DNA from: a plasmid | Length of the DNA: 64,000 nucleotides | Sequence record: NZ_CP096760.1 | Direction: 5' to 3' (one strand) | In this document: positions 1 to 64,000 of the stretch, in pieces | Numbering within the stretch: the stretch's first letter is position 1 | Layout of the letters: each line of letters opens with the position of its first letter | Position numbers and translations under genes: made by a program | Notes under the pieces: model-generated | Databases searched by the model: none | What the model saw: the letters and a program-made list of their open reading frames with translations, nothing else | Told to the model about the DNA's origin: nothing

Positions 1-10
1 TAGCTTAAAA

Positions 11-328
11 GGTACAAAAATTCCGTTAAATCGCTTTTAACGGTACATTTTCTCCGTTAAAAGTCCTATAAAGGTACAAAAACTCCGAATAAGTACCTTT
101 TAAAGCCATTTTTCCATTAACTTAAAGAATACATAAAAGGATTTCGGTACATTTTCTCCGTTCACACCCCTATAAAGGTACATTTTCTCCGCTAAGCAAA
201 TAGCCAAAATCAAGATAACGGTACAAAAACTCCGATAGGGGAGTCATAACGGTACATTTTCTCCGTTTAAAAACCCTATAACGGTACAAAAATTCCGAAG
301 GAATGCATATAAAGGTACAAAAACTCCG
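11..328. repeat. Iteron array (origin): 9 copies of a 15-bp repeat in two alternating variants, GGTACAAAAA(T/C)TCCG and GGTACATTTTCTCCG
   Basis: Exact 15-mers at 11, 42, 73, 146, 177, 220, 251, 283 and 314. Several are preceded by CCTATAA(A/C). An AT-rich stretch follows, then the rep gene. Confidence 0.85.
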
Positions 329-469
329 GTAATGTCATTACATTGTCATGTTTTGGTCAAAATCCTTAAATATAAATCAGCTCAATTCCTGCTGGATAAC
401 TAGATTTACAAACATTATCTAATCATGTACCTTTTACGAAAACCAATAAAACCTTTCTGAACGGAATAT

Positions 470-1591
470 ATGGCAGAACTTATTAGGAATTCAGATGTTT
501 ATAAAGCGAATGCATTGATTAATGCAAGCTACGCTTTGGACACTGCTGAGCAAAGAATAATTCTACTCGCCATTTTAGTTTCCAGAAACAAGAATGCAGA
601 TCTGACTGCCGAAACGATTATCGAGATTCCTGCTTCCTTATATGCCCAAAAATTTAATACAACAGTGAGCGCGGCATATAAAACACTGAAGGAAGCCGAA
701 GATACCTTATTTGAAAGACGTTTTTCTTACACCACAATGCGAAATGGCAAGATTGAGGTGGTTCGGTCACGTTGGGTATCACGAGTTTCATACGTTAAGG
801 ATGATGCATTATTAACGATCACCCTAGCTCCTGATGTGATTCCTCTAGTAACCAAGCTAGAAGGAACCTTTACCAAATATGCCATCGACAATTTACGCGA
901 TGTGACCAGTAAATATGGCATCCGTCTGTATGAGTTGGTCGCTAGTTGGAAAAATTCGGATATACGTAAAACTCCTGTTTATGACTTCGAGGACTTCCGT
1001 GCCAAGATGGGCCTTCTTCCTCATGAGTATAGAGACAAGAAAAATCCCGAAAGTACGGATATGACCAACTTCAATAAACGTGTATTGAAGCCGGCAATTG
1101 ATCAGATTAATAGTTTTACTGACCTGTTTATTACTGAAAAGAAAATCAAGACAGGACGTAATATCACGGGCATTTATTTTGAAGTAAGTTTAAAAACCGA
1201 TAACTTCATTGAAGGCGAAGCGAAAGAAATCCATGACAGCAAGCCTTCTTCCGATTCAGCTAAAAAGACAGGCACTCCTTTAGAAAACATTAGGCTTCCA
1301 AAAGTATCGACCCAAGAGTTTTTGGGTAGTGATCTCAGCGAAGAGGACCTTAACAAAGAGAACCCATTAAAAGAATTTATCGTTGAATCTGGCGTTTATA
1401 AGTCTGCTATTGAAAAGCCAGTAGAAGAAAAGGATGAATTTGAATTAAATGGCATAAAACGATTGTATGAGGCTCTATTAAAGCTGGATGAAGGCGTAAC
1501 CAAGGAATACGTCCGCGAATATGCCCAGATTAAAGGCGTAACTCTACAACACGCATTAATTGAACTTTATAACTCTAAAAGACCGGCTTAA
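470..1591 (+). CDS. repB: Rep_3-family plasmid replication initiator (RepB-like)
   Basis: N-terminal ...KANALINASYALDTAEQRIILLAI... is typical of Rep_3 initiators. The gene lies directly downstream of the iterons. Confidence 0.8.
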   Translation: MAELIRNSDVYKANALINASYALDTAEQRIILLAILVSRNKNADLTAETIIEIPASLYAQKFNTTVSAAYKTLKEAEDTLFERRFSYTTMRNGKIEVVRSRWVSRVSYVKDDALLTITLAPDVIPLVTKLEGTFTKYAIDNLRDVTSKYGIRLYELVASWKNSDIRKTPVYDFEDFRAKMGLLPHEYRDKKNPESTDMTNFNKRVLKPAIDQINSFTDLFITEKKIKTGRNITGIYFEVSLKTDNFIEGEAKEIHDSKPSSDSAKKTGTPLENIRLPKVSTQEFLGSDLSEEDLNKENPLKEFIVESGVYKSAIEKPVEEKDEFELNGIKRLYEALLKLDEGVTKEYVREYAQIKGVTLQHALIELYNSKRPA

Positions 1592-1707
1592 ACATTCCGG
1601 CACTTGGGTCTTTTCCGAAAACTTGGGTTTTTGAAGTGCTAACGAATAATTAAATAATACTTTCTATAATATTTAAGTTTTTATATTAATTATTCGGAAA
1701 CGATCGG

Positions 1708-2439
1708 ATGTCCCAAGTTGAAAAACAAATACCCAAGTATTTAGATTGGGCGGGTCACTTTTATGGCAATGACCTTGATTTAGAACATTACGAAATTCTC
1801 ACCATTCAATACATTCCCAAGAAAGAGCGGAAGCTAGAAACGCAGTTAATGACAACCAAGTGGTTTGACTATAGGCTGATGCATCCCATGCAAGCCACTT
1901 ATTACTTCTTTCGGCTTTTCAAAAATGAATATCGAAACTTTTATAGAAAAGCTATTGATCATAAGGCGGCCGAATTCGTTAAACCCATTAAGGAGCGAGA
2001 TTTCTTACTCAGCCGTGAGGCCTTGTCATTTTGGCGACTCAGACAGGCAATTGATGCTTTGGGAATGCGTTATGACTTCTATTTAAAAACCGCATTTGAT
2101 AAATGCTTTAAGGTGATTGCGAATGGTAGACCTTTGCCACCTAGACCTGCTCAACTAAAAAAAGAAGAACTGTTAATTGAAGTGTTCCATGAGTGGGAGT
2201 CTTATTGTCAAGCTTCGCTCCAGATCGCTAAAAGTCCATATTTTACCGCTACACTTTTTCATAACAGTCCAATGCAAGTTGATTATGAAGATTTTATTGT
2301 TAAGCAGGTGCGGATGCGTCAAGTGCAGCATTATGCATTAGGGACATGCATTTATCGCTATGATGCACTTCGCATTGAAAAAGCTTTAGAGTCTTTTGAC
2401 ATTTCGATCATCAACCAAGCTATTAAATCCAGTATTTAA
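1708..2439 (+). CDS. hypothetical protein
   Basis: 243-aa ORF in a compact same-strand array. Confidence 0.5.
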   Translation: MSQVEKQIPKYLDWAGHFYGNDLDLEHYEILTIQYIPKKERKLETQLMTTKWFDYRLMHPMQATYYFFRLFKNEYRNFYRKAIDHKAAEFVKPIKERDFLLSREALSFWRLRQAIDALGMRYDFYLKTAFDKCFKVIANGRPLPPRPAQLKKEELLIEVFHEWESYCQASLQIAKSPYFTATLFHNSPMQVDYEDFIVKQVRMRQVQHYALGTCIYRYDALRIEKALESFDISIINQAIKSSI

Positions 2440-2458
2440 TGCTTTTTTCTCTTAAAAT

Positions 2459-2480
2459 ATTAATAAGCGCTTACTATAAT
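2459..2480 (+). promoter_or_regulatory. Conserved palindrome plus TATAAT promoter-like element
   Basis: TTAATAAGCGCTTACTATAAT upstream of the 2527 gene. Confidence 0.45.
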
Positions 2481-2526
2481 TTGATAATATCGTTTTTATA
2501 GTAATTACTAATGTTTCGAGGTTTTA

Positions 2527-2958
2527 ATGAGCGAATGGCAGAAAGAACTTGCGATACAAAACAAGTTCGGCAATAGCGCTCCAATTTCAAAGGAGTCTAT
2601 TTACTTAAATACGGAAGAAAAGCAAAAACTTCAATTTCAGCCGCGTAAAACGTATGGGCGTAGGCTGCCTGCGAACGAATGCGAAATTGAAGAAATGGGC
2701 TACATGAAGTTTGTTCGCAAGCTGCAAGAGCAAGAACAGGAAATTGTAGTCATTAAAACAGACGGCGAAGTTGTGCGTGGATACATCCGTGCTGCGGATG
2801 CAGAAACGATCTCGCTTCGTTGTTATTTGAATGGTGATAAAAACGGTCGTTATCGTGCGCGTGTTCTTTTCAAACACCAAATTTCCGAGTTCTCACCAAC
2901 TAAGGGGATTGAAGACCTAGTTGATGAGCTAGAGAGAAAGTCGAAATCTAAATCTTAA
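2527..2958 (+). CDS. hypothetical protein
   Basis: 143-aa ORF. Confidence 0.5.
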   Translation: MSEWQKELAIQNKFGNSAPISKESIYLNTEEKQKLQFQPRKTYGRRLPANECEIEEMGYMKFVRKLQEQEQEIVVIKTDGEVVRGYIRAADAETISLRCYLNGDKNGRYRARVLFKHQISEFSPTKGIEDLVDELERKSKSKS

Positions 2959-2994
2959 ACGTAAGCCATCTATTTTCTATAAGGATTATCTTAT

Positions 2995-4398
2995 ATGTCT
3001 ACTGCTGTGGCCGAAATTCATGAAGAAGAGGTCGTTGATAAAGAACTCGAAGGCTTCACCGAAGAAAAGTTTGATTACGACGATGAGTTTCAATCAAAAA
3101 TTGCGGCTTTAACTTTACGTGACGATGAGTTTCTTAGAAGAGCCGCCCATATTCTGAAGCCAGAATTTTTCGAAAATCAGGGTGAAGCATGTCTGGTCGA
3201 TATTGCGCTCCAACACTTCAATAAATATGGATGTTCTCCTGATCCTGCTTCTGTTGTCCAAATTATCAAGGATAAAGCTGCTTCTAAAGTTTATAAGCGA
3301 GAAACTTTAGCGGCAATTGTGGAAGCAAGGAAGAAATTAATTGGCATCTATGTCACTGACAAGGCTTTCGTTGAAGAAAAGGTTGTTGAGTTCGCGCGAA
3401 AACAGGCGGTATCCAATGCGATTGTTAATTCTGTTCCTGATCTTGAGGCAGGGAATTACGCCAAGATTGAAGCGCGTATCAAGGAAGCTATTGCGGTCGG
3501 ATTGAATGAAGAGGGTGTTGGTTATGACTTCTTCGCTCAGGCGTTGAATCGTAAGCTGGCACGTATCGAGAAGCTGACAGGCAAAGTACCTCCGACAGGC
3601 ATTACTACTGGCTGTAAAGAACTTGATGATCTGCTGTATCACAGAGGTTGGGGACGCAAGGAGCTGTCTCTATTAATGGGCGGTGCAAAAGCAGGTAAGA
3701 CGCAAGCGCTTATTCACTTTGGCCGTATCGCAAGCTTTGCTAAATACAACGTTCTATATGTAACGCTAGAAGTTGGTAAAGACATTATTGCAGACCGTTT
3801 AGATGCCTCTATTTCAAAAGTGATCATGAAAGAATTGGCGTCGAAGGCTGCAAGTGTTGCAACTGCGGTCGAGACGGTAGCCAAGACGGCGGGCAAATTT
3901 ATTATTCATGAATTTGGTTCCGGTACATTTTCTCCGTCACAGCTAAGAGCATTAATTGATAGGTATAAGAATCCTGGGCGGAACCCTGATGGAACGATAA
4001 GACCGCCAATCAAGTTCGATATGATCATTGTGGACTATGCAGATTTGATGCGTCCAGATATTCGTACAAATGACCCAAAAGAGAACTCAAGAGTTGTCTA
4101 TGTTGATTTACGCGCGATTGCTTTTGAAGAGAATGTGGCGTTACTGACAGCTACTCAGACCAACCGTGAGGGCTTTAAGTCAACGGTAGCCAAGGCAGAG
4201 CACGTAGCTGAGGACTTTAACAAAATCAGGACCGCTGACGTTGCAATCTCCATCAACATTACAGAGGAAGAGAGAGCGAAAGGTCAGGCTCGATTGTACT
4301 TTGCAGCTTCTCGAAACCAAGAGATGGGGGTTACTGTGGTGATTAAGCAGAATGTGTCCATGATGAGGTTCTTGGAAGAAGTGATTAGCGTCGAATAA
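2995..4398 (+). CDS. DnaB-family replicative DNA helicase
   Basis: Walker A GGAKAGKTQAL. The domain order is DnaB-like, with the C-terminal RecA-like ATPase. Confidence 0.8.
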   Translation: MSTAVAEIHEEEVVDKELEGFTEEKFDYDDEFQSKIAALTLRDDEFLRRAAHILKPEFFENQGEACLVDIALQHFNKYGCSPDPASVVQIIKDKAASKVYKRETLAAIVEARKKLIGIYVTDKAFVEEKVVEFARKQAVSNAIVNSVPDLEAGNYAKIEARIKEAIAVGLNEEGVGYDFFAQALNRKLARIEKLTGKVPPTGITTGCKELDDLLYHRGWGRKELSLLMGGAKAGKTQALIHFGRIASFAKYNVLYVTLEVGKDIIADRLDASISKVIMKELASKAASVATAVETVAKTAGKFIIHEFGSGTFSPSQLRALIDRYKNPGRNPDGTIRPPIKFDMIIVDYADLMRPDIRTNDPKENSRVVYVDLRAIAFEENVALLTATQTNREGFKSTVAKAEHVAEDFNKIRTADVAISINITEEERAKGQARLYFAASRNQEMGVTVVIKQNVSMMRFLEEVISVE

Positions 4399-4413
4399 AT
4401 TTAACCCAATATT

Positions 4414-4465
4414 ATAGTAAGCGCTTATTTATAAATTTGTGCTAGTATAAATAAGCGCTAATTTT
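4414..4465 (+). promoter_or_regulatory. Two tandem copies of the palindromic promoter-like element
   Basis: TATAGTAAGCGCTTATTTATAAAT and GTATAAATAAGCGCTAATTTTATC upstream of the primase gene. Confidence 0.4.
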
Positions 4466-4470
4466 ATCTA

Positions 4471-5580
4471 ATGCGATTTTGCAATATGAGCGATCAAGAA
4501 AGTTTAGCGGAGATATTAGACCGCATTGATATGGAGTATTGGCTTAACCGCGAAGGGTTTGAATACAAAGTAACTCGCGGAAAAAACGGAATCCAGTTGA
4601 ATGTTAAGGAATGTCCGGTATGTGGTAACTCAAGCTGGAAAGTCTATCTGAATCAGGATACGGGTTTGGGTAACTGCTTTCATGGTGATTGCGAAACCAA
4701 ATTCTCGAAATGGAAGTTTATTAAGGCTGGTATAGGCGGTAATAGCCTAAGCAATAAAGAGATAGTCGAGCATGTTAAAGCAATTGCTCAGGAGCAGGGC
4801 TGGCAGCCAAAGCGCAAAAGTGAACCCACACAAACCAAAATTGGCGATCTAAAGCTTCCAAAAGCCTATGACTTGCCGATCATGGGTCAGAACCTAAAGT
4901 ACCTTAAAGAGCGAAATATAACGCTCGATACGTGTCGTGAATTTGGACTGAAATTCTGTCAAAAGGGTTGGTTTGCATACATAGGCCCAACGGGTGAAAA
5001 GCAATACCAAAACTACAGCATGAGAATCATCATTCCTGTCAGGGACCTTGAAGGCAAGCTTGTGTCTTTTCAGGGTCGGGACATTACAGGAAAGGCTGAA
5101 AAGAAGTATCTATTTCCTCCTGGTTTCGCGTCTACGGGCACTTACCTATATAACGGCCATAATGCCCTAGGTTACGTTGAAATCGTCATGGGAGAGGGTG
5201 CTTTTGACGCTATGGCGATATATCAAGCCTTCAAGGAAGACGAGTTCCTTTGCAATGTTGGAGTTGTCGCGTCATTTGGTAAGCATCTTTCGGTAGGTGG
5301 TGATGAATCTCAAATGGCTGAACTACTAAAGCTTAAAGATGAGGGATTGGAGTGCGTGACGATTATGTGGGATGGAGAGCCTGCCGCAATTCTGTCTGCG
5401 ATCGACGCATGTTTAAAGATAAATAGCTTTGGCATAAAAGCAAGGTTGGCCACGTTGCCTGCTGGATGTGACCCCAATGAAGTCGACCCTGAAATCGTTC
5501 GCACAGCGTATCGAAAAGCGATACCAATTACGCCAATTAGCGCAGTAAGTTTACGCATTAAGTATATGGGTAAAGTCTGA
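4471..5580 (+). CDS. DNA primase (zinc-ribbon plus Toprim)
   Basis: CPVCGNSSWKV...CFHGDC zinc ribbon; Toprim-like IVMGEGAFDAMAIYQ and MWDGEPAA. The true start may be the internal Met at 4486. Confidence 0.75.
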   Translation: MRFCNMSDQESLAEILDRIDMEYWLNREGFEYKVTRGKNGIQLNVKECPVCGNSSWKVYLNQDTGLGNCFHGDCETKFSKWKFIKAGIGGNSLSNKEIVEHVKAIAQEQGWQPKRKSEPTQTKIGDLKLPKAYDLPIMGQNLKYLKERNITLDTCREFGLKFCQKGWFAYIGPTGEKQYQNYSMRIIIPVRDLEGKLVSFQGRDITGKAEKKYLFPPGFASTGTYLYNGHNALGYVEIVMGEGAFDAMAIYQAFKEDEFLCNVGVVASFGKHLSVGGDESQMAELLKLKDEGLECVTIMWDGEPAAILSAIDACLKINSFGIKARLATLPAGCDPNEVDPEIVRTAYRKAIPITPISAVSLRIKYMGKV

Positions 5581-5643
5581 ATCGTATTTGATTCCAAATC
5601 ATTGTTTTTAAAATATTGTTGAAGTTTTCAAGGTGCTTTTACT

Positions 5644-6198
5644 ATGAGTTTAAAAATTGTGGTCAGAAGTGCCTACTCATTGCATACGAGTGGGACAAAA
5701 TATTATTCGATGTTCTTGTTATCGGTACAGGACGGAGCTAAACGCAACACGCAATTATTCAAAATTTATGGCTCAGCGGTAAATCAAACCGCTCAAGTCA
5801 AACACCATCAAGAAGGTAATGGTGCAACTCTTGATACCGAATTTAATAAAACACTAAAAGTAAAAGGTAAAGCAGGTGAATATAGCGATTTACGTGAAAG
5901 CGAAATCTTGCACGAATTTGATAATTTCCATGATTTTATTACTTACTTGACTCTCGACTCTCAGATTAATGCCATTAGAGCGCCTTTCGCATCAGCGATT
6001 ACCGAAAAGGGTTTTGAAAAATACTTGGAAACCTTGTCTCAAACGTTCGGGATTCCAGTTGATGACATGTACAAATTTACATTCAACTATGAATCAGAGG
6101 AAGAACGGCAACGAAAACAAGAAGAGGAAGAGCGTAAGGCAGCTCAGCTCATGGCACAACGACAAGAATTTTATGGTGAAGTTTTGGGGTCTTGGTAA
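5644..6198 (+). CDS. hypothetical protein with C-terminal tail QEFYGEVLGSW
   Basis: 184-aa ORF with a charged ER/EQ-rich C-terminal region. Its stop overlaps the next start (TAATG). Confidence 0.55.
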   Translation: MSLKIVVRSAYSLHTSGTKYYSMFLLSVQDGAKRNTQLFKIYGSAVNQTAQVKHHQEGNGATLDTEFNKTLKVKGKAGEYSDLRESEILHEFDNFHDFITYLTLDSQINAIRAPFASAITEKGFEKYLETLSQTFGIPVDDMYKFTFNYESEEERQRKQEEEERKAAQLMAQRQEFYGEVLGSW

Positions 6199-6689
6199 TG
6201 AACAGAGTAATTATTGGGGTTCCACACTGTCGGTTTATGGTGACAAAAACCACAACGAATGAAAAGGTTTTGGAGCTCACAGAATATTTTGCTGTCCACA
6301 AGCATACTCAAGATGAAGTATTAGGCTTGGCGATCAAGGCTGTTGATTACCATGATAACAAGGGCGGGTATCACCGAACGGTCGAAATTCTTGAAAAATA
6401 CGAAGGACTTTCTTACTCAACAGTAGCAGAAAGGGTAAAGAATTTAAGTAAGGCTGCTGTACGTAATCTAGTTGATGAATTGTCTACCAATTCGGATTCG
6501 ATTAATCCAATTGAATATGCTCAATCAATTTTCGGTCGCGAAGCATCCAATATTTTTGACAAAGGGCGAGAAGCTGAGATCAAGTCAATTTTTCAAAATT
6601 ATTTTGGACCTATCAGAAGCGAACTGAGCGAATTAATTCTTGATACAGATGAGTATGCTGCCTATAAAGGAGTTCAAGGATCATGGTAA
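6198..6689 (+). CDS. hypothetical protein
   Basis: Start set to ATG 6198, which overlaps the upstream stop. The ORF track began at an upstream TTG. Confidence 0.5.
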   Translation: MNRVIIGVPHCRFMVTKTTTNEKVLELTEYFAVHKHTQDEVLGLAIKAVDYHDNKGGYHRTVEILEKYEGLSYSTVAERVKNLSKAAVRNLVDELSTNSDSINPIEYAQSIFGREASNIFDKGREAEIKSIFQNYFGPIRSELSELILDTDEYAAYKGVQGSW

Positions 6690-7291
6690 CTAAAACTCTT
6701 CCTGTACTCGATTTGGAATTATCCAGAAGCGGAACAAATGCCTATTACTGCGATTTTTGCCCTCATACTGGCAACCGTCCTAATTATGCTGCATGCCTAA
6801 AGCGTATCCATAATGTTCAGGAGGGAAATGAGCGCGAGGTGGATGCAGTTTGCGTAGTCGCTATCCACAGACATCACTGTGAAGCTGCCGAAATGCGTGA
6901 ACGTGAAATTGAGGCAGGTAAGGCTCTCTATTACATTGATCGTTCAGAAATGCGAAAACAAGTTGGGAAGCGGCTGGCTAAACAAGGAATTTCTATTTCT
7001 TCTAAATTTGATTATAAGTTAGAACTTACTAATATTAATGGTGAAAAACTAGATAAAGAAATTCCAGTTAATTCAAAGGGTAATTATTCATTAAGTGATG
7101 CAATCAATACTAAACTAAAGAAAAATAGTTTGAATACCAAAGATGATCATGTAGAATCGCAACAAGAAAATAAAGTAAGCGCTAACTTATATATCGAGAG
7201 TGAGAGCTTAACTGTACCAAGTATCGAGAGCGGATTATCGCTTTTAGAAATTGCTAACCGTTTCAAAGCAAACACACAGGAAAAATTATGA
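6683..7291 (+). CDS. hypothetical protein, Cys/His-rich N-terminus (possible zinc binding)
   Basis: CDFCPH...CLKRIHN...HRHHCE; ATGGTAA overlap with the upstream gene. Confidence 0.5.
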   Translation: MVTKTLPVLDLELSRSGTNAYYCDFCPHTGNRPNYAACLKRIHNVQEGNEREVDAVCVVAIHRHHCEAAEMREREIEAGKALYYIDRSEMRKQVGKRLAKQGISISSKFDYKLELTNINGEKLDKEIPVNSKGNYSLSDAINTKLKKNSLNTKDDHVESQQENKVSANLYIESESLTVPSIESGLSLLEIANRFKANTQEKL

Positions 7292-7797
7292 GCAACGCAG
7301 AAGATTTATTAGAAGCTTTAATCAAGGCATTAAAAGAGTCAAATGTAGATGCTGAGGAATTACGCTTCATGACTTTGCTTCCTGATCACATGCGCAAGAT
7401 TCAGGATTTAACCGAAGAGTTTGTAAAAGCTCACGTTAATGGTCCACAACAGCTTGAAGTTTACATGAGAGCCATTATGGGGGTGGTTGCACAGGTTCAA
7501 GCAGCATTAGTCGTGAATACCGGCACAGAATCAATTCAGGAATATGCACAATTATTGGCTCAAAAATCAGAAGATGAATATTTGCTTGATCTAGGTCACA
7601 TGCTTCGTGATTTTACCAATCATTGGCTAGCGGTCTTTCTGCAAGCTGCAAAAGAGCATTTCGGCGAAGAAGTATTTAAAGCTCATCAAGCCCATGTTAG
7701 AGAAGTGATTAAAAACGCTAAAAGCGAAATGCTGAAATCCAAAGAAGGCGATTCCCCATTTAAAGATTCATTTATTCCTTCATTTGCAAAGCAGTAA
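7288..7797 (+). CDS. hypothetical protein
   Basis: 169-aa ORF, 4-nt overlap with the upstream gene. Confidence 0.5.
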   Translation: MSNAEDLLEALIKALKESNVDAEELRFMTLLPDHMRKIQDLTEEFVKAHVNGPQQLEVYMRAIMGVVAQVQAALVVNTGTESIQEYAQLLAQKSEDEYLLDLGHMLRDFTNHWLAVFLQAAKEHFGEEVFKAHQAHVREVIKNAKSEMLKSKEGDSPFKDSFIPSFAKQ

Positions 7798-7809
7798 TAA
7801 GGTGTAGCA

Positions 7810-9513
7810 ATGAATAGCGATCAGTTACTAGAGGCTTTAAACCAAATTGCATCTGAAAGCTCAAAAAATGAAAAACTAGCTTTACTCATGGATTTTGAAG
7901 CAGAAAAGGGGTTGTTCAGAGAAGTTCTGCGTTTGGCATATGACCCGTTTATTGTCTTTGGAATTTTGCCAAAAGCAGAAGATGCAGGAACAGGGGAGTT
8001 AATGTTTGATGAGGTTGATACCCTTGAGTTCCTATCTAAGCTTAATAACCGTGAACTAACAGGCAATGCAGCGCGCGAAGCGCTGCGTAGCCAACTGGCT
8101 CAATTATCAGAGAAGTCAGGCGAGCTTTTAATTCGAATTTTAAGAAAAGATTTACGTGCAGGTTTTAGTGATGCAACGATCAACAAAGTCGTGCCTGATT
8201 TGATTCCTGTATTTCCATACCAACGCTGTTCATTGCCTAGTGAAGTAAAGCTGAAGGCATGGCCGTGGAAAGATGGCATTTATTTGCAAGAAAAAGCTGA
8301 TGGCATGTTTGCCAACGGGACCAATTTAGAAGAGAAGTTCTTCTTGTCCTCACGCCAGGGCACGCCGTTACCTATGGAGCATTTTTCCGACCTTACTGCG
8401 GAAATGAATATGCTGATCAAAGATGTCCAATATCATGGCGAACTACTTGTCGAGCGTGATGGTGTAGTTCTGCCGCGCAAGGTAGGAAATGGCATCTTGA
8501 ATTCGGTCACAAAGGGTGGCTCATTTGCTGAAAATGAAAAACCGATCTATATGATTTGGGACTTCATTCCGCTTAGCTCTGTTAAGTCAAAGGGAAAATT
8601 TGAAGCAGCATATAAACGCCGTATTGCACTGATTAAATCGATGCTGGCCAAGTTTAAGCCTAAGTATGTGCGGCTGATTGATACGCATGTTGTCCACTCA
8701 TTGAGCGAGACTTACGATCACTTCTTTAATGTACTTATGCAGGGCAAAGAGGGGCTGGTAATCAAGCATCCAGAAGGTCACTGGAGAGACGGTACAAGTA
8801 AACACCAAGTTAAATTAAAACTTGATGCGGATTGTGAGCTGGAGGTCGTGAGCATTAATCCGGGTAAGGTGGGTTCAAAGAACCAAGGGAGAGCTGGAGC
8901 TTTGCATTGTAAATCTGCATGTGGTCAAGTCATTGTGGATGTCGCCATCAAGAATGAAAAAATGCGCGACGAGGTGGATGCAAACCCTAGTGACTGGATT
9001 GGTCGAATAATCACTGTGCGTTCAAATGCCATTATGCGTCCATCCAACAGTAACCAGAATTACTCGTTGTATTTGCCGCGTATGGTTGAGGACTGCTATC
9101 GAATCGATAAAACGGAAGCTGATGATTTAAAACGTATTGAAGAGCAATTCAAAAACGCTATCGAAGCTGCCAAGAAGCTGGCAGAAAGTGAAGCGGTGGT
9201 GGTAGCGAGAGCAGCGTCTGTATCCTCAGCTCGTCCTTCGACATCTTTTGCGCGGTCTTACAGCAGCTCGTCCACACGCGCTCCGACCACTACAAGTTTT
9301 CGTTCTAGTCCAGTTAAGACCGTGACAAAACCTAGTACGATTCGTTCTGTGAAGCCTGTTACAACGCCTGCTAAACCGATGCCTGTTTCTTCTTCATCTA
9401 CACAGAAGAAATCGCGTAAGATTGGTTTCCAATATGATTACTATGCATTTACAGATTGCATCCCTTATTCAAGCGGAAGTTTCCAAGGTTGGAAGTGTAT
9501 TGATCGGGATTAA
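7810..9513 (+). CDS. ATP-dependent DNA ligase with Ser/Thr/Pro-rich C-terminal extension
   Basis: Adenylation motif EKADGMF, motif IV EGLVIK, KLKLD. C-terminal about 90 aa are low-complexity S/T/P. Confidence 0.75.
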   Translation: MNSDQLLEALNQIASESSKNEKLALLMDFEAEKGLFREVLRLAYDPFIVFGILPKAEDAGTGELMFDEVDTLEFLSKLNNRELTGNAAREALRSQLAQLSEKSGELLIRILRKDLRAGFSDATINKVVPDLIPVFPYQRCSLPSEVKLKAWPWKDGIYLQEKADGMFANGTNLEEKFFLSSRQGTPLPMEHFSDLTAEMNMLIKDVQYHGELLVERDGVVLPRKVGNGILNSVTKGGSFAENEKPIYMIWDFIPLSSVKSKGKFEAAYKRRIALIKSMLAKFKPKYVRLIDTHVVHSLSETYDHFFNVLMQGKEGLVIKHPEGHWRDGTSKHQVKLKLDADCELEVVSINPGKVGSKNQGRAGALHCKSACGQVIVDVAIKNEKMRDEVDANPSDWIGRIITVRSNAIMRPSNSNQNYSLYLPRMVEDCYRIDKTEADDLKRIEEQFKNAIEAAKKLAESEAVVVARAASVSSARPSTSFARSYSSSSTRAPTTTSFRSSPVKTVTKPSTIRSVKPVTTPAKPMPVSSSSTQKKSRKIGFQYDYYAFTDCIPYSSGSFQGWKCIDRD

Positions 9514-9546
9514 TTGGGGCGGTTCTACCGCCTCTTCTTATGAGGT

Positions 9547-10125
9547 ATGACGATGTTTGTATTGTTATCTGGAACAACGTGCAGCGGCAAAACAGCCATT
9601 GCTGACGCGCTGACCGAGAAATATGGGTTTAATCGTATTGTTACCACAACATCACGGCCGAAACGGGAAGGTGAGGTTGATGGTTTGCACTACCACTTTA
9701 TTACTCAAACAGAGTTTGATGCACTAAAAAAGGCTGATCAGTTCCTTGAGACAAATAAACATGGTAATTATGAATATGGCGTAACGATTGATAATTTCAA
9801 AACCTTGCCAGATGATCGAAATGCCATAATTATTGTCGACCCAAATGGATATAAGAAGATTAAGCGTTATCTGAAAGCAAATGAAATTAAATATCTTGGG
9901 GTTTTTGTCGACGCTGATATTAAAAGCCGTCTACAACGTTTAATTGTTCGAGCAGATCAGAAACTTGCGGAACGTTTAGAGGTCATGATTCAGGTCGAAT
10001 CTCATTGGATAAACGAAATCAACCAGTACGATATGTTGATTCAGAATGATGAAACAATTGAAGATGCCTTAGAGCCGATTTTAGATCATGTGCGCCGTGC
10101 AGGACATTTAGATAAAATAGCCTAA
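9547..10125 (+). CDS. Guanylate-kinase-like nucleoside monophosphate kinase
   Basis: P-loop LLSGTTCSGKT followed by TTTSRPKREGEVDGLHYHF, matching the Gmk motif pattern. Confidence 0.7.
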   Translation: MTMFVLLSGTTCSGKTAIADALTEKYGFNRIVTTTSRPKREGEVDGLHYHFITQTEFDALKKADQFLETNKHGNYEYGVTIDNFKTLPDDRNAIIIVDPNGYKKIKRYLKANEIKYLGVFVDADIKSRLQRLIVRADQKLAERLEVMIQVESHWINEINQYDMLIQNDETIEDALEPILDHVRRAGHLDKIA

Positions 10126-10163
10126 GCATTTTGATGAACAATTAAAATTTCCTAAAATAGAAT

Positions 10164-10197
10164 GCTCCGATAATTTCAATAATTTCGGAGTTTTTTT
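10164..10197 (+). terminator. Candidate intrinsic terminator
   Basis: GCTCCGA...TCGGAG stem followed by a T7 run. The loop is large, so the call is weak. Confidence 0.35.
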
Positions 10198-10818
10198 ATG
10201 CTACTAAAATCTGTTCCTGGTGTTTTGCCTGCACTTAAAAATAGCGATTTGGCAACTACGAAATTATGGACCACTCACATTGAAAGAATTACAAATTATC
10301 AATTAAACGCCGTAATTGCTAAATTCAAGTTTAAAAATGAAGAAAGTCAAATTGATAAGGAAATTGAATACGCGGTTAGTCAGATTAATGACGCTATTTA
10401 TAACCGCCAAATCAACTCGGTAAAAATTGCCCGATTTAAATCAAAAAAAGATCATTCCATTACGGTGAGCAACCTAATTGCTGGTTTATTGAAGCTGAAG
10501 GAAGTTGAAAGAAAGGCTGTGTTGTTCTCATTAGAATCAGGATTAAGCCTTGATGAAGTGACAAACTTAGAAGTTAGACAAGCCAATGTGGCGGCTAGAA
10601 ACTCAAAACTAGCGAGAGAAATTATTAAAAATTGCCCTGTGAGTATCAAAACAAACTATTTATTTTGGGAATCAAATGAGGAAAAGGAGCATGAAAAGCT
10701 CAAAAATTTAGAGCAAGCTGTGTTTGAAGCCTTTGGTTTTGACTTCAAACTGCTTGCCCTAAAATACGAGAATATTATTTACGACGAATGGTTTGAATTT
10801 CTTGGTCAGACGTCGTAA
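10198..10818 (+). CDS. hypothetical protein
   Basis: 206-aa ORF. Confidence 0.5.
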   Translation: MLLKSVPGVLPALKNSDLATTKLWTTHIERITNYQLNAVIAKFKFKNEESQIDKEIEYAVSQINDAIYNRQINSVKIARFKSKKDHSITVSNLIAGLLKLKEVERKAVLFSLESGLSLDEVTNLEVRQANVAARNSKLAREIIKNCPVSIKTNYLFWESNEEKEHEKLKNLEQAVFEAFGFDFKLLALKYENIIYDEWFEFLGQTS

Positions 10819-11234
10819 TTGTCGCCGAGTTTTTTGATTCGACGAGCCGTATATTCTTCTAAAGCTTCATTGAGCATGGTTGTAAAAGTGGTCTTGTTAG
10901 AACCCATGCCAATGGAGCTGATAGATTTAAGCCAGTTCAAACGAAGGTACATTTCTTGGCTAATATTGTTGTTAAAAGGACGTTGAATTAATTTCAAGTC
11001 TTCAGGAGCAATATTAATGCCCTGACGCCAAGGCGCTTCACGGTCCTTTTTCTCTTTAGGTTTGCTTAATCCTGATAGCTCATCAAGCTTTTCAAAATCT
11101 ACAGGTTTTTCATTAGCTTCTGGCGTTGCTGTTGCAGTTTGTACTGGAGCACTCTTGGTAAAATCAGAAGCATTTGAATTTTCAGCTTGTACTTTTGCAG
11201 CTTTGCCTAATGATAATCCACCACGTCCACTCAT
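10806..11234 (-). CDS. Putative partition partner (ParB/ParG-like centromere-binding protein)
   Basis: Small protein translationally coupled downstream of parA. The assignment rests on position only. Confidence 0.4.
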   Translation of the reverse strand: MSGRGGLSLGKAAKVQAENSNASDFTKSAPVQTATATPEANEKPVDFEKLDELSGLSKPKEKKDREAPWRQGINIAPEDLKLIQRPFNNNISQEMYLRLNWLKSISSIGMGSNKTTFTTMLNEALEEYTARRIKKLGDNYDV

Positions 11235-11908
11235 TTGAACAACTCCTCAGCCAATGCATTTACTTCTTCTGCTGCCTTAGAGGCACCAATATTTAACTCA
11301 ATAACACCAAGACCCATGCCATAAGCTCTTGAATATGCAATACGGTCGTAATTTACTGAATCGAGAACTTTTGCAAAATCTTCAACTTCTTTAAACGCAT
11401 TACGCGCATCGTCTAAAGCTGTGATACGTGCATTTGTCGGGACTTGAGTGATATAGATGTAGACATGAAGTGGATCGAGGTCCCTTTCATTTACACGGAT
11501 ATTATTTGCTTCTTCAATTAATTCCAAAATTTCCCCAGTTGATTCTACGTCAGCTTGGTTAGGGCGAGTTGGAATAAGAATGGCATCGGAGCAAAGCAGC
11601 GCTTCACGGAAGCCAGAAGAGTCATAACCACCGCAATCGAGAATTACGTTGGGTGTTTCACTTTCAATTTTTGGAATGACTTTGTCAATTTCAGGTTGAC
11701 CAAACAAATGATAAGTTTTGATTGAGCCGGTCTTTTCTAAGAAAGTTTGGGCTTGACGATAAATCCCCCATTTAACCGAATTTTTATTGGCGTCAAGGTC
11801 GACAAGAGCTACATCTTGTTTTTCATTATTGGCAATCCATGCAGCCAAATTGGTAGCCGTAGTTGTTTTGCCGACGCCACCTTTTGAATTGGCGATCAAT
11901 AATTTCAT
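11231..11908 (-). CDS. parA: ParA/Soj-family partition ATPase
   Basis: Deviant Walker A KGGVGKTTTATNLA. Confidence 0.85.
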   Translation of the reverse strand: MKLLIANSKGGVGKTTTATNLAAWIANNEKQDVALVDLDANKNSVKWGIYRQAQTFLEKTGSIKTYHLFGQPEIDKVIPKIESETPNVILDCGGYDSSGFREALLCSDAILIPTRPNQADVESTGEILELIEEANNIRVNERDLDPLHVYIYITQVPTNARITALDDARNAFKEVEDFAKVLDSVNYDRIAYSRAYGMGLGVIELNIGASKAAEEVNALAEELFK

Positions 11909-11993
11909 TAAATCCTCAACATAAACGTTGGCGAAAATCGTAGTGTAATAGTAAATGCGCTAGATAACAATGTATAAACTTGTATTCATTGAT

Positions 11994-12027
11994 ATGTAGA
12001 AATCTATATAGAAATCTATATAGATTA
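11994..12027. repeat. Direct/palindromic repeats upstream of parA (candidate centromere/operator)
   Basis: ATGTAGAAATCTATATAGAAATCTATATAGATTA: TAGAAATCTATA twice, with an embedded palindrome ATCTATATAGAT. Confidence 0.45.
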
Positions 12028-12110
12028 TTAATTTAAAAATCAGATTGTATTTAACCAAAACAAAATGTTTATTAGTTCTAATTGCTTACATATAAATTCA
12101 TAGGCTTAAA

Positions 12111-12518
12111 ATGCAGAATCAAATCAGACAATTAGAAGATGGAACTTTTGAAATAGGTACTTGGATTCAGAATGCAAATGGTGAAGTTGTGTTCTTTGAT
12201 GCTACGAGTGCGAAAACTTTAGAAGAAGCAAACAAGATTGCTGATGAGTTGGATGATCAGGAATTTAAATTAGCCAAGAGCGAAATTGATATGCTTGGCG
12301 GCATTCAAGGTGCAAATAAGGTTCTGGAGCTCATGAATGAAAACGAAGCCGTTGCCGTTGAATTTGATAAAAACCGCTTTGATATTAATGAATTAAAATT
12401 CTACAACCAAAAAGATTTTGAGCAGCGAATGGATGATTACCTAGATAATGGTGAGACTGCAACTATCTATATGCAGACTTTGAAATCCAAAGCCTGCTGC
12501 ACAAAACTAGATTTTTGA
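12111..12518 (+). CDS. hypothetical protein
   Basis: 135-aa acidic ORF. Confidence 0.5.
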   Translation: MQNQIRQLEDGTFEIGTWIQNANGEVVFFDATSAKTLEEANKIADELDDQEFKLAKSEIDMLGGIQGANKVLELMNENEAVAVEFDKNRFDINELKFYNQKDFEQRMDDYLDNGETATIYMQTLKSKACCTKLDF

Positions 12519-12522
12519 AATT

Positions 12523-13143
12523 TTAATTTAACTTTTCAGCAACTTGGCGGAGCAATTCCGGATCCGATGCAAAATATTTTTGCGTGGTCAGGATTGAGCT
12601 ATGCCCCATCAATTGTTGAATTGAATAAATATCACCGCCCTTTCTTATTAGCCTTGTGGCAAAGGAACGTCGACCGGAATGGCTGGTTGCTTGAATACCA
12701 GCCTTCTTATAACAGTTATTAATCATGGTCACCATGCTATTTGGTGAGAATGGACCGCCCTTCTGCGATAAAAATAAAGGTGCGTCTGGATCCTTTGGTC
12801 TTTCTTTTGTTATGTATTCTTCTACCAGTGATCTAGCGATTGGATTGACCAGGAATACCTCTCGGTAGCGGTTGCCTTTAGTAATATTACCGAGCAATCG
12901 AATAATATCCTTCAGCTTACCCTTCTTCACCTCGTAAACATCGCCGACCTTTAACATTGATAATTCTTTAGCGCGAAGCCCAAGGAAGTGTGAGAAATAC
13001 AAAACACATTTGTTCCGTAATGCATTTACGCCCGTTTGAGTGGCCAAAGTAATCTCAAGATCATCTTCTGACACATATGGGGCTTTTCCAGTTGTTGTTC
13101 TTGCCATAAATCGACCAAATAATTTTTTATTACATTTTTCCAA
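12523..13143 (-). CDS. Short tyrosine recombinase (catalytic domain only, 206 aa)
   Basis: Catalytic residues R (LRAKEL), HSGRRS (H-x-x-R), GHSSI and terminal QKY. There is no N-terminal core-binding domain. Confidence 0.75.
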   Translation of the reverse strand: MEKCNKKLFGRFMARTTTGKAPYVSEDDLEITLATQTGVNALRNKCVLYFSHFLGLRAKELSMLKVGDVYEVKKGKLKDIIRLLGNITKGNRYREVFLVNPIARSLVEEYITKERPKDPDAPLFLSQKGGPFSPNSMVTMINNCYKKAGIQATSHSGRRSFATRLIRKGGDIYSIQQLMGHSSILTTQKYFASDPELLRQVAEKLN

Positions 13144-13402
13144 AAACGGAAAGGATATAAAAACAGTCTACCACATGTCGAAAAATAAAAAATGTAATAA
13201 AAGATACATTTTATTATATTTTTTGGGGGTGCAAAAAGGCAGGGCGTCATATCCTGTCGTATACGTACTTTTCTATTAAGAGTGGTATTTCAAAGTTTGA
13301 TTTAAATTGGTAATCTATACCAATCTTGATTTTGTAACGTTTTCAAGTTTAGGAGGAGCTATGAAAGAAAAATTTAAAAACAGTAATTTAAAGGGTATGA
13401 AT

Positions 13403-13428
13403 AGCAAAAAGCCCGAACTTGATCGGGC
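13403..13428 (-). terminator. Intrinsic terminator after the repressor gene
   Basis: GCCCGA-ACTTGA-TCGGGC hairpin followed by a T-run on the minus strand. Confidence 0.5.
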
Positions 13429-13446
13429 AGTAAGAATAAAAACAGA

Positions 13447-13866
13447 TTAGCTGGCTTTAAGTGTTTCTAGGAAAGCATCAAAGGCTTCTTTCTGTCTTGG
13501 GTTATTGAAAAACTCAAAATTATGGCCAGCGTTTGCTTCGCGAATTTGTTTAATTAAATTCGATTCTGCATCAGTAATAAGAGGTTGCTCAATCATGGCT
13601 TCCATTTCTTCAAGCAGATGAGGCATGTATTCCTCTAGGCAGCGCATGAAGAGGTCTTTAGCATCGATTTTTAAAGCATCGGCCATAGCGCGCACACGTT
13701 CAAGAGGTAATTTGCTTTTACCGCGAACAATGAAGCTAACCATGTTTTGATTGATACCCATGATCTCTGCCAATTGCGACTGATTCAGATCCGATGCATT
13801 TAGTTGAGCGTCGAGATATTGGGCGACAGTTAGTTTGCGTTTGGTGTTAGTAGCTGCTGATTTCAT
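13447..13866 (-). CDS. XRE-family HTH transcriptional regulator (putative prophage repressor)
   Basis: HTH ...QSQLAEIMGINQNMVSFIVRG... It is divergent from the + strand gene array, with a 420-bp control region. Confidence 0.7.
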   Translation of the reverse strand: MKSAATNTKRKLTVAQYLDAQLNASDLNQSQLAEIMGINQNMVSFIVRGKSKLPLERVRAMADALKIDAKDLFMRCLEEYMPHLLEEMEAMIEQPLITDAESNLIKQIREANAGHNFEFFNNPRQKEAFDAFLETLKAS

Positions 13867-14287
13867 AGTAACGTTTTCCTTAGAATATTCTTAATAGATA
13901 TAAAGTCATAATGTCGGAATGTATCCTCGATACAACATTATAGACTTAAAATATTTGCGGTTTAGGTAAATTATATCAGTAAGTGCTGATTTACCCAAGT
14001 TCAAGAAAAGTACAGATTTGTATAGGATTGGATAACATGACATCGGTCACAATTAACGGAAAAATTTAGTAAGTAAGCATTGATTAATATTTTCTTATTT
14101 TTGGGTTAAACTAATGGTCAGACTATAGGTGAGTAGATGCTCATTTTAAGTACAGGCAATTTGTTAGCTGATGCAGACAATCATACTATAATGACAACGT
14201 ATCGACTGATACCAAGAGGAAGTATAAGCCTCATTCAAGCCAATTATTTGTCAAAAAAGTATGATAGTTAGAGTATAGGAGTAAAAA

Positions 14288-14482
14288 ATGTCGAAAAGTG
14301 TTGAAGTTATTACACCTGAAACCGTAGCAGATTTCTTGGCAGAGCAGGGTTCTGAACTGATCTTTGAGGGCAATCAAATTAATGTAATTAAAGGAAAAAA
14401 TGAGGAATGCGGTGATTTTCTTGTGATTAACAATGCACTTGGCGAAAATTTGTTTATTAAACTTAGCTATATAGTCTTATGA
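14288..14482 (+). CDS. hypothetical small protein
   Basis: 64-aa ORF with an RBS (AGGAG), first gene after the switch region. Confidence 0.45.
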   Translation: MSKSVEVITPETVADFLAEQGSELIFEGNQINVIKGKNEECGDFLVINNALGENLFIKLSYIVL

Positions 14483-14643
14483 GTCTACCTAAATAATTAA
14501 AAATCCCTCACTTGACCCTTCTCTGTGGTTAGTGTCCAAGGTTTGATGCTGACCACGGTCAAAATAAACCCTCTATTAAAACTCAAAATCTCCCCAATTT
14601 CACTCTTTATTTTTCAATAAATATTTTTATAATGCTTTTTAAT

Positions 14644-14666
14644 ATTAGTAAGCACTTATTAATATA
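14644..14666 (+). promoter_or_regulatory. Palindromic promoter-like element
   Basis: ATTAGTAAGCACTTATTAATAT. Confidence 0.4.
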
Positions 14667-14722
14667 CTGTCAAGTCTGTATATAGACCTCCAATAATGAT
14701 TTTTTTAGATTGAGAATTTTCA

Positions 14723-16645
14723 ATGAATGAGCGCATACATATTTTAAGACAAGCAATTGTCGTCGTTACCCAAGCACTGACTAACTCTGATATTGCAGTA
14801 ACGCAAGAAGGTATTGAGGCAGGTGTGCATAAGGATCCAAAGACAGGCAAACCTGTGCGAATTAACCTTCCATATCTTCCGGACAATTCACCAGATTCGC
14901 TGATTGATGCGGTTCAAGGTTTTCTTGATCAAGAGGTAGCGAAGTATCTTTTTACCGATTTTTCTCTCAAGCTAAAAGGATCTGAAGAGGTAAAGACTTT
15001 AACTTCATTGTTAGAAGAAGCGCGTGTAGAACGTTGCATGGCTGAAAAATATCGCGGTTCAAATATCAATATGAAAAATGCGAGCCAATTTTTCATTGAT
15101 GAATTGATTGACGATAAATACCAAAAACTTGTAAAGGAAAAAGCTTCTGATGAAGAAATTACGCAACATTTAATGTTGCCAATGTTACGTGCGTTAAGTG
15201 GTCAGGAAGTCTTTGAACATTACTTAAAAGACAAAATGAAGCATATTAAACCTGTGTGGGACATGCTTACTCCTTTTAAGCCAGAGATTGAAAAATTAAA
15301 GTCCACAAAAGACACAATGGATTTGGCTCAGCGTATCTATAAGGTACTGAAAGATGAGCCTGAATTGCCAGAACTCCCTGACAGCGAGCATGATGAAGAT
15401 AGCGACAGCTTACCAGAGCCAAAATCGCCAGGTAAAAGCGCTGGTGTAGGCAATAGCGAAGATGAGAATGAAGAAGATGATGATGAAGGTGGTTCTCTAG
15501 GTGGAGCTGTTGGTGCCGATGAGGGCGAAGATGAAGAAGGCGAAGGCGGTAGTGGTGGAAAAGCTAAACAACGGCCTAATGCAGTTAAGCATTCACTAGA
15601 AAGTGACGATAAGAAGAGTGCCCCTCCTCGTAGTGAATTTGTGGCCGCAATTCTGGACTCGTTAAAAGACACCGAAAACAACTACAGTGAGCAACTAAGC
15701 AAGAAGATTGCACAACGCACAGCAGCGGACGTTAAAAAATCTAAATACGCAGTATTTACCAATGAAGGTGATGTCATTGAACCGCTTGAAGTTCCTAAAC
15801 TTCATTACGATGACAAGATGTTTAAACGTCTTGAAGACAAGGTAGCTTCAATGGTTGGTCCTATGCAGAAAGATATGGAGCGGGCAATTCAGGCACGAAG
15901 TAAATCTGTATGGGAAAATGGATTAAAACAAGGAAAATTAAACAGTTCATCTTTAGCACGACTGGCTTCAACTGGTGATTGTCGAATTTTTCGTAAGCGC
16001 GTTGAATCAAAAACCAAAGACGTTGCTGTGAGCTTGGTCGTCGATATGTCAGGTTCAATGTGCGGTTCTAAAATCCATACTGCCGCTGCTGCGAGTTACG
16101 CACTATCAAACGTTCTGGATCGTCTCAAGATTCCTCATGAAGTGATCTGCTTTACTACTCATACAGACTCAGCCACTTACCACAAGCGTTTAAAGCAAAT
16201 TCGTGAAGCAGAAAAAAAATATGGCGTTAGTTATTCACGCTATGAAAACCTTTATATGCCTGTCATTAAAGGCTACAACGAGCGCATTAATACTGAAACA
16301 AAACGTCGATTTGGATGGCTTCCTCACTCAGGTTTAATGGCGAGTAACATTGATGGCGAATGTGTAGAAATTGCTGCACGTCGTCTAATGGGTCGTAAGG
16401 AAGCAGGTAAAATTATGATGGTGCTATCTGATGGCTCACCTGCGGGTGGAGGTAACAGTCGAGATCTGGAATATCATTTAAAAGAAGTGGTGAAGAAAAT
16501 CGAGAAGAGCAAGGTAGACGTCATTGGTATTGGAATTGAAGATGATTCTGTTCGTAGATTCTATGACAAACATGTGGTGATTCATGACGTTGAGCAATTA
16601 CCTAGCCTTGTAATCTCGCGTTTACGCAGTATGTTGTTAGCTTAG
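14723..16645 (+). CDS. CobT-like VWA-domain protein with acidic Gly/Glu/Asp-rich insert
   Basis: C-terminal VWA MIDAS-like VVDMSGSM...SDG. Internal low-complexity EDENEEDDDEGGSLGG...GEDEEGEGGSGG. Confidence 0.7.
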   Translation: MNERIHILRQAIVVVTQALTNSDIAVTQEGIEAGVHKDPKTGKPVRINLPYLPDNSPDSLIDAVQGFLDQEVAKYLFTDFSLKLKGSEEVKTLTSLLEEARVERCMAEKYRGSNINMKNASQFFIDELIDDKYQKLVKEKASDEEITQHLMLPMLRALSGQEVFEHYLKDKMKHIKPVWDMLTPFKPEIEKLKSTKDTMDLAQRIYKVLKDEPELPELPDSEHDEDSDSLPEPKSPGKSAGVGNSEDENEEDDDEGGSLGGAVGADEGEDEEGEGGSGGKAKQRPNAVKHSLESDDKKSAPPRSEFVAAILDSLKDTENNYSEQLSKKIAQRTAADVKKSKYAVFTNEGDVIEPLEVPKLHYDDKMFKRLEDKVASMVGPMQKDMERAIQARSKSVWENGLKQGKLNSSSLARLASTGDCRIFRKRVESKTKDVAVSLVVDMSGSMCGSKIHTAAAASYALSNVLDRLKIPHEVICFTTHTDSATYHKRLKQIREAEKKYGVSYSRYENLYMPVIKGYNERINTETKRRFGWLPHSGLMASNIDGECVEIAARRLMGRKEAGKIMMVLSDGSPAGGGNSRDLEYHLKEVVKKIEKSKVDVIGIGIEDDSVRRFYDKHVVIHDVEQLPSLVISRLRSMLLA

Positions 16646-16684
16646 AATTTGGGTGGAGATTGCATCATTTGGGTATTATAAAAT

Positions 16685-16712
16685 ATTAGTAAGCACTTAC
16701 TTTATTTTTATG
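16685..16712 (+). promoter_or_regulatory. Palindromic promoter-like element
   Basis: ATTAGTAAGCACTTACTTTATTTTTATGAT. Confidence 0.4.
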
Positions 16713-16789
16713 ATGCAATCTTATAAACTTTCAATATCAGTTAGTGATACTTTTTCATAAATTATCGAATCCGTTTTTGGAGCTTATAA

Positions 16790-18034
16790 ATGTCTAACGA
16801 TCCTATTATCTGTGAAATCTGTGGTGGAAAAACTCACGTAATTGCTAAGCATTTAAAAGAAAAACATCCTGAAACTACGTATGAAGAGTACAAGAAACAG
16901 TATCCAGATAGCCCTTTATTGTCGCCTTTAGCGCAGAAAAAGATGCAAGAACAGGCTGAACTGAAAAGAGCTAAAGAAGCAGAGTTAGCAAAGGCGCAAC
17001 AAGAAAAAGCAACAGATACTTCAACATCTAAGGAAGAAACAACAGTGTCTACTAATAACCACAATGTAAAGTTAGCGCTTACTAATATTGAGGCAAAACC
17101 AAACGATATTGTGGTGTCTAAACCATTTCATGAAATCTTTGATCTGAAAGGTAAAAGCGCGCTTAGTGGTTCAGGTAAACCGATTCCAATCTCATGCATT
17201 GAGAACTCTGCCTTCCCGGAAATGATTCCAGAAATTAATGATACGTATGTATGGAACGTGAACGAGCTGAAGGATGTCATGATTGCATTGGAGCTAAACA
17301 TCAACCCTTACGTGTGGGGACACAAAGGTGCTGGTAAATCAGAAATGTTTGACCAGATCGCAGCTCGAACTGGCCGTCCTCTTGTTCGTATTCAGCACAC
17401 TTCAAATACAGAAGAATCTCACATTGTAGGTATGTGGACGGTTAAAAATGGTGAAACCATCTTTGAGCTTGGGCCATTAGCTTTAGCGATGAAGCATGGC
17501 TGGATGTATTTGGCTGACGAATATGATTTCGCGCAACCAAACGTTTTATCTGTATATCAAGCTGTACTAGAAGGTAAACCTTTATATATCAAAGAAGCAG
17601 ATGCAGCTAACCGTGTCATCAAACCACATCCAAACTTCCGTTTTGCTGCAACAGGTAACACGAACGGTTCAGGTGATGAAACTGGTCTTTATCAGGGTAC
17701 TAACTTACAGAACTCAGCGAACTACGACCGTTTTGGCTCAGTGATCTATAAGAGCTACATGAAGAAAGAAGATGAGTCCTTGATTATCCAGAAACGTGTA
17801 GGTTTATGCGCAGAGGATGCTGACAAGTTAGTGGATTATGCAAACTTGGTACGCGAGCAATATGCAAACTCTAAGATCAGCGACACCATCTCACCACGTT
17901 CATTAATCAACGCAGCAATGATTGGCTTGCGTCGTAACGATTACAAGCACGGTCTCAAATTGGCGTTTACTAACAAGCTCACTCAAGTCGATCAGCAAGT
18001 TGCGGAAGACTTGGCTCAACGAGTGTTCGGTTAA
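16790..18034 (+). CDS. CobS/MoxR-like AAA+ ATPase with N-terminal zinc ribbon
   Basis: CEICGG...HLKEKH zinc ribbon; Walker A GHKGAGKSE. Adjacent to the VWA partner. Confidence 0.7.
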   Translation: MSNDPIICEICGGKTHVIAKHLKEKHPETTYEEYKKQYPDSPLLSPLAQKKMQEQAELKRAKEAELAKAQQEKATDTSTSKEETTVSTNNHNVKLALTNIEAKPNDIVVSKPFHEIFDLKGKSALSGSGKPIPISCIENSAFPEMIPEINDTYVWNVNELKDVMIALELNINPYVWGHKGAGKSEMFDQIAARTGRPLVRIQHTSNTEESHIVGMWTVKNGETIFELGPLALAMKHGWMYLADEYDFAQPNVLSVYQAVLEGKPLYIKEADAANRVIKPHPNFRFAATGNTNGSGDETGLYQGTNLQNSANYDRFGSVIYKSYMKKEDESLIIQKRVGLCAEDADKLVDYANLVREQYANSKISDTISPRSLINAAMIGLRRNDYKHGLKLAFTNKLTQVDQQVAEDLAQRVFG

Positions 18035-18058
18035 TTCGGACACTTTTGGGGGTGGGCT

Positions 18059-18724
18059 ATGGTAAGAAATCAAGATCAGCTTTTCAGAGATCATGACAAG
18101 CTTCTTCGTCATTTGGCACACCGGAATATTAGCCGACTTACCTCAGTCGGCTATTGCATTGACGTTGAAGAGCTGTATGCCATTTTCTGTGAAGTTTTCG
18201 TGGTATCGATTCAGACTTGGGATGAAAGCAAAGGCAAATTAACGACTTATTTAACTACTGCTTGCCTCAACATGGTATCGAGATTACTGAAAAAATACCA
18301 TTTGGGCGATAACAGAACGGAATACGAGTCCGACATTTTGCATCGTATGGGTGATGGTGAAGATGACTGTGATTATGACGTTTTTGTTGATCACCAGAGC
18401 CAAAATATTTTAGGCCCATATGAGTTGATGCAGACTCTTACAGAAGAAATGCAGCAGCTTTCACCGTTCGCAAAAATTTTACTCAAATTCACCTTAAATC
18501 CGCCTGATTTCATTGAAAGAGAGTTGTTGGCACAAGAAGCCAAATATCAGCTTTCCCTCAATACGCCTGAGAAAAATGAATCGCGGGGACCAAGACGTCG
18601 CAAATTGAATCTAAGTTTTGTGGCTAATTGCATCATGAAAACAGCCGAAACAAACAAAGAAAAACGATTCATTCGTGACGCTGTGAAAGAAGTTGAAGAA
18701 GCCGTTACGCGAGTTGCTATCTAA
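18059..18724 (+). CDS. gp55-like phage late sigma factor (putative)
   Basis: TWDESKGKLTTYLTTACLNMVSRLLKK matches the pattern [27 protein letters not shown] recalled from T4 gp55 (sigma region 2-like). Confidence 0.5.
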   Translation: MVRNQDQLFRDHDKLLRHLAHRNISRLTSVGYCIDVEELYAIFCEVFVVSIQTWDESKGKLTTYLTTACLNMVSRLLKKYHLGDNRTEYESDILHRMGDGEDDCDYDVFVDHQSQNILGPYELMQTLTEEMQQLSPFAKILLKFTLNPPDFIERELLAQEAKYQLSLNTPEKNESRGPRRRKLNLSFVANCIMKTAETNKEKRFIRDAVKEVEEAVTRVAI

Positions 18725-18774
18725 ATCATTTCAACACTTTAAAAGTGTATATAGCGCAAAAGAGAGCGTTTTAA

Positions 18775-19455
18775 ATGAAATCAAACGAAAACGAAAGAAT
18801 AGATTTTATTGAAGCAAAGGCTTTTGGTTGTTTTGGTTCAATCTCATGTTTTTCGCGTGATAGCGAATATTGCCAACGATGCCCGGCATTTGAGGCTTGT
18901 GAGCAGAAATCATATGAAACGCTTAACGCGATCAAGCAGGTTGTTAATGTAAACGATTTACTCAAACAGCATGAAAAAGCTCGGATGGCGCAAGAAGCTA
19001 AACGCAGAGCCTTACGTGAAGAAATGAATGCAGCCAAAAGTCTTTCTTCGGGTGGGATCCAACCAAAGAAACCGACTCTCGTTGAACGAGCAACCAAGGT
19101 AGAGAAAGTCTTTTTTGAGCCTACACCGGAACAGCAGGAATTAATCGTGAAGCTGCCTGTAAAAGCTCAATCGTTTGCATTGACCTTAGTTAAGAGCGGT
19201 TTAGTGACCGAGATTAAGGATGGATTGGCCAAAAACGAAAATGCCATGAAAGGAAAAACTCCAGTTTGGCTCAGTCTTGCCGTCGAAAAGCTTCTTTTGG
19301 GTGGATATACGCGCAGTGAACTAAAAAAAGCGTTTATGGAAGAACTCAACTGGAAAGAAAACACTGCACAAAGCCATGTGTCGTTAGCTTTTGTTCTTTT
19401 GACCTGTTTTGGGATTGCGAAAGAAGAGTCTTCCAAATTGTTAATTTCCAAATGA
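18775..19455 (+). CDS. hypothetical Cys-rich protein
   Basis: N-terminal CFGSISCF...CQRCPAFEAC. Confidence 0.5.
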   Translation: MKSNENERIDFIEAKAFGCFGSISCFSRDSEYCQRCPAFEACEQKSYETLNAIKQVVNVNDLLKQHEKARMAQEAKRRALREEMNAAKSLSSGGIQPKKPTLVERATKVEKVFFEPTPEQQELIVKLPVKAQSFALTLVKSGLVTEIKDGLAKNENAMKGKTPVWLSLAVEKLLLGGYTRSELKKAFMEELNWKENTAQSHVSLAFVLLTCFGIAKEESSKLLISK

Positions 19456-19500
19456 TTTTTAATTTAATAGCTGTAAGAGATTAGTTGTATAGGATTCTCT

Positions 19501-21858
19501 ATGTTAAACCACGCAATGTCAGTGCAATCTGACTTTTCGATAGGAAAATCATTATTAACGGTAGACAAAATTGTCGAAGCTGCAAAAGGCTTAGGCTATT
19601 CATCGGTCGCAATCGTTGATGACATGTCCTTACATGCATTGGTAGATTTTTCGAACAAAGCCACCAAAGCCAATATCAAGCCGGTGTTTGGTTGTCGTTT
19701 GCGTGTATATGACGATTCTAAATATCGTAAGCCCCCTGCCTCATCTGGTATTGCTGAAAAACGCAACTTGATGTTCTGCCCTAAAGTCTACGTAAAAAGC
19801 GAAAAAGGCATTAAAGGCTTATTCAAACTTCTTACAGACGCAAACTCTAAAGAGCAATATTACTACCACAGCCGTACTGATCTGGATGCTCTATGCAAAT
19901 TGGAAGATGTGGTCGTAACGACTGGTGATATGTACGGTCTGTTTAGTCACCCTGATCACGAAAGAATCTTAAAAGTATTAAAAGCGAGATTTGGTGATGA
20001 TTTATATATTGAATTTAGTCCGATCAATACGCCATTGTTCGACCGCTTAAACTACTTAGGCTATTTGGCGTATGAACGCGAAAAAATTAAAACCGTTGTC
20101 ACTTATCCTTTTAACTATCTTGAGAATGAAGATGCGGACACTTTGGATGTATTGAGCGCTATCGCAACCAATACCCAACTTGATTTGCACTATCGTCCTA
20201 TTCAATACGTAAAAGATTTTGGTTTTAAAGAGCCAAAATTCATTTTAGACCATACAAAAGCTGCTATTCAGCGTATGGCTAAATATGAGCGCGTCAATTC
20301 AGCGGAAGCTTGGAAAGAAGGTCTAAAGAATATTTCTGAGCTGGTGGACAAATGCCAATATATTTTTGAGAAGCAGCCAGTTTCCCTACCTAAGCTAAGC
20401 ACTGACGAATTTAAAACACTATGCGCGAAATGCTTGGAAGGCTGGAAGAAACGCTTTTCTAAAGAGATTCTTGGATATAAGCCAACGAAAGCTGAATTAG
20501 ATACAGTATATAAATCTCGCTTAGGCTATGAGCTTTCAATATTAAAAAAGATGGGCTTTGAGTCCTACTTCCTGCTCGTTGAAGACTTGGTGATGTGGTC
20601 TAAAAACAACGGCGTGATTGTAGGCCCTGGGCGAGGTTCTGTTGGAGGTTCATTAGTCGCTTATCTGCTTGGGATCACGGACGTTGATCCTATACGTTTT
20701 GGATTGATCTTCGAACGTTTCATCAATCCTGAACGTCTTGACTTGCCTGATGCCGATCTGGACTTCGCTTCAAGCGGTCGCTACAAGGTGATTGATTACC
20801 TTGTTGAAAAATATGGTGAAGATTATGTCGCTGGTATCTCGAACTATTCAACACTAGCTTCAGCCTCAGCCCTACGTGATACAGGTCGTATCAGCGGTTT
20901 GAACAACATGCAATTAAGTGCGACCAAGCTTGTGCTTAAAGAACATGGAACGTCACTTGACCTGAATACTTCTGCGGACGCTGTGCCTGAGCTAGACAAG
21001 TTCCGCAATGAACATCCTGTTATCTGGAAGCATGCAACTAAGCTTGCAGGCACAATGAAATCGTTTGGCCAACATGCGGCAGGTATTGTTGTTGCAGGCG
21101 AACCTATCGTTAATCGAGCCGTGCTCGAGACTAGAGGAAAGTCACCAGTCGTCAATTGGGACAAGCGTGTAGTTGAGGATTGGGGCTTGATCAAGATGGA
21201 CTTGCTCGGTCTTGCCACCTTAGATGTATTAAACATTGCATGTGACTATGTAAAAGAGCGACATGGTATTGAATTGGATCTATTAAAGATTCCACTTGAT
21301 GATGAAAAAACCATGCAAGCTTTGGGTCGCGGTGAAACTGTAGGTGTGTTTCAGCTAGAAAGTAGCGGCATGCAACAACTATTGAAGAATATCTCAAACG
21401 GTGGCGCTGTAACCTTTGATGACATTTGTGCTGTTACCGCTTTGTATAGACCGGGCCCTATGGATTCAGGCATGTTGGATGACTATGTGGACTTACGAAA
21501 AGGATTAAAAGAAGTCACCTACGCACATGAAGTCCTTGAACCTGTTCTGTCTGACACTTATGGCGTTGTTGTGTATCAAGAGCAAACGATGGCGCTTGCT
21601 CGTAAGTTGGCAGGGTTCTCAATGGCTGAATCAGATCACCTCAGAAAAGCGATTGGTAAAAAAGACCTTAAGAAAATGGCTGAATTGAAACCGAAGTTTA
21701 TTGATGGTGCTAAAGCGGGGTTTGTAGAGGTTGAACTTGAAGATGGCACAAAGTTAAAAGTGCATCGAATGGAGAAGTTCAAATGCACTGATGGCGTGAT
21801 GAGAACGGTAGAAGAAGCATTCGCTGAAAGCGCTGAAATTCAATACTTTTATTCATAA
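19501..21858 (+). CDS. dnaE: DNA polymerase III alpha (DnaE-type), N-terminal part (PHP plus polymerase core)
   Basis: PHP N-terminus; GLIKMDLLGLATLDV and LRKAIGKK motifs. Homology ends near ...FIDGAKAG, then about 45 non-homologous codons before the stop. Confidence 0.85.
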   Translation: MLNHAMSVQSDFSIGKSLLTVDKIVEAAKGLGYSSVAIVDDMSLHALVDFSNKATKANIKPVFGCRLRVYDDSKYRKPPASSGIAEKRNLMFCPKVYVKSEKGIKGLFKLLTDANSKEQYYYHSRTDLDALCKLEDVVVTTGDMYGLFSHPDHERILKVLKARFGDDLYIEFSPINTPLFDRLNYLGYLAYEREKIKTVVTYPFNYLENEDADTLDVLSAIATNTQLDLHYRPIQYVKDFGFKEPKFILDHTKAAIQRMAKYERVNSAEAWKEGLKNISELVDKCQYIFEKQPVSLPKLSTDEFKTLCAKCLEGWKKRFSKEILGYKPTKAELDTVYKSRLGYELSILKKMGFESYFLLVEDLVMWSKNNGVIVGPGRGSVGGSLVAYLLGITDVDPIRFGLIFERFINPERLDLPDADLDFASSGRYKVIDYLVEKYGEDYVAGISNYSTLASASALRDTGRISGLNNMQLSATKLVLKEHGTSLDLNTSADAVPELDKFRNEHPVIWKHATKLAGTMKSFGQHAAGIVVAGEPIVNRAVLETRGKSPVVNWDKRVVEDWGLIKMDLLGLATLDVLNIACDYVKERHGIELDLLKIPLDDEKTMQALGRGETVGVFQLESSGMQQLLKNISNGGAVTFDDICAVTALYRPGPMDSGMLDDYVDLRKGLKEVTYAHEVLEPVLSDTYGVVVYQEQTMALARKLAGFSMAESDHLRKAIGKKDLKKMAELKPKFIDGAKAGFVEVELEDGTKLKVHRMEKFKCTDGVMRTVEEAFAESAEIQYFYS

Positions 21859-21906
21859 AATCAATCACTTATATTAATCAAATTGAATTAAAAACAGGTT
21901 GTTTAA

Positions 21907-22482
21907 ATGGAAAACTGGAAAGCAATTAAGAACTACGAAGGCTTGTATGAAGTTTCAGACTTAGGGCGTGTGCGGTCGCTTGACCGCATGGTCGCTGTTC
22001 CTCATGGTGGTCAACGTCTAGCAAAAGGGCAAGTGTTAAAACCTAAACAACATCGTGATGGCTACCTGTGTGTATTTTTAAGTAAGAAACAGAAGCAAAT
22101 TTGTCCAATGATTCACAAGTTGGTGCTTGAAGCATTTGTCGGAGAAAGACCAAGTGGAATGCAAGCGTGTCACGGTAATGGAGATAAGACAGACAACAGA
22201 TTGGTTAATTTACGATGGGATACCGTTAAGGCAAATCATAGAGACAAGAAAAAACATGGAACTACAGCTCGCGGAACCAAAGTAAACACAAACAAACTTA
22301 AACATGAGCAGGTAGTGGCAATTCGCGAGAAGCGGAACAATGGTGTGACATTACAAGCGCTCGCGGAAGAATATGGCATTTCTAACAATGCCGTCAGTCA
22401 CATTGTTTTGGGTAAGAACTGGCAATGGGTTGGTGGACCAATCCAAGAAAGAATTTTCAAAGATCGAGGCGCTAACCAATGA
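21907..22482 (+). CDS. HNH homing endonuclease (NUMOD4 plus HNH_3 plus C-terminal HTH), I-HmuI-like
   Basis: WKAIKNYEGLYEVSDLGRVRSL; HKLVLEAFVG...CHGNGDKTDNRLVNLRW. The gene sits between the two dnaE parts. Confidence 0.8.
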   Translation: MENWKAIKNYEGLYEVSDLGRVRSLDRMVAVPHGGQRLAKGQVLKPKQHRDGYLCVFLSKKQKQICPMIHKLVLEAFVGERPSGMQACHGNGDKTDNRLVNLRWDTVKANHRDKKKHGTTARGTKVNTNKLKHEQVVAIREKRNNGVTLQALAEEYGISNNAVSHIVLGKNWQWVGGPIQERIFKDRGANQ

Positions 22483-23744
22483 AAATTAAATCATTAAATA
22501 TTTTGAATGATGGTTTAGAAGAATCAGTTGCCGAGCGTATTTGGGAACAAACAGAAGCAAACGCCAACTACCAATTTAACAAGTCGCATTCTGTGGAGTA
22601 TTCAATCATTTCGGTTTGGTGCGCATATATTCGCGTTCATTACCCTGCTGAATACTTTGCCGCAAGTCTTAGCGTGGTTGATACAGAAGATAAGCTCACT
22701 GGACTTGTGAAAGATGCGCGTGAATGCGGCATTGAGATTCTTCCTCCTGATATTAATTATTCAGCCGATCGTTATAAGATTAAATCCAATACTGAAATCT
22801 TGGCGCCTTTCAATGCAGTCAAAGGTATTTCAGAAACGATTGCCAAAGCGATTGTGAAATTGAGAGAGAAGAATCGGGCTTGGAAAGTCGTTCGCTACAA
22901 GAAGTCGAGAAAGACAGGTGAAACCACACCGGTCTATGGTCCTGATGGTTCAGTTCCACCAAAAAAACGTTTTGATAGCTTTGACGAGTTCGAGAAAGCA
23001 GCATCTCAACCAAACTCGAAAGTGAATAAAACAATCGTTGAAAATCTCAGAGCAATTGGGGCGTTTGCAAGCATTGAACCTAGTGAGCCTTCAGCGAAAG
23101 ACCTCTCACGACGAAAGGACCAAATGAGGCTATTACCAGGATTAATTATTGATTCTGTAAAAGCAGATAGATACACAGATACCTCAGAGCCATTCCTGCG
23201 AGCTTCGTTGGTCGAGCATATGCGCGATTGCAAGCAATGTAACGGTTGCGACCTTGCTGGACAGGTTCATCCTGATATTCGTTTGGGTAAAAAGATACGA
23301 TTTATGGTTGTTTCGGACTGTCCAACTTGGGAGGAAGAAAAGAAAGGAAAACTACTCGAAGGCGAATCTGCTCAATATGTCAAAGCTGCAATTAAAGAAA
23401 ATGAATTAGCTGTTGCGGACGGTTATTACACAACGCTCGTCAAAGCCAAAAAACAAGACAAGTTCTTAACGACAGGTCAAATCAATGGATGTAGTCCTCA
23501 TTTGGCCAAAGAAATCGAGCTTCTTAAACCGCCAGTCATTGTTGCCCTTGGAAGTCAGTCAATTCGCTACTTATTACCTGACGTTAAGGTATCCCCTAGC
23601 GATCTCGTAGGCATGACTTTCTACAACCCTAAATTAGACGCAACCATTGTTTGCGGACTTAACCCACAGCAATGCCATTTTGACCCTACAAAGCTGGAAG
23701 GACTTGTAAAAGCATTCAAGGAGGTTGCTGACATTATTTCTTAA
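22479..23744 (+). CDS. dnaE: DnaE-type polymerase, C-terminal part, fused to a UDG-like domain
   Basis: YQFNKSHSVEYSIISVWCAYIRVHYPAEYF matches the E. coli DnaE segment [28 protein letters not shown]. The start overlaps the HNH stop (ATGA). Confidence 0.8.
   Translation: MKIKSLNILNDGLEESVAERIWEQTEANANYQFNKSHSVEYSIISVWCAYIRVHYPAEYFAASLSVVDTEDKLTGLVKDARECGIEILPPDINYSADRYKIKSNTEILAPFNAVKGISETIAKAIVKLREKNRAWKVVRYKKSRKTGETTPVYGPDGSVPPKKRFDSFDEFEKAASQPNSKVNKTIVENLRAIGAFASIEPSEPSAKDLSRRKDQMRLLPGLIIDSVKADRYTDTSEPFLRASLVEHMRDCKQCNGCDLAGQVHPDIRLGKKIRFMVVSDCPTWEEEKKGKLLEGESAQYVKAAIKENELAVADGYYTTLVKAKKQDKFLTTGQINGCSPHLAKEIELLKPPVIVALGSQSIRYLLPDVKVSPSDLVGMTFYNPKLDATIVCGLNPQQCHFDPTKLEGLVKAFKEVADIIS
23196..23744 (+). 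other. Degenerate family-4 UDG-like domain at the polymerase C-terminus
   Basis: CKQCNGCDL (Fe-S-like Cys motif); MVVSDCPTWEEE sits where UDG4 has GEAPGxxE; HFDPTKL near the end. Confidence 0.45.
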
Positions 23745-23833
23745 TTTCTTAATCAGTTGGATGTTTATGCTCTGCGTTTACATCCAAATGCAACTTATTA
23801 CGCTAAATAAACTTTTTAAGAGAGTAATTAAAC

Positions 23834-24922
23834 ATGTCAAAAATTGAAACTGTTGATAACTTCGACGACGAAACGCTAAACGAGTTGTTTGCAGAACTGG
23901 ACGAACAAAACCTTTTGATTGAAGAGGAAGAGCAAAAGAAAAAGGCTAAGACTGAAACTGTAAGCGCGGACGATATTCAATTGGATGAAGAGCTGCTGGA
24001 AGACGAAGAATTGCTTGCCGCTGAACTTGAAGCATCCATTGAGGGAGCCGCGCAGGTAACACCCGAAGAGATTCAGGAGCAGATCAATCAACAGCAGCGA
24101 GAGGCACAGCTTGATGCAGAACAGGAACTAGATCTGCAAGAAGCGTTTGAGCCTAAAGTGCCAGAAGCCACACCGCACGAAATCGTTAATGATTCAGTAT
24201 CAGTTGAGGACATGCTGAAGGAAGTGGAAGCAGAGCAAACCCCAATGCCACAACCGGAAGAACGCCCTATCCTCCCGCCGGTCGAAGAATCGGTGGACAC
24301 AGTATGCGAAGAGCTGCCAAATGATGTGGAACTTCAATCGAAGGACATTCCGAACTTTGAGCCTAAACAGTCTGATAAACAGGTTAAATCTGAAAAAGAA
24401 ATTGAGCGCTTCGTCTCATTGAAATATGCCCCTGATGTAGAAGCATTCAACAGGGACATTCAATTTACAGACGCCACGCTTGATGTAGCAATGAGAACTC
24501 AAGCATCGCTTGCGGCGTATCAGAATGAGCGTGCAGCGCGTGCTGTAGCGCAGGCAGCAAAGGTCAAGTTGAAGTTTGAAAGTCTTGAAGCCCTGCTCTA
24601 TGAGGCTTATCGCAAACACTTCTTGGCTAACGGTGAGAAGGTCACCGAAAAGGCGGTAGAAAACGCCGTCCGTAAAGATTCCCGCTGGATTAAAGCCAAG
24701 GAGCTGTATATCGAAGCGGAAATGTATGCCGATATTCATAAAGGATTCGTCTATGCGTTACGCGACCGTAACGACATGCTGATTCAACGGGGTGCCTATA
24801 GCCGTCAGGAACGTCAGGGCCAGCTCCGCATGAATGAATATCAGGAACAGCATATCCAGACCTTTAGCCAAGGTAGAGAAGCCGCTCAACATGCCATGAA
24901 AAAAAATCGAAATCTTTCTTAA
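23834..24922 (+). CDS. hypothetical protein with highly acidic N-terminal half
   Basis: 362-aa ORF. Confidence 0.5.
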   Translation: MSKIETVDNFDDETLNELFAELDEQNLLIEEEEQKKKAKTETVSADDIQLDEELLEDEELLAAELEASIEGAAQVTPEEIQEQINQQQREAQLDAEQELDLQEAFEPKVPEATPHEIVNDSVSVEDMLKEVEAEQTPMPQPEERPILPPVEESVDTVCEELPNDVELQSKDIPNFEPKQSDKQVKSEKEIERFVSLKYAPDVEAFNRDIQFTDATLDVAMRTQASLAAYQNERAARAVAQAAKVKLKFESLEALLYEAYRKHFLANGEKVTEKAVENAVRKDSRWIKAKELYIEAEMYADIHKGFVYALRDRNDMLIQRGAYSRQERQGQLRMNEYQEQHIQTFSQGREAAQHAMKKNRNLS

Positions 24923-24929
24923 TTCCTGA

Positions 24930-24954
24930 AATTATTAGTAAGCGCTTACTATAA
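24930..24954 (+). promoter_or_regulatory. Palindromic promoter-like element (consensus copy)
   Basis: ATTATTAGTAAGCGCTTACTATAAT. Confidence 0.5.
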
Positions 24955-24958
24955 TGAA

Positions 24959-25006
24959 ATGCACTCAAAATTTTTCTAGTTCTAAGTAATTAGGCATTTT
25001 GAGTGC
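24959..25006 (+). promoter_or_regulatory. 12-bp perfect stem-loop in the SSB gene leader
   Basis: TGCACTCAAAAT, 24-nt loop, ATTTTGAGTGCA, immediately after the -10 box. Confidence 0.45.
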
Positions 25007-25064
25007 AAAGCATGAACTTCTAGCAATTGAGCATTTAAACCTTTTGACAGTAGGACATTAAGCA

Positions 25065-25925
25065 ATGAACGTAGCAAAACTTTTAGCAAACGCAAAGAAG
25101 AACAAAGACGCCCTCAAAAGCCGTGAATCTACCATCAAACCAAAGCCGGGTAAAAACAATTACGTTTTACTGGGAGACTGGAACCAAGAACGTAACGAAG
25201 AGTTCTACAAACCCTTCTCACAGCACTTCATTAAGGATTATTCAAAAGTCACGGACGGAAAGCCAGAAACGACCGTTCATGTATGTATGTCTAAAACTTT
25301 TGATGAAGACTGTCCTATCTGCGATGCCATTGCAGAAGCAGGTCGTTTAATTGGTGCCAATGCAACTGACGAACAGATCAAAACATTGGAAGACGCGAAA
25401 GCATCAACTGTGTATTTGCTCAATGTTCTTGAAGTTGATGATTCAGGCAAGCATGACGGTCAGCCTAAAGCTCTTCAAGTCGGCAAATTAACACTTAGCT
25501 CAATTCTGGACATGATGGACGATTGGGGTGAAGCAATTTTTGTGGATCATCAAGTTGTTACCATCAACCGTGAAGGTACAGGTCTTAATACGAAATACAA
25601 CGTATTACCGGGTTCCAAAAAGGTTCACGTTGATCCAGAAGTTTTCAAACGTATGATTGACCTTGACGATTATGTCAAACAAGCAAACGAAGAGAGAAAA
25701 CGCCTTGCGTTGGGTGCAATTAGACGCGCTGCTGGACTTTATGCCCCTGCAGAGCCGACACACGTCCCTGCTGAACGAACCATTGGCACATCATCAGCCT
25801 TGGCTAGTGATGTGACAGATGTTTCATACAAAGATGTCACCACCTCATCTTTGGATGTAACTGAAATTGATTTGGGTGATGAATTGGAAGCGCTCTTAGA
25901 TGATGCGCACCAAGAAGCAAGCTAA
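25065..25925 (+). CDS. gp32-like zinc-binding ssDNA-binding protein
   Basis: H...C...CPICDA zinc motif, as in T4 gp32; acidic C-terminal tail. Confidence 0.7.
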   Translation: MNVAKLLANAKKNKDALKSRESTIKPKPGKNNYVLLGDWNQERNEEFYKPFSQHFIKDYSKVTDGKPETTVHVCMSKTFDEDCPICDAIAEAGRLIGANATDEQIKTLEDAKASTVYLLNVLEVDDSGKHDGQPKALQVGKLTLSSILDMMDDWGEAIFVDHQVVTINREGTGLNTKYNVLPGSKKVHVDPEVFKRMIDLDDYVKQANEERKRLALGAIRRAAGLYAPAEPTHVPAERTIGTSSALASDVTDVSYKDVTTSSLDVTEIDLGDELEALLDDAHQEAS

Positions 25926-25939
25926 TCCTAATCAATGAC

Positions 25940-27025
25940 TTGAAAGAAAGCCGCTATAGCTGCGGCTTTCTTTTTGGGGAGATTAACGTGGAAAATCTAA
26001 TTATTCTCGTTGACGCCAATTCAATCGGTTACGCAGCGCAGCACGCTATCAAGCTCTATTCAGGCTCAATGCAGACTCAGGCGGTGTTTAGCTTTATCAA
26101 GACAATGCGCGAGTTAAGACAACGCTATCCGCATGCAGGCATGGTTGTTTTATGGGACGGTCGTGCTGAATGGCGTTTTGAGCGTGAACCTTCATACAAG
26201 AGCAATCGCAAATCTGATCCAAGAATGCAACAAGAGCATGACGCTTACAAAGCGCAGTGCCCTTTTATTAAACGTGCTTTAAAAGCGTTGGGCATTAAGC
26301 AAATGACTAGCGCGATACATGAAGCAGATGATCTTGCTGGCATTCTTGTACAACGTTTCGCAAGCGATCCCAACAATCGTATTTTATTGATTACCGGTGA
26401 CCGTGACTGGTTACAGCTAGTTAAGCCAAACGTTTCGTGGCGTGACCCTCGTGATGAAAGCCGTTTCATTCATTGGGCTAATTTTTATGAGAAAACAGGC
26501 TTCAAATCACCTGTGGCATTTCTTCAAGGCAAAGCATTACAAGGCGATTCTTCGGACTGCATCAGCGGTGTTGGGGGAATTGGTGAAGCGACCGCAATCA
26601 AGATTCTTGCTGAATACGGTTCAGTAAATGAGTTCTGGAAACTATGCGACGCTGGATTAAAGCCACCTTCAAAAGCTTTGCGATCACTTTATGCAGGCAA
26701 TTCCCCATACACAAAAGAGGAATGGGAAAGCCAATTCATCTATGTGGAAGACAGCTCACTAACGGATGAGCAAAACGAAAAGGCGCGAAATAAAGCGCTG
26801 AAAGCACACATGGATGCATATGTAGGTCAAGGGCGCAGACTGTTCTTGAGAAACCTAGAACTTATGCAATTGCTACGTCCTGCCCCTCTTCAAAAAGAAC
26901 ACCTCGAAATCATCCAAGGCGAAATCAATCCGGATGACTTTACCGAGTTATGCGGCGAGTTAGCTTTTGGCTCGATTCTCAAAAACGTACCGAATTTCAT
27001 GAAACCTTTTTATAACGGACAATGA
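25940..27025 (+). CDS. 5'-3' exonuclease / flap endonuclease (phage RNase H-like)
   Basis: LIILVDANSIGY, ITGDRDWLQLV and the helix-hairpin-helix region. The true start may be downstream of 25940. Confidence 0.8.
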   Translation: MKESRYSCGFLFGEINVENLIILVDANSIGYAAQHAIKLYSGSMQTQAVFSFIKTMRELRQRYPHAGMVVLWDGRAEWRFEREPSYKSNRKSDPRMQQEHDAYKAQCPFIKRALKALGIKQMTSAIHEADDLAGILVQRFASDPNNRILLITGDRDWLQLVKPNVSWRDPRDESRFIHWANFYEKTGFKSPVAFLQGKALQGDSSDCISGVGGIGEATAIKILAEYGSVNEFWKLCDAGLKPPSKALRSLYAGNSPYTKEEWESQFIYVEDSSLTDEQNEKARNKALKAHMDAYVGQGRRLFLRNLELMQLLRPAPLQKEHLEIIQGEINPDDFTELCGELAFGSILKNVPNFMKPFYNGQ

Positions 27026-29226
27026 TTATGGAACCAAATTTATCTGCATTAGCTGACGACTTAGAAAAATTAATTGGCGACAACGAAGAAACGCAAACAG
27101 TGACTAACTGGCTTGATACTGGCGATCCAGAGTTAAACTTTGCGATTTCTGGACGCTATGACGGCGGTATTCCTTATGGTCGCATTGTTGAAATGTATGG
27201 TCCACCGTCATCAGGTAAAACCGCAGAGGCGACTGACTTAATGATTCGCGCCCAAGAAGCTGGCGGTATTGCCATGTTCTTTGACTGGGAACGTTCCTTT
27301 GATATTAACCTTGCGAAGAATCTAGGCTTAAAGACGGAGCGTCCATTCTGGATTTATAAAAAGCCTGAAACTTGGGAAGAAGGCAATGTTTTAGCAATGC
27401 GTGCAGTTGAGTTGATCCGCAATTCAGCAACAATTCCAGACGATGCGCCAATCATTTGCGTGTTTGACTCGGTTGCATCGGCAATTCCTCAATCTGTTTA
27501 CTATGACAATAAGGGCAAAAAGCGTGAAATCGACACATTCAATATGAGCGATAACACCGCTCTGGCTCGTGCTTCCAGTACGTCATTGAAAGTAATTGCT
27601 CAGACGGCTGAAAAGTACAATGCAACGTTCTTATATTTGAACCAACAGCGTACGAAAATTGGAGTGATGTTCGGTGATCCAACCTGTCTGAGAGCGGAAG
27701 TTCAGGTGCCATTCGTCGATGGTACGTCCGCAACCATGAAGCAAATTGTTGATGGCAAAATCAGCAAGGAAGTATGGTCTTGGAATGAAGTATCGGGTCA
27801 GCTTGAGCCAAAACGCATCATCGGTTGGCACAACAATGGCTCAATCAAAGGAACTGACAAAGAGTGGTATCACATCCGCGCTGTATGTCCTGAAACGCGC
27901 AATGGCATGGTTGCGGTATCGGGCACAAATGATCACAAAGTCCAAGTGAAAGACAAAGGTTGGATTAATTTTAGCGACGTTCGTGTAGGCGACTATGTGA
28001 TTACTCGCACCAAACGCACCTTTGCAGGAACAGCGCTTGAGTTCTTAAAGGGGTTGATCGGTTTTGACAGTCACATGGCGCGCGTGTCGTCGCAACGTCA
28101 GACAGCCGCACTGATCATTCAGGACAATGAAAACCCTGAATACGCACAGTGGAAGGTTGATCTGCTGTCACGCCACCTAAACTTCGTCAAGCGCGAAATC
28201 ACTATTAGCAAGGGCAATAAAGGGCATCGCTACGAGTCCTGTTACACCCATGAGTTGATGAAGTTTTACGACTTGTGCCGCTGTCCTCACACACTGTTCA
28301 AAGATGGCTGGACACCTATGCAATTAGCCATTGCAGTGATGGACGATGGTAATTACAAGGAGAGCAGCAAGACACTGAACCTGTCCTTTAAGCGACTGCG
28401 TGGCTGTGAGGATGAATTAGACGCAATCGGTCAATCGCTGTATCAATCATTTGGCTTAACTTATGATATTCGTTACGGTCAGGGTCGTATTGACTTTGAT
28501 GTAAAAGGTACTGCCAAGATCGCTGAATTGATCGCTCAGTACGTGCCAGACTGTATGCAGTACAAGTTACCGATTGAGTATCGCGGACGCTATGTAGCGC
28601 TCGAATTAGACGCTCCTGTTGATGAATCAGTTGTGCATTATGCAGAAGTGACAGAAATGCGCTTGGGAAGTAAAAATAAAGGCTCGGTAATGTATGACAT
28701 TACCGTTGAGGATAATCACAACTTCTTGGCAGGCAATACGCACAACGGTTTCTTGGTGCATAACTGCACACCAGGCGGTTCTTCTTTTGAATATTACGCA
28801 TCAGTACGAATTGCTCTTGGCCGTACCAAGTTAATGGAAACGGTCAACGGTAAAAAGCAGTTTGTGGGGCAGGATATTGCAACTAAAATTGTGAAAACCA
28901 AACTCACAAAACCGTTCCAAGAAACCACTATGCGTATGTGGTTTGACAAGAATGGCGTAGCGTTCTTTGACCGCCACTACAACTTAGTTGAGTTCTTAAA
29001 AGCTAAAGGCATTTTGAAACAGTCGGGCGCTTACATTGAATGGACTGACGGTAAGAAATATCACCTGAAATCGCTTTGCGACAAACTGAAAGCAGATCCA
29101 ACCGGATTGCAGCAGCTCCGCGCATTAATCCCTAAGATTTCACCAAGCGCTGATGACATTGAGGTCACACCGTTGATGAGCAATGAAGATGAAATGGAAG
29201 CTTTGTACAGTGACGATGCGTGTTAG
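27022..29226 (+). CDS. recA: RecA-family recombinase interrupted by an intein
   Basis: Walker A GPPSSGKT. Exteins join to KIGVMFGDPT/CTPGGSSFEYYASVRI, matching the E. coli RecA segment [26 protein letters not shown]. Confidence 0.85.
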   Translation: MIMEPNLSALADDLEKLIGDNEETQTVTNWLDTGDPELNFAISGRYDGGIPYGRIVEMYGPPSSGKTAEATDLMIRAQEAGGIAMFFDWERSFDINLAKNLGLKTERPFWIYKKPETWEEGNVLAMRAVELIRNSATIPDDAPIICVFDSVASAIPQSVYYDNKGKKREIDTFNMSDNTALARASSTSLKVIAQTAEKYNATFLYLNQQRTKIGVMFGDPTCLRAEVQVPFVDGTSATMKQIVDGKISKEVWSWNEVSGQLEPKRIIGWHNNGSIKGTDKEWYHIRAVCPETRNGMVAVSGTNDHKVQVKDKGWINFSDVRVGDYVITRTKRTFAGTALEFLKGLIGFDSHMARVSSQRQTAALIIQDNENPEYAQWKVDLLSRHLNFVKREITISKGNKGHRYESCYTHELMKFYDLCRCPHTLFKDGWTPMQLAIAVMDDGNYKESSKTLNLSFKRLRGCEDELDAIGQSLYQSFGLTYDIRYGQGRIDFDVKGTAKIAELIAQYVPDCMQYKLPIEYRGRYVALELDAPVDESVVHYAEVTEMRLGSKNKGSVMYDITVEDNHNFLAGNTHNGFLVHNCTPGGSSFEYYASVRIALGRTKLMETVNGKKQFVGQDIATKIVKTKLTKPFQETTMRMWFDKNGVAFFDRHYNLVEFLKAKGILKQSGAYIEWTDGKKYHLKSLCDKLKADPTGLQQLRALIPKISPSADDIEVTPLMSNEDEMEALYSDDAC
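27685..28764 (+). other. Intein (360 aa) with LAGLIDADG-type homing endonuclease motifs
   Basis: Starts with Cys (CLRAEV), ends ...VHN followed by +1 Cys. Internal LKGLIGFDSH and LAIAVMDDGN blocks. Confidence 0.8.
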
Positions 29227-29313
29227 TAATTGCCGCAATTAACTGATTAACAGCTAACAAATACGCCTCTATACTTTTGGTTCAACCTATAAGTATAGAG
29301 GCAGTTAGCCATC

Positions 29314-29673
29314 ATGAAACATGAATATGCATTAGATTTCGCACCACCTTTTGTGGGATTAGATAACGAACTTTATAACACCTTCAGATTGGGTACTTCA
29401 TGGTCCAAACGGTTGGCCAAAGGCGATGAAGTTTATATCCAATCATCAAAAGATAAACTGATATTCAGCAAAGCATGTGTAGAGGATGTGATTGTCGGTC
29501 AAATTGGAGAGCTGATGCTACTCCACGCACACAACAATCATAACGAGTTAGGGCAAGACGACGGACGCAGCGCAGAGCGTTTATACAAGACCATGCAAAA
29601 GATGTATGGACCGCAAGTCCTCAACTCACCACGTAAAAAAGCGACTGTTATTTATTTGAGGAAAATTGAATGA
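29314..29673 (+). CDS. hypothetical protein
   Basis: 119-aa ORF. Confidence 0.5.
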   Translation: MKHEYALDFAPPFVGLDNELYNTFRLGTSWSKRLAKGDEVYIQSSKDKLIFSKACVEDVIVGQIGELMLLHAHNNHNELGQDDGRSAERLYKTMQKMYGPQVLNSPRKKATVIYLRKIE

Positions 29674-30131
29674 GTTCCAAAAATATATTTAAACTAAATT
29701 CACTCCTTCCGGGTAAATACCAAGAGAACCCTCTTTTTAAAGATAAAACCATTGAGCAAATTCTGGAGGAAAACCACCCTACCGCTATCATTGAATTAAT
29801 ACGTTTTCGAGATAATACAATCAAGAATAGAATTAAATGTGGTTTAGCTACAGATCAAGCTGTAAATGCATTTCATAAAGAAGTGCATATGTGTCTTGAT
29901 CTGTACATCTATACAAATTACGACTCCTTAAAGAGATATTACATTCGATTCAAAAAAGACCGCTTAAAACTCGAATTACATGAATATAACGCTAAAAAGA
30001 AACAAGAAGATCGTGAAAAGAAAATGGCTGTAGAGATTGAACGTAGATTGGCTCAAGAAAAGGAACTGCAAGAACAGCTTCGTATTCAGGAACGACAAAA
30101 ATTCTATGGGGATGTGCTGGGGTCTTGGTAA
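29670..30131 (+). CDS. hypothetical protein with C-terminal tail QKFYGDVLGSW
   Basis: Tail is near-identical in protein and DNA to that of the 5644..6198 gene. TAATG overlap with the next gene. Confidence 0.55.
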   Translation: MSSKNIFKLNSLLPGKYQENPLFKDKTIEQILEENHPTAIIELIRFRDNTIKNRIKCGLATDQAVNAFHKEVHMCLDLYIYTNYDSLKRYYIRFKKDRLKLELHEYNAKKKQEDREKKMAVEIERRLAQEKELQEQLRIQERQKFYGDVLGSW

Positions 30132-30511
30132 TGGTCATTGAACGTCAACCGCATACAGTGAATGGCAAAAGAATTGGTACGTTTTACAGCGTCGATGGCA
30201 AATACGTGATGTATTTGCTTTTGGCGCGTGGTGAGAAGACGAAACTGCTGGATATAAAAAACAGTTCTTGGCGAATGCCCTCTATGGCTCTAATGGAAGC
30301 AAAGCGCAGAGGCTGTAAATATATTGGCGTTACACATCGGATGGGCAAGAAGTTTTTATATTACATAGCCAGATCCGCAGACTGGTACGGTGAACATTCC
30401 GCTCCTTCTAGCTTTAGAGGGGAATTTCAACGGACGCTTCGCACTGAAGCCTTCCTTTTCAATTCAACCCACACTACAAAATATATTGCAAAATCAATCA
30501 AAATTCGCTAA
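30131..30511 (+). CDS. hypothetical protein
   Basis: Start set to ATG 30131, overlapping the upstream stop. Confidence 0.5.
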   Translation: MVIERQPHTVNGKRIGTFYSVDGKYVMYLLLARGEKTKLLDIKNSSWRMPSMALMEAKRRGCKYIGVTHRMGKKFLYYIARSADWYGEHSAPSSFRGEFQRTLRTEAFLFNSTHTTKYIAKSIKIR

Positions 30512-30523
30512 AAATCCTATTGA

Positions 30524-30550
30524 TTATTAGTAAGCCCTTACTTATTTATC
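30524..30550 (+). promoter_or_regulatory. Palindromic promoter-like element (variant)
   Basis: ATTATTAGTAAGCCCTTACTTATTTATC. Confidence 0.35.
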
Positions 30551-30598
30551 TACAATTGACGTACAGTATCTTTAAGTATCTACTTCTTTGGAGCTACT

Positions 30599-30820
30599 AT
30601 GCGTCAATTGTCTAAAAACAAGGTTATTAATAAATTAGCGAACGAACTCATAGATCAATACGGCTGGACATTAAGACCAAAGCGTAATAGTCCCCATAAC
30701 GTAATAGTAGATCCGAATACACATTACTCATACCCAATACCACACTCCCCTTCATGCTGGAGAGCGGAGAAAAACTGGGTGGCTGGCATTCGTAAAATCA
30801 TGCGTGGGGTTCGTCCGTAA
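30599..30820 (+). CDS. hypothetical small protein
   Basis: 73-aa ORF. Confidence 0.45.
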   Translation: MRQLSKNKVINKLANELIDQYGWTLRPKRNSPHNVIVDPNTHYSYPIPHSPSCWRAEKNWVAGIRKIMRGVRP

Positions 30821-30846
30821 TTATTAATAAGCGCTTATTATTAAAG
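30820..30846 (+). promoter_or_regulatory. Palindromic element (variant)
   Basis: ATTATTAATAAGCGCTTATTATTAAAG; only about 10 bp upstream of the sbcD start. Confidence 0.3.
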
Positions 30847-30853
30847 GTATCTT

Positions 30854-31969
30854 ATGAGCAATTTTCCATACGCTGTCATATCCGACACACATAACCACAA
30901 CTGGTCCGCATTTAGCGAAACAACACCAGAAAATGTAAACAGTCGCCTTCAAATCATTCTGAATGAAACGATGCGAGCGGCAGAAGAAGTCAAGGCAATG
31001 GGTGGAACGCACCTGTATCACACTGGAGATTTATTCCATGTGCGCGGTTCAATTAGTCCTTCAGTATTAAATCCCACTATTGCCACTTACAAGGTAATTC
31101 AACAACTGCTGGGAATCAAAGTTCGCATTCTTGCAGGCAACCACGATTTAGAGTTTCGCGAAGCCAACCGTAATGGTTCGGCTGTTACAGCTTTAGAAGG
31201 CATTGGCTGCGAAATTATCAACGAGACGTCTTTGTTTTTAGATGAACGCGTTGCCATGATTCCGTGGTTCCAAGATGTCAACGAACTAAAAAGTGAAATT
31301 GAAAGAGTAAAACTTCAAATCAACTCTATGCCTTCTCGTTCACCATTACGAACAATTGAAACCGTAAGCGATTGGACCTTAATGATTCACGCACCTGTAG
31401 ATGGTGTAATTGCTGGCATTCCGTCGCATGGTTTAAGTGCCACATGGTTAGGTTCACAAGGCTTTAAACGAGTATTTGCAGGTCACTACCATCATCACAA
31501 AGATTTTGGCAACGGCGTTTACTCAGTTGGGGCGCTTACGCACAACAGTTGGTCGGATGTTAATTCCGATGCCGGTTTTCTACTGGTGAACGATTCAAAG
31601 GTTACTTGGCGATGCTCTCATGCTCCGCAATTTGTCGAGATTGATGGAAGCATGAGCGAAGTCGATATGGCACTCAAGGCTTCTGGTAACTACGTTCGCT
31701 GTACGGTCAATTCAAGCGCAAAGCAATCTGACATTGAAACAATCCGTCAATTTCTCATGGATAACAATGCAAAAGGCGTTGTGATTCTGTCCCAAAAGAA
31801 AATCGTAGAAGTTGAACGCGAGGAAGTGAGTTCGATCAAGGCAGGTGCTTCTCTCGAAGTGTCCATCAATGATTTCGTGAACAAAATGGGTATTGGGAGC
31901 AAGGCAGACGACCTTTCCAAATTATGTCTCTCAATCTTAGAAAAGGCACGCATGGAGGTCGTTGAATAA
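30854..31969 (+). CDS. sbcD: SbcD/Mre11-like nuclease (gp47-like)
   Basis: Calcineurin-like motifs AVISDTHNHNW, HTGDLFH, LAGNHDLE. Confidence 0.8.
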   Translation: MSNFPYAVISDTHNHNWSAFSETTPENVNSRLQIILNETMRAAEEVKAMGGTHLYHTGDLFHVRGSISPSVLNPTIATYKVIQQLLGIKVRILAGNHDLEFREANRNGSAVTALEGIGCEIINETSLFLDERVAMIPWFQDVNELKSEIERVKLQINSMPSRSPLRTIETVSDWTLMIHAPVDGVIAGIPSHGLSATWLGSQGFKRVFAGHYHHHKDFGNGVYSVGALTHNSWSDVNSDAGFLLVNDSKVTWRCSHAPQFVEIDGSMSEVDMALKASGNYVRCTVNSSAKQSDIETIRQFLMDNNAKGVVILSQKKIVEVEREEVSSIKAGASLEVSINDFVNKMGIGSKADDLSKLCLSILEKARMEVVE

Positions 31970-33909
31970 TGAAAATTCTAAAAGCCACTTTCCAGAATTT
32001 CTTAACCCTTTCAGAAGCTTGTTTGGAGCTTGATGATCGCGGTTTATTGTTAATTACAGGCAAGAATGATGACGATACATCAGCAAATTCAAATGGCGCT
32101 GGTAAATCATCACTGGTCGACGGTATCTGCTGGGCGTTATACGGTACGACGGCGCGTGATGTTACAGGGGATGACGTTGTAAATGAAACAGCCAAAAAAG
32201 ACTGCTGTGTATCTTTACAGATCGAAGATGATGGCAAGCTTTACAACATTACTCGTTATCGCAAAAGCAAAAAATTCAAGAATGCATTAATTGTCTCAAG
32301 CGTTGATAAAGCTGGCGTTGAAACCAACCTGACCAAAGGGACCGACAAGGAAACTCAGCTTCTCGTGAATGCCATTGTCGGATGCTCAGCAGACGTATTC
32401 ACATCAGCCGTCTATGCAGGGCAAGAACGAATGCCTGACCTTCCATCGATGACAGATAAGACCTTAAAAATGTTAATCGAGGAAGCTGCTGGGATTGAAG
32501 TGCTAGAAGCAGCTCATGCCATTGCTCGAAAAAACTTGAACGAAGCCAAGCTTGAGCATAGCGAAGCGCTGCATAAGGTTAGTTTGATTGACGCTCACAT
32601 TGCCAATGTTGAGGCATCTCTGCTTACGGTCGAGAAACAGTCTTTAGATTTTGAAATTACCAAAAAAGACCGAGCCAAAGAGCATCTTAAACTTTGCTTA
32701 CCGCATCTTGCGACCATTCGTGAATGTGAGGCTCAGCTCGACCTAGAATCCCCTGCCAAAGAAATTGAACAAATCAACGAGCAAATTGAACAGTTAAAGG
32801 AAATCCAGAAACAGCACACAGCCAAAAGCCTTGAGCTTCGCAAAATTTACGTGGACTTCAATGCACGCGTCCATTTGGCCAAAGTCGAAAAACAGAACAT
32901 CGAAAAGTTAAAAGCTGAAATTGCTAACTCTCAATCACTAGTGGGAACGCCGTGCAATGAATGTGGCAAGCAATATTGTGCAGAAGATTTGCATGACGCC
33001 ATTCAGGCCCGCGAAACACTGGTTAAAAGCAAAATTAAACAAAACAATGAAATCATCCTGAAAGCTAGGGAGATTGATGAACAAAGGAAAAATCTTGAGG
33101 CTGAGATTTCAGAGCTTGAGGATCAGTTAAAGCAGTTACCGACTCTTCAAGCGAAACTGGAAAAACTAAAACAGGATGCACAAGCCCAGTCATTAGCGGA
33201 AGAACGCAAGAAAATCGCAGAAGAGGCTGTGGCGCGCATCAAGGCGGAATCTCGCGAGAAGCTTAATGAAGTCAGTCCATTTGTCGCTCAGTTAAAAGAC
33301 TTGAATGACAAAAAGGTTAAATACCTTAAAGCCAGAGAAGACAAGCAGAAAGCCGCAGATTCAGCACTTGAGAAAGTTGAGCTTGCAAATATGGCGGTGA
33401 ATATTTTCGGTCCTGCTGGTGTACGCGCTCACATTCTCGATACCGTCACTCCATTCCTGAATAGCCGCACATCCGAATACTTGGGCGCATTGTCTGACGG
33501 CAACATTCATGCAACTTGGTCAACGCTATCTGCTACGGCCAAAGGTGAGCTGAAGGAGAAATTCAGCATCACGGTTGCAAATGATTCAGGCGGTTCTTCA
33601 TTCAAGAAATTATCAGGCGGAGAAAAACGTAAGGTTCGTCTGGCTACAGCTCTTGCCCTTCAAGATTTAGTGATGAGCCGTGCAACCAAGCCAATCAATC
33701 TATGGATTGCCGATGAAATTGATTATGCGCTCGATGAAAGTGGATTAGAACGACTTATGGTCGTGCTGGACAGAAAGGCTCGTGAGCGCGGAACAGTGCT
33801 GATCATTTCTCATCAGAGCGGGTTAAAGGACTGGGTAGATTTGGTCATCGAAGTGACCAAGAAAGAAGGTACTTCAACGGTTTCAGGAGACAACCTCAAG
33901 GCAGCATAA
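31969..33909 (+). CDS. sbcC: SbcC/Rad50-like ATPase (gp46-like)
   Basis: Walker A GKNDDDTSANSNGAGKSS, central coiled coil with CxxC hook (CNECGKQYC), signature LSGGEKRKVRLA, Walker B LWIADEID. Confidence 0.85.
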   Translation: MKILKATFQNFLTLSEACLELDDRGLLLITGKNDDDTSANSNGAGKSSLVDGICWALYGTTARDVTGDDVVNETAKKDCCVSLQIEDDGKLYNITRYRKSKKFKNALIVSSVDKAGVETNLTKGTDKETQLLVNAIVGCSADVFTSAVYAGQERMPDLPSMTDKTLKMLIEEAAGIEVLEAAHAIARKNLNEAKLEHSEALHKVSLIDAHIANVEASLLTVEKQSLDFEITKKDRAKEHLKLCLPHLATIRECEAQLDLESPAKEIEQINEQIEQLKEIQKQHTAKSLELRKIYVDFNARVHLAKVEKQNIEKLKAEIANSQSLVGTPCNECGKQYCAEDLHDAIQARETLVKSKIKQNNEIILKAREIDEQRKNLEAEISELEDQLKQLPTLQAKLEKLKQDAQAQSLAEERKKIAEEAVARIKAESREKLNEVSPFVAQLKDLNDKKVKYLKAREDKQKAADSALEKVELANMAVNIFGPAGVRAHILDTVTPFLNSRTSEYLGALSDGNIHATWSTLSATAKGELKEKFSITVANDSGGSSFKKLSGGEKRKVRLATALALQDLVMSRATKPINLWIADEIDYALDESGLERLMVVLDRKARERGTVLIISHQSGLKDWVDLVIEVTKKEGTSTVSGDNLKAA

Positions 33910-34001
33910 GGCATAAAGCGCTAGAAGCTACAAATACGTAGTTTTTAGCGCCTTTTCATAGTCAAACGTACATTTGAGTCATTTAATTCAAGAGGCGCAA
34001 C

Positions 34002-34838
34002 ATGACGCAAAAAGATGAGCAATTAGATGCATTCGAGCAAATGCTTGAGAGTGAATTTTCAGATGAAGATTTGCAAATGCTGGAAGATTCCATCGAAGAA
34101 GAAATCAGACAAGACGCTTTGCTGAAGGAGGAAATGGAAGGCGAGATTTTTGTCGTCCTCAACGAGTTTGCTGAACAAGCCGAACATTACATCAAAGAGA
34201 TTTATGACAAGGTAAAAATTACACGCGAAATCGACTCTACGGGCAACAGACACAGTAATTTCATGCATTACATTTCTGATGCCCTATCAGCAGAGACGGA
34301 TCCATATAACCTGATTTTTTCAGTTCCTCGACCGATGATCTTTGACGGTGAGCGCGTCCTTAATTCGCACAGCGCTTATTTCAAAGATCATGTGCCCATG
34401 ACGGCAATAGGCGGGGAAAATATGCTGTTGTGGGATTTACGGGTCAATGCCGACAACAATGCGTTAATCATCAGATTTTTAGCTGAACCAAATGTATATG
34501 CGCCAACAGCTACCGTGCAACTCGATTTAACGGATAGGAACATTACCCATCATTTTTTAGACCCGCTACCGCAAACACAATCAAATAATTCAGCCAACGT
34601 TCAGCGTGCAGTCTTGGAATTCCTAGTCCGGTTCTTTTCCTATCGAGAAACCGAAGATGATTACATCCTAGATTCGGAAGATTACCAGGAACTAATTCTG
34701 CGGAAGATTGATACGGACTCCAATGATCTCGTCAATGCCATCGTGTCAATTAACCTGATCATGGACAAATACGCCGAGATAAAACGCAGAGAGGAATTTA
34801 AAAGAGCGTATGCAAACCGTGGTATTGAATCATGGTAA
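34002..34838 (+). CDS. hypothetical protein, acidic N-terminus
   Basis: 278-aa ORF. Confidence 0.5.
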   Translation: MTQKDEQLDAFEQMLESEFSDEDLQMLEDSIEEEIRQDALLKEEMEGEIFVVLNEFAEQAEHYIKEIYDKVKITREIDSTGNRHSNFMHYISDALSAETDPYNLIFSVPRPMIFDGERVLNSHSAYFKDHVPMTAIGGENMLLWDLRVNADNNALIIRFLAEPNVYAPTATVQLDLTDRNITHHFLDPLPQTQSNNSANVQRAVLEFLVRFFSYRETEDDYILDSEDYQELILRKIDTDSNDLVNAIVSINLIMDKYAEIKRREEFKRAYANRGIESW

Positions 34839-34969
34839 GCCGCAACTTGGGTGACATGGGTAATTCCGTCACTAACGAATATATAAATATCTTTAACCGA
34901 GAATATTTTAATTATTTATTTAATTAATTTATTCGAAAACGTCGGAACATATCAGACTTGGGAGTTTGT

Positions 34970-35572
34970 ATGAAAATTAAAGCCATCGGAATCGATCCAT
35001 CTTTAAGAAACTTCGGATTAGTCGTTGCTGAAATCGACATTTCAAACGATGACTATCCTTTCGAAATTAAGGACATGATGTTGGCCCAAACCGAAAGCAG
35101 CAAGGAAACCAAAAAGACTGTACGTAAGAACTCGGATGATCTAAGACGTGCCAAAATCCTGCATGACGGCATGATGCATATGATCAACAAACATAAGGTG
35201 ACATTTGCTTTCGTAGAGATACCAACTGGATCACAAACCGCAAGAGCCATGTCTTCTTATGGAATTTGCATCGGTATTTTGTCAGCTTGTCCAGTGCCGA
35301 TGATTCAATTAACCCCGTTTGAAGTAAAACTCGCCGGTACGGGCATTAAAACAGCCACCAAGCACGAAATGATTGAAGCTGCCTTTACAGAACATCCAGA
35401 AGCCAAGTGGCTAATGCACAAGCGAAATGGGGAAATGGTATTGAAAGAAAGTAATGAGCATTTGGCTGACGCGACATTTGCGATCAAGGCTGGCATTAAT
35501 ACCGATGAATTTAGATTTTCTGCTGGCATGATGCGGAATGCATTTTTAGCTACTCGTGCAGAAAAAATTTAA
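34970..35572 (+). CDS. RuvC-like Holliday junction resolvase
   Basis: MKIKAIGIDPSLRNFGLVV resembles the RuvC N-terminus GIDPGSRVTGYGV. Start moved to ATG 34970. Confidence 0.6.
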   Translation: MKIKAIGIDPSLRNFGLVVAEIDISNDDYPFEIKDMMLAQTESSKETKKTVRKNSDDLRRAKILHDGMMHMINKHKVTFAFVEIPTGSQTARAMSSYGICIGILSACPVPMIQLTPFEVKLAGTGIKTATKHEMIEAAFTEHPEAKWLMHKRNGEMVLKESNEHLADATFAIKAGINTDEFRFSAGMMRNAFLATRAEKI

Positions 35573-35583
35573 ATTTTGCATTT

Positions 35584-35632
35584 AATTATTAGTAAGCGCT
35601 TACTATAATTGCATGAGTAAGCGCTTATGATC
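35584..35632 (+). promoter_or_regulatory. Palindromic promoter-like element plus a second half-copy
   Basis: AATTATTAGTAAGCGCTTACTATAAT ... GAGTAAGCGCTTATGATC. Confidence 0.45.
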
Positions 35633-35645
35633 TTTCGAGGTTCAC

Positions 35646-36026
35646 ATGAGCAAAGATTTTTCTAGTTTAGAGGGGATGGCGAGAGCTACGAAGGAAGCAA
35701 TGCAGGGCATAAACTGGAACAAGGTTGCTGAACATGCTCGCCGAATTAATACCGAAATACAGCGTGAACAATTCAAAGACTCATCGCGCGAAGATATTTT
35801 GCTAACTATCAGAAAAGCCGCAGAGAAAGCGAGGATAGAAGCAGAGATCAACAAGGTGGCTGACGCAATGAAGAAGCGTGTAATCAATAAGTTTTATGCA
35901 AATGAATACACTGATCACTCAGACATTGCGAAAAAACCACAAGCAAAGCAAGACACGAATTTAGAACCAAAAGAAGAGAAATCTTCTAAACCAAAAACCC
36001 CACTAAACGGCATCGTTGAGTGGTAA
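35646..36026 (+). CDS. hypothetical protein
   Basis: 126-aa charged ORF. Confidence 0.5.
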   Translation: MSKDFSSLEGMARATKEAMQGINWNKVAEHARRINTEIQREQFKDSSREDILLTIRKAAEKARIEAEINKVADAMKKRVINKFYANEYTDHSDIAKKPQAKQDTNLEPKEEKSSKPKTPLNGIVEW

Positions 36027-36047
36027 TTCACTAACTAAGGAAACGAT

Positions 36048-38420
36048 ATGAACGTAACCAAGCGAAATGGCGCGACAGAACCTTTTTCACCATCAAAAAT
36101 TGAAAAAGCAGTCAACTGGGCTGTAGATGGAACGTCGGTCGAATCGCAAGAAGTGATTGATAAGGCAATTTTACTAATTTATGACGGTATCAAAACCAGT
36201 GACATTCAACAGGCATTAATTAAAGGCGCTGCTAAGTTAGTGTCTGCAACCAAAGCTGATGCATCTTTGGTGTCTGCGCGTTTATTGCTGTTAGATTTAT
36301 ATAAAACCGTATGCGGTGTAAACGGCAAAGTCAGCGGTGGTGGCTTTCAGTATCCTCATATCAAAGATTATTTAGAAAAAGGCGTTTCTTTAAAACTGCT
36401 GGACCCTGAACTTTTAAACTATGACCTTGAGCGCATTAATGCCGCTATCAAGCCTGAGCGGGACTTATCATTCCACTACTTAGGGCTTGATACATTAGCC
36501 GACCGTTACTTTATTCGTGCCAATCGCGATATTCGCCTAGAGAAAGAAACAGGCAATATGTCGGGTAATATTATCGAATTGCCACAGCATTTCTGGATGC
36601 GTGTAGCAATGGGTGTTGCCTTAAAAGAAAAACCTGAAATCCGTACTTCTGTAGCGCTGGCTTATTATGAGCTTTATTCGAAATTAGAATACGTCTCCTC
36701 TACCCCAACCCTATTTAATGCTGGTACGTTACATCCTCAGTTATCAAGCTGTTACCTGAACCAAGTCTCAGACACCATTGCTGCTGATGAAGGTGATAAC
36801 CGCTTTGCTTCTATTTTTGGAGCAATTGAAGAAACGGCGTTACTTTCTAAGTTTGCGGGCGGTATTGGTACAGACTGGACGCCAGTACGCGGTGAAAATG
36901 AATTAATTTTTGGAACCAATGGTATTTCAAGTGGTGTAGTTCCATATATCAAGGTCCAGAACAATACCGCAGTTGCCGTAAACCAAGGCGGTAAACGTAA
37001 GGGTTCGGTTGCCCCATACTTAGAAGCTTGGCATCCAGACTTTATGGCGTTTTGTGAGCTTAAAAGAGAATCTGGTGACGACCGCCGCCGTGCTCATGAC
37101 GTATTCCCTGCCGCTTGGGTTCCTGATCTCTTGATCGAACGCAAAGAAGATCCAAATGCCATGTGGTCTTTCTTCTCGCCTAAACGCTTCCCTGAATTGC
37201 ATGAACTTTACGGCGAAGATTTCGTTAAACGCTATGAAGAACTAGAAGCCGCTGGTGAATATGATTTCCAACTTCCGGCTATTCAGGTATGGCGCCATTT
37301 GTTGACCAATTTATTTGAAACAGGTCATCCTTGGATCACTTACAAAGATGAATGTAACCGCCGTAATCCTCAACAACATGCAGGCGTTATTCATCACAGT
37401 AACTTGTGTACTGAAATTACGTTAAATACATCTAAAGACGAAACAGCGGTATGCAATTTAGGTTCTATTAACCTTTCACAAGTAATGTCAGCTCCAAATC
37501 CTTTAGAAAGATTACGTGAAGTTATCCGCTTGGCTATTCGTAATTTGGATTCTGTAATTGACGTGAATTACTACCCTAGCGACCGCGCATCCAACTCTAA
37601 CTTCAAACACCGCCCTATCGGCTTGGGTGTGATGGGTTATTACGAATGGCTGGTAAAACAAGGTGTGGATTTCGAAAGCGAAGAACACTTAAAGCAAGCT
37701 GACGCATTGTTTGAGGCAATTTCTTACTTTGCTATCGAGGCTTCAGCAGACTTGGCTCAAGAACGCGGTTCATATCCATCATTTGAAGGTTCTAACTGGT
37801 CTAAAGGTATCTTGCCAATCGATAACGCCAAATTGATGGAAGACGGCAAACCATTCTTTGATCAACCTCGTCGATTCGACTGGGAGGCTTTACGTGAAAA
37901 AGTCAAAAAAGGGATGCGTAACTCGAACGTTATGGCGATTGCGCCGACTGCAACGATTTCGAATATTGCAGGAACAACTCAATGCACAGAACCGCCGTTC
38001 TTGCTTGAATACTTCAAGTCTAACCTAGGTGGTACTTACCAAGTCGTCGATCCTGCAATTGCTCATGTCGGTGACAAATATCACTTGCTCAAAGAATCGT
38101 ATTATGTCGACCAACTCTACATCATTAAGGCAGCCGCAGTTCGTCAAAAGTGGATTGACCAGTCTCAATCAACTAACCTCTTTGCAAAACAAGGTACAAC
38201 TGGTCGTGATTTAGATTTGTGGTATACAACAGCTAAAAAACTTGGCTTGAAAACCACTTACTACTTACGCAATCAATCTGATGCAGAGAAGAGCGCTTCA
38301 ATGCGAACCAAAGTTATTGCGGAATTAGCTAACGCAGCTTTAGGCAAACTTTCAGAACCAACTGAAAGCGCACCAAAGATGTGTTCAATTCTCGATCCAG
38401 ATTGTGAAAGCTGCCAGTAA
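36048..38420 (+). CDS. nrdA: Ribonucleotide reductase class I large subunit
   Basis: N-terminal ATP-cone VTKRNGATEPFS; catalytic-core motifs; C-terminal CxxC. Confidence 0.9.
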   Translation: MNVTKRNGATEPFSPSKIEKAVNWAVDGTSVESQEVIDKAILLIYDGIKTSDIQQALIKGAAKLVSATKADASLVSARLLLLDLYKTVCGVNGKVSGGGFQYPHIKDYLEKGVSLKLLDPELLNYDLERINAAIKPERDLSFHYLGLDTLADRYFIRANRDIRLEKETGNMSGNIIELPQHFWMRVAMGVALKEKPEIRTSVALAYYELYSKLEYVSSTPTLFNAGTLHPQLSSCYLNQVSDTIAADEGDNRFASIFGAIEETALLSKFAGGIGTDWTPVRGENELIFGTNGISSGVVPYIKVQNNTAVAVNQGGKRKGSVAPYLEAWHPDFMAFCELKRESGDDRRRAHDVFPAAWVPDLLIERKEDPNAMWSFFSPKRFPELHELYGEDFVKRYEELEAAGEYDFQLPAIQVWRHLLTNLFETGHPWITYKDECNRRNPQQHAGVIHHSNLCTEITLNTSKDETAVCNLGSINLSQVMSAPNPLERLREVIRLAIRNLDSVIDVNYYPSDRASNSNFKHRPIGLGVMGYYEWLVKQGVDFESEEHLKQADALFEAISYFAIEASADLAQERGSYPSFEGSNWSKGILPIDNAKLMEDGKPFFDQPRRFDWEALREKVKKGMRNSNVMAIAPTATISNIAGTTQCTEPPFLLEYFKSNLGGTYQVVDPAIAHVGDKYHLLKESYYVDQLYIIKAAAVRQKWIDQSQSTNLFAKQGTTGRDLDLWYTTAKKLGLKTTYYLRNQSDAEKSASMRTKVIAELANAALGKLSEPTESAPKMCSILDPDCESCQ

Positions 38421-38443
38421 AACTTTTTTAATTTAGGCGCAAA

Positions 38444-38467
38444 TATTAGTAAGCGCTTACTATAATT
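38444..38467 (+). promoter_or_regulatory. Palindromic promoter-like element (consensus copy)
   Basis: ATATTAGTAAGCGCTTACTATAAT, followed by the stem-loop GGGATGAA-AAG-TTCATCCC. Confidence 0.5.
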
Positions 38468-38499
38468 ATAGGGATGAAAAGTTCATCCCTATTTTATTT

Positions 38500-39507
38500 G
38501 TGAGTATTAAAGAAATTATGACTTACGCAAATCGTATTAATGACCGACGTCTAATTTTAGGTCCCAAGGATGACCTAATGGCAATTAGCCCGATGAAGCA
38601 TACATGGGCAAAAGGCATTCTCGACCGCATGGAAAATAATACGTGGTTTCCGCATGTCGTAAATATGGCAGATGATGTTGCCAGTTATAACCGCTTAAAT
38701 GCCGCAGATCGTTTCATGTTTGATAAAGCATTAGCTTTCTTGTCAAACCTAGACGGCATTCAATTCAACAACATCAACCAGAATATTGCAAAACACGTAA
38801 CCTCTCCGGAAGTTTCCATGTGTTTGTCACGTCAAGCATGGGAAGAAGCGCTACACGTCAAATCATACGCCACGATCATTGAGACAGTCAGTCTTGATCC
38901 AATGAGCGTTTACATGACATTTGAACGTGATGGGTTATTGGCTCAAAAAAACCAGTTCATTCTCAAACAGTCGCGATTACTCGGTGAAAAATTCTCGGCT
39001 GAAGGTTTTGCCCTTTCATGTGTATCAAACGTCTTGCTTGAAGGTGTTTATTTCTTCTCAGGTTTCCTTTCGTTCTATCTGCTTGCCGATAAGGGTGAAA
39101 TGTTAGGTTCAGCCGACATGATTCGCTATATCCAACGTGATGAAGAAGGAACGCACCTAGATTTGTTCGCACATATGCTAGACACCCTTCGTCACGAAAA
39201 TAAAGACGTCTTTACCCAATCCTTCTGGAATAAAGCTCTTGAAGTGTTCCTGACTTCATCAGAAATGGAAATCAGTTGGGGGAAATACATTACTAAAGGC
39301 GTAACGAATCCTAAAGCTATTGAGGATTACATCAAGCATCTTGCAAACCTCCGTGCTGAACAAATTCAAGCGCCGTTTGTGCCATATCCAGGCGTAAAAA
39401 ATCCATTCCCTTGGGTTGAGCAGTTCTCTAAACCTAATACGTCAGAAAAGAACTTCTTCGAAACCCGCGTCACTGACTACAAAGTTGGCGGTGCTTTGGT
39501 TTGGTAA
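38500..39507 (+). CDS. nrdB: Ribonucleotide reductase class I small subunit
   Basis: Di-iron ligand motifs (EEALH, EEGTH). Start is GTG 38500 or ATG 38518. Confidence 0.85.
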   Translation: MSIKEIMTYANRINDRRLILGPKDDLMAISPMKHTWAKGILDRMENNTWFPHVVNMADDVASYNRLNAADRFMFDKALAFLSNLDGIQFNNINQNIAKHVTSPEVSMCLSRQAWEEALHVKSYATIIETVSLDPMSVYMTFERDGLLAQKNQFILKQSRLLGEKFSAEGFALSCVSNVLLEGVYFFSGFLSFYLLADKGEMLGSADMIRYIQRDEEGTHLDLFAHMLDTLRHENKDVFTQSFWNKALEVFLTSSEMEISWGKYITKGVTNPKAIEDYIKHLANLRAEQIQAPFVPYPGVKNPFPWVEQFSKPNTSEKNFFETRVTDYKVGGALVW

Positions 39508-39519
39508 GGAGGAACTAAA

Positions 39520-40431
39520 TTGCAAATTACTAATTTCGACCTCGTACACCTCATTGATAAAGCAATTGAGGAAGGTCAAATCAAAGTAAAAATCTTGGCA
39601 GACAGCATCAATGAATACGGCGATCGCCTTGTCACCTTTGAGCTTATGTATTGGTTACCAATACATGCCGAAATGATGACTCATCGTGTATTCAGCCGTA
39701 ATGCCGCATCTAACCGCGCCATTCCTATTTCAAAGATCATTCAGCAAGTCTGGAACAATCCGGCATATCCAATCTTTTGGGGCAAAAACAAGGCTGGCAT
39801 GCAAGCGAATGAACAGTTTTCAAAACGCAAGATTCGCTTGTGCCGATTTGCATGGAAATGGTCAGGTCGCCTGATGTGCGGTGTTGTATGGTCCTTAATG
39901 AAATTAGGACTGCACAAGCAAACGGCCAACCGCTTATTGATGCCTTGGCAATTTATGCATGTGGTTCTTAGCTCTACGGAAATGGATAACTTTTTCGATC
40001 TCCGTATCCATGAGGACGCACAGTTCGAAATCTTCGCTGTTGCTTATCTCATTGAAAAAGCAATGCGTACTTCAACACCTAAAAAGCTCAAATTTGGTGA
40101 ATGGCACTTGCCATATATCACAGACGAGGAACGGAAGCAGCACAAAATCGAGGTATTAAAAAAGGTATCTGGTGCCCGTTGTTGCCGCGTCTCTTTCATG
40201 AACCATTACGGCAATAAATCAAATGTTGGTGAAGATTTAAAACTTTGCGAACGCTTGGTCGGAGCTGAACCTTTGCATGCTTCACCTTTTGAGCACCAAG
40301 CAACACCTGACAGCTTTGATCACCGCACGGAAAAGTATGCCAACCCAACAATGCACGGAAATCTAAAAGGCTGGTTACAACATCGCAAATTCATTGAAGC
40401 AGAAATCTTCTTATCGAAAAACAAGGAGTAA
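39520..40431 (+). CDS. thyX: Flavin-dependent thymidylate synthase
   Basis: ThyX-like THRVFSRNAASNRA; TTG start with a strong AAGGAGG RBS. Confidence 0.7.
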   Translation: MQITNFDLVHLIDKAIEEGQIKVKILADSINEYGDRLVTFELMYWLPIHAEMMTHRVFSRNAASNRAIPISKIIQQVWNNPAYPIFWGKNKAGMQANEQFSKRKIRLCRFAWKWSGRLMCGVVWSLMKLGLHKQTANRLLMPWQFMHVVLSSTEMDNFFDLRIHEDAQFEIFAVAYLIEKAMRTSTPKKLKFGEWHLPYITDEERKQHKIEVLKKVSGARCCRVSFMNHYGNKSNVGEDLKLCERLVGAEPLHASPFEHQATPDSFDHRTEKYANPTMHGNLKGWLQHRKFIEAEIFLSKNKE

Positions 40432-40434
40432 GTC

Positions 40435-40719
40435 ATGAATATTTTTGGAATCGGACAAAGTAAAGCTACCGAACATCTTGAAGAAAAAGTTGGCATGGGC
40501 CAAGTCAAGCCTAAAACAGTTCGCCATATCACGGCTGATCTTGAGCAAAAGCTGAGTGAGCTTTTCGATTTAGAAGAGCGCCTGTTAGAGGACAACGATG
40601 TTCAAAATGAATTAATTCGATCCGCTACAACTCGCATTGAAGATAACAATGTCGAAATTGCGCGCGCTATCAAAACACGAAAAGCATTAACGGAAGTCTT
40701 TCAGGAGATGAACGGGTAA
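40435..40719 (+). CDS. hypothetical protein
   Basis: 94-aa ORF. Confidence 0.45.
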   Translation: MNIFGIGQSKATEHLEEKVGMGQVKPKTVRHITADLEQKLSELFDLEERLLEDNDVQNELIRSATTRIEDNNVEIARAIKTRKALTEVFQEMNG

Positions 40720-40946
40720 TGAGTAAAACGAAGGTAAATCCTAAGTGGTTCAGACATGAGGCATTACATACATCTTATGTCCTTTTAAGCATGGTGAATG
40801 ACCACCTGACTAGGCATCAGTATTACCTAGAGCGCATCAATCCTGAATTTAATCGCCACATTGATGCCGCAATTGAGCATTTGACCGCAGCTTATCAAGC
40901 CGCAGGTAATGAAGGCCTTGAGGTCAAAAAGAAAATAAAAGTCTAA
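40719..40946 (+). CDS. hypothetical protein
   Basis: 75-aa ORF. Confidence 0.45.
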   Translation: MSKTKVNPKWFRHEALHTSYVLLSMVNDHLTRHQYYLERINPEFNRHIDAAIEHLTAAYQAAGNEGLEVKKKIKV

Positions 40947-40976
40947 ACCGTCTATGTCATTAACAGGAGATAGCAC

Positions 40977-41234
40977 ATGACTATGACTAACGAACAGATC
41001 GAAATGGAAATTAACAACCTTAAGAGCCAATTGACTCAAAAGGCTGATGTTGCTTCCGTTAATACTCTTGCTAATCGCGTTACAAATGTTGAAAACACTA
41101 ACGCTAGTCAAAGCACCTCAATTTCAACTTTGACAAGCCGCATGAATAATGCAGAAGGAGTGAATGTCACTCAAGGCAATTCAATCAATAGCTTGAATTC
41201 GCGTGTAACTAACTTGGAGAACAAAGTTGGCTGA
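40977..41234 (+). CDS. small protein with three tandem repeats of about 19 aa (coiled-coil-like)
   Basis: VNTLANRVTNVEN / ISTLTSRMNNAEG / INSLNSRVTNLEN. Confidence 0.5.
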   Translation: MTMTNEQIEMEINNLKSQLTQKADVASVNTLANRVTNVENTNASQSTSISTLTSRMNNAEGVNVTQGNSINSLNSRVTNLENKVG

Positions 41235-41592
41235 TCAAATCATTTTTAGCGAAATGGTCACGGCTTTGGTGAAAAAAGGTCAGGACATCCTGAATGATAT
41301 GACACCAGAGCAAGCCGATTTACTTCACATGGGTGTCGGTGTTTCAGGTGAATCTGGTGAACTTCTTGACGCAATCAAGAAACATGCAATTTACGGCAAA
41401 CCGCTAGATCGTGAAAACGTGATTGAAGAACTTGGTGATTTAGAGTTCTACATGGAACGTATTCGCCAAATCATCGGGGTAAGCCGTGAGGAAACGATTG
41501 CGGCGAATATGGCAAAATTGGGTAAGCGCTATAGCAAAGGCACTTATTCAAATGAGCAAGCCCAAGCTCGTGCGGATAAGGTGGAAGCATGA
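41227..41592 (+). CDS. mazG: MazG-like nucleotide pyrophosphohydrolase
   Basis: EELGDLEFYMERIRQ motif. Confidence 0.7.
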   Translation: MADQIIFSEMVTALVKKGQDILNDMTPEQADLLHMGVGVSGESGELLDAIKKHAIYGKPLDRENVIEELGDLEFYMERIRQIIGVSREETIAANMAKLGKRYSKGTYSNEQAQARADKVEA

Positions 41593-42260
41593 TTTTTGCA
41601 TTATGTGGCAGTCATAGAACCGGCAAGACTACTTTGGCTCAAGAATTTGCCAGAGTTTCAGGGGCAAAATTTATCCCTATGTCGATTACTAGATTGCAAA
41701 AGGAAATTGGCTTTAATTCAGCTAATCAGAGCTATAGCTTTGATGAGCGAATGAAAGTTCAGGAACACCTCATTGAGCGCCTGAATGACATTTATGAAGC
41801 CAATTACCACATCGATGCAGTAGCGGATCGCTCCCCTATTGATCTTATGGCATATGCGTTGATACATGCTGGACCTGATATTACTGAGGAACAGTCTAAG
41901 CGTCTTATGCGCTATATCGACCGCTGTGCGCAGGTAGCACGAGATCACTGTATCGGCATCTTGCTGGTTCAGCCGGGCATCGAACTTAAAGAGGATGAAA
42001 AATCTGCACCCGCCGCTTTAGGGTTTATTGAACATCTAAATTCGCTTATTTTGGGTCTGATTAATGATGAACGAGTAAACGAAGTACCGATGTTTTATAT
42101 CCCAAGAAATGTGACCAATTTAAAACGTCGAGTTGCCGTATGTTCAGACGCATTGGCCCGTTCAATGTTACGAAATATGGATAATGATCGTGTCTTTAAC
42201 TGGAACAGTTCGGAAAGTGGTTTTAATGCATACTTCACCCCTTCAAGTCTCCCGCAATAA
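41589..42260 (+). CDS. P-loop nucleotide/nucleoside kinase-like protein
   Basis: Walker A CGSHRTGKTTLAQ. Confidence 0.55.
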   Translation: MIFALCGSHRTGKTTLAQEFARVSGAKFIPMSITRLQKEIGFNSANQSYSFDERMKVQEHLIERLNDIYEANYHIDAVADRSPIDLMAYALIHAGPDITEEQSKRLMRYIDRCAQVARDHCIGILLVQPGIELKEDEKSAPAALGFIEHLNSLILGLINDERVNEVPMFYIPRNVTNLKRRVAVCSDALARSMLRNMDNDRVFNWNSSESGFNAYFTPSSLPQ

Positions 42261-42276
42261 TTTTTATTTGGGGCTA

Positions 42277-42316
42277 TATTATTAGTAAGCACTTACTTTA
42301 TTATTGTGCTTATAAT
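42277..42316 (+). promoter_or_regulatory. Palindromic promoter-like element, two partial copies
   Basis: TATTATTAGTAAGCACTTACTTTATTATTGTGCTTATAAT. Confidence 0.4.
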
Positions 42317-42340
42317 TAATTGAGTTGCCCTACTCAGAGA

Positions 42341-42366
42341 GAGCCACCTTCGGGTGGCTTTCATTT
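42341..42366 (+). terminator. Intrinsic terminator with UUCG tetraloop
   Basis: AGCCACC-TTCG-GGTGGCT then TTCATTT. Confidence 0.6.
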
Positions 42367-42794
42367 ACTGGATAAATTTCACGAACAGTTTTGTTCCAAA
42401 AGAAAATCATTACTATCTATTTGTAAGTAAAGTTTAAATGAGTTTTTTCTCATGATGAAAGCTTTTGGTTCTGCAATGATTTCTAGTGAAGAAGGCGGAA
42501 TTATTGAGCAAGCTATCAAATGGTTCAAAGAATCAGTTGATGATTTAGAAAATATTATTGGAACGAAAGATTTTGTATTAACAGCTAAAGAGGGATAATG
42601 CGATGAATAGTTGTTTTATTTTTCCATTAAAAATTCATTGGCTAATGCTATTCGATAAATTCCTGACAGGAGCAATGTTAGGACTTGGTTTTATCGTTGC
42701 AATTTGGACAGTAATTAAACTCACTCAAAAACCAAAGAAAGAGCGAAAACCGCATCGTATTTAGACCGCATTAAATGAATTTTTAAGAATCAAG

Positions 42795-42819
42795 ATTATT
42801 AGTAATAGCTTACTATAAT
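42795..42819 (+). promoter_or_regulatory. Palindromic promoter-like element
   Basis: ATTATTAGTAATAGCTTACTATAAT, then the inverted repeat TTTCAGG...CCTGAAA. Confidence 0.45.
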
Positions 42820-42922
42820 ATATTTCAGGAATATAAATATATATCCCTGAAATATCCTTATTTATCAATGCTATATTTCAAAACGAAAGTTAAATAACTG
42901 CTTATATTTCGGAGTGTTAGCT

Positions 42923-43462
42923 ATGATTCCATATATTCTTGGAGTCGATACTGAAACGACAGGGCTAGAAGTAGATAATGGCGACAAGATTATTGAAATC
43001 GCTCTCATTAAATATGACTTGGACGGCGCAAAGCTAGAGGAATTCGTACAGCGAATTGATCCTGAACGAAACATTGATCCAAAAGCTCAAGCGGTGCATG
43101 GCATTTCCTATTCAGACCTTATCGGTTGTCCAAAATTTGTAGATATAGCAGAAGAAGTTGCCTCAATCGTAAATCACGCCTCTTTGTTAGTGGCTCATAA
43201 CTTTGCATTTGATGGCCCTTTTATCGCAACTGAACTGAAACGTGCAGGCATGACGCCTAAGAAAGTTTCTTCTTTCTGCACGATGGAATATGGCCGTTGG
43301 GCAACGTTTGATGGCAAATACCCAAAGTTAGCAGATTTGTGTTTTTCGTTAGGCGTTGAATATGACGCATTAGCAGCACACGCTGCATCGTATGACGTAG
43401 ACGTGATGATGCAGTGCTTCTTTAAGGCAAGAGAGCGAGGTTTCTTTCAGGTGGAAGTATGA
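42923..43462 (+). CDS. dnaQ: DnaQ-like 3'-5' exonuclease (DEDD family)
   Basis: ILGVDTETTGL (Exo I), HNFAFDGPF (Exo II), YDVDVM (Exo III). Start moved to ATG 42923, which has a GGAG RBS. Confidence 0.8.
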   Translation: MIPYILGVDTETTGLEVDNGDKIIEIALIKYDLDGAKLEEFVQRIDPERNIDPKAQAVHGISYSDLIGCPKFVDIAEEVASIVNHASLLVAHNFAFDGPFIATELKRAGMTPKKVSSFCTMEYGRWATFDGKYPKLADLCFSLGVEYDALAAHAASYDVDVMMQCFFKARERGFFQVEV

Positions 43463-43701
43463 AAGAAAAACTACCTAGATTCATCTATACGGACTTAGGA
43501 AAGGAGAAGTTATGCATCGAATGCAAATCTTACTTCCCCTTGGATGAAGAGTTCTTTTACTGGCAGTGGCACACCAACAAAAACGGTAGATCAAAACGAT
43601 TCACCGCCACATGTAAGGGCTGTTACGACATCAGATATAGACCTTGGCGTCTCGCAAAACGCAAAAAAGCTATTAAATCAAGCTATGAGGAAAGACTATG
43701 A
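43459..43701 (+). CDS. hypothetical zinc-ribbon protein
   Basis: CIECKS...CKGCYD. Confidence 0.45.
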   Translation: MKEKLPRFIYTDLGKEKLCIECKSYFPLDEEFFYWQWHTNKNGRSKRFTATCKGCYDIRYRPWRLAKRKKAIKSSYEERL

Positions 43702-44018
43702 ATCGAAAGCAACGTAAACGTAAATTACAGCGAGCAAAGGCTCATCAGGCACAGTCAAAAGGACACCTTGAAAAGGCTCCATTAAGTCTAAAAGATTGCC
43801 AACAAATCATTAAAGAAATGAATACCAAATATGGCTCTAATTCTCAAACCCTTCCTAAAGAGTTTGGAAATGAACGCATTGCTAAGGCTGCTAATTCAGC
43901 AGGTCACTTAGGAAATCGCCTCCCTCTCACTAGGAGACTTACTTGGTATTACGCAGCTTATTTAAGACTTTTAACTTTCTGGAGACTTATTTGTGGCCGT
44001 TCTACATCAGTTAAATAA
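43698..44018 (+). CDS. hypothetical basic protein
   Basis: 106-aa ORF. Confidence 0.45.
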   Translation: MNRKQRKRKLQRAKAHQAQSKGHLEKAPLSLKDCQQIIKEMNTKYGSNSQTLPKEFGNERIAKAANSAGHLGNRLPLTRRLTWYYAAYLRLLTFWRLICGRSTSVK

Positions 44019-44472
44019 TCATCTTTGCTCATTGCGAAGATGGCAGGATATTTTAAAAGGGCTTCTGCTACTTGGATTAGCAGCAGCAGCTTTAGCTTCT
44101 GCATATTCATTCTACAAAGCCTTCTTCGAGTTAAAAGATTACCTCCTCTCTATACTCTATTTTTTTATAGGGTTTGCCAATTTTTGCTATTTCCTGAAAT
44201 ACAGGAAATATAAAGTGAAGATTACATATCGTTTTAATGTTTATTGCGAAGACATGGAAGAATATTTTGAATGTTCTTTTATTGGCGAAAACTTCGAAAA
44301 GTCACTGATAATGGCTTATGAAAAGGAATTGGAGGGAGTGAAGTATTCCTCCTTTGACAATGTGGTCTTAAACATTCTCGTTCAAAAAAATGAAATTCCC
44401 TATAAAGGTGGAGCTGATGCAGTTTTTGTAAGGCGCAAGCTGAATGGTCTAAAACTGTTTAAGATGGATTAA
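43993..44472 (+). CDS. hypothetical membrane protein
   Basis: Two N-terminal hydrophobic segments. Confidence 0.5.
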   Translation: MAVLHQLNNHLCSLRRWQDILKGLLLLGLAAAALASAYSFYKAFFELKDYLLSILYFFIGFANFCYFLKYRKYKVKITYRFNVYCEDMEEYFECSFIGENFEKSLIMAYEKELEGVKYSSFDNVVLNILVQKNEIPYKGGADAVFVRRKLNGLKLFKMD

Positions 44473-44525
44473 AAGGCGTTCAATTGAACGCCTTTATTAA
44501 TGCCCTGATCATACAGGGCTTTTTA
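44473..44525 (+). terminator. Tandem intrinsic terminators
   Basis: AAGGCGTTCAATTGAACGCCTTT and GCCCTGATCATACAGGGCTTTTT. Confidence 0.6.
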
Positions 44526-44752
44526 TGATTATGATTGAAGAAACAAAACGAGCTTTGTATTACCAACCAACGTACTTAAGAAAGCTTAAATCAAAAAGAG
44601 GACATTTCTTATGCTTAAATCTAAAGTAATAAGTTGGCAGCCTTAATTTATCAGTTCTTCGGGTAAGTCATGCCGCCTTTGCTTTTTCCAATCAACTTAA
44701 CAATTAGCTGACTAAAATAACTTAACGTTTTGCTAATTAAGAAATGAATTGA

Positions 44753-45535
44753 TTGGATATGAAAATTTTATTGATGAATGACTCAAGTGTGACAACCGTT
44801 AGAAAAACACATGAGGCTTTAAAAGGTAGAAAACTCATTGCAAGTGGCATGTTTTCAGGTGTCTTTGAAAGCGGAAATCCCAATACCGTTCTTAAATTGA
44901 CTGTCTGTCCAGCCACTTATTACATGCTTAACGACGAAGCAATTAAGATTGATGACATTCACTCACCTAAATTAATCAAAAACTATGGCCAAGTTGGTGA
45001 ATACCTGGTTGGCAAGAATGTGAAAGAAACAAACCTCACAAAACCAAATAAAAAATTAGTTCCATTATTTCTGTTTGAAGTAGAGCGCCTTGAGAAGATT
45101 TCAAAAGGTCCTAATCGCAGCCTTGCCTTAAACCTTACATATGAATTGCGCCGCCGTCTTGCAGGGTTAGAGCACGGTATAAGTGTTCGAGGTGCCACAG
45201 CTAAAATTCTCATTGAAATGGCAAATCAGCTTCCTCAACTGAAGGACGTTCCTACCCTTCTACCTTACTTCGAAAAACTAAATAATTTCGTAGGCAGTTA
45301 CGGTGATGCGTTTTATGACATCCATGCGGCAAATCTAATGCAACGTAGTGATGGAACCATTGTTTTTTCAGATCCAGTTGGCTCAATTGATATTTACACT
45401 TCCGGGCATGGCGAATTTAAACCGATCGTTAGCCTTTCGGACGTGAAGTGGACCGACGTCAAAGACCGACACCGTAAAGAGTTCCAAGCGCTTATTAATA
45501 AAATCAAACCCAATCAGAAAGCATTGAATGCCTAA
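44753..45535 (+). CDS. hypothetical protein with protein-kinase/APH-like motifs
   Basis: Gly-rich GMFSGVFESG then VLKL; catalytic-loop-like DIHAANLM; SDP in the DFG position. Confidence 0.4.
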   Translation: MDMKILLMNDSSVTTVRKTHEALKGRKLIASGMFSGVFESGNPNTVLKLTVCPATYYMLNDEAIKIDDIHSPKLIKNYGQVGEYLVGKNVKETNLTKPNKKLVPLFLFEVERLEKISKGPNRSLALNLTYELRRRLAGLEHGISVRGATAKILIEMANQLPQLKDVPTLLPYFEKLNNFVGSYGDAFYDIHAANLMQRSDGTIVFSDPVGSIDIYTSGHGEFKPIVSLSDVKWTDVKDRHRKEFQALINKIKPNQKALNA

Positions 45536-45546
45536 TTTTGATTGCA

Positions 45547-45573
45547 ATAATAAGTAAGCACTTATTTATAATT
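45547..45573 (+). promoter_or_regulatory. Palindromic promoter-like element
   Basis: AATAATAAGTAAGCACTTATTTATAAT. Confidence 0.4.
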
Positions 45574-45588
45574 AATGGGTATTACGTT

Positions 45589-46032
45589 ATGATTATTGCT
45601 GAAAGTATTTTTAGCCGTATTGGCAATCTGCGCAAAGTTATGTCAGACCATCAAATCGCCTGCCTTCTATCAGGAACCAAAGGTGTTGAGAGTGAGCATT
45701 ACAAAGACTTGATTATCAAAGTCGATGACATCGTAGCCAAATGCCCTCTTACCTATCAAACAGACGGCCAAGGCGACAACGCAATATGCCAAATGCATTA
45801 CTTCAAGGGAGATAGCGACGTTTACATCGTTGAATTAGACGTTGCTGGTCCACCTCATACTCAAGCATATGGAGTAATCAGACTTAATGGCGGTTATCCG
45901 GAGCTTGGATATATCGATTTAGATGAATTGATCAAATATGGGTTTGAGCTTGATTTGTATTACGCCCAACAGACAGTTGGCGAAGTTATGAGAAAACTTA
46001 CCTATGAGCAAACACGACGATACCGTAAATGA
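45589..46032 (+). CDS. hypothetical protein
   Basis: Start moved to ATG 45589 so the promoter element stays outside the ORF. Confidence 0.5.
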   Translation: MIIAESIFSRIGNLRKVMSDHQIACLLSGTKGVESEHYKDLIIKVDDIVAKCPLTYQTDGQGDNAICQMHYFKGDSDVYIVELDVAGPPHTQAYGVIRLNGGYPELGYIDLDELIKYGFELDLYYAQQTVGEVMRKLTYEQTRRYRK

Positions 46033-46044
46033 AGGAGAAAAATA

Positions 46045-46557
46045 ATGGCGCGTTACTTTGACATGTTTAGCAAAGAGATTTCTAAGGAAGAATATGAAAA
46101 GTTACGTGCCCATTTTGAGGAAGTTTTTAGAAAGCATGCCGAAAACGAACCAGACACTTTGCCGCTAAACATGTTTTCGGTGCGCGAATTTCAAAATGAA
46201 AACCTATGTGTGCAATTAATATGGCTCGGCGAAATCAGCGACAAGATAGTTTCCAGCCACTACAAGTCACAATATCCTATCTTTAAAATTGCGATCTTAA
46301 ATAAACGGAATGATGACCGATGGTATGAAGAACCTTTATCCAAGACGCACAACCGGCGGTCATCAGCCGATGCGGAATACGAAGACATCCTCTTGAAATA
46401 CTCCAAATGTTATTACGATGAAGAAGGTAACTTTACCTATAGTGAGGACAATCTTTCCAAGTGCATTCATGAACAAATTACGGTCGAGGGACTAATAGAA
46501 GAAAATCTCCCGTCAATTACCTTCAAACCGAAGACCAATTTCGATTCAGTGTGGTAA
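46045..46557 (+). CDS. hypothetical protein
   Basis: 170-aa ORF. Confidence 0.5.
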   Translation: MARYFDMFSKEISKEEYEKLRAHFEEVFRKHAENEPDTLPLNMFSVREFQNENLCVQLIWLGEISDKIVSSHYKSQYPIFKIAILNKRNDDRWYEEPLSKTHNRRSSADAEYEDILLKYSKCYYDEEGNFTYSEDNLSKCIHEQITVEGLIEENLPSITFKPKTNFDSVW

Positions 46558-46689
46558 CACACTGAATCTTATTATTTTACTTTACCTACAACATCGCCAT
46601 CATTTCGCTTCTTATCCACACGGCGCTCAATAAACTACATACAGCAGCAAGAAAACTGCAATAACTTCAACTAATAAAGGTATGTAAGT

Positions 46690-47553
46690 ATGAACGCAAA
46701 AGCTACTAATCAAGTAAAAGATGATGAATTACTTATATCTAATCTTTTTGATCAACTTGATATTGATGAATCAGAACTCGACATGGCTTTAGAGCCAACA
46801 GCCGAATCTGCTGCTGTTCAAGATGAAAAGCTAATCGATGAAGAGTTGCATGATGTTGAGTTATTAGACGACTTAAATAACACTGAACTTGAAACACTCA
46901 TTAATGATGAAGAATTAGATTTAAGCCTTGAAGCAGAAGAAGTTGAAAATTCTGTTGTTTCAGATAAGAAAGTTACAGAGCCTGAGAAGTTAAAAACTGA
47001 GAATGTAACTGAAAAACAAGTACCTAAATCTACACAGCAACGTGTAACGCACTACAACTCTAAGAAGTCGGAAGTTTTACTAGACCGTCTAGGCGGTAGT
47101 GCAGACATGATTCTTCTTGAAGCGAGTGATATTGATTTACCAAATGACAAGCTTAAAGAAAAACAAGAAAACCTGTTACGTATCCTGAACAACCAACCGA
47201 CGGTAATTGGTACACGAGGTAATGTTGAGACAGTTCAAAAGAAAGTAGCTGAGAAGGTCATTATCTTGTTCACCTATTTCAAGAACGGTGGAAACTTAAA
47301 TAAGGTCATGAGAATCGCATTTGAGACGATTATTACAGATGGTTATATTACAACTGGTAAAGGTGGCAATCTATATAACAACCTGTTGAATGCACATTAC
47401 TCAGAAGGTACAGCGCGAGCGCAGGCGGGACAGATGCTCCAAATGTTCCCCCTATTGAAAATTGCAACAAAAGAAGGAAATAAGCTAATTCCAAATGAGC
47501 AGTCGCTAATTTTAGCCAAGATGAAAGCTGATCTCTTTCCAAGTGAAAAGTAA
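46690..47553 (+). CDS. hypothetical protein, acidic N-terminal half
   Basis: 287-aa ORF. Confidence 0.5.
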   Translation: MNAKATNQVKDDELLISNLFDQLDIDESELDMALEPTAESAAVQDEKLIDEELHDVELLDDLNNTELETLINDEELDLSLEAEEVENSVVSDKKVTEPEKLKTENVTEKQVPKSTQQRVTHYNSKKSEVLLDRLGGSADMILLEASDIDLPNDKLKEKQENLLRILNNQPTVIGTRGNVETVQKKVAEKVIILFTYFKNGGNLNKVMRIAFETIITDGYITTGKGGNLYNNLLNAHYSEGTARAQAGQMLQMFPLLKIATKEGNKLIPNEQSLILAKMKADLFPSEK

Positions 47554-47570
47554 TAGAAAAAAGCGGTAAA

Positions 47571-47599
47571 AAGGGAGTGTCAAACTCCCTTTATTTTTG
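47571..47599 (+). terminator. Intrinsic terminator
   Basis: AGGGAGT-GTCAA-ACTCCCT then TTATTTTTG. Confidence 0.6.
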
Positions 47600-47727
47600 C
47601 CTATGTCAAAAACACTATTTTCCTGCTTCTAATTTGCGCGCTAATTACGTTAAAAAAATTTTTATAAAGAAACACTCACGCTGAAAATAAAATTAAATCT
47701 AGCGCTTTACAACGCAAAATAGCACTT

Positions 47728-47825
47728 CTTATATATAAGCGCTTACTTATAAATATTGTTATACTCTTTTAAAAATATAAAACAGTAGATAGAATCCATA
47801 TTATTAGTTATCGCTTACTATATAT
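47728..47825 (+). promoter_or_regulatory. Two palindromic promoter-like elements just upstream of the IS insertion
   Basis: CTTATATATAAGCGCTTACTTATAAAT and ATTATTAGTTATCGCTTACTATATAT. Confidence 0.4.
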
Positions 47826-47861
47826 TTCCAGATAATTACATTTACTATTCACTCAACACTG

Positions 47862-48899
47862 GCTTTGTTGCACAAACCTAGCCTATAAGGTTTATTCAGT
47901 CCTATATTTCAAAATGAATAAACCTACTCCTAAAACTTATCGTACAACCAACTGGTCTTCCTATAATCGCGCTCTCATTAATCGGGGTAACATTTCCATT
48001 TGGTTTGATCCAAACACTCAGTGGTATGCACAACCACAAGACAAGCAAGGTCGAAATCAAACTTACTCCGATAAGGCTATTCAATGCTGTTTAATGATCA
48101 AATCTTTATTTAGACTCTCTTTACGCATGGTCACAGGTTTTGTTCAAAGTCTGATTAAACTTTGTGGATTAAATTGGACCGCACCAGATTACAGTACGCT
48201 TTGTCGAAGACAAAAACATATTAATATTGCGATTAGCTATCAAAAAAGTAGTGATGGGCTACATCTACTCGTCGACTCAACTGGCTTAAAGTTTCTAGGT
48301 GAAGGCGAGTGGAAACGTAAGAAACATGAACCTGAATATCGTTGCCAATGGCGTAAGCTTCATATTGGCATCGATGCTGAAACCTTGCAAATACGTGCAG
48401 TACAGCTTACTATAAATAATGTGAGCGATTCGCAAGTACTCGGTGATTTACTTGATCAAATCCCGTTGAATGAGCAGATTGATTCGGTCTATACCGATGG
48501 TGCTTATGACACGAAGCACTGCAGACAAGTCATTCTAGATCGAGATGCACATGCGGTCATTCCGCCAAGAAAAAATGCAAAACCATGGAAAGATCAGAAA
48601 TTGAGATCTTTAGAGCGGAATGAGTTACTGAAAACAGTTAAACGTTTAGGAAGAACGCTTTGGAAAAAATGGGCAGGCTATCATCGTCGAAGTTTAGTTG
48701 AAACCAAGATGCATTGCATCAAACTATTGGGGGATAAACTCAGTGCGAGAAACTTTCAGAGCCAAGTGAATGAGATTCATGCTCGTGTGGCAGTATTAAA
48801 TAAATTTACAGAATTAGGTCGTCCTCATACCCAAGTTGTCACTTGAATTCTGTTCAAATGAGCAGAGTGTTGTCTTTTAAATCTTTGTGCAACAAAGCC
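47862..48899 (+). mobile_element. IS5-family (IS903-group) insertion sequence, intact
   Basis: Terminal inverted repeats GGCTTTGTTGCACAAA / TTTGTGCAACAAAGCC. Single 310-aa transposase. No 9-bp direct repeat at the flanks. Confidence 0.8.
47914..48846 (+). CDS. IS5-family transposase
   Basis: Full-length DDE transposase inside the inverted repeats. Confidence 0.85.
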   Translation: MNKPTPKTYRTTNWSSYNRALINRGNISIWFDPNTQWYAQPQDKQGRNQTYSDKAIQCCLMIKSLFRLSLRMVTGFVQSLIKLCGLNWTAPDYSTLCRRQKHINIAISYQKSSDGLHLLVDSTGLKFLGEGEWKRKKHEPEYRCQWRKLHIGIDAETLQIRAVQLTINNVSDSQVLGDLLDQIPLNEQIDSVYTDGAYDTKHCRQVILDRDAHAVIPPRKNAKPWKDQKLRSLERNELLKTVKRLGRTLWKKWAGYHRRSLVETKMHCIKLLGDKLSARNFQSQVNEIHARVAVLNKFTELGRPHTQVVT

Positions 48900-49380
48900 G
48901 CTAACGACTAAAGTTTCACCGGCTTTAGGCTGACCAATGTCTAACAACCCCATATAAGCAGTAAATCCTGGCATTCCCAAAATATCCAATGCCCAAGATG
49001 GATGTTCAGGTTGCATACCTAAGCTTTGACATACAGTCCCATTAGAAATTGCGTAGCCCTGCCAGCCATTTCCTGAAAGAACCCACTCGCCTTCTTTGAA
49101 TTTTGGGTTTTTAGAGGCCACTACTTGACTGACTCTTCCACCGACCATCACTTCGCCAATTTCAACCGGTGCTGCATATGAGGGAGCATCACTCATGCGA
49201 CCACACATATAAGGATCGAGTGACAAGTAAATGGTCTTTAACAATATCTCGCCTTATTTAAGTTCATTGAGTTCAACTTGCTCAATACGAAAATCGCTGT
49301 GTTTTGGCTCACCGAGTGGCCGTTTAGCTAAAACGATGCGTTGGTTAATAACTGTTTCCACTCGCATAACTCCATGTTTT
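48900..49380 (-). pseudogene. NADPH-dependent oxidoreductase (CurA/YncB-like) N-terminal remnant, frameshifted and truncated by the IS
   Basis: MRVETVINQRIVLAKRPLGEP... reaches a stop, then continues in another frame (LYLSLDPYMCGRM...) up to the IS boundary. Confidence 0.55.
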
Positions 49381-49503
49381 GTATAAAAGTATTTCTATTG
49401 ATAATTGAGACTGTTGATTAAAACGTCTTTACATCAATTGTAGATGAGTTATAATAAAAAAAATACGACTGGTCTATTTTTTACAATAGAGTAAATAATT
49501 AAT

Positions 49504-50112
49504 ATGAAGCCTAATCCTATTAAAAAGTCTGAAGCGAAGCGCTTACACATTCTTAACACTAGTTCAGACCTGATTTTGCATAAAGGTTTTACCGGTGTAG
49601 GATTACAGGAAATTTTACAGAACTGTGAGATCCCCAAAGGCTCGTTTTATCATTACTTCCAATCCAAGGAAGCTTTCGGATGTGAATTGGTACAGCATTA
49701 TGTAGACAATTACCAAGTCCGTTTAAATGATGTATGGCGTAGTGATAAATCCCCTTATCAAAAGCTAATTGAGTATTTTAATTTATGGATAGAAGATCCT
49801 GTAACACAGTGTGGTTGGGCGGATAGCTGTTTAATTGTGAAACTTGCCGCAGAAGTTGCCGATCTATCTGAAGATATGCGCTCGATTATGTCCGCTGGCG
49901 TCGATGATGTAATCGAACGTATTGCTGGTTTAATTGATTTGGGAAAACAGGATCAGTCTATCCAGGCAGATACTGAGGCCTCGACGTTGGCACAAGTACT
50001 TTACCAAATGTGGTTAGGTGCAGCATTACTGAGTAAATTGCAAAAAGATAAAACACCATTACATCAAGCTCTGAGAGCAACTAAATTTCTATTAAAAAGT
50101 GAAGATTCATAA
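49504..50112 (+). CDS. TetR-family transcriptional regulator
   Basis: N-terminal TetR HTH. Confidence 0.8.
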   Translation: MKPNPIKKSEAKRLHILNTSSDLILHKGFTGVGLQEILQNCEIPKGSFYHYFQSKEAFGCELVQHYVDNYQVRLNDVWRSDKSPYQKLIEYFNLWIEDPVTQCGWADSCLIVKLAAEVADLSEDMRSIMSAGVDDVIERIAGLIDLGKQDQSIQADTEASTLAQVLYQMWLGAALLSKLQKDKTPLHQALRATKFLLKSEDS

Positions 50113-50530
50113 AAATTAGATTAAATATCAATTACATAATTAATGACAGCAGCCCAATGATTACTTATTAATGTGTTGCTATTAGATCAATTTACAATCC
50201 ATGAGTATAGCGCACAATGAATTCTCCTTCTAAAGCCCTCATGTCTCGTATTTTAGTCGGATATTTAGGCTTATATCCCACACTATTACTGGTACTTACT
50301 TTATTAAAGCCAATTACTCAGCATCAAAGTTTCCCGATGATGGTGTTGATTGAAGTCATAGTATTAGTGCCAGTAACGCAACTGATTTCTTTCCCACTGG
50401 CAGGTTGGCTCATTACACAGCTAAAAAATTTTAAGAATTTGTTTTAAGAAGAATTTATGCTGGCAACAGCAATCCTAAGTCCTTATTTTGCCAACCACAA
50501 CGGTTGGCAAAATAACTCACTTAGTCAATA

Positions 50531-51658
50531 CTAATCTGCGTAAGCTGGATAATCAATATAGCCTTTTTCTGTCCCACCATACATAGTGCTTGCATCTACT
50601 GGATTCAATGGCCAGCCATTGGCGATGCGATCGGGTAAATCTGGATTCGCAATAAATGGGCGTCCAAATGCAATTAAATCGGCCAGTCCTGCCTCTAAAA
50701 TTCGAGTCCCTCTTTCTGCCGTATATCGACCTGCATAAATAATCCGACCACTGAAAGTGTCTCTGACATCTCTACGAAAATCATGAGGAAGTTCTGGTGC
50801 ATTATCCCAATCAGCTTCTGCAATCGATAAATAGGCAATCCCAACTTCTTCAAGTATTTTTATGGCTTCAATATAAGTCACATGTGGATCATCTTCAACC
50901 AACCCTATGTAAACACGATCTTCCTCTGTACTTTCAAATAGCGGGGCAAAACGCACTCCTAAACGATCTGCACCAACCACCTCAGCAACTGCCTCTACTA
51001 CTTCACGTAAAAAACGCAAACGATTGTTTAGTGATCCACCATATTCATCTTCACGGTGGTTACTATGTGCAGAGATAAATTGATTCACCAAATAACCATT
51101 TGCACAATGAATTTCAACTCCATCAAAACCAGCAGCCAAGGCATTGCGTGCTGCTTGAGCATAGAGTTGCACTAATTCTTTAACTTCTGCATTGCTTAAA
51201 GCACGTGGCATTGAAGGATCAGCCAAGGTCCCAGCATTAGGCCCGGTCTCAATAAACACTTTAACATTACTATCAGCCCTAATAGCCGAGGGTGCGACCG
51301 GTGATGCATGATTAGGTTGCAAAGATGTATGTGAAACACGCCCAACATGCCAAAGTTGTGCAAAAATAATGCCTCCTTTAGCATGCACTGCTTCAGTCAC
51401 TTTACGCCATCCAGCAATCTGTTCAGGGCTGTAAATACCGGGAGTCCAAGCATAGCCTTGACCACGTGGCTCGATTTGCGTACCTTCGGTGACCATAAAT
51501 CCTGCCCCGGCACGCTGTTGATAATAGGTTGCCATCAGTTCATTTGGAATATTCCCTGGCTGAGTACTGCGCGACCGCGTTAATGGTGGCAATACAATAC
51601 GGTTTCGCAAAACATAAGGGCCTAAGCTTAAGTTTTGAAAAAGTATGCTGTCTTTCAT
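50531..51658 (-). CDS. Old-yellow-enzyme NADH:flavin oxidoreductase (NemA-like)
   Basis: OYE TIM-barrel motifs. Confidence 0.85.
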   Translation of the reverse strand: MKDSILFQNLSLGPYVLRNRIVLPPLTRSRSTQPGNIPNELMATYYQQRAGAGFMVTEGTQIEPRGQGYAWTPGIYSPEQIAGWRKVTEAVHAKGGIIFAQLWHVGRVSHTSLQPNHASPVAPSAIRADSNVKVFIETGPNAGTLADPSMPRALSNAEVKELVQLYAQAARNALAAGFDGVEIHCANGYLVNQFISAHSNHREDEYGGSLNNRLRFLREVVEAVAEVVGADRLGVRFAPLFESTEEDRVYIGLVEDDPHVTYIEAIKILEEVGIAYLSIAEADWDNAPELPHDFRRDVRDTFSGRIIYAGRYTAERGTRILEAGLADLIAFGRPFIANPDLPDRIANGWPLNPVDASTMYGGTEKGYIDYPAYAD

Positions 51659-51858
51659 TTCATTGTATCCAAGTAATCATGACTTAATTGATCTAAATTA
51701 AAAAATACCCTTCCTTCCTGTATATAGAAAAATAAAGGAAAGAAAGCTATTAACTCAGACCCTCCACCATTAAGTGAGGGTTATTTTGCTTATTGCACCC
51801 GTTGCTCAGAGTCAGAAGTTATTCACTGCTAAGCACCACAACAGACGCTAGCTACTCT

Positions 51859-52536
51859 TTATTTCAACAATTGAAGTAATGCTGTAGCAGTTGCAGCAGA
51901 AGAGGCTGGATTTTGTCCAGTAACCAGCAAGCCATCTACTTGAACATGTACTTGCCAATCATCTACTTTAGAATAATGACCACCATTTTCTTTAAGCATG
52001 TCTTCGACTAAAAATGGTACAATTTCAGTCAAGCCTACAGCAGCCTCCTCAGTATTGCTAAAACCAGTGACTAATTTACCGCTGACTAAAGGCGCTCCAT
52101 TACTCGCTTTCACATGACGAAGAACACCTGGGGCATGACACACTGCTGCAACAGGTTTGCCAGACTGAATCGCCTGTTCAATCAGAGAAATTGAAATCGG
52201 ATCTTCTGCTAAATCCCACAATGGACCATGCCCGCCTGGATAAAACACCGCATCATAATCAGCTACAGAAATTTCGCTAAGTTTATGCGTCTGTGCCAAT
52301 GCTTGCATTGCAGTTGGATCAGCTTCAAAACGATGAGTGGCTTCAGTTTGCGCATCGGCTAAATTACTTTTAGGATCTAGTGGTGGCTGCCCACCTTGAG
52401 GCGACGCCAGCGTAACTTCAGCACCAGAGTCAATAAAGATGTAATACGGTGCAGCAAGTTCTTCTAGCCAGAAACCTGTTTTCTTACCAGTATTGCCAAG
52501 TTGAACATGTGAGGTTAAAACGACTAAAATTTTCAT
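51859..52536 (-). CDS. DJ-1/PfpI-family protein
   Basis: Start set at MKILVVLTSH, which has a GGAG RBS; conserved Cys in AAVCHAPG. Confidence 0.75.
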   Translation of the reverse strand: MKILVVLTSHVQLGNTGKKTGFWLEELAAPYYIFIDSGAEVTLASPQGGQPPLDPKSNLADAQTEATHRFEADPTAMQALAQTHKLSEISVADYDAVFYPGGHGPLWDLAEDPISISLIEQAIQSGKPVAAVCHAPGVLRHVKASNGAPLVSGKLVTGFSNTEEAAVGLTEIVPFLVEDMLKENGGHYSKVDDWQVHVQVDGLLVTGQNPASSAATATALLQLLK

Positions 52537-52620
52537 GTTATTTCTCCGATAATTTTCATGATTGAGGAGCATTGTTGCATGATCACTTGCTGTGTGGCGT
52601 GAGCATGCCAGATAGCTTAT

Positions 52621-53778
52621 TTAGATGCTCGTCGCAAGAATTTGGCGACTGATCTCTAATGAAACATTTTTGTGTTCGCCTAGCCGTGTCAGATTGTGTG
52701 ATTTAAGTTGCGTAATGATGATCTCAATATCTGTCTCCCCCAGTCCATAATCGCTAAGACGAGTCGGCAATCCAAGTTGCTCAAAGAAGGCTCGAGTACG
52801 AGCAATAGCCGTATCAATACGTTGTTCTTCATCACCTTCGACAATCTGCCAGACACGAGCTGCATACTGTAGTAATTTTTCTCGCTTCTCTTGACGACGC
52901 ACTTGTAGATTGGCCGGCAACACAATGGCCAAGGTACGAGCATGATCAATACCATGTAAAGCCGTGAGCTCATGTCCAATCAAATGGGTTGACCAATCTT
53001 GTGGTACACCAGCTCCAATCAGCCCATTCAGTGCCATGCTAGCAGACCACATCAAATTCGCACGCGTGTCATAATCTGCTGAATCTTCCAAGATTTTCGG
53101 TCCAATCTCAATCAGAGTTTGCAATAGACCTTCGGCAAAACGATCTTGTACTTGTGCATTCACAGGGTAAGTTAAGTACTGTTCAATGACATGAACAAAT
53201 GCATCCACCACGCCATTAGCCAACTGGCGCGTCGGCAAGCTAAAGCTTTTATTCGGATCTAGTACGGAAAATTGCGGAAAAACATAGGGACTGCTAAATG
53301 ACAATTTGGCTTGGGTCGATTTTCTGGTTACTACACCACCGCTATTCATTTCTGAACCAGTTGCCGGAAGGGTGAGTACACTCGCAAAAGGCAAAGCTTG
53401 AGTAATTTTAGTACCATGGGTTTCTAAAATCTCCCATGTATCCCCTGTATAATTGACTGCTGCTGCAATAAATTTAGTACCATCAATTACCGATCCACCA
53501 CCGACAGCCATCAAGAAATCAATCTTTTGTTCTCGAATCAGCTCTACAGCTTTCATGAGGGTTTCATAACTCGGATTCGGCTCAATTCCGCCAAATTCAT
53601 GAATTTCTCTTGCACCTAATGCTTCACGCACTTCAGCTAAAGTACCATTCTTACGTGCACTTTCACCACCAAATAACATTAACACTTTTGCTTCTGTAGG
53701 CACATAGTCATTGATTTCAGCTATTGTATCGCCACCAAAAATAATGCGGGTCGGATTATAAAAGTTAAAATTCAGCAT
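52621..53778 (-). CDS. Iron-containing (group III) alcohol dehydrogenase
   Basis: Fe-ADH fold motifs GGGSVIDGTK and His-rich metal site. Confidence 0.85.
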   Translation of the reverse strand: MLNFNFYNPTRIIFGGDTIAEINDYVPTEAKVLMLFGGESARKNGTLAEVREALGAREIHEFGGIEPNPSYETLMKAVELIREQKIDFLMAVGGGSVIDGTKFIAAAVNYTGDTWEILETHGTKITQALPFASVLTLPATGSEMNSGGVVTRKSTQAKLSFSSPYVFPQFSVLDPNKSFSLPTRQLANGVVDAFVHVIEQYLTYPVNAQVQDRFAEGLLQTLIEIGPKILEDSADYDTRANLMWSASMALNGLIGAGVPQDWSTHLIGHELTALHGIDHARTLAIVLPANLQVRRQEKREKLLQYAARVWQIVEGDEEQRIDTAIARTRAFFEQLGLPTRLSDYGLGETDIEIIITQLKSHNLTRLGEHKNVSLEISRQILATSI

Positions 53779-54374
53779 ATTTTTATCCTAGGATGATCAG
53801 CTAATTGATTTGAAAAGCCACCGTTATTCATCAAATAAACTTTAAAAAATTGGACAATACTGTGGCTTTTGCCTACACCATGTGCTAACTATACATAAAA
53901 ATAGACCAGTCGTCTATTTTTTTAAAAAAATTATTTCAGCTTGCCAACTTGAGTGATGCTTAAACAAATTCAGGCTTGTTCTATACCACTTTTATTATTG
54001 ATGTATTTTCACGAGCGATTGTTGGATGGAAGATATCAACACGTATGACTATTGACATGGTCGTGAACGCATTGGCTGAAACAGTGAATGGCTCATAGAA
54101 AATAGCAATGATTAAATATTTTAAAAGCAGATTGGCAAGGTTTAGCAGATGTACAAATGCAGCGCTAAATTAGATAGATTGGTTCAATATAAGGCATGTG
54201 GATTCATTCGTTTATTTACCCTGTTTTGGATATTGACCCATGTAAACGATGAGATTAAGCCAATAAATAAAGTAGCCCAACTTGAATAAAAAGCCTCTGA
54301 CAAACATCATAGGGTTGAAGTGCTGCCTTACATTCAAAATTTCAGACAGCACCCTCATACATTTAAGCATAGGT

Positions 54375-54677
54375 TTAAGCTGGTAGTTTACTCGCCAAAA
54401 CATCTACTTTTTCAATAGATGGTGGCTCTGAAAATAGCTCTTCGGCCTGAGCCATCAACGCAGCTGCAACCTTGCCAGATAAATGCGCTTGGCGACCCGC
54501 CTCATCAGGAAATGCATCAAAAATACCAAATGTTGTAGGACCAAGACGAAGGCCAAACCACGCAACTGTCGCAGGTTCTTCCATTACAATAGGTAAACCG
54601 GCTTTAAGAAAAGCTTCCACTTCGTCTTCTTTACCCGGTTTAGCTTCAAGACGGACATATAAAGCTGTTTTAAGCAT
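54375..54677 (-). CDS. ABM-family (antibiotic biosynthesis monooxygenase-like) protein
   Basis: 100-aa ferredoxin-like fold family. Confidence 0.6.
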   Translation of the reverse strand: MLKTALYVRLEAKPGKEDEVEAFLKAGLPIVMEEPATVAWFGLRLGPTTFGIFDAFPDEAGRQAHLSGKVAAALMAQAEELFSEPPSIEKVDVLASKLPA

Positions 54678-55000
54678 GACTAAAACTCCATAATTGATTA
54701 GAATTCAAACTGAATCTGACATTGCTAATGTATGCATGTCAGAAAGTTTTGTTGTATAAAAGTTAAAAAAATTTCCCATAGCTGAGCCAAAATTTAGATT
54801 TTTATTTCGACATAATGCTATGAATTTATTCAAGTTAATATCATTAACATTTGAATCAAAAATCAAGATATGAGATGATTAAATTCAATCTTAGTTATAT
54901 AAGGATCAATTGACTCTACCTTAGATTTATAAGCTGACCTCTTCATCTGGAGATTATATTGCTCAAGAAGCATTCAAGAACAACATGTATATCCTCATAT

Positions 55001-55846
55001 CTATGAAAGTTTTTTTGCTAGGAATTTGCTGTGAAACTCTATATGTTTCTCTATAAAGCTCGCAATGAAGTAATAGCTATGGTCATACCCTTCTCTTAGG
55101 TTAAGTGTAAGAGGATATTCTTGTTCCAAACAAATATCACTAAGCAGCTTAGGTCTTAACTGTTCTTCAAGAAAATCATCAGCTGTTCCCTGATCGACTA
55201 AAATAGGTAAATGAACTTCCGCGTTTTTGATTAATTCAATCGCATCATAGCTTTTCCATAAAGTTTCGTTTTCACCTAGGTAGTGTGTGAAAGCCTTTTT
55301 CCCCCAAGGTACTTGGCTAGGTGCAACAATTGGTGCAAAAGCAGAAATACTTTTATACAGCTCAGGGTTTTTTAACCCAATGACTAATGCACCATGACCA
55401 CCCATGCTATGCCCCATAATGCTTTGGACTTGGTTGGTCGGAAAATTCAGGTCAATCAGATTTCTGAGCTCTTCCACAATATAATCATACATTTTGAAAT
55501 GCTGTGACCAGGGTGCTTGTGTTGCATTCACATAGAATCCTGCACCTTGGCCTAAATCATAATCTGCATGATCTGGTACATCTTCTCCACGTGGGCTGGT
55601 ATCTGGTGCAACAATAATGACTTTATGTTCAGCCGCATACTTTTGTGCTCCGGCTTTAGTAATAAAGTTCTGTTCGTTGCAAGTCAGCCCTGATAACCAA
55701 TATAAAACTGGCAACCGCTCATCTTTGTCATGAGGTGGCAGATATATTGAGAATTTCATTGAACAGTTTAATGCTGTTGACTGATGGCAATACACTTCTT
55801 GCGATCCACCAAAAGAAGCATGTTTCTCAATTATTTCCATAATCAA
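55001..55846 (-). CDS. frmB: S-formylglutathione hydrolase (esterase D)
   Basis: GHSMGGHGAL serine hydrolase motif and overall FrmB/FghA similarity. Confidence 0.85.
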   Translation of the reverse strand: MIMEIIEKHASFGGSQEVYCHQSTALNCSMKFSIYLPPHDKDERLPVLYWLSGLTCNEQNFITKAGAQKYAAEHKVIIVAPDTSPRGEDVPDHADYDLGQGAGFYVNATQAPWSQHFKMYDYIVEELRNLIDLNFPTNQVQSIMGHSMGGHGALVIGLKNPELYKSISAFAPIVAPSQVPWGKKAFTHYLGENETLWKSYDAIELIKNAEVHLPILVDQGTADDFLEEQLRPKLLSDICLEQEYPLTLNLREGYDHSYYFIASFIEKHIEFHSKFLAKKLS

Positions 55847-56068
55847 TTACCTATGTTGAGCAAGACTTCATGAGAAATCGAGTAAACAAAGAGTCTGTCA
55901 TTCTCCACAGAGAATAGTGATTAAGATTTAAAATGTAGGCAGGTTTGTTGAACCTATACACGATGCCTACACAGATAGATGGGTTTTACAGATAATGTGC
56001 CGTTTTAGAGGATTCCATGCATGTCATTCATGATGCACATGCATGGAAAACTATAAGGTCTGACGGAA

Positions 56069-57202
<1,134 letters not shown>

Positions 57203-57478
57203 CTATTTTAAATATGATTTTAGAATCTTGGCGATTTCAGCCAATTCTTCTTTTCGTTGTTGTTCTGTGGTTTCACCTGATACTAAAGTGTCCTTTAAAT
57301 GAACCTCTAACATCTCATTCATTAGACCATTAATAGCACCACGCACAGAGCATATTTGTTGCAGAATCGCACCACATTCCACATTGTCTTCTAGCGCTTT
57401 TTCAATCGCTTGTGTCTGACCTTTGATCTTTCTGACGCGTAGAAGAATCTTTTTTTTGTCTTCAACCTGATTAGGCAT
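57203..57478 (-). CDS. frmR: FrmR/RcnR-family formaldehyde-responsive repressor
   Basis: 91-aa CsoR-like protein upstream of frmA. Confidence 0.8.
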   Translation of the reverse strand: MPNQVEDKKKILLRVRKIKGQTQAIEKALEDNVECGAILQQICSVRGAINGLMNEMLEVHLKDTLVSGETTEQQRKEELAEIAKILKSYLK

Positions 57479-57668
57479 CAGACCTCCTTATTTGCTAGCA
57501 TTGATACTATAGTACCCCATAGTATAAGAAAAGCAATATTTTTTATAAATCGAAAATCAAAAAGACCTTTAGCGAAAATTTTCTATCCCTGTTTTTAGTT
57601 TTTTTAAATTAACATCGTAGAGCTGATGATGTGTGCTGAAATAACAGAACACTTTCACTTAGGATATT

Positions 57669-58538
57669 CTAGGCAACCAACTTATAAAAGTCCTCTGCCA
57701 TTTGATTTGGTGTCTTAAAATCCAGTCCTTTCTGAATTCTCTGCTGATTATAAAATAGCTCTATGTATTTTGTAATATCTGCTTTGGCTTCTTCCCTCGT
57801 TTTATAATTGCGATGATGCACCAATTCGTTCTTTAATATTCCCCAGAAACTTTCAATTGGAGCATTATCATAACAGTCTCCTTTCTTACTCATCGAACCA
57901 TGAAATCCATATTTTTCAATCATGTTACGATATTCATGACTGCAATATTGACTGCCTCTGTCTGAGTGAACAATTAATCCTTGTGGTGGTTTGCGATTCC
58001 TAATTGCCATATTCAGTGCATTGCAGACAAGTTGGGCTGTCATACGTTCACTTAAGCTATAACCAACCACTTGTTTGGTACAAAGGTCTTTTAAAGCCGC
58101 TAGATACAGCCATCCTTCAGCTGTCCATATGTATGTAATGTCACTTACCCACGCAATGTTGGGAGTAGTCGCTGTAAAGTTTTGCTCTAACAAATTGTTG
58201 TAAACAGAACGACTGTGATCGCTATTTGTTGTCCTTTTAAAACGTTTATGACGTTTACAATACAGTTGATTTAGCCTTTTTATACAACGGACTGCATACG
58301 CGCTAATTTGAGTGCCTTGTGACTGTAAGTACTTCGTTAAGCGAATATGACCATAACTTTCTTTAGTTTCTTGATGGGCTATTTTGACAAAGATTGTCTG
58401 TTGGTTTCTTTGAATAGCTCGTTTACTTAAGCCTTGCTTTACCCAATCATAAAACCTTGATATTGAAACTTTAAGCAGTCTAGCCATCATCGTTGTTGGG
58501 TAGGTGTTTTTGTACTCTTTCATGTAAGCGTACCTCAC
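57669..58538 (-). CDS. IS3 transposase OrfB (DDE integrase core)
   Basis: rve-type catalytic core. Confidence 0.8.
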   Translation of the reverse strand: MRYAYMKEYKNTYPTTMMARLLKVSISRFYDWVKQGLSKRAIQRNQQTIFVKIAHQETKESYGHIRLTKYLQSQGTQISAYAVRCIKRLNQLYCKRHKRFKRTTNSDHSRSVYNNLLEQNFTATTPNIAWVSDITYIWTAEGWLYLAALKDLCTKQVVGYSLSERMTAQLVCNALNMAIRNRKPPQGLIVHSDRGSQYCSHEYRNMIEKYGFHGSMSKKGDCYDNAPIESFWGILKNELVHHRNYKTREEAKADITKYIELFYNQQRIQKGLDFKTPNQMAEDFYKLVA

Positions 58539-58833
58539 TGATTTTCCTTGGCAAAGTACGCTGCTGCTTTTTTAGAAACTCTTTCTCCATTTCGGCAGTT
58601 TTGAGTTGTTGTTTGAGCTTTTTATTTTCTTCGAGCAGAGCAACGAGGTCAGGTGAATATTGTTGTGTTCCCTCTAATGTTCCTGCTTTTGCTTTATTAT
58701 ACCAATTCGACAGCGTTTGCATGGAAACACCAAGTTGTCGTGCTGTTTCCGAGACATTTCCTTGATTTAACTCAATAGCCTTGATTGCTTCAGCTTTAAA
58801 TTCTGCCGTATAAATCTTTTGTTTTTTGCTCAT
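58480..58833 (-). CDS. IS3 transposase OrfA (HTH)
   Basis: HTH plus leucine-zipper-like region; ends in the frameshift window. Confidence 0.8.
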   Translation of the reverse strand: MSKKQKIYTAEFKAEAIKAIELNQGNVSETARQLGVSMQTLSNWYNKAKAGTLEGTQQYSPDLVALLEENKKLKQQLKTAEMEKEFLKKQQRTLPRKISEVRLHERVQKHLPNNDDG

Positions 58834-58925
58834 GGTAAACTCCTGATGAGTATGTTTAGCTTACCAAGTTAAAGTCTCCGTTTTTGTCAGCACACATCAC
58901 ATTCAGAAGGTTACTTATAATTAAA

Positions 58926-59387
58926 ATGGATTTCTCCATACATACTGATCATACAGTCACGCTTGAATTATTAAAAACCTACCTTCGAATGTTCATCAAA
59001 AAACTTCATGCACCGAATGATAAAGTTCCACCCATTGTCGGTTTTGTTTGGAAATTAGAATACTCAGTATTAAAAAGTTACCACTATCATTTCCTATTTT
59101 TCATGGATGCGAATACTTTTACAGAAGATAAAAACTTTGCCTATAAACTTGGTGAATTATGGCAAAAAATAACCTTAAAAAAAGGAATCTATCAAAGCTT
59201 CAATCATGAAGAGCAAGTACGTAAAAATCTTGCTATTGGTATACTCACTCATGATGATCAAGAAAAAATTGACTCTCTAAATAAGATGATTTATCACATA
59301 ACCAAAACAGAGCAGTTCATTCTTGAAAGAAGCCAAATTAATCAACGAACATTTGGCTACAGCACCCGCAAGTATGCAACAAGGTAA
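58926..59387 (+). CDS. hypothetical protein
   Basis: The ORF-track start 58884 lies inside the IS terminal repeat, so the start was moved to the internal Met. Confidence 0.4.
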   Translation: MDFSIHTDHTVTLELLKTYLRMFIKKLHAPNDKVPPIVGFVWKLEYSVLKSYHYHFLFFMDANTFTEDKNFAYKLGELWQKITLKKGIYQSFNHEEQVRKNLAIGILTHDDQEKIDSLNKMIYHITKTEQFILERSQINQRTFGYSTRKYATR

Positions 59388-59634
59388 GTTGAATACTTTA
59401 TAAAGATTTAGCTAGATGTTTCTTTAATTCTGTTCTTTTCTATTCATTCGACACATAAGGTCACGAATTACGTAAACCCTATATAAGTTTATTTTTTAAA
59501 CAGTTGAATACCTTATTTCATACATTAATTTACAGCGTGCCGTTTCATCCTAAGGCTCTAATACAAGTGTTTTTTAATTCTTGGCAGCCTTGCTAGGAGT
59601 CTGTTTAATGTTGAACTAGAAAGAGGAAATCCGC

Positions 59635-60798
59635 ATGCGTGCTCTTACCTATCATGGTGCTAGGGATGTACGAGTTGAATCTGTTCCAGATCCAGTGATT
59701 CAGGAACCAGATGACGTTATTTTAAGGGTGACAGCCACCGCCATCTGTGGCTCAGATCTGCATTTATACCGGGGAAAAATCCCGGCCACTGAAGACGGTG
59801 ATATTTTCGGCCATGAATTTATGGGAATTGTAGAAGAAGTCGGCCCAGAAGTAACCGAAGTCAAAAAAGGTGATCGGGTAATTATTCCCTTTGTGATTGC
59901 ATGCGGTCACTGTTTTTTCTGTGAACATGAACTCATGGCTGCCTGTGAAAATACCAATACCGGCCGTGGTGCAATTCTCAATAAAAAACAGATCCCACCA
60001 GGGGCAGCTTTATTTGGCTTTAGCCATTTGTATGGTGGTATACCGGGTGGTCAAGCTGAATATGTGCGGATCCCCAAGGGCAATGTCGGACCATTTAAAG
60101 TGCCAGGCTCCCTGCCTGATGAAAAAGTATTATTCCTGACCGATATTCTACCAACCGCCTGGCAAGCAGTAAACAATGCCCAAGTTGGTCGAGGTTCCAG
60201 TGTGGCGATTTATGGTGCTGGCCCAGTCGGTCTGCTGGCTGCTGCCTGTGCGCGGATGCTCGGTGCCGAGCAGATTTTTATGGTCGATCACCATCCTTAT
60301 CGTCTGCGTTTCGCACATCAAACCTATGGAGTGATTCCGGTCAATTTTGATGAAGTCGATGCCGCTGAATTTATCATTCAAAATACCACGGGTTATCGTG
60401 GAGTCGATGCCGTCATTGATGCGGTCGGTTTTGAAGCCAAAGGCAGCATGCTGGAAACCGTAATGACTAACCTGAAATTAGAAGGTTCGAGTGGTTCAGC
60501 GTTAAGACAATGTATTGCAGCGGTCCGCCGCGGCGGTGTGGTGAGTGTACCTGGAGTTTATGCCGGTCCAATTCATGGCTTCCTGTTTGGTGATGCCTTT
60601 GACAAAGGTTTAACCTTTAAAATGGGACAAACTCATGTGCATAATTACTTGCCGCAGTTGCTAGAACATATTGAAAATGGAGATCTGTCTCCAGATCTGA
60701 TCATTACCCATCGCATGAAACTGGAAGATGCTGCGGAAGGTTACCGTATTTTTGATAAAAAAGAAGAAGACTGTCGTAAAGTGATTCTGACGCCATAA
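59635..60798 (+). CDS. fdhA: Zinc-dependent dehydrogenase, glutathione-independent formaldehyde dehydrogenase-like
   Basis: [30 protein letters not shown]; similar along its length to FdhA-type enzymes. Confidence 0.7.
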
Positions 60799-60811
60799 AT
60801 ATGATTAAATG

Positions 60812-60841
60812 AAAGCGCCGTCAGGCGCTTTTTTATTTTTT
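60812..60841 (+). terminator. Intrinsic terminator
   Basis: AAGCGCC-GTCA-GGCGCTT then a T-run. Confidence 0.65.
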
Positions 60842-60878
60842 ATCATCATTTTATCAATCCTCTTTTTCTTGTTTTTAA

Positions 60879-61926
60879 GGGCTTTGTTGCACAAAGATTT
60901 GAAATGCAAAGCGCCCCTAATTGAGCCAAATTTAAGGCGTAACTTGGGTAAGTGGTCGACCTAATTCCGTAAATCTGTTAAGGACTGCTACACGTGCATG
61001 GATCTCATTCACTTGGCTATCAAAACTCCTTGCACTGAGTTTATCCCCTAATAATTTAATGCAGTTCATCTTAGTTTCAACCAAACTTCGCCGATGATAG
61101 CCTGACCATTTTTTCCATAGTGTCCTGCCTAAACGCTTAACTGTTCGAAGTAATTCATTTCGCTCTAGCGAGCTACTCTTTGTATCTTTCCATGGTTTCG
61201 CATTTTTTCTAGGTGGAATCACCGCATGCGCTTGCCGATCTGCAATGACCTGACGGCATTGCTTGGTGTCATAAGCTCCATCGGTATAAACAGAGTCAAT
61301 CCTCTCATCTTGTGGAATCTGATTAAGTAAATCACCAAGCACCTGTGAATTACTGACATTATTGGTTGTAAGCTGAACTGCTCGTATTTGTAGGGTTTTA
61401 GAATCTATGCCAATATGAAGTTTACGCCATTGGCGACGATATTCAGGTCCATGTTTCTTGCGTTTCCATTCGCTCTCACCTAGAAACTTCATGCCTGTAG
61501 AGTCCATGAGTAGATGCAGCCCATCGCTACTTTTTTGGTAGCTGATTACAATATCAATATGCTTTTGTCTTCTACAAAGCGTGGTGTACGAATATCACTG
61601 ATATTCGGGGCTGCTCATCCGCAAAGTTTAATCAGACTTTGCAAAAAGCCAGTAACCATACGTAAAGTCAGACGGAATAAGGATTTAATCATTAAGCAGC
61701 ATTCGATGGCTGCGTCGGAGTATGTTTGATTTCGCCCTTGTTTGCCTTTTGATGGAGCATACCATTGCGTAGCAGGATCAAACCAAATGGCAATATTTCT
61801 GCGACTCATGAGTGCTCGGTTATATGCTGGCCAATTGGTTGTGCGGTAGATTTTCTGTGTAGGCTTCTTCATTTGAAAATTATATCGCTGAAAAAGCCGT
61901 TACAGATAGGTTTGTGCAACAAAGCC
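60879..61926 (-). mobile_element. IS5-family (IS903-group) element, second copy, degenerate
   Basis: Same terminal repeats as the first copy. Transposase about 80% identical to copy 1 but broken. Inverted orientation relative to copy 1. No flanking direct repeat. Confidence 0.75.
60932..61872 (-). pseudogene. IS5-family transposase, disrupted (in-frame TGA after ...LIKLCG plus indel)
   Basis: Two ORF fragments, 61615..61872 and 60932..61507, collinear with the copy-1 transposase. Confidence 0.7.
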
Positions 61927-62108
61927 CATCGAGTGCTAAATTGCTTGCATTACTTGCAATGGCATCTGCCAAACGCCCTCTTCAATATAATTATACTCCC
62001 ATATTACAAGCTTTATATCTATCTAGTTATCTACATTTCTATATTCCTATATTACTACATAACAATATTGAAAGTTACTTATAAAACAATATAATATCCT
62101 AACTATAT

Positions 62109-62184
62109 TGCGTAGTAGCTCAGTAGGTAGAGCAGCGGACTGTTAATCCGTTGGTCACTGGTTCGAACCCAGTCTACGCAGCCA
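62109..62184 (+). tRNA. tRNA-Asn: tRNA-Asn (anticodon GUU)
   Basis: Cloverleaf: acceptor TGCGTAG/CTACGCA, D-arm GCTC...GAGC, anticodon stem GCGGA/TCCGT with loop CTGTTAA, T-arm ACTGG-TTCGAAC-CCAGT, encoded CCA. Confidence 0.85.
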
Positions 62185-62194
62185 ATCTCCTTAT

Positions 62195-62467
62195 ATGCTC
62201 CTCTTGTACTCAGGGACCGAAATGTCATACGCCGACAGAACACCGATGGCAAAATTCTTTGATGCGCTGGCTTATGAAAAGAATGAAGTAAAAGTTACGC
62301 ACACAAAGGATAAAAAGGGCGTCCATGAGTCGATTCATGTGAAGTTAAGTAGTGGTTTTGCAAAATTTGAAAAGAACAATCAAAAATATGAATTTGTCTT
62401 TAATCATCAACACCAAGAAATTAATGAAGATTGCTTTACTTCCGTAAAAGAAAAGTTAGTTAAATAA
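62195..62467 (+). CDS. hypothetical protein
   Basis: 90-aa ORF. Confidence 0.4.
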   Translation: MLLLYSGTEMSYADRTPMAKFFDALAYEKNEVKVTHTKDKKGVHESIHVKLSSGFAKFEKNNQKYEFVFNHQHQEINEDCFTSVKEKLVK

Positions 62468-62700
62468 TTAACAATATTAATGGCTTATAATCTATGTAGA
62501 TTTCTATCTATATTTCTATATTTCTACATAAATTTGTAATTGTTGATGCAAATTCACCGTTTGCACGTTTTTAAAATAGAAACGGCTATTTTGCATTTTG
62601 AAACGATTGCATTGCTTTTCGAGTAGTAAGCGTTTATATTCTCAATAGTAAAGTATTTTTATACATTTCTATTTATCACAGGCAGAATAGGTGCAGCGAA

Positions 62701-63027
62701 ATGTTCACAAGAACGGTTCAAACCCTTAAAAATAGCACAGATCTTGTTCAAAGATTTGCTATGCCTGAAATTCATGAAGATTTTGAATTACGCCGTCTTT
62801 CTAATAAAGACCGCTATAAACACTACATTCTTATCTTCAAGAATGTAATCAACCAAAAGAAAGATTGGGAAGATGTAAAGGTCGTTGCTGAGATTCAGGA
62901 ACGCAACCATAATCTTCGATTCAATATTAAGATTTCTAAACAGTATCCAGAACTTGCAGATTATGAAAAGCTTTTAGAAGCTAAAATTAATGCTATCATT
63001 AACAATAGCTCATTAGTAATTTCATAA
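62701..63027 (+). CDS. hypothetical protein
   Basis: 108-aa ORF. Confidence 0.45.
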   Translation: MFTRTVQTLKNSTDLVQRFAMPEIHEDFELRRLSNKDRYKHYILIFKNVINQKKDWEDVKVVAEIQERNHNLRFNIKISKQYPELADYEKLLEAKINAIINNSSLVIS

Positions 63028-63042
63028 GAAACAAGGATAACT

Positions 63043-63765
63043 GTGTCTCCTAGTCTTTTAACTCAAGATAATTATCAAAAACTTCTTGATCCGCTACCCC
63101 TAGACTTTGACTATGAAAAACCTATTGAAACTAGGTTTTTCTTTAATCAAGTATCTGATTCTATTTTTAAGTTTGTAGAACTTAAAGGCAATCCTGGCTG
63201 CGATTATAGTGGCTGCATTGAGGTGCATTATTGCCATTATAATGAAATGGCGAAAGGTGCCATGCTAGCGATAGCTGAAGACCATTGTGATCCTTATGAA
63301 GTTGCAGCCGAGGTATTTAAAGCCGGCTTGGACTACGATTATGAAAAACTAATAGGTCGATATACTTATAAGGATTTCACATTTCAGGATCATGAAGAGA
63401 CCAAATTTGGCAAACAGATCAGAGGGGCATATATTGAAAAAGAATTTCAACAATTTAAAATTGCCACTTTCATTTATCAATTTCTGGCGAATAAATATTC
63501 ACATTTAATAAGCGACAACCAACAAACCTATCAGGGACACAATTTATGGGTTTTAAGTGTTCTTAAATGGGGGAAGGTAAAAGCTTATGATTGTATTGAG
63601 CAAAAATTTATCAGTTCCTTCCATCCTATAGACGAGTCGAAAGGTTTCAAGCCGTGGTCAATTCCTTATAACTTTCCTGAGGAAAATGAAAAGTTTTTAA
63701 TCATGGATTTTTGCGTGCGAACAGATGTTCCTCTTGCCAACGTAGTGTTAATCGCTCATGGTTAG
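63043..63765 (+). CDS. hypothetical protein
   Basis: 240-aa ORF. Confidence 0.5.
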   Translation: MSPSLLTQDNYQKLLDPLPLDFDYEKPIETRFFFNQVSDSIFKFVELKGNPGCDYSGCIEVHYCHYNEMAKGAMLAIAEDHCDPYEVAAEVFKAGLDYDYEKLIGRYTYKDFTFQDHEETKFGKQIRGAYIEKEFQQFKIATFIYQFLANKYSHLISDNQQTYQGHNLWVLSVLKWGKVKAYDCIEQKFISSFHPIDESKGFKPWSIPYNFPEENEKFLIMDFCVRTDVPLANVVLIAHG

Positions 63766-63789
63766 AAATTTGATGAAGTTGCTTAAAAT

Positions 63790-63817
63790 AAAGCTCGCTT
63801 ATTGCGAGCTTTTTTGT
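63790..63817 (+). terminator. Intrinsic terminator, possibly bidirectional
   Basis: AAGCTCGC-TTAT-TGCGAGCTT then TTTTTG. Confidence 0.6.
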
Positions 63818-63840
63818 TTGGATGGCTTGATAACCGATTT

Positions 63841-64000
63841 CTAAAACTGCTGATCCAAGTAATCGGCGTATTCCACAGATTTTCTACTTTTCTCTTTAAG
63901 AAGCAAAATAATCTCATTTCTTATGCCTGCAGGAATTGGGCGCTCTCTTGTTATCCATTGTCTAACTCTGCGTGGATCCACATCAATAGCGCGAGCCAAT
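63841..64000 (-). CDS. partial CDS (C-terminus only) of an HTH-like protein running off the window end
   Basis: Reverse frame reads ...LARAIDVDPRRVRQWITRERPIPAGIRNEII... Confidence 0.4.
   Translation of the reverse strand, partial: LARAIDVDPRRVRQWITRERPIPAGIRNEIILLLKEKSRKSVEYADYLDQQF

Follow-up and report, generated by a model that had tools for sequence, protein, structure and literature searches.

Among the C-family replicases of mobile elements, DnaE proteins whose OB and C-terminal domains are replaced by an archaeal-type uracil-DNA glycosylase (UDG) have been described on plasmids from Yersinia pestis and from Salmonella enterica (Timinskas et al. 2014, NAR 42:1393, PMC3919608), and the DnaE–UDG fusion considered here is thus genuine but not new. 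The UDG fold has also been found within family-A polymerases of phages: the UDG domain of N4-like polymerases has lost its catalytic residues, and the UDG domains of SPO1-like and SP15-like polymerases (YerA41, phiLo; active) scan the template on the 5' side of the active site (bioRxiv 10.1101/2025.03.26.645540). A processivity role has moreover been proposed (cited in PMC3201878) for the UDG domains of SPO1-like/T5-like polymerases, by analogy with vaccinia D4–A20. As regards the disruption of replication genes, "fractured genes" are characterized by split inteins and by a free-standing homing-endonuclease gene that separates the two halves of the gene (Dassa et al. 2009, PMC2677866).

Here, we analyzed a window of 64,000 nucleotides (the whole stretch of DNA under study, from sequence record NZ_CP096760.1) whose source is an Acinetobacter phage-plasmid of the "AB" group. 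As in the DnaE–UDG proteins of Timinskas et al., its polymerase has a PHP-Pol3-fingers-(HhH)2-UDG (PF03167) layout with no OB or tau-binding domain, a layout also found in phages SSU5, nickie, and RHEph10, and it is likewise an additional polymerase encoded on a plasmid or phage. It departs from those DnaE–UDG proteins in that its gene is split by an HNH cassette and in that a 30-aa insertion follows the HhH2 region; unlike in SSU5-type proteins, where it is deleted, a putative Cys3-His metal site is kept in this branch. As in the phage family-A fusions, the UDG fold is built into a replicative polymerase, and the N4-like domains are likewise without catalytic residues; however, the domain is N-terminal there, whereas here the polymerase belongs to family C and carries the domain C-terminally, which makes it an independent fusion. 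The locus also recalls poxvirus D4/E4, a UDG-fold protein that serves the replicase architecturally, there on the template ahead of the polymerase, yet D4 belongs to family 1, is catalytically active, and is a separate subunit bridged by A20 to a family-B polymerase.

The element's replisome genes encode a DnaB-like helicase, a primase, a ligase, a gp32-like SSB, a 5'–3' exonuclease, and a DnaQ-like exonuclease; no clamp or clamp-loader gene is annotated on the element, and genes for base modification were not noticed among its annotated neighbors. The gene order CobT/CobS-like, sigma factor, dnaE, SSB, 5'–3' exonuclease, RecA is syntenic with phage and plasmid relatives of the SSU5/nickie/RHEph10 type. 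Although megablast with the dnaE region as query had no match in the phage collection, relatives were found at the protein level by tblastn, the C-terminal fragment of DnaE being 34–39% identical to phage and plasmid DnaE–UDG proteins over 97–100% of its length. In RefSeq, this 421-aa ORF is named uracil-DNA glycosylase family protein, a misleading name, as the ORF represents the C-terminal portion of a DnaE that is split and has none of the canonical uracil-excision residues. The dnaE gene indeed lies in two pieces, an N-fragment of 785 aa (19501–21858) and a C-fragment of 421 aa, with an HNH gene between them:

19501–21720, + strand: core of the dnaE N-fragment, aa 1–740, with PHP, Pol3 NTPase/palm, and fingers (Pfam PF02811, PF07733, PF17657)
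21721–21858, + strand: last 45 aa of the N-fragment (GFVEVELEDGTKLKVHRMEKFKCTDGVMRTVEEAFAESAEIQYFYS, then the stop), an intein-N-like tail that intact homologues do not have
21907–22482, + strand: free-standing HNH homing-endonuclease gene with NUMOD4, HNH_3, and HTH (PF07463, 4.3e-18; PF13392, 2.2e-10)
22479–23744, + strand: C-fragment of dnaE, 421 aa, carrying the UDG-fold domain as aa 240–421
22479–22505, + strand: MKIKSLNIL, the first 9 aa of the C-fragment, a head that split homologues conserve and intact ones do not have
22506–22886, + strand: final part of the fingers of DnaE, with the FNKSHS motif, and (HhH)2 domain (NCBIfam DnaE models, Pfam HHH_6)

The NCBIfam DnaE models match both fragments (1.6e-183 for the N-fragment and 1.2e-33 for the C-fragment): aa 7–740 of the former correspond to model positions 10–727, and only aa 10–136 of the latter align, to model positions ~726–853 of 1146. 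The N-fragment core also aligns with aa 1–741 of the DnaE of phage nickie, which is intact and 1130 aa long, and Pfam HHH_6 (PF14579) covers aa 84–136 of the C-fragment (E=1e-15). The features of a C-family, DnaE-type polymerase (PHP, Pol3 core, fingers, and (HhH)2) are all present, spread over two ORFs. With these models, no match to an OB fold or to a tau-binding domain of the DnaE1 type was found in the C-fragment, which beyond its DnaE-matching part consists of a linker and a UDG fold. The UDG-fold domain stands in the place of the DnaE OB and tau-binding domains, and the intact nickie homologue has the same domain layout.

Regarding the interruption itself, the N-fragment and the HNH ORF, which also matches PHROG HNH endonuclease families, are separated by three stop codons, and the stop of the HNH ORF overlaps the ATG of the C-fragment, the two ORFs being in different frames. 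Only ~20 nt separate the endonuclease stop from the restart of DnaE homology. A group I intron was considered as the cause of the two ORFs and rejected on the basis of this short gap, of a C-fragment start that is conserved at the protein level, and of an Rfam search that found nothing in the window at its gathering threshold and, within 21500–22700, no intron even at E<=10. A contiguous intein containing the HNH domain was rejected as well, given the three stops, the HNH ORF being out of frame with the C-fragment, and the existence of a lineage without the endonuclease (L083).

The sequences bordering the endonuclease gene hint at another origin. In the alignment with nickie DnaE, the junction is seamless once the 45-aa tail is left out, and nickie DnaE aligns to the C-fragment from aa 8 onward only. 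The tail is conserved in 9 split lineages, in which it begins with G/S-(F/N/Y/V/Q), and more than 22 C-fragments at 29–57% identity begin with M(A/P)K[IV]x[ST][IV]..L.DG, the 9-aa head being followed by N-D-G. When a profile of the tails was compared with the PDB, the only matches apart from artefacts were DnaE split inteins at E=4e-4 to 5e-3 (7qil at E=4e-4, 1zde, 4qfq, 2keq, 4kl5), aligned over intein residues ~57–105; the artefacts, which filled the top seven rows of this search, were designed repeat proteins without a significant stretch and were set aside. In Pfam, the 45-aa tails gave matches at chance level only. A functional split intein was rejected: no equivalents of the splicing residues were found (position-1 nucleophile, block B TxxH, terminal (H)N, +1 Cys/Ser/Thr; blocks A, F, and G), and the tail and head pieces therefore cannot splice. 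On the strength of these profile matches, the 45-aa tail is a non-splicing remnant of the N-half of a split intein.

The cassette and its intein-like remnants recur in other lineages and at a second dnaE site. As in "fractured genes", half of a replication gene is followed by an intein-N-like tail, an endonuclease ORF, an intein-C-like head, and the second half; unlike in "fractured genes", the pieces are here only ~45 and ~9 residues long and are without splicing residues, yet they are conserved and are found at a second site. The two halves of DnaE presumably rejoin non-covalently through these conserved remnants. In one lineage (L011), a second endonuclease insertion leaves the UDG-like domain together with the clamp-like motif described below as their own 267-aa protein, and the fact that the domain is kept even in this separate form argues for a selected function able to act in trans. 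We regard such a non-splicing split-intein remnant, accompanied by endonucleases at two dnaE sites, as more surprising than the UDG domain itself, and it suggests a route by which endonuclease invasion may split an essential gene without killing it.

We then come to the domain that ends the C-fragment:

23196–23744, + strand: family-4-type UDG-fold domain, aa 240–421 (Pfam PF03167, PDB matches, AlphaFold2, Foldseek)

The first-pass annotation had placed a degenerate family-4 UDG-like domain at these positions, and both the coordinates (aa 240 corresponds to nt 23196) and the fold are borne out by several lines of evidence. Pfam PF03167 is matched on aa 272–378 above its gathering score of 24.3: the full ORF scores 33.7 bits, and the 182-aa piece by itself 36.1 bits. 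With phmmer, the 182-aa piece retrieves solved family-4 UDGs (4zbx at E=7.9e-9, 1l9g at 4.5e-8, 1ui0 at 3.4e-6), in an alignment that pairs FMVVSDCPTWEEEKKGKLLEG of this domain with MFVGEAPGENEDKEGRPFVG of a family-4 UDG, and a profile of close homologues reaches E=3.3e-16 against the PDB (4zbx alignment). AlphaFold2 models the domain with a pLDDT of 96.8 and a pTM of 0.92 (strands at model residues 50–54, 90–94, 128–132, and 163–168), and the top 36 Foldseek matches of this model in the PDB are all family-4 UDGs or UdgX (TM 0.79–0.84, rmsd 2.0–3.4 Å), with TM 0.80–0.84 to 1l9g, 1vk2, 4zby, 1ui0, and UdgX; further fold matches include many PolA proteins as well as the polymerase of phiLo (9qhs). 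The domain has the UDG superfamily fold, an alpha/beta/alpha arrangement whose central parallel sheet is four-stranded, and is nearest to family 4. An alignment of this region to the canonical OB/tau-binding domain of DnaE was looked for instead and was not found, the DnaE models stopping at aa 136. As for the claimed fusion to the C-terminus of DnaE, the domain is indeed attached to the C-terminal part, but the catalytic core is here on a separate polypeptide, because the HNH cassette splits dnaE.

If the fold is shared with the family-4 enzymes TM0511 of T. maritima (1l9g/1vk2), 1ui0 of T. thermophilus, and 4zbx of S. tokodaii, as well as with UdgX (rmsd ~2.2 Å), and if the N-terminal CxxC as well as the final Cys of the Fe-S site occupy the same alignment positions as in family 4, the residues of the active site differ. 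Family-4 UDGs carry a motif A of the form GE(A/G)PG and a motif B of the form HPS(S/A)(L/V)(L/V)R, when UdgX has GEQPG and an R-loop, KRRIH (PMC10359453). The corresponding segments of the window protein were located by aligning 116 relatives with 11 canonical sequences (MAFFT; also a profile alignment to 4zbx):

23313–23327, + strand: motif A position, S279-D280-C281-P282-T283, replacing GE(A/G)PG
23424–23453, + strand: Y316-Y-T318-T319-L-V-K322-A323-K-K325, replacing Y-I-T-N-V-V-K-C-R-P
23655–23672, + strand: motif B position, G393-L-N395-P396-Q-Q, replacing (Y/F)-H-P-(S/A)-(S/A)

Unlike family-4 UDGs, the domain thus has SDCPT for motif A, Leu for the stacking Phe, Thr for the TN Asn, Ala for the third Cys, and Asn for the motif-B His, and it forms the end of a polymerase rather than a free-standing repair enzyme. 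Across the clade, the motif A consensus is x-D-(C/A/G)-P-(N/T/S), with Glu in only 3/116 sequences. L292-L293-E-G takes the place of P-F-V-G, a Phe at the stacking position being kept in 9/116 clade members vs 9/11 canonical sequences. At position 319, the uracil-reading Asn (9/11 canonical sequences) is never found in the clade (0/116), where Thr319 or another of A/S/T/G is present in 111/116. The motif-B segment YHPAAA aligns with GLNPQQ (the aligned segment being L394-N-P-Q-Q-C-H400), and the equivalent of the catalytic His is therefore Asn395, a position with N in 78, S in 22, T in 12, and H in 1 of the 116 sequences (N/S/T in 112/116). The HFDPTKL segment (23676–23696), initially taken as the equivalent of HPSPLN, lies 5 residues further downstream, opposite LYNP, and that assignment was wrong. 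The absence of a catalytic GEAPG, on the other hand, was correctly recognized. Covalent DNA binding of the UdgX type was rejected, as neither GEQPG nor KRRIH is present in the sequence; the segment after K322 reads AKKQDKFLTT, and the domain differs from UdgX in having no KRRIH loop.

The canonical uracil contacts and catalytic residues of family 4 hence appear, from these alignments, to be replaced both here and across the 116-member clade. Given that the catalytic and uracil-recognition residues are missing, uracil excision is unlikely, in agreement with the initial view that glycosylase activity is improbable, and the domain presumably no longer excises uracil. The term "degenerate" fits insofar as the canonical residues are lost, yet it is overstated, for the replacement residues are strongly conserved (D280 in 108/116, P282 in 98/116, T318 in 115/116, P396 in 109/116, and, at further pocket positions, E/D286 in 110/116 and Y316 in 113/116), which points to a selected pocket and not to decay. 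This clade-wide loss of uracil contacts with conserved substitutes is new at the residue level. The uracil- or lesion-sensing role initially suggested is no more than a hypothesis; the uracil-reading residues (TN Asn, stacking Phe, motif-B His) are precisely those lost.

The same conserved residues (Asp280, Glu286, Tyr316, Thr318, Asn395-Pro396) could just as well belong to an active site now tuned to a different base, namely that of an active glycosylase with changed specificity. Such an enzyme would clear the template in front of the polymerase of a non-uracil base, for example a purine that has been deaminated or a pyrimidine that carries a modification, as SP15-like polymerases do for dU. 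Asp280 of motif A and Asn395 of motif B would then act in an enlarged pocket. Pocket positions 280, 282, 286, 316, 318, and 396 are under strong purifying selection, and more room in the pocket would be provided by the small residues at 319 (A/S/T/G) together with the aliphatic one at 293. In the MUG/TDG enzymes of family 2, which are active, motif A has Asn and motif B does not have the His, the motif sequences being listed in PMC10359453. Active UDG domains fused to phage replicases are also known to exist (bioRxiv 10.1101/2025.03.26.645540). However, the residues replaced throughout the 116-member clade are those of both recognition and catalysis in family 4, and the annotated neighborhood offers no noticed base-modification genes, so that we consider such a retuned glycosylase rather unlikely.

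The clade-wide comparison also bears on the metal site, for which the following putative ligands can be proposed:

23229–23270, + strand: putative metal ligands C251, C254, C257, and H264, with the conserved unit C254-x2-C257-x6-H264
23490–23492, + strand: fourth putative ligand C338, aligned with the canonical fourth Cys

The canonical [4Fe-4S] ligands of family 4 are four Cys (CxxC ... KCRPP ... ACxxxL). The CxxCxxC.L cluster noticed in the first-pass annotation is present as CKQCNGCDL at aa 251–259; C254 and C257 align with the family-4 CxxC, C251 being an extra Cys of the window protein. The canonical third Cys (KCRPP) is Ala323 here and is never Cys among the sequences that hold the triad, when His264 is found in 53/55 Cys-triad sequences vs 8/53 without the triad (Fisher p=1.6e-19, with sequences counted without regard to phylogeny). 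The Fe-S site thus appears to have been remodelled to Cys254/Cys257/His264/Cys338, a candidate Cys3-His site that is new here, and the metal site is lost altogether in the SSU5, ANB28, and RHEph10 branches.

That half of the clade does without a metal site is in line with a protein–protein or purely structural module, which would link the polymerase with the helicase, the primase, or the SSB of the element and have no direct role on DNA, the metal cluster being a stability or redox element. Such a role would also agree with the replacement of the domain that binds tau in E. coli, on an element that itself encodes a DnaB-like helicase, a primase, and a gp32-like SSB. Nevertheless, conservation is concentrated at the former active-site and DNA-contact positions and not on another surface, and we deem a module of this kind very improbable.

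Directly upstream of the UDG-like domain, a further conserved element deserves mention:

23109–23144, + strand: candidate beta-clamp-binding motif, R211-R-K-D-Q215-M-R-L218-L-P-G-L222

Among 89 homologues, R211 is conserved in 85, D214 in 62, Q215 in 83, L218 in 67, L/M219 in 72, P220 in 77, and G221 in 66, which gives the clade form D-Q-x-E-L-(L/M)-P-G at aa 214–221. The clamp-binding consensus is Q-L-x-L-F, and E. coli alpha carries 920-QADMF-924. By resemblance and position only, the DQxELLPG motif fits a Q-x-x-L-F type consensus and the site expected after HhH2. This conserved clamp-like motif beside a UDG-like domain is new here, and the host beta clamp is probably recruited through it.

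In this regard, the domain might alternatively be an intrinsic processivity factor substituting for the sliding clamp, a role already proposed in the literature (PMC3201878). It would be consistent with the lack of an annotated clamp or clamp-loader gene on the element and with the universality of the domain in this polymerase clade. Yet the Q-x-E-L-L/M-P-G motif, directly upstream and in a position like that of E. coli alpha, suggests use of the host clamp, even if the two roles are not mutually exclusive; we hold a clamp-substituting domain to be quite unlikely.

With moderate confidence, we consider it most likely that the domain of this DnaE–UDG variant is a non-uracil-excising DNA-binding module in the place of the OB domain. 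It would bind DNA at the place that the ssDNA-binding OB fold occupies in E. coli alpha. Close to the clamp-binding motif, it would thus lie on the template strand or on the duplex and assist the polymerase in holding or reading the template. This role would parallel those of the dead UDG domains of N4-like polymerases and of the architectural poxvirus D4/E4. A bolder reading, to which we attach a low probability, would make the domain not a dead one but a retuned Cys3-His template-strand reader, located beside the clamp-binding motif, that detects or excises a non-uracil lesion or modified base in front of a C-family replicase; the polymerase would be zippered together from two polypeptides by a mobile non-splicing mini-intein that travels with homing-endonuclease cassettes. 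If true, polymerase "read-ahead" would have been invented independently a third time, the two earlier cases being the uracil pocket of archaeal family B and the UDG fusions of SP15-like family A.

Overall, the C-family replicases of phages and phage-plasmids, like those of family A and family B, have recruited the UDG fold, which replaces exactly the domains that tie bacterial DnaE to ssDNA (OB) and to the holoenzyme (tau-binding). Knowledge of the domain's function would explain in what way ~100-kb phage-plasmids replicate without depending on the host clamp-loader complex; these include clinically important elements of Acinetobacter, Klebsiella, Salmonella, and Yersinia.

The C-terminal DnaE fragment (421-aa ORF, 22479-23744) ends in a uracil-DNA glycosylase (UDG)-like domain (aa 240-421, 23196-23744) that takes the place of the OB fold and CTD. 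The first-pass annotation was correct on this assignment and its coordinates, on which Pfam, PDB sequence matches, AlphaFold2 and Foldseek agree. Residues 10-136 of the fragment correspond to positions ~726-853 of the 1146 of the DnaE model and cover the FNKSHS motif and the (HhH)2 domain, and searches with DnaE and Pfam models matched an OB or tau-binding domain nowhere in the fragment. Pfam UDG (PF03167) matches aa 272-378 above its gathering score; the NCBIfam family-4 models fall short of their trusted cut-offs (Arch_udg, 48.7 bits vs 250; TIGR00758, 40.9 vs 125.3), which makes the domain a distant family member rather than an equivalog. In a phmmer search of PDB sequences, the 182-aa domain retrieved the family-4 UDGs of S. 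tokodaii, T. maritima and T. thermophilus (7.9e-9 to 3.4e-6) ahead of UdgX, and a profile from 17 close homologues improved the family-4 match to 3.3e-16. The AlphaFold2 model (68-sequence alignment; pLDDT 96.8, pTM 0.92) has as its best 36 Foldseek matches in the PDB family-4 UDGs or UdgX exclusively (TM 0.79-0.84, rmsd 2.0-3.4 A), with UDG families 5, 2 and 1 far behind. Structure prediction and DnaE models thus yielded neither of the two outcomes set beforehand against the assignment, namely the lack of a UDG fold or a canonical OB/tau-binding domain. The RefSeq/PGAP name of the ORF in ~50 plasmids, 'uracil-DNA glycosylase family protein', is likely to be misleading, because this ORF, which lacks every canonical uracil-excision residue, encodes the C-terminal portion of a DnaE that is in two pieces.

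This architecture is not new, as DnaE with OB and CTD replaced by UDG has already been described (Timinskas et al., PMC3919608) and the GenBank record of Rhizobium phage RHEph10 includes 'uracil-DNA glycosylase-like' among its DnaE domains. An exhaustive search covering 1.84 billion cluster representatives gave 1044 matches at E<=1e-3, of which 127 reach E<=1e-10. With few exceptions, the best ~125 are C-termini of ~1080-1155-aa DnaE proteins, C-fragments of ~380-420 aa or shorter pieces, and stand-alone family-4 UDGs enter the list only from E~1e-10. The phage collection holds 31 records covering at least 80% of the C-fragment (the full-length ones, among the matches listed, all in elements of ~84-122 kb), and IMG/VR holds 467 relatives. 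Literature searches brought up no biochemical or structural study of the DnaE version. Among family-A polymerases, the UDG domains of SPO1-like and T5-like enzymes have been discussed as possible intrinsic processivity factors, on the model of vaccinia D4 (Kazlauskas & Venclovas 2011, PMC3201878). Those of N4-like enzymes have lost their catalytic residues, and those of SP15-like enzymes (YerA41, phiLo) are active, removing template dU at a point five nucleotides ahead of the active site, a position that Mpox E4 also occupies (2025 preprint, bioRxiv 10.1101/2025.03.26.645540). Fold matches of our domain include the phiLo polymerase as well as numerous PolA proteins.

The domain had also been described as fused to the DnaE polymerase, which holds for the C-terminal part of DnaE and fails for a single polypeptide with the core, dnaE being two ORFs. 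The 785-aa N-fragment (19501-21858) aligns with residues 1-741 of the DnaE of Pseudomonas phage nickie and the C-fragment with residues 740-1129, so that the junction is seamless. The following features lie at the split:

21721-21855, N-fragment tail, 45 extra residues without counterpart in intact homologues
21907-22482, NUMOD4/HNH_3 endonuclease gene between the dnaE halves
22479-22505, C-fragment head, 9 extra residues without counterpart in intact homologues

Three stops separate the N-fragment from the HNH gene, whose own stop overlaps the C-fragment ATG (ATGA); GAGG lies 9 nt upstream of this ATG, and Rfam found no group I intron at the split. In a survey of 80 IMG/VR loci and L011 (Logan contig SRR21686652_2297, 108 kb), 15 loci are split at the same dnaE site, seven from Acinetobacter and eight others at 39-57% identity, and most of the other loci, which number more than 60, have an intact dnaE or are cut by contig ends. 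Outside Acinetobacter, the nearest relatives (59-66% identity) have an undivided dnaE and more distant ones a split one, hence a patchy distribution. A homologous tail (mean column identity 49%) and an M(A/P)K[IV]x[ST][IV] head occur in all nine lineages examined (the window, L024, L029, L048, L062, L073, L074, L081 and L083), and what they enclose is a NUMOD4-HNH gene in four of the lineages, a gene of an unrelated HNH family in another four and, in L083, 287 nt with no endonuclease. Repeat-protein artefacts aside, a profile built from the nine tails has as its only PDB matches cyanobacterial-type DnaE split inteins (7qil at 4e-4, then 1zde, 1zd7, 4qfq, 2keq, 4kl5 and others; E=4e-4 to 5e-3), over intein residues ~57-105, and the head may resemble the strand that opens the C-halves of DnaE inteins such as Npu and Ssp. 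Splicing is excluded because all splicing residues are missing from tail and head (position-1 nucleophile, terminal Asn, +1 Cys/Ser/Thr). In L011 (3701-7804), a tail of this kind, a NUMOD4-HNH gene and a comparable head (MKKIISARIIHG) interrupt dnaE elsewhere, downstream of the HhH2 domain, from which it follows that the endonuclease cassette carries tail and head along. To judge by these sequences, the cassette has the appearance of a mobile split-intein remnant unable to splice, and tail and head may keep the polymerase halves associated. The arrangement is like that of 'fractured genes' (Dassa et al. 2009, PMC2677866), except that the intein remnants are here non-catalytic.

Other interruptions of dnaE were also observed. 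In A. baumannii pZHOU-1 (NZ_CP104298.1, 1501-5144), the N-fragment is interrupted again (GPGRGS/CFLAGH... ...VHN/CGGS), as in ~20 other plasmids, where the dnaE region is 1.3 kb longer. The interruption consists of an intein-N piece, a separate 343-aa ORF and an intein-C piece, with Cys1, HN and +1 Cys all canonical; DnaE is in three pieces in these sister plasmids, and PLSDB lists no dnaE gene for such records. In the relative IMGVR_UViG_3300037010_000836 (57% identity), a 566-aa C-terminal ORF, beside N-core homology that spans 1618-4994, suggests a further interruption or frameshift at a third dnaE position.

In the plasmid collection, Acinetobacter sp. FDAARGOS_560 plasmid unnamed2 matches the dnaE region (19501-23744) at 100% identity, and ~50 A. 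baumannii plasmids of ~104-145 kb (mostly ~110 kb) with a rep_cluster_718/RepM replicon match it at 98-99%; IMG/VR contains the same sequences as viral contigs. RefSeq annotation of plasmid unnamed2 reveals a self-contained replication and recombination module (RepM, DnaB-like helicase, primase, ligase, MoxR/CobS-like ATPase, sigma factor, dnaE, 5'-3' exonuclease, RecA, SbcCD-like pair, ribonucleotide reductase and 3'-5' exonuclease), and Pfam locates in the window:

25065-25925, +, gp32-like SSB
42923-43462, +, stand-alone DnaQ/RNase_T-type 3'-5' exonuclease

The latter is likely the proofreader of the plasmid DnaE. RecA (27028-29226, +) reaches 732 aa because aa 229-579 are an intein that includes a LAGLIDADG endonuclease (Pfam Intein_splicing 8.6e-9, LAGLIDADG_2 2.9e-5), its length being ~340-360 aa in two related contigs (L010 and L011), and a single tRNA gene lies near the window end (62109-62181, +; Rfam RF00005, 73.3 bits). 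Gene order is common to the window, nickie, Salmonella phage SSU5, RHEph10 and related elements. The window most likely belongs to the 'AB' group of Acinetobacter-specific phage-plasmids, whose original community included RHEph10 (Pfeifer et al. 2021, PMC7969092).

Family-4 UDGs are characterized by motif A, GE(A/G)PG, motif B, HPS(S/A)(L/V)(L/V)R, and a conserved TNAV (PMC10359453). Our alignment comprised 116 sequences of the polymerase-linked clade and, for comparison, 11 stand-alone family-4 UDGs of canonical type, all taken from the exhaustive phmmer search.

Canonical family-4 positions, their equivalents in the window and in the clade
Motif A: S279-D-C-P-T283; Asp280 in 108 of 116, Glu in 3, Pro282 in 98
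Stacking Phe of P-F-V-G: Leu293; L/M/G/A/T in the clade
Asn of T-N: Thr319; A/S/T/G in 111 of 116, Asn in 0
Motif-B His: Asn395 within G-L-N-P-Q-Q; N in 78 of 116, S in 22, T in 12, H in 1

All canonical uracil contacts are lost. The loss of GEAPG noted at first pass is borne out by SDCPT at motif A and extends to the clade, none of whose 116 members keeps the canonical set; it is thus older than the radiation of this polymerase family. HFDPTKL had been taken for the motif-B equivalent, wrongly: in a profile alignment to 4zbx, independent of the 116-member one, 'tYHPAA' faces 'Ginpqq' and 'LYNP' faces 'vfdp', which therefore places HFDPTKL five residues downstream of motif B. The substitutes are near-invariant, as are the shared E/D286, Y316, T318, K322, G358, G393 and P396, a pattern indicating a pocket under selection rather than decaying, and 'divergent' describes the domain better than 'degenerate'. 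The main rival to our reading of the domain as a DNA-binding module that does not excise uracil is a glycosylase retuned to another base, to which the conserved Asp280 and Asn395-Pro396 and the compatibility of MUG/TDG catalysis with Asn-containing motifs lend some weight, and which we consider unlikely. A pure protein-interaction module is very unlikely, conservation falling on former active-site positions.

The predicted metal site has been remodelled or lost. In canonical family-4 enzymes, four Cys hold the [4Fe-4S] cluster, two in CxxC, one in KCRPP and one in ACxxxL. The CxxC pair corresponds in the window to C254 and C257 and the ACxxxL Cys to C338, and the KCRPP position is Ala323 in the window and Cys in no clade member; C251, the first Cys of CxxCxxC, is rare (6/116). 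His264, seven residues past C257, is present in 53 of the 55 holders of the Cys triad vs 8 of the 53 sequences without any of the three (Fisher p=1.6e-19, kinship among sequences ignored). This covariation (23229-23270 and 23490-23492, +) suggests a Cys3-His metal site in the UDG fold, which may bind Fe-S or Zn. The site has disappeared completely from about half of the clade, and it is wholly deleted in the SSU5, ANB28 and RHEph10 branches.

Just after the HhH2 region lies a ~30-aa basic insertion (AWKVVRYKKSRKTGETTPVYGPDGSVPPKKR; 22860-22960, C-fragment aa ~133-163), found in the Acinetobacter protein and P0021 and absent from most homologues. Past the HhH2 region and ahead of the UDG fold, we identified a strongly conserved motif, R211-x-x-D-Q215-x-E-L218-(L/M)-P-G-(L/I/V) (23109-23144, +; among 89 homologues, R in 85, Q in 83, L in 67, L/M in 72, P in 77 and G in 66). 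The clamp-binding consensus is QL[SD]LF, and the internal clamp motif of E. coli alpha (920-QADMF-924) lies between its HhH2 region and OB fold; by resemblance and equivalent position, the motif is a good candidate for a beta-clamp contact. A second endonuclease insertion in L011 makes the motif and the UDG fold a separate 267-aa protein, and this retention argues against a vestige. On balance, and with moderate confidence, we favor a DNA-binding module that would not excise uracil but stand in for the ssDNA-binding OB fold near a clamp contact and handle template or downstream DNA; the earlier idea of a uracil- or lesion-sensing module co-opted by the polymerase, probably without glycosylase activity, is a plausible hypothesis. 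That the domain replaces the clamp as processivity factor is quite unlikely, being weakened by the adjacent clamp-like motif. The matching RefSeq plasmid record has no annotated clamp or clamp-loader gene; if the motif does bind the beta clamp, the clamp used would be that of the host.

Follow-up and report, generated by a model that had tools for sequence, protein, structure and literature searches.

The window is a 64,000-nucleotide stretch of plasmid DNA (NZ_CP096760.1). It is 100% identical to ~110-kb phage-plasmids of the AB group in Acinetobacter baumannii. Its plus strand carries a gene for a RecA/UvsX-like recombinase that is interrupted in frame by a predicted intein. The features used below, with the evidence for each, are:

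27028-29226, plus strand: precursor gene, RecA/UvsX-like recombinase with intein (ORF list, PF00154, phrog_97, RefSeq)
27028-27684, plus strand: N-extein, 219 or 221 aa by choice of start, with the Walker A motif and ending ...NQQRTKIGVMFGDPT in the L2 loop (translation; RecA profile positions 27-201)
27672-27684, plus strand: junction-proximal synonymous cluster, which may be a co-conversion tract and would form the left half of the endonuclease target (comparison with the intein-free allele L006)
27685-28764, plus strand: intein, 360 aa, class 1, Cys1 to His359-Asn360 (PF14890, TIGR01443, PF03161, AF2 model, identity drop at both boundaries)
27685-28020, plus strand: N-terminal Hint subdomain (residues 1-112) that contains Cys1 of block A and, at 27925-27936, T81-x-x-H84 of block B (conservation, beta-rich model, Foldseek; the part kept by mini-inteins)
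28021-28617, plus strand: predicted LAGLIDADG homing-endonuclease domain, residues ~113-311 (PF03161, Foldseek, conservation, dN/dS, absence from mini-inteins)
28045-28074, plus strand: LAGLIDADG motif 1, LKGLIGFDSH, with D128 (conserved position)
28324-28353, plus strand: LAGLIDADG motif 2, LAIAVMDDGN, with D220/D221 (conserved position)
28618-28764, plus strand: C-terminal splicing subdomain (residues 312-360) that contains Asp338 of block F (YDITVEDNHNF) and, at 28759-28764, His359-Asn360 of block G (TIGR01443, conservation, phmmer)
28765-28767, plus strand: +1 extein nucleophile Cys, TGC (codons of four alleles with the intein set against three without it)
28765-29226, plus strand: C-extein of 153 aa and a stop codon, CTPGGSSFEYYASVRI..., covering what remains of L2 and the C-terminal RecA core (translation; the RecA profile runs on past the junction after intein removal)

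The recombinase gene and its host element

The precursor is a single uninterrupted frame of 2.2 kb at 27022-29226 (734 aa). RefSeq starts it at 27028, which gives 732 aa (WP_000433629.1); 27022 is an alternative in-frame ATG. This exact sequence is present on at least 1000 RefSeq contigs and its only label there is "recombinase RecA". In a profile search the precursor matches PF00154 RecA in two pieces (4.2e-36) and the UvsX-like recombinases of phrog_97 (8e-98). When the insert is removed there is one contiguous PF00154 match (residues 18-281, E=2.3e-42). The original prediction claimed that removal restores collinearity with RecA, and both this match and the natural intein-free alleles described below bear it out. 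The Walker A P-loop GPPSSGKT and the L2-region motif NQQRTKIGVMFG...GG are both visible. The spliced recombinase scores 134 bits against an equivalog cut-off of 325 bits for TIGR02012, which marks it as a phage-type paralogue rather than the cellular RecA.

The gene had been described as a phage RecA. It does encode a RecA-family recombinase, but identity to the AB group makes the element a phage-plasmid and not a classical phage. A megablast of the recombinase gene against a phage collection found nothing; the element is a phage-plasmid without a sequenced phage counterpart. The window also has a DnaE polymerase gene that is split seamlessly by a NUMOD4/HNH ORF. The suggestion that this genome is a hotspot for selfish elements is partly borne out: the HNH-split DnaE is in the same window as the intein, and the ORF that splits it is absent from two relatives. 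A split intein or a "fractured gene" was considered for DnaE and rejected, as the extra tails are short (48 and 7 residues) and have no intein blocks.

The intein and its splicing domain

Re-translation of 27685-28764 gives 360 codons without a stop, CLRAEVQVPFVDG...GFLVHN, followed by Cys at 28765-28767. The predicted coordinates and sequence of the insert are thus exact to the base. Cys1, the C-terminal HN and the +1 Cys are all where they were said to be, and block B TxxH can be added to them (T81-N-D-H84 within GTNDH, at a position conserved across the intein family). A profile search had been proposed as a check. Intein_splicing (PF14890) matches the insert over its gathering score (E=1.2e-9), the intein C-terminal region TIGR01443 matches residues 337-360 (E=2.9e-8), and LAGLIDADG_2 (PF03161) matches as well. 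Together these three rule out chance as the source of the intein motifs. The catalytic residues are nearly invariant in full-length relatives: C1, H84, D338 and N360 are present in 121/121, H359 in 119/121 and T81 in 115/121.

Sequence comparison of the intein with PDB chains gives only marginal matches (2jmz E=0.009, I-SceI E~0.6-0.8), so a structure model and Foldseek were used. The C-terminal splicing subdomain does align by phmmer to the C-terminal blocks of M. jannaschii MJ0781 (2jmz). The AlphaFold (AF2) model has a pLDDT of 88.8. In Foldseek its two ends match the splicing domain of the Mtu RecA intein (2in0/3igd) with an rmsd of 1.2-3.5 A, and the Hint fold also matches the Ssp DnaB, DnaE and Npu intein structures at probability 1.00. 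Neither a group I intron nor a separate endonuclease gene fits, since the frame runs through without a break and the endonuclease lies between Hint blocks. Going by sequence and model, the insert is a canonical class-1 intein that is predicted to splice.

The nested endonuclease

The two LAGLIDADG motifs of the original prediction are real. They lie at family-conserved positions, and PF03161 covers residues 121-267 over its gathering score (E=6.9e-6, 26.5 bits against a cut-off of 25). D128 is found in 118/121 full-length relatives and D221 in 115/121, and the conserved SxKR and MQYKLP motifs of the domain are intact. The AF2 model has helices at 115-126 and 211-221 with beta hairpins after each, in keeping with the pseudo-dimeric alpha-beta-beta-alpha-beta-beta-alpha fold of such enzymes. 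The best Foldseek matches of the domain are I-SceI (1r7m; E=1e-9, TM 0.62 normalised to the target) and I-WcaI. On these grounds the nested endonuclease is specifically I-SceI-like, of the Pfam LAGLIDADG_2 family, and is predicted to cleave DNA.

The domain has been deleted in relatives. A sister phage-plasmid lineage has mini-inteins of 155-165 aa that are 85-92% identical to the full-length intein of P0002. They lack residues ~109-311, which is precisely the endonuclease domain, and their deletion endpoints differ. The full-length intein is under purifying selection, with dN/dS about 0.1. Against the allele of L002 (see below) the endonuclease domain has a ratio of 0.09 and the splicing domain one of 0.15. 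Since dS is saturated (pS 0.62-0.72) these values are approximate, and they speak to long-term and not present-day constraint.

The insertion site

The original prediction placed the insert in the L2 region of a RecA-family recombinase, and this can now be refined. The insertion falls in the DNA-binding loop L2, at the bond that corresponds to E207/T208 of E. coli RecA. In alignment the window junction GDPT/C...HN/CTPGG coincides with GDPR/C...HN/CTPGG in P0006, a 498-aa A. baumannii protein whose mini-intein at residues 216-370 has the published coordinates of site 'd'. By this alignment the insertion point is RecA site 'd', which was catalogued in 2015 for a 155-aa A. baumannii mini-intein (PMC4513877).

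Intein-free alleles read ...ATGTTTGGCGATCCGACG followed directly by ACTACACCAGGCGGT... around the junction, and the empty site of L006 is AAAATTGGAGTGATGTTTGGCGATCCGACGACTACACCAGGCGGTTCTTCTTTTGAATAT. They are 99%, 88% and 76% identical to the spliced extein and have syntenic contexts. The natural allele P0159, at 99%, runs ...KIGVMFGDPT-TTPGGSSFEYY..., joined exactly at the predicted junction. The +1 codon is Cys in every intein-bearing allele (n=4) and Thr (ACT/ACC) in all the intein-free ones (n=3), and all 3 of its bases differ from L006. Judging from these codons, the spliced recombinase would keep a Thr-to-Cys scar in its L2 loop. One can imagine that the empty alleles are precise deletions of the intein, but this is rejected: their +1 codon is the ancestral Thr and not TGC.

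Alternative alleles and mobility

A second intein allele is found in the plasmid of strain XL380 (L002). It has 71% nucleotide identity to ours within the intein, while the N- and C-exteins are 95.6% and 96.3% identical. The breakpoints are exactly at the splice junctions, and the N-extein protein is identical to that of P0001/L002. Two deeply diverged intein alleles in near-identical exteins imply at least one recent transfer. Intein-free alleles also occur in elements that are otherwise ~97% identical by nucleotide.

The flank of the insertion holds a possible trace of such a transfer. Four of the 14 N-extein mismatches to L006, all synonymous, fall in the last 13 nt before the junction (27672, 27675, 27681 and 27684; binomial P=1.3e-4). 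Processes besides co-conversion could have produced the cluster, such as mutations in the empty allele that made its target site resistant. However, the intein-free L006, L008 and L009 all have TTT GGC in this tract. Since the outgroup empty alleles share it with L006, the window state is the derived one at 2 of the 4 positions.

It must be noted that the intein is present, at 99.8% identity or more, in 33 PLSDB plasmids of varied origin, and such near-identical copies say little about present endonuclease activity. Even so, the sequences suggest that the intein is apparently still mobile. Its relatives show the stages that would be expected of a homing cycle: empty, occupied (by three diverged alleles) and endonuclease-deleted.

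Possible short hops within the L2 loop

The wider intein family counts ~1150 members at E <= 1e-3. Within the ten codons of the L2 loop it occurs at no fewer than five different peptide bonds across RecA-family proteins. In E. coli numbering these are 201/202, 204/205 (site b), 206/207, 207/208 (site d) and 210/211. The spliced L2 loops have no indels. Site-d inteins fall in at least three separate clusters of a rough neighbour-joining tree. We offer, tentatively and as slightly worse than an even bet, the reading that a single large, largely phage- and plasmid-borne family with an I-SceI-type endonuclease colonised these five or more bonds by repeated short hops. If this is true, inteins are not locked to one allelic site and would repeatedly hop a few codons within one endonuclease target region, landing where a Cys, Ser or Thr nucleophile fits. 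The window intein would then have brought its own +1 Cys with it, hence the scar in a DNA-binding loop. Short-range hopping, if upheld, bears on how inteins reach new insertion sites.

No description of this multi-site pattern was found in the literature searched. Searches on the window intein, on Acinetobacter phage-plasmid inteins and on homologous inteins at neighbouring sites returned only the 2015 site table. A 2025 actinobacteriophage preprint, in the part of it available, describes inteins that spread within local phage populations and switch between genes. A scan of genome contigs with the intein alignment found only three loci, all in MAGs, and is uninformative on taxonomic spread.

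Competing explanations

We argue that the locus is very probably a canonical class-1 intein with a nested I-SceI-type LAGLIDADG endonuclease, at RecA site 'd' in the recombinase of an AB-group phage-plasmid. The scheme that follows is drawn from established intein chemistry and the conserved residues; splicing, cleavage and the exact target are inferences. A precursor of ~83 kDa would be translated first. Cys1 would undergo an N-S acyl shift with help from T81 and H84 of block B, and Cys+1 would attack the thioester (trans-thioesterification). Asn360 would then cyclise, aided by His359 and Asp338, and release a 41-kDa intein. An S-N shift would leave an active recombinase of ~41.6 kDa with the scar, and the predicted peptide across the ligated junction is ...IGVMFGDPTCTPGGSSFEYYASVR. 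The products were originally put at about 41 and 40 kDa. Masses computed from the translation are close to these: the spliced extein comes to 41.8 kDa from the 27022 start, and the intein to 41.0 kDa. If a cell came to hold two phage-plasmids, the LAGLIDADG domain (D128, D221) of the released intein or of the precursor would cut the intein-free allele. Repair templated by the intein-bearing copy would transfer the intein together with the Cys+1 codon and a few adjacent bases. Once empty sites are exhausted the endonuclease would decay, giving the 155-165-aa mini-inteins of the sister lineage.

One can imagine that splicing is intact but the endonuclease is now inactive, so that the intein is a fixed, immobile passenger kept only because imprecise loss would destroy the recombinase. 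Among the close PLSDB relatives 34/34 sites are already occupied, so the endonuclease may have few targets left. There would be little current selection for cleavage, and the enzyme could be newly inactive. The copies are near-clonal, at 99.8% identity or more, and the sister lineage has already lost its endonuclease. We nevertheless consider this unlikely. The catalytic aspartates, SxKR and MQYKLP are intact, and dN/dS is lower in the endonuclease domain than in the splicing domain. Empty alleles at 99% identity are present in the population, and the diverged intein alleles in near-identical exteins imply that at least one transfer was recent. It is harder still to argue that the insert is a degenerate, non-splicing Hint insertion that makes the recombinase a kind of pseudogene. 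Nothing specific points that way; some PLSDB records have "hypothetical protein" at the match, and these may be pseudogene calls or annotation gaps. The frame is open over 2.2 kb with every splicing residue conserved. The splicing domain has a dN/dS of 0.15, the exteins are conserved in protein across alleles, and the exact sequence is on at least 1000 contigs, so we regard this scenario as very improbable.

A different idea is that the intein has been co-opted as a switch. Other inteins, in RadA/RecA-family proteins and in DnaB, have been shown to splice conditionally (PMC4513877, PMC6195587). A Cys1-Cys+1 disulfide, or sensitivity to metals or oxidants, could delay the recombinase, for example until lytic induction. 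Both cysteines are there and Cys+1 replaces an ancestral Thr, but Cys is the commonest intein nucleophile anyway. The insertion is in the functional L2 loop, a monomer-monomer interface region according to the literature, and an unspliced precursor would therefore be expected to lack activity. Essentially all sampled AB phage-plasmids keep the intein, even as a mini-intein, but the difficulty of precise deletion explains this equally well. The intein-free alleles in ~97%-identical elements mean that it is not required. We doubt that the switch is real, more so than we doubt an inactive endonuclease, and prefer the canonical mobile intein set out above.

Significance

It was already known in 1992 that RecA-family proteins can carry inteins. 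As an intein call this one is ordinary; it is a full-length, endonuclease-bearing relative of the 2015 site-'d' mini-intein. It does matter for annotation, since the AB phage-plasmids are widespread in A. baumannii and are clinically relevant carriers of resistance genes, and the intein in their recombinase gene goes unlabelled. The empty, occupied and endonuclease-deleted states, in closely related and culturable elements, make a natural experimental system. It allows direct tests of homing between phage-plasmids and of the endonuclease target.

Comparison with known systems

The closest known case is the site-'d' mini-intein of A. baumannii (ABNIH1 F9IG70 and IS-143 K1ED71, residues 216-370; Topilina et al. 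2015, NAR, PMC4513877). In the 2015 table these proteins appear under Proteobacteria as RecA, with phage-plasmid origin unmentioned. The host family is the same AB phage-plasmid recombinase, with the same insertion point (...GDP[T/R]/C...HN/CTPGG) and the same Cys1/Cys+1 chemistry. The splicing domains are homologous, and the mini-intein proteins match about the first and last thirds of our intein at 52-66% identity. However, the published intein has 155 aa and no endonuclease, while ours has 360 aa and an intact LAGLIDADG domain. Ours also belongs to the other AB subgroup, and the exteins are ~54-58% identical.

Site 'b' (M. leprae type, G204/S205) is represented here by P0004 and by intein 1 of the UvsX proteins of two jumbo phages (Yersinia phage fHe-Yen9-02, Erwinia phage pEa_SNUABM_17). 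These inteins are homologous to ours over the full length including the endonuclease, at 34-39% identity with E about 1e-52 to 1e-59. The architecture and the L2 loop are the same. The site is three codons upstream, between MFG and SPE, and the +1 residue is Ser where ours is Cys.

Another RecA intein that has Cys1/Cys+1 is that of M. tuberculosis (PI-MtuI, site 'a', residues 252-691), and its splicing domain (2in0, 3igd) is the best solved structural match for our Hint part. Its site is ~45 residues downstream and its endonuclease domain is different. No significant sequence match to this intein was found, and the NF007072 match covers the extein only. The SSU5-type phage-plasmids of E. coli, Enterobacter and Klebsiella are also ~110 kb and also have a recombinase with a LAGLIDADG intein. 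The setting is analogous, and the exteins are ~40-45% identical to ours. Their intein is at the P-loop (site c2, Walker A, published residues 65-486), whereas the window intein is at site 'd'.

The endonuclease is most like I-SceI and I-WcaI (PF03161), which are its best matches in structure and in sequence (Foldseek E=1e-9, 22-23% identity). Both are monomeric two-motif enzymes whose MDDG and catalytic Asp positions align with ours. They are free-standing proteins from mitochondrial group I introns of yeast, whereas ours is nested in an intein, and the target sites are unrelated.

Identification of the intein

The original prediction placed a 360-aa intein in the RecA-family recombinase. Translation reproduces its coordinates, end residues and quoted motifs exactly: 360 codons without a stop run from CLRAEVQVPFVDG to NTHNGFLVHN, and Cys follows directly. 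The reading frame is as follows.

27022-29226 (+): single ORF of 734 aa, recombinase with insert
27685-28764 (+): intein

The protein start in RefSeq and related database entries is 27028, which gives 732 aa beginning MEPNLS.

Profile searches uphold the identification. PF14890 (Intein_splicing) matches the insert alone over residues 10-360 (E=1.2e-9, 38.6 bits, cut-off 35.8), which implies two Hint-domain halves set apart by a large insert. TIGR01443 (intein C-terminal splicing region) matches too, at E=2.9e-8. The centre of the insert, residues 121-267, matches PF03161 LAGLIDADG_2 (E=6.9e-6, 26.5 bits, cut-off 25), and PHROGs gives a weak match to a LAGLIDADG homing endonuclease family. In the flanks PF00154 RecA is matched as two separate segments, and phrog_97 'UvsX-like recombinase' at 8e-98. 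When the insert is deleted in silico the two segments become one contiguous and stronger PF00154 match (profile positions 24-259 of 262, E=2.3e-42), so its removal restores a collinear RecA as predicted. The element belongs to the canonical class-1 inteins, and its endonuclease is of the two-motif, I-SceI-like type. The first observation is confirmed and its interpretation is supported.

Every catalytic position is present, and across 121 aligned full-length relatives each is near-invariant.

Conservation of catalytic positions (relatives with the residue, out of 121)
Cys1: 121
T81 (block B): 115
H84 (block B): 121
D338 (block F): 121
H359: 119
N360: 121
D128 (LAGLIDADG motif 1): 118
D221 (LAGLIDADG motif 2): 115

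Conserved residues and established intein biochemistry suggest the following chemistry. Cys1 would undergo an N-S acyl shift, followed by trans-thioesterification onto Cys+1 (the first C-extein residue), cyclisation of Asn360 and an S-N shift. Predicted masses are about 41.6-41.8 kDa for the ligated recombinase and 41.0 kDa for the intein. The ligated product should differ from the uninvaded protein through a Thr-to-Cys change in L2, a DNA-binding loop of RecA. The endonuclease would presumably target the empty site, ATGTTTGGCGATCCGACG/ACTACACCAGGCGGT (a slash marks the junction here and below).

The host element

The 6 kb surrounding the gene are 100% identical to NZ_CP038645.1, NZ_CP033864.1 and NZ_CP139838.1, plasmids of A. 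baumannii and Acinetobacter sp. About 30 further plasmids of ~104-117 kb are at least 99.5% identical across this region; they come from people, pigs, chickens, pangolins, soil and wastewater. These are 'AB' group phage-plasmids, which are ~110 kb, form two subgroups, have no known phage counterpart and count recA among their persistent genes (PMC7969092). NZ_CP062920.1 is otherwise near-identical and carries an IS4-like ISAba33 transposase within the 6-kb region homologous to 25000-31000.

The recombinase gene sits in a conserved recombination and replication module (25065-34000), seen also in the annotation of the compared loci L001 and L006.

25065-25925: gp32-like SSB
25940-27025: 5'-3' exonuclease
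between recombinase and metallophosphoesterase: four small ORFs, function not assigned
30854-31969: Mre11-like metallophosphoesterase
after the metallophosphoesterase: SMC/Rad50-like ATPase

Identity of the extein to the nearest phage recombinases, from Pseudomonas phage nickie and relatives, reaches only ~46%; for the recombinases of SSU5-type elements the figure is 44-45%. The extein scores far under the cellular RecA equivalog threshold, which makes it a phage-type paralogue. At least 1000 contigs carry the exact 732-aa precursor, named 'MULTISPECIES: recombinase RecA [Acinetobacter]'. The databases label an intein in a 223-aa fragment only ('intein C-terminal splicing region domain protein'). 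The intein is under-annotated.

The window also holds a split gene for Pol III alpha (DnaE).

19501-21858: DnaE N fragment
21907-22482: free-standing NUMOD4 + HNH_3 endonuclease ORF
22479-23744: DnaE C fragment, which also has a UDG-superfamily domain

The split is seamless and corresponds to residue 737/738 in the intact homologue. An extra tail of 48 aa on the N fragment and an extra head of 7 aa on the C fragment are too short to be split-intein halves. The ~1060-nt segment 21515-22575 is ~270 nt in L002, the strain XL380 plasmid, and in the intein-free L006. The dnaE of L002 is annotated as one intact gene of 1151 aa.

Empty, invaded and degenerate alleles

A search with the spliced extein found intein-free P0159 (372 aa, 99% identical), P0160 (88%), P0161 (76%) and others; their contigs are syntenic and reach 113 kb. 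All intein-free alleles read DPT/TTPGG with a Thr codon (ACT or ACC) where all intein-bearing alleles have Cys (TGC). This implies that Thr is ancestral and that Cys+1 comes in with the intein. It also rules out the empty alleles being precise deletions, since these would have kept TGC. Against L006, an empty allele of 97% identity, the N-extein has 14 mismatches, and 4 of them fall in the final 13 nt upstream of the junction (binomial P=1.3e-4). The +1 codon differs at all three bases, and the ~100 nt on each side of the patch are identical. At 2 of the 4 positions the window has the derived state relative to three empty alleles. On this pattern the patch looks like a short co-conversion tract.

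The intein of the XL380 plasmid (NZ_CP046537.1) is 71% identical to the window's in nucleotides and 70% in protein, whereas the exteins on either side reach 95.6% and 96.3%. Identity drops and recovers at the two splice junctions. The intein alleles must be far older than the split of the genes that host them, and this implies that they were acquired independently or replaced. The other extein lineage hosts a third allele of full length (P0002/P0011), which is 54-55% identical. Mini-inteins of 155-165 aa are found in 27 PLSDB plasmids (~105-114 kb) and several metagenomic proteins. Identity to the P0002 splicing domain is 85-92% for those of P0003, P0005 and P0006 and 63-67% for those of P0007 and P0008. 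All lack residues ~109-311, with variable deletion endpoints.

We argue that the empty, invaded and degenerate states together correspond to the expected stages of a homing cycle, and that the intein is probably mobile now or was recently. This natural series is unusually complete. One can imagine an intein that still splices with an inactive endonuclease. This is possible, since all close PLSDB relatives are already occupied. Against it stand the intact active site, the empty alleles and the low dN/dS relative to the XL380 intein (~0.09 in the endonuclease domain and ~0.15 in the splicing domain, approximate values because dS is saturated). It is also plausible, by analogy with the RadA and DnaB inteins (PMC4513877, PMC6195587), that the intein could act as a regulator through conditional splicing, for example through Cys1/Cys+1. 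A dead insertion is very unlikely.

Insertion sites within L2

Searching 1.84 billion representative proteins with phmmer yielded 1152 relatives of the intein, and 117 have E<=1e-30. Among the best 150, almost every one is a RecA-family protein of ~700 aa whose L2 holds a homologous, full-length intein. The window's own insertion lies at what we take to be the E207/T208 boundary of E. coli RecA, in this loop.

Junctions mapped among the top phmmer matches (P0011-P0158)
204/205 (site b), MFG/SPETTTGG: ~90 representatives
207/208 (site d), GDPT/CTPGG: ~24, plus 4 variants with L2 one residue shorter
201/202, KPGV/CYGDPTTTPGG: 4
206/207, MFGDN/STTPGG: 2-3
210/211, GDPTYEP/CGE: 1

Homologous full-length inteins thus use at least five peptide bonds in the 10-codon L2. 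The spliced loop has the standard length, without indels, at 201/202, 206/207, 210/211 and the standard b and d sites, the four site-d variants being the sole exception. Alignment slips therefore do not account for the shifts, which are real. A rough neighbour-joining tree, which has no support values, splits the site-d inteins into at least three clusters and interleaves the window's clade with 201/202 inteins. The literature searched held no description of this short-range pattern. Site-hopping within L2 is a lead that these sequences suggest, not an established process, and it adds slightly to the intein's interest.

Two relatives (P0146 and P0152, ~30% identity, full length) lie in a non-RecA protein, with flanks ...IKAPFKL/C...HN/CDGTDGTPDLRNKF. 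This suggests at least one switch of host protein by the family.

Two jumbo phages have two inteins in a 'UvsX-like recombinase' gene (~1170-1190 aa).

L004:625-4047: Yersinia phage fHe-Yen9-02
L005:583-4050: Erwinia phage pEa_SNUABM_17

In each gene the first intein is homologous to the window's, with 35% identity, and occupies site b. The second appears unrelated and lies 14 residues downstream, directly after ...ALKFY; it starts with Cys and ends in SHN, and Ser follows. P0028 also has a second intein, at ...SPEYEP/C. SSU5-type phage-plasmid recombinases of E. coli, Klebsiella and Enterobacter plasmids (PLSDB matches H171-H181, mostly 110-115 kb, range 70-179 kb) match the extein from residue 64 onward only, and are annotated there as 'LAGLIDADG family homing endonuclease' or 'intein-containing recombinase RecA'. 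Such annotation fits the intein published for the P-loop (site c2), so recombinases with inteins recur across phage-plasmid groups.

Comparison with known inteins

Five RadA/RecA intein sites, a to e, have been described, and 'd (216-370)' is recorded for A. baumannii ABNIH1 and IS-143 (Topilina et al. 2015, PMC4513877, Table 1). P0006, an A. baumannii 'recombinase' of 498 aa, has a 155-aa mini-intein at exactly residues 216-370. In the protein alignment its junctions, GDPR/C...HN/CTPGG, coincide with GDPT/C...HN/CTPGG in the window. The kind of element, the insertion site and the phage-plasmid group are known; the full-length member is new.

AlphaFold2, given an alignment of 8 sequences, modelled the insert with confidence (mean pLDDT 88.8, pTM 0.75). 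Residues 1-111 and 314-359 are beta-rich. The central alpha/beta domain has helices at 115-126 and 211-221, with hairpins after each. In Foldseek against the PDB, I-SceI ranks first for the centre (1r7m, E=1e-9, TM 0.62 normalised to target, 23% identity), together with I-WcaI. For the ends the M. tuberculosis RecA intein splicing domain ranks first (2in0, 3igd and others; rmsd 1.2-3.5 A over ~108 columns), and DnaB and DnaE inteins come next. In the predicted model the window's intein thus resembles I-SceI in its endonuclease domain and the M. tuberculosis RecA intein in its splicing domain. It shares its insertion point with the 155-aa A. baumannii site-d mini-intein, from which it differs in being full-length and carrying an endonuclease.

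Follow-up and report, generated by a model that had tools for sequence, protein, structure and literature searches.

The window analyzed here, a 64,000-nt stretch of plasmid record NZ_CP096760.1, contains 11,980 bp of cargo bracketed by two related insertion sequences (IS). Comparison with related plasmids suggests that this cargo probably arrived by recombination through two resident IS, not by transposon insertion, along a two-step route that would combine recombination in an IS17-type element with a joint made by an ISAha2-type element. The arrangement is ordinary mobile-element mosaicism.

Based on its Rep_3-type initiator and a backbone collinear with pABTJ2 and ZW85p2, we assigned the window to a pABTJ2-type (R3-T3/GR24, rep_cluster_718) Acinetobacter baumannii phage-plasmid; the records matching the window have replicon type rep_cluster_718. 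Its backbone flanks align with 93-100% identity to ZW85p2 and other relatives, and the likeness to pABTJ2, ZW85p2, and pAbNCIMB8209_134 includes the Rep gene, the phage-type replication genes, and tRNA-Asn. PHROG matches in the window comprise a replication initiator, DnaB, a primase, a ligase, a DNA polymerase, and a UvsX-like protein. Beyond the window, annotation of the family backbone includes genes for capsid, HK97 gp10, and tape-measure proteins. Phage-like genes in this family and a glutathione-dependent formaldehyde pathway on pAbNCIMB8209_134 have already been described (PMC4411360, PMC7392541, PMC9927589). In the lineage of the window, however, the aldehyde module lies between a 287-aa ORF and tRNA-Asn, in place of a type I restriction-modification (R-M) system, whereas in other pABTJ2-type plasmids modules of this kind are located elsewhere on the plasmid. 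The right flank (R; 61927..62184, + strand) includes tRNA-Asn (62109-62184, identified with ARAGORN) and is 93-99% identical to pZHOU-1, ZW85p2, p2LMG994, and plas2_LRB, with homology beginning exactly at 61927. The segment was initially placed next to the phage block; in fact, the phage-plasmid backbone surrounds it and continues from that base onward.

The gene content listed in the first-pass annotation agrees with Pfam and RefSeq annotation. At the left end of the cargo, an NADP-dependent (MDR-type) oxidoreductase gene (48900..49244, - strand) is cut by the left IS to a 5' remnant that retains only the ADH_N_2 domain, and a TetR/AcrR-family regulator (49504..50112, +; TetR_N, TetR_C_13) is divergent from it. 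These genes are followed by an old-yellow-enzyme alkene reductase similar to NemA (50531..51658, -; Oxidored_FMN, E = 1.5e-85), a DJ-1/PfpI-family protein (51859..52572, -; DJ-1_PfpI), and an iron-containing alcohol dehydrogenase (52621..53778, -; Fe-ADH, ADH_Fe_C). A small ORF (54375..54677, -) is antibiotic-biosynthesis-monooxygenase (ABM)-like according to the RefSeq annotation of an identical gene, with no Pfam match at E <= 1e-5. The frmR-frmA-fghA(frmB) operon (55001..57478, -) encodes FghA (55001-55846; Esterase), FrmA (56069-57181; ADH_N, ADH_zinc_N), and FrmR (57203-57478; Trns_repr_metal), names with which RefSeq agrees; the predicted products are an adjacent, co-oriented FrmR/CsoR-type repressor, class III alcohol dehydrogenase, and S-formylglutathione hydrolase. 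Beyond the operon lie an IS3-family element (57627..58899, -; orfA 58480-58833, orfB 57669-58538; HTH_Tnp_1, rve), an ORF annotated as "inovirus-type Gp2 protein" (58884..59387, +) with a weak match to YagK_YfjJ_C (E = 6e-6), and an FdhA-like zinc-dependent alcohol dehydrogenase gene (Zn-ADH; 59635..60798, +; ADH_N, ADH_zinc_N), which some GenBank records name "glutathione-dependent formaldehyde dehydrogenase." By homology, the cargo is predicted to encode glutathione-dependent formaldehyde detoxification (FrmR, FrmA, FghA) together with reductases of reactive electrophiles and aldehydes (the old-yellow enzyme, DJ-1, Fe-ADH, and Zn-ADH), putatively under TetR and FrmR control.

The cargo had been regarded as host-type, chromosomal DNA; alignment to plasmid records showed instead that its origin lies in plasmids. 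The aldehyde module occurs on >200 Acinetobacter plasmids, chiefly of p3ABAYE/pDETAB13 type (R3-T7/GR13), and the cargo is collinear with and 96-99% identical to p3ABAYE, pDETAB13, and an A. pittii plasmid, with the same gene order up to and including an IS17-type copy after Zn-ADH. The oxidoreductase gene, for which an uninterrupted locus was expected on a chromosome, is intact (~339 aa) on plasmids, namely p3ABAYE, pDETAB13, and >200 others. On the donor-type plasmids, genes for GST, PPC, and an integrase lie ahead of it, whereas in the window it is truncated. The spacer between frmR and Zn-ADH also differs, as it holds IS6 elements in the donors and the IS3-family element and Gp2-like ORF in the window. 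The IS3-family element has 34-nt imperfect inverted repeats and no target duplication in its flanks (...GCTGA / IS / CATTC...), and it sits at a break in synteny with the donors, in which homology ends at 57549-57628 and restarts at 59398.

The left IS (copy 1; 47861..48899, 1,039 bp, + strand) encodes an intact 310-aa transposase (47914-48846; Pfam DDE_Tnp_1_5 and DDE_Tnp_1) between perfect 16-bp terminal inverted repeats (GGCTTTGTTGCACAAA). It had rightly been described as intact, but its start had been placed at 47862, 1 bp too late. The right IS (copy 2; 60880..61926, 1,047 bp, - strand) likewise has perfect 16-bp inverted repeats, and all four termini of the two copies are the same 16-mer. 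Both copies show the features of the IS903 group (IS5 family), that is, inverted repeats of 16-18 bp starting with GGCTTTGTTG, a length of ~1.04-1.06 kb, and a single DDE transposase of ~307-310 aa, the domains of which are split over two ORFs in copy 2. As first reported, copy 2 is in the opposite orientation, has a transposase about 80% identical to that of copy 1, and is broken. Its DNA is 77-81% identical to copy 1, and its transposase is divided into ORFs of 85 aa and 191 aa, with 79% and 86% identity to the copy 1 protein, at a private patch (~61579-61629) in which 28 bp stand in place of 20 bp. The name ISAha2 for copy 1 was taken from RefSeq annotation of copies on other plasmids, which match it at 99.2% identity in their first ~120 bp; the name IS17 for copy 2 was taken from RefSeq annotation of copies with 93-97% identity. 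Copy 2 matches annotated IS17 and the donor-plasmid copies at 93-96%. IS17-type copies are mosaics, and the copy in the window is close to a donor copy (p3DB053) along its entire length.

The 9-mers flanking the two IS are, in order, CTCAACACT / copy 1 / GCTAACGAC and GTTTTTAAG / copy 2 / CATCGAGTG. At most 5 of 9 bases agree in any pair of these flanks, whether compared directly or as reverse complements, and in the outer pair only one does; the 9-bp target duplication is absent around each copy and around the pair as a unit, as had been noted for these two inverted IS903-group elements. The missing duplication bears on the history of the IS copies, not on their class. Bracketing by two IS raises the explanation that the 14,066-bp ISAha2-cargo-IS17 unit entered the phage-plasmid by transposition in one piece, with subsequent loss of its target duplication. 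Its two outer ends carry the same 16-bp inverted repeat, correctly inverted with respect to each other, and ISAha2 encodes an intact transposase, so the unit may formally be able to move whole. However, we consider such an origin very unlikely: the insertion is not flanked by a 9-bp duplication, the unit was found at no other location, relatives without the cargo have both outer junctions at exactly these bases, and the inner IS17 junction pre-exists in donors whereas the inner ISAha2 junction does not.

We used 241-bp probes to search for each junction in 72,556 plasmid records; this census showed, at the level of sequence, that the four IS junctions have separate ancestry, which accounts for the lack of target duplications. 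The left backbone/ISAha2 junction with a full IS was found in three same-lineage records, and 13 relatives carry a 166-bp internally deleted ISAha2 remnant at the identical base; in pAbNCIMB8209_134, the first 51 bp of this remnant remain at the left junction, cut by ISAba22. The junction between ISAha2 and the truncated oxidoreductase was detected in only three same-lineage records besides the window, versus >200 records with the intact gene, and searches of GTDB representative genomes and JGI metagenomes did not find it. Of 210 matching records, none spans the reciprocal junction of ISAha2 in the oxidoreductase. On the right, 32 plasmid records contain the ZnADH/IS17 junction; 30 of these do not belong to the lineage of the window and are p3ABAYE-type non-phage plasmids of A. 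johnsonii, A. lwoffii, A. schindleri, A. ursingii, A. pittii, A. seifertii, and A. baumannii, whereas the IS17/right-backbone junction occurs in seven relatives, all with other cargo. The IS17 copy on the donor plasmids also lacks a target duplication, and the history is therefore a layered one.

Acinetobacter plasmids are rich in IS903-group elements, and assemblers may be misled by repeats, so that either two independent simple IS insertions into a resident cargo or an assembly artifact at the repeated IS copies could be proposed. Both ideas are extremely improbable. Simple insertions would merely interrupt the oxidoreductase, but it is truncated with its other half absent, and relatives hold different DNA between the same junctions. 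The possibility of artifactual junctions, named in the first-pass annotation as an outcome that would overturn its reading, did not materialize: both left-hand junctions are 100% identical in three independent public assemblies (an isolate from India, an isolate from Germany, and an FDA-ARGOS strain), and the right-hand junctions are also common to the two complete assemblies, the third record being linear and ending inside the cargo. Moreover, the IS copies are only ~80% identical and thus would not collapse in assembly.

Relatives without this cargo have a type I R-M system, a mer operon, an adhesin, or a redox module between the same outer junctions. From the left backbone (L) to R, ZW85p2 is arranged as L/remnant/type I R-M/IS/770 bp/R, and pZHOU-1 as L/remnant/770 bp/R. 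The arrangement in p2LMG994 ends with R-M/IS/mer operon/IS17/R and that in pDETAB1 with R-M/IS/OmpA and a 4660-aa adhesin/IS17/R; plas2_LRB is arranged as L/97-aa ORF/inverted R-M/remnant/redox module/IS17/R, and pV_JAB144 matches it minus the redox module. Based on these architectures, the family has what we recognize as a variable cargo slot between the last replication-block gene (46690-47553) and the tRNA-Asn region, apparently anchored by old IS903-group elements, with ISAha2 or its 166-bp remnant on the left and an IS17-type copy on the right. Because the outer IS junctions are older than the cargo and the slot is long-standing, the event in the lineage of the window was a replacement of cargo within the slot; the initial fusion of host DNA with the phage-plasmid that was originally proposed is at odds with outer junctions that predate the cargo in relatives.

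We infer two steps, which may have occurred in either order. The earlier slot content (in relatives, a type I R-M system and other cargo) would have been replaced by ~12 kb from a p3ABAYE/pDETAB13-type plasmid. In step (i), the IS17-type element of the slot would have recombined by homology with the donor IS17-type copy just downstream of Zn-ADH, joining ZnADH/IS17 to IS17/backbone. In step (ii), transposase would have linked the resident ISAha2, at its inner end, to a point inside the donor's NADP-oxidoreductase gene, either by replicative transposition to a cointegrate later resolved by step (i), or by intramolecular transposition that deleted adjacent DNA in a cointegrate. Whichever step came first, the outcome would be L/ISAha2/truncated oxidoreductase...ZnADH/IS17/R without target duplications. 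The separate history of each junction in related plasmids supports the class of mechanism favored from the outset, IS-mediated deletion or cointegration as opposed to simple insertions. Several observations count against the route: no crossover point could be mapped inside the IS17-type copy of the window, a full-length ISAha2 at the left boundary with different cargo occurs in no sampled relative, three bases (GCT) lie between the end of copy 1 and the first base homologous to the donor oxidoreductase, and the donor IS17 copy, as noted above, has no target duplication of its own. A resident 166-bp remnant, which lacks a transposase, would require transposase in trans or a double crossover.

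Such a double homologous crossover, in which a donor that already had ISAha2 in the oxidoreductase and IS17 after Zn-ADH exchanged its cassette with the slot and no transposition occurred, is a possible alternative that we hold only tentatively. Homologous recombination is clearly a good fit for the right side, the outer junction on the left is old, and the remnant retains 76 and 89 bp of ends near-identical to ISAha2. Allelic replacement inside the cargo is further evidence of active homologous recombination: a 4.2-kb patch (51250-55500) differs by ~4% within the lineage and the remainder is identical, which indicates that homologous exchange is still ongoing. However, ISAha2 was found in none of the >200 plasmids carrying this oxidoreductase gene, and neither junction of such an insertion was detected outside the lineage, including in GTDB representatives and JGI metagenomes. 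For the two-step route through IS17 and ISAha2, contact between the replicons is documented by record NZ_CP069498.1, which carries both replicon types, with non-phage DNA abutting the slot boundary; based on this record, hybrids between the phage-plasmid and p3ABAYE-type plasmids were shown to exist.

The structure resembles cointegrates or adjacent deletions mediated by IS903, IS1, or IS26 ("pseudo-compound transposon"-like), in that related IS bracket the cargo without target duplications, each IS has flanks from two replicons, and an IS end marks the exact point at which a gene is cut off. It differs in that the two IS are distinct IS903-group species (~80% identical) with only their 16-bp ends in common, and in that homologous recombination best explains one joint, whereas transposase action best explains the other. 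It also resembles pdif modules as a discrete accessory module recurring on many Acinetobacter plasmids; however, those are bounded by XerC/XerD sites, whereas this cargo is bounded by IS ends, and the pdif pattern (TTTCGYATAA-N6-TTATGTTAA, up to 3 mismatches) had no match in the window.

A palindrome-plus-TATAAT motif (about TTAGTAAGCGCTTACTATAAT) occurs in at least 14 copies in the backbone (repeat families D1, D2, and D4), mostly upstream of + strand ORFs. Its last, degenerate copy (47798..47826, + strand) lies 35 bp upstream of copy 1; the "phage promoter element" reported there is a real repeated motif with a putative promoter role. In the comparison with relatives, as had been suggested, the motif is followed directly by a 97-aa ORF in pV_JAB144 and XL380, which lack an IS at this position. 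From this geometry, it is plausible that the putative promoter now reads into the ISAha2 copy.

Two IS903-group elements in inverted orientation bracket the aldehyde-detoxification genes of the window, as the first-pass annotation had proposed; termini, transposases, and flanks agree on this point. The first element, an ISAha2-type copy on the plus strand (47861-48899, 1039 bp), encodes an intact 310-aa DDE transposase, and the second, an IS17-type copy on the minus strand (60880-61926, 1047 bp), has a split transposase gene; their earlier placement stands, with each start corrected by 1 bp. The two elements share 77-81% DNA identity, and all four termini have the sequence GGCTTTGTTGCACAAA. 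The two pieces of the split transposase (85 aa and 191 aa) are 79% and 86% identical, respectively, to the intact protein. The gene is disrupted by a private patch at ~61579-61629, in which 28 bp, including the palindrome CGAATATCAcTGATATTCG, stand in place of 20 bp and cause a frameshift; this replacement was found in none of the six other IS17-type copies compared with it. The 9-mers flanking the ISAha2-type copy are CTCAACACT on the left and GCTAACGAC on the right, and those flanking the IS17-type copy are GTTTTTAAG and CATCGAGTG. Through pairings of these four flanks we tested single insertion, composite insertion, inversion by recombination, and replicative inversion; all pairings, direct and reverse-complement, matched at ≤5 of 9 bases, and no target duplication was found for any of these events.

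The structure of the window is matched by three public Acinetobacter plasmid records, all assigned to rep_cluster_718: NZ_CP033864.1 (99.99% identity over 36001-53348; a linear record whose end falls within the cargo, the DNA between the two elements), NZ_CP038645.1 from strain ACN21, and NZ_CP139838.1 (pB84_2). The replicon belongs to the pABTJ2/ZW85p2/pAbNCIMB8209_134 family of type R3-T3 (GR24), whose plasmids have been described as rich in phage-like genes (PMC4411360, PMC7392541, PMC9927589); PMC9927589 counted 45 members of R3-T3. The first 47 kb encode a Rep initiator, DnaB, primase, ligase, DNA polymerase, a UvsX-like recombinase, and RNR, and the family backbone also has genes for capsid, HK97 gp10, and tape-measure proteins, beyond the limits of the window. 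A phage database search returned matches only to IS, tRNA, and contigs wrongly labelled phage. The backbone restarts at 61927, followed by tRNA-Asn (62109-62184); the cargo therefore lies inside the phage-plasmid, not next to its phage block as initially read. Iteron-like direct repeats with (A/C)GGTACA(AAAAC/TTTTC)TCCG units occur at 8-332, upstream of the Rep gene (470-1591), and 8-bp tandem units of the TTCTATAT type (62020-62060 and 62505-62529) flank the tRNA-Asn gene and a 90-aa ORF, immediately to the right of the cargo and its bracketing elements.

We fetched nine relatives and used BLAST to place the flanks and IS elements in each. Homology to the left backbone reaches base 47860 in 8 of the 9, and homology to the right backbone begins exactly at 61927 in 6 of the 9; it begins 41 bp later in XL380 and, weakly, ~110 bp later in pAbNCIMB8209_134. 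Between these boundaries, ZW85p2 carries a 166-bp ISAha2 remnant, a type I R-M system, an IS, and 770 bp with a 215-aa ORF, and pZHOU-1 carries only the remnant (5004-5169 of its sequence) and the 770 bp. In p2LMG994, the remnant is followed by R-M with Abi, an IS, a mer operon, and an IS17-type copy; in pDETAB1, it is followed by R-M, an IS, OmpA with a 4660-aa ESPR adhesin, and an IS17-type copy. The order in plas2_LRB is a 97-aa ORF, inverted R-M, inverted remnant, a redox module (OsmC, Trx, OYE, DsbA, LeuE), and an IS17-type copy; pV_JAB144 is similar, except that its inverted remnant lies directly against the right backbone. XL380 has the start of the 97-aa ORF region and then ~12 kb including umuDC, and pAbNCIMB8209_134 has the left end of the remnant, cut by ISAba22. 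The Ab1 plasmid (NZ_CP133718.1) has the only direct joint between left and right backbone that we found; it lacks 6 bp of the left and 28 bp of the right, and as a secondary deletion it is uninformative on duplications. In the pABTJ2-type family, this locus is a variable slot whose boundaries are fixed. Its two layouts have either the remnant at the left boundary with forward R-M, or the 97-aa ORF there with inverted R-M and the remnant near the right boundary; a single history for both via replicative inversion by the remnant explained the left half but not the right.

The remnant derives from an ISAha2-type copy by internal deletion and retains ends of 76 bp and 89 bp that are ~99% identical to the full element in the window. 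It is complete in 32 plasmid records, nearly always as a single copy, and the remnant-bearing records that were inspected, or that also have the slot flanks, are all members or hybrids of the pABTJ2-type family. Some copies mark the left edge of the slot and others, in inverted orientation, adjoin the R-M system; 26 of the copies are 100% identical, even though their flanks differ by 3-7%.

A palindromic motif, approximately TTAGTAAGCGCTTACTATAAT, followed by TATAAT-like bases, occurs in at least 14 backbone copies, mostly 40-110 bp upstream of plus-strand ORFs (starts at 2451, 4405, 14636, 16680, 24926, 30521, 30815, 35580, 38437, 42276, 42793, 45550, 47723, and 47798). These copies resemble a set of phage-specific promoters or operators serving the replication block. 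The last copy (47798-47826) faces the co-oriented ISAha2 transposase gene in the window, and in pV_JAB144, XL380, and plas2_LRB the motif is followed by the 97-aa ORF. Read-through from this copy into the ISAha2-type element is plausible; a generic sigma-70 scan around 47798-47826 gave no signal above chance.

The cargo (11,980 bp) encodes a 5' remnant of an NADP-oxidoreductase, TetR, an OYE alkene reductase, DJ-1/PfpI, Fe-ADH, an ABM-like ORF, FghA, FrmA, FrmR, an IS3-family element, a YagK/YfjJ (Gp2-like) ORF, and Zn-ADH. It is collinear with p3ABAYE (96.4% identity), pDETAB13 (98.8%), and A. pittii NZ_CP069498.1 (98.4-99.5%), all of the p3ABAYE (R3-T7/GR13) type, rep_cluster_639; the match runs from within the oxidoreductase gene to frmR, and resumes over the Zn-ADH gene and an IS17-type copy. 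In these plasmids, the oxidoreductase gene is intact, with GST, PPC, and integrase genes ahead of it. The cargo, which the first-pass annotation took for host-type chromosomal DNA, is therefore plasmid accessory DNA rather than a chromosomal locus. No pdif (XerC/XerD) site was found across the 64-kb window, which rules out such sites as module edges within it. The IS3-family element (57627-58899) has no target duplication (flanks ...GCTGA and CATTC...) and lies exactly at the synteny break with the donor plasmids, and therefore probably marks a further recombination joint, between the frm and Zn-ADH modules. Two 26-nt sequences form an inverted pair (92% complementary, core ATAGACCAGTCGT), one at 49456-49481, in the divergent promoter region of TetR and the oxidoreductase, and the other at 53897-53922, upstream of the run of Fe-ADH, DJ-1, and OYE genes; the pair is likely a shared operator for the TetR regulator.

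We then searched 72,556 plasmid records with four 241-bp probes, each with one of the IS junctions at its centre. The left backbone joined to the full ISAha2-type element was found in the three same-lineage records only; at the identical base, 13 relatives carry the remnant, one more carries its first 51 bp cut by ISAba22, and in about seven records the left backbone ends there without an IS. The joint of this element to the truncated oxidoreductase gene was likewise confined to the three same-lineage records, whereas the gene is uninterrupted in >200 plasmids. This exact junction had no exact match in GTDB representative genomes and JGI metagenomes, and no plasmid record spans the reciprocal junction between ISAha2 and the other half of the gene. 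Of the 32 records with the joint of the Zn-ADH region to the IS17-type copy, 30 lie outside the lineage and come from many Acinetobacter species including permafrost A. lwoffii; direct reading of pDETAB13, an A. pittii plasmid, and p3DB053 also showed this joint. The joint of the IS17-type copy to the right backbone was present, beyond its own lineage, in seven phage-plasmid relatives with different cargo (read directly in p2LMG994, pDETAB1, and plas2_LRB).

By these alignments, each element has one flank of phage-plasmid ancestry and another of donor-plasmid or novel ancestry, which by itself accounts for the missing target duplications. Independent simple IS insertions and an assembly artefact are both excluded by the truncated gene, the different slot content of relatives, and three concordant assemblies; the separate junction ancestries and the truncated oxidoreductase instead uphold the earlier assignment to IS-mediated recombination. 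Both elements and the cargo together, a 14,066-bp unit, have the anatomy to move now as a composite transposon, but past entry by composite transposition is contradicted by the missing duplication and by cargo-free relatives that share the junctions.

We infer the following assembly steps. Both junctions of the IS17-type copy pre-exist on different replicon types, so the simple explanation would be homologous recombination between a resident IS17-type element and a donor IS17-type copy. A comparison of donor-type and phage-plasmid-resident IS17 copies in 50-bp bins located no crossover within the IS17-type copy of the window, because these copies are mosaic and alike over the outer 300 bp. The outer junction of the ISAha2-type element is old; its inner junction is unique, falls exactly at the IS end, and cuts the oxidoreductase gene, the other half of which was not found anywhere, and hence bears the apparent signature of a transposase-made joint. 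Resident ISAha2 may have transposed replicatively into the donor gene, forming a cointegrate that was resolved by IS17 x IS17 recombination; alternatively, intramolecular transposition inside a cointegrate may have generated an adjacent deletion. Either order would yield the observed product, and three bases (GCT) at the inner junction are not accounted for by the proposed steps. A pure double crossover, with a donor that already had ISAha2 in the oxidoreductase gene, is unlikely: no such donor was found among plasmid records, GTDB representatives, or JGI metagenomes.

Two observations support a transposase-made inner joint combined with IS17 x IS17 recombination. The two plasmid types form hybrids: NZ_CP069498.1 has both p3ABAYE-type and pABTJ2-type replicons, and at 1-18497 the two kinds of DNA meet at the right slot boundary, where the inverted remnant adjoins the right backbone. 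Homologous exchange with other module copies is also ongoing. The window and FDAARGOS_560 differ from ACN21 and pB84_2 by ~4% in a 4.2-kb patch only (51250-55500), with the rest of the cargo identical; at this patch, homologous recombination with a further module copy has recently replaced one allele by another. It covers the OYE 3' end to fghA.

The structure represents an ordinary outcome of IS-mediated recombination between two well-known Acinetobacter plasmid families. It involves no new mechanism; cointegration, deletion, and homologous exchange mediated by IS are all textbook material, and identical sequences were already public. The case documents, junction by junction, the uptake of a plasmid accessory module by a phage-plasmid via resident IS, and as a by-product of modest interest it defines an IS-anchored cargo slot in pABTJ2-type phage-plasmids. 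This recurrent slot, which belongs to a family of A. baumannii plasmids common in the clinic, holds defence (type I R-M, Abi), mercury resistance, adhesin, redox, or aldehyde/stress-detoxification genes depending on the isolate, and its definition aids annotation, typing, and judging whether plasmid traits can move between hosts on phage-plasmids. Tentatively, and with slightly less than even confidence, the slot could be a dedicated exchange locus in which the ISAha2 remnant and an IS17-type copy at a fixed base would act through homology as resident IS903-group docking sites, with modules (R-M/Abi, mer, adhesin, redox, aldehyde detoxification) repeatedly swapped in from ordinary Acinetobacter plasmids downstream of a phage promoter. 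If so, and if particles are formed, modules could spread by infection.

Aldehyde modules also occur elsewhere in the family. XL380 (NZ_CP046537.1), its most divergent member, carries a frmR-frmA-fghA-ABM module at 23660-26969, 96.8% identical to that of the window and ~1 kb right of the right flank; no IS903-group homology was detected adjoining it, and the family has therefore gained such modules more than once, at different sites. Others are present elsewhere in pAbNCIMB8209_134 and the Ab1 plasmid. A second variable hotspot lies ~5 kb upstream of the slot (42260-42914), between an AAA ATPase ORF (41589-42260) and a 3'-5' exonuclease ORF (42914-43462); the match between the window and ACN21 ends at 42757, with none to its left. 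The hotspot holds IS1008 with tet(B) and sul2 in ZW85p2, IS17 with an alkyl sulfatase gene in pV_JAB144, a clpK heat-resistance island flanked by ISAba13 in pAbNCIMB8209_134, and an NmrA-family gene in ACN21 and pB84_2, the latter with a phosphoethanolamine-lipid A transferase gene ~1.3 kb further upstream.
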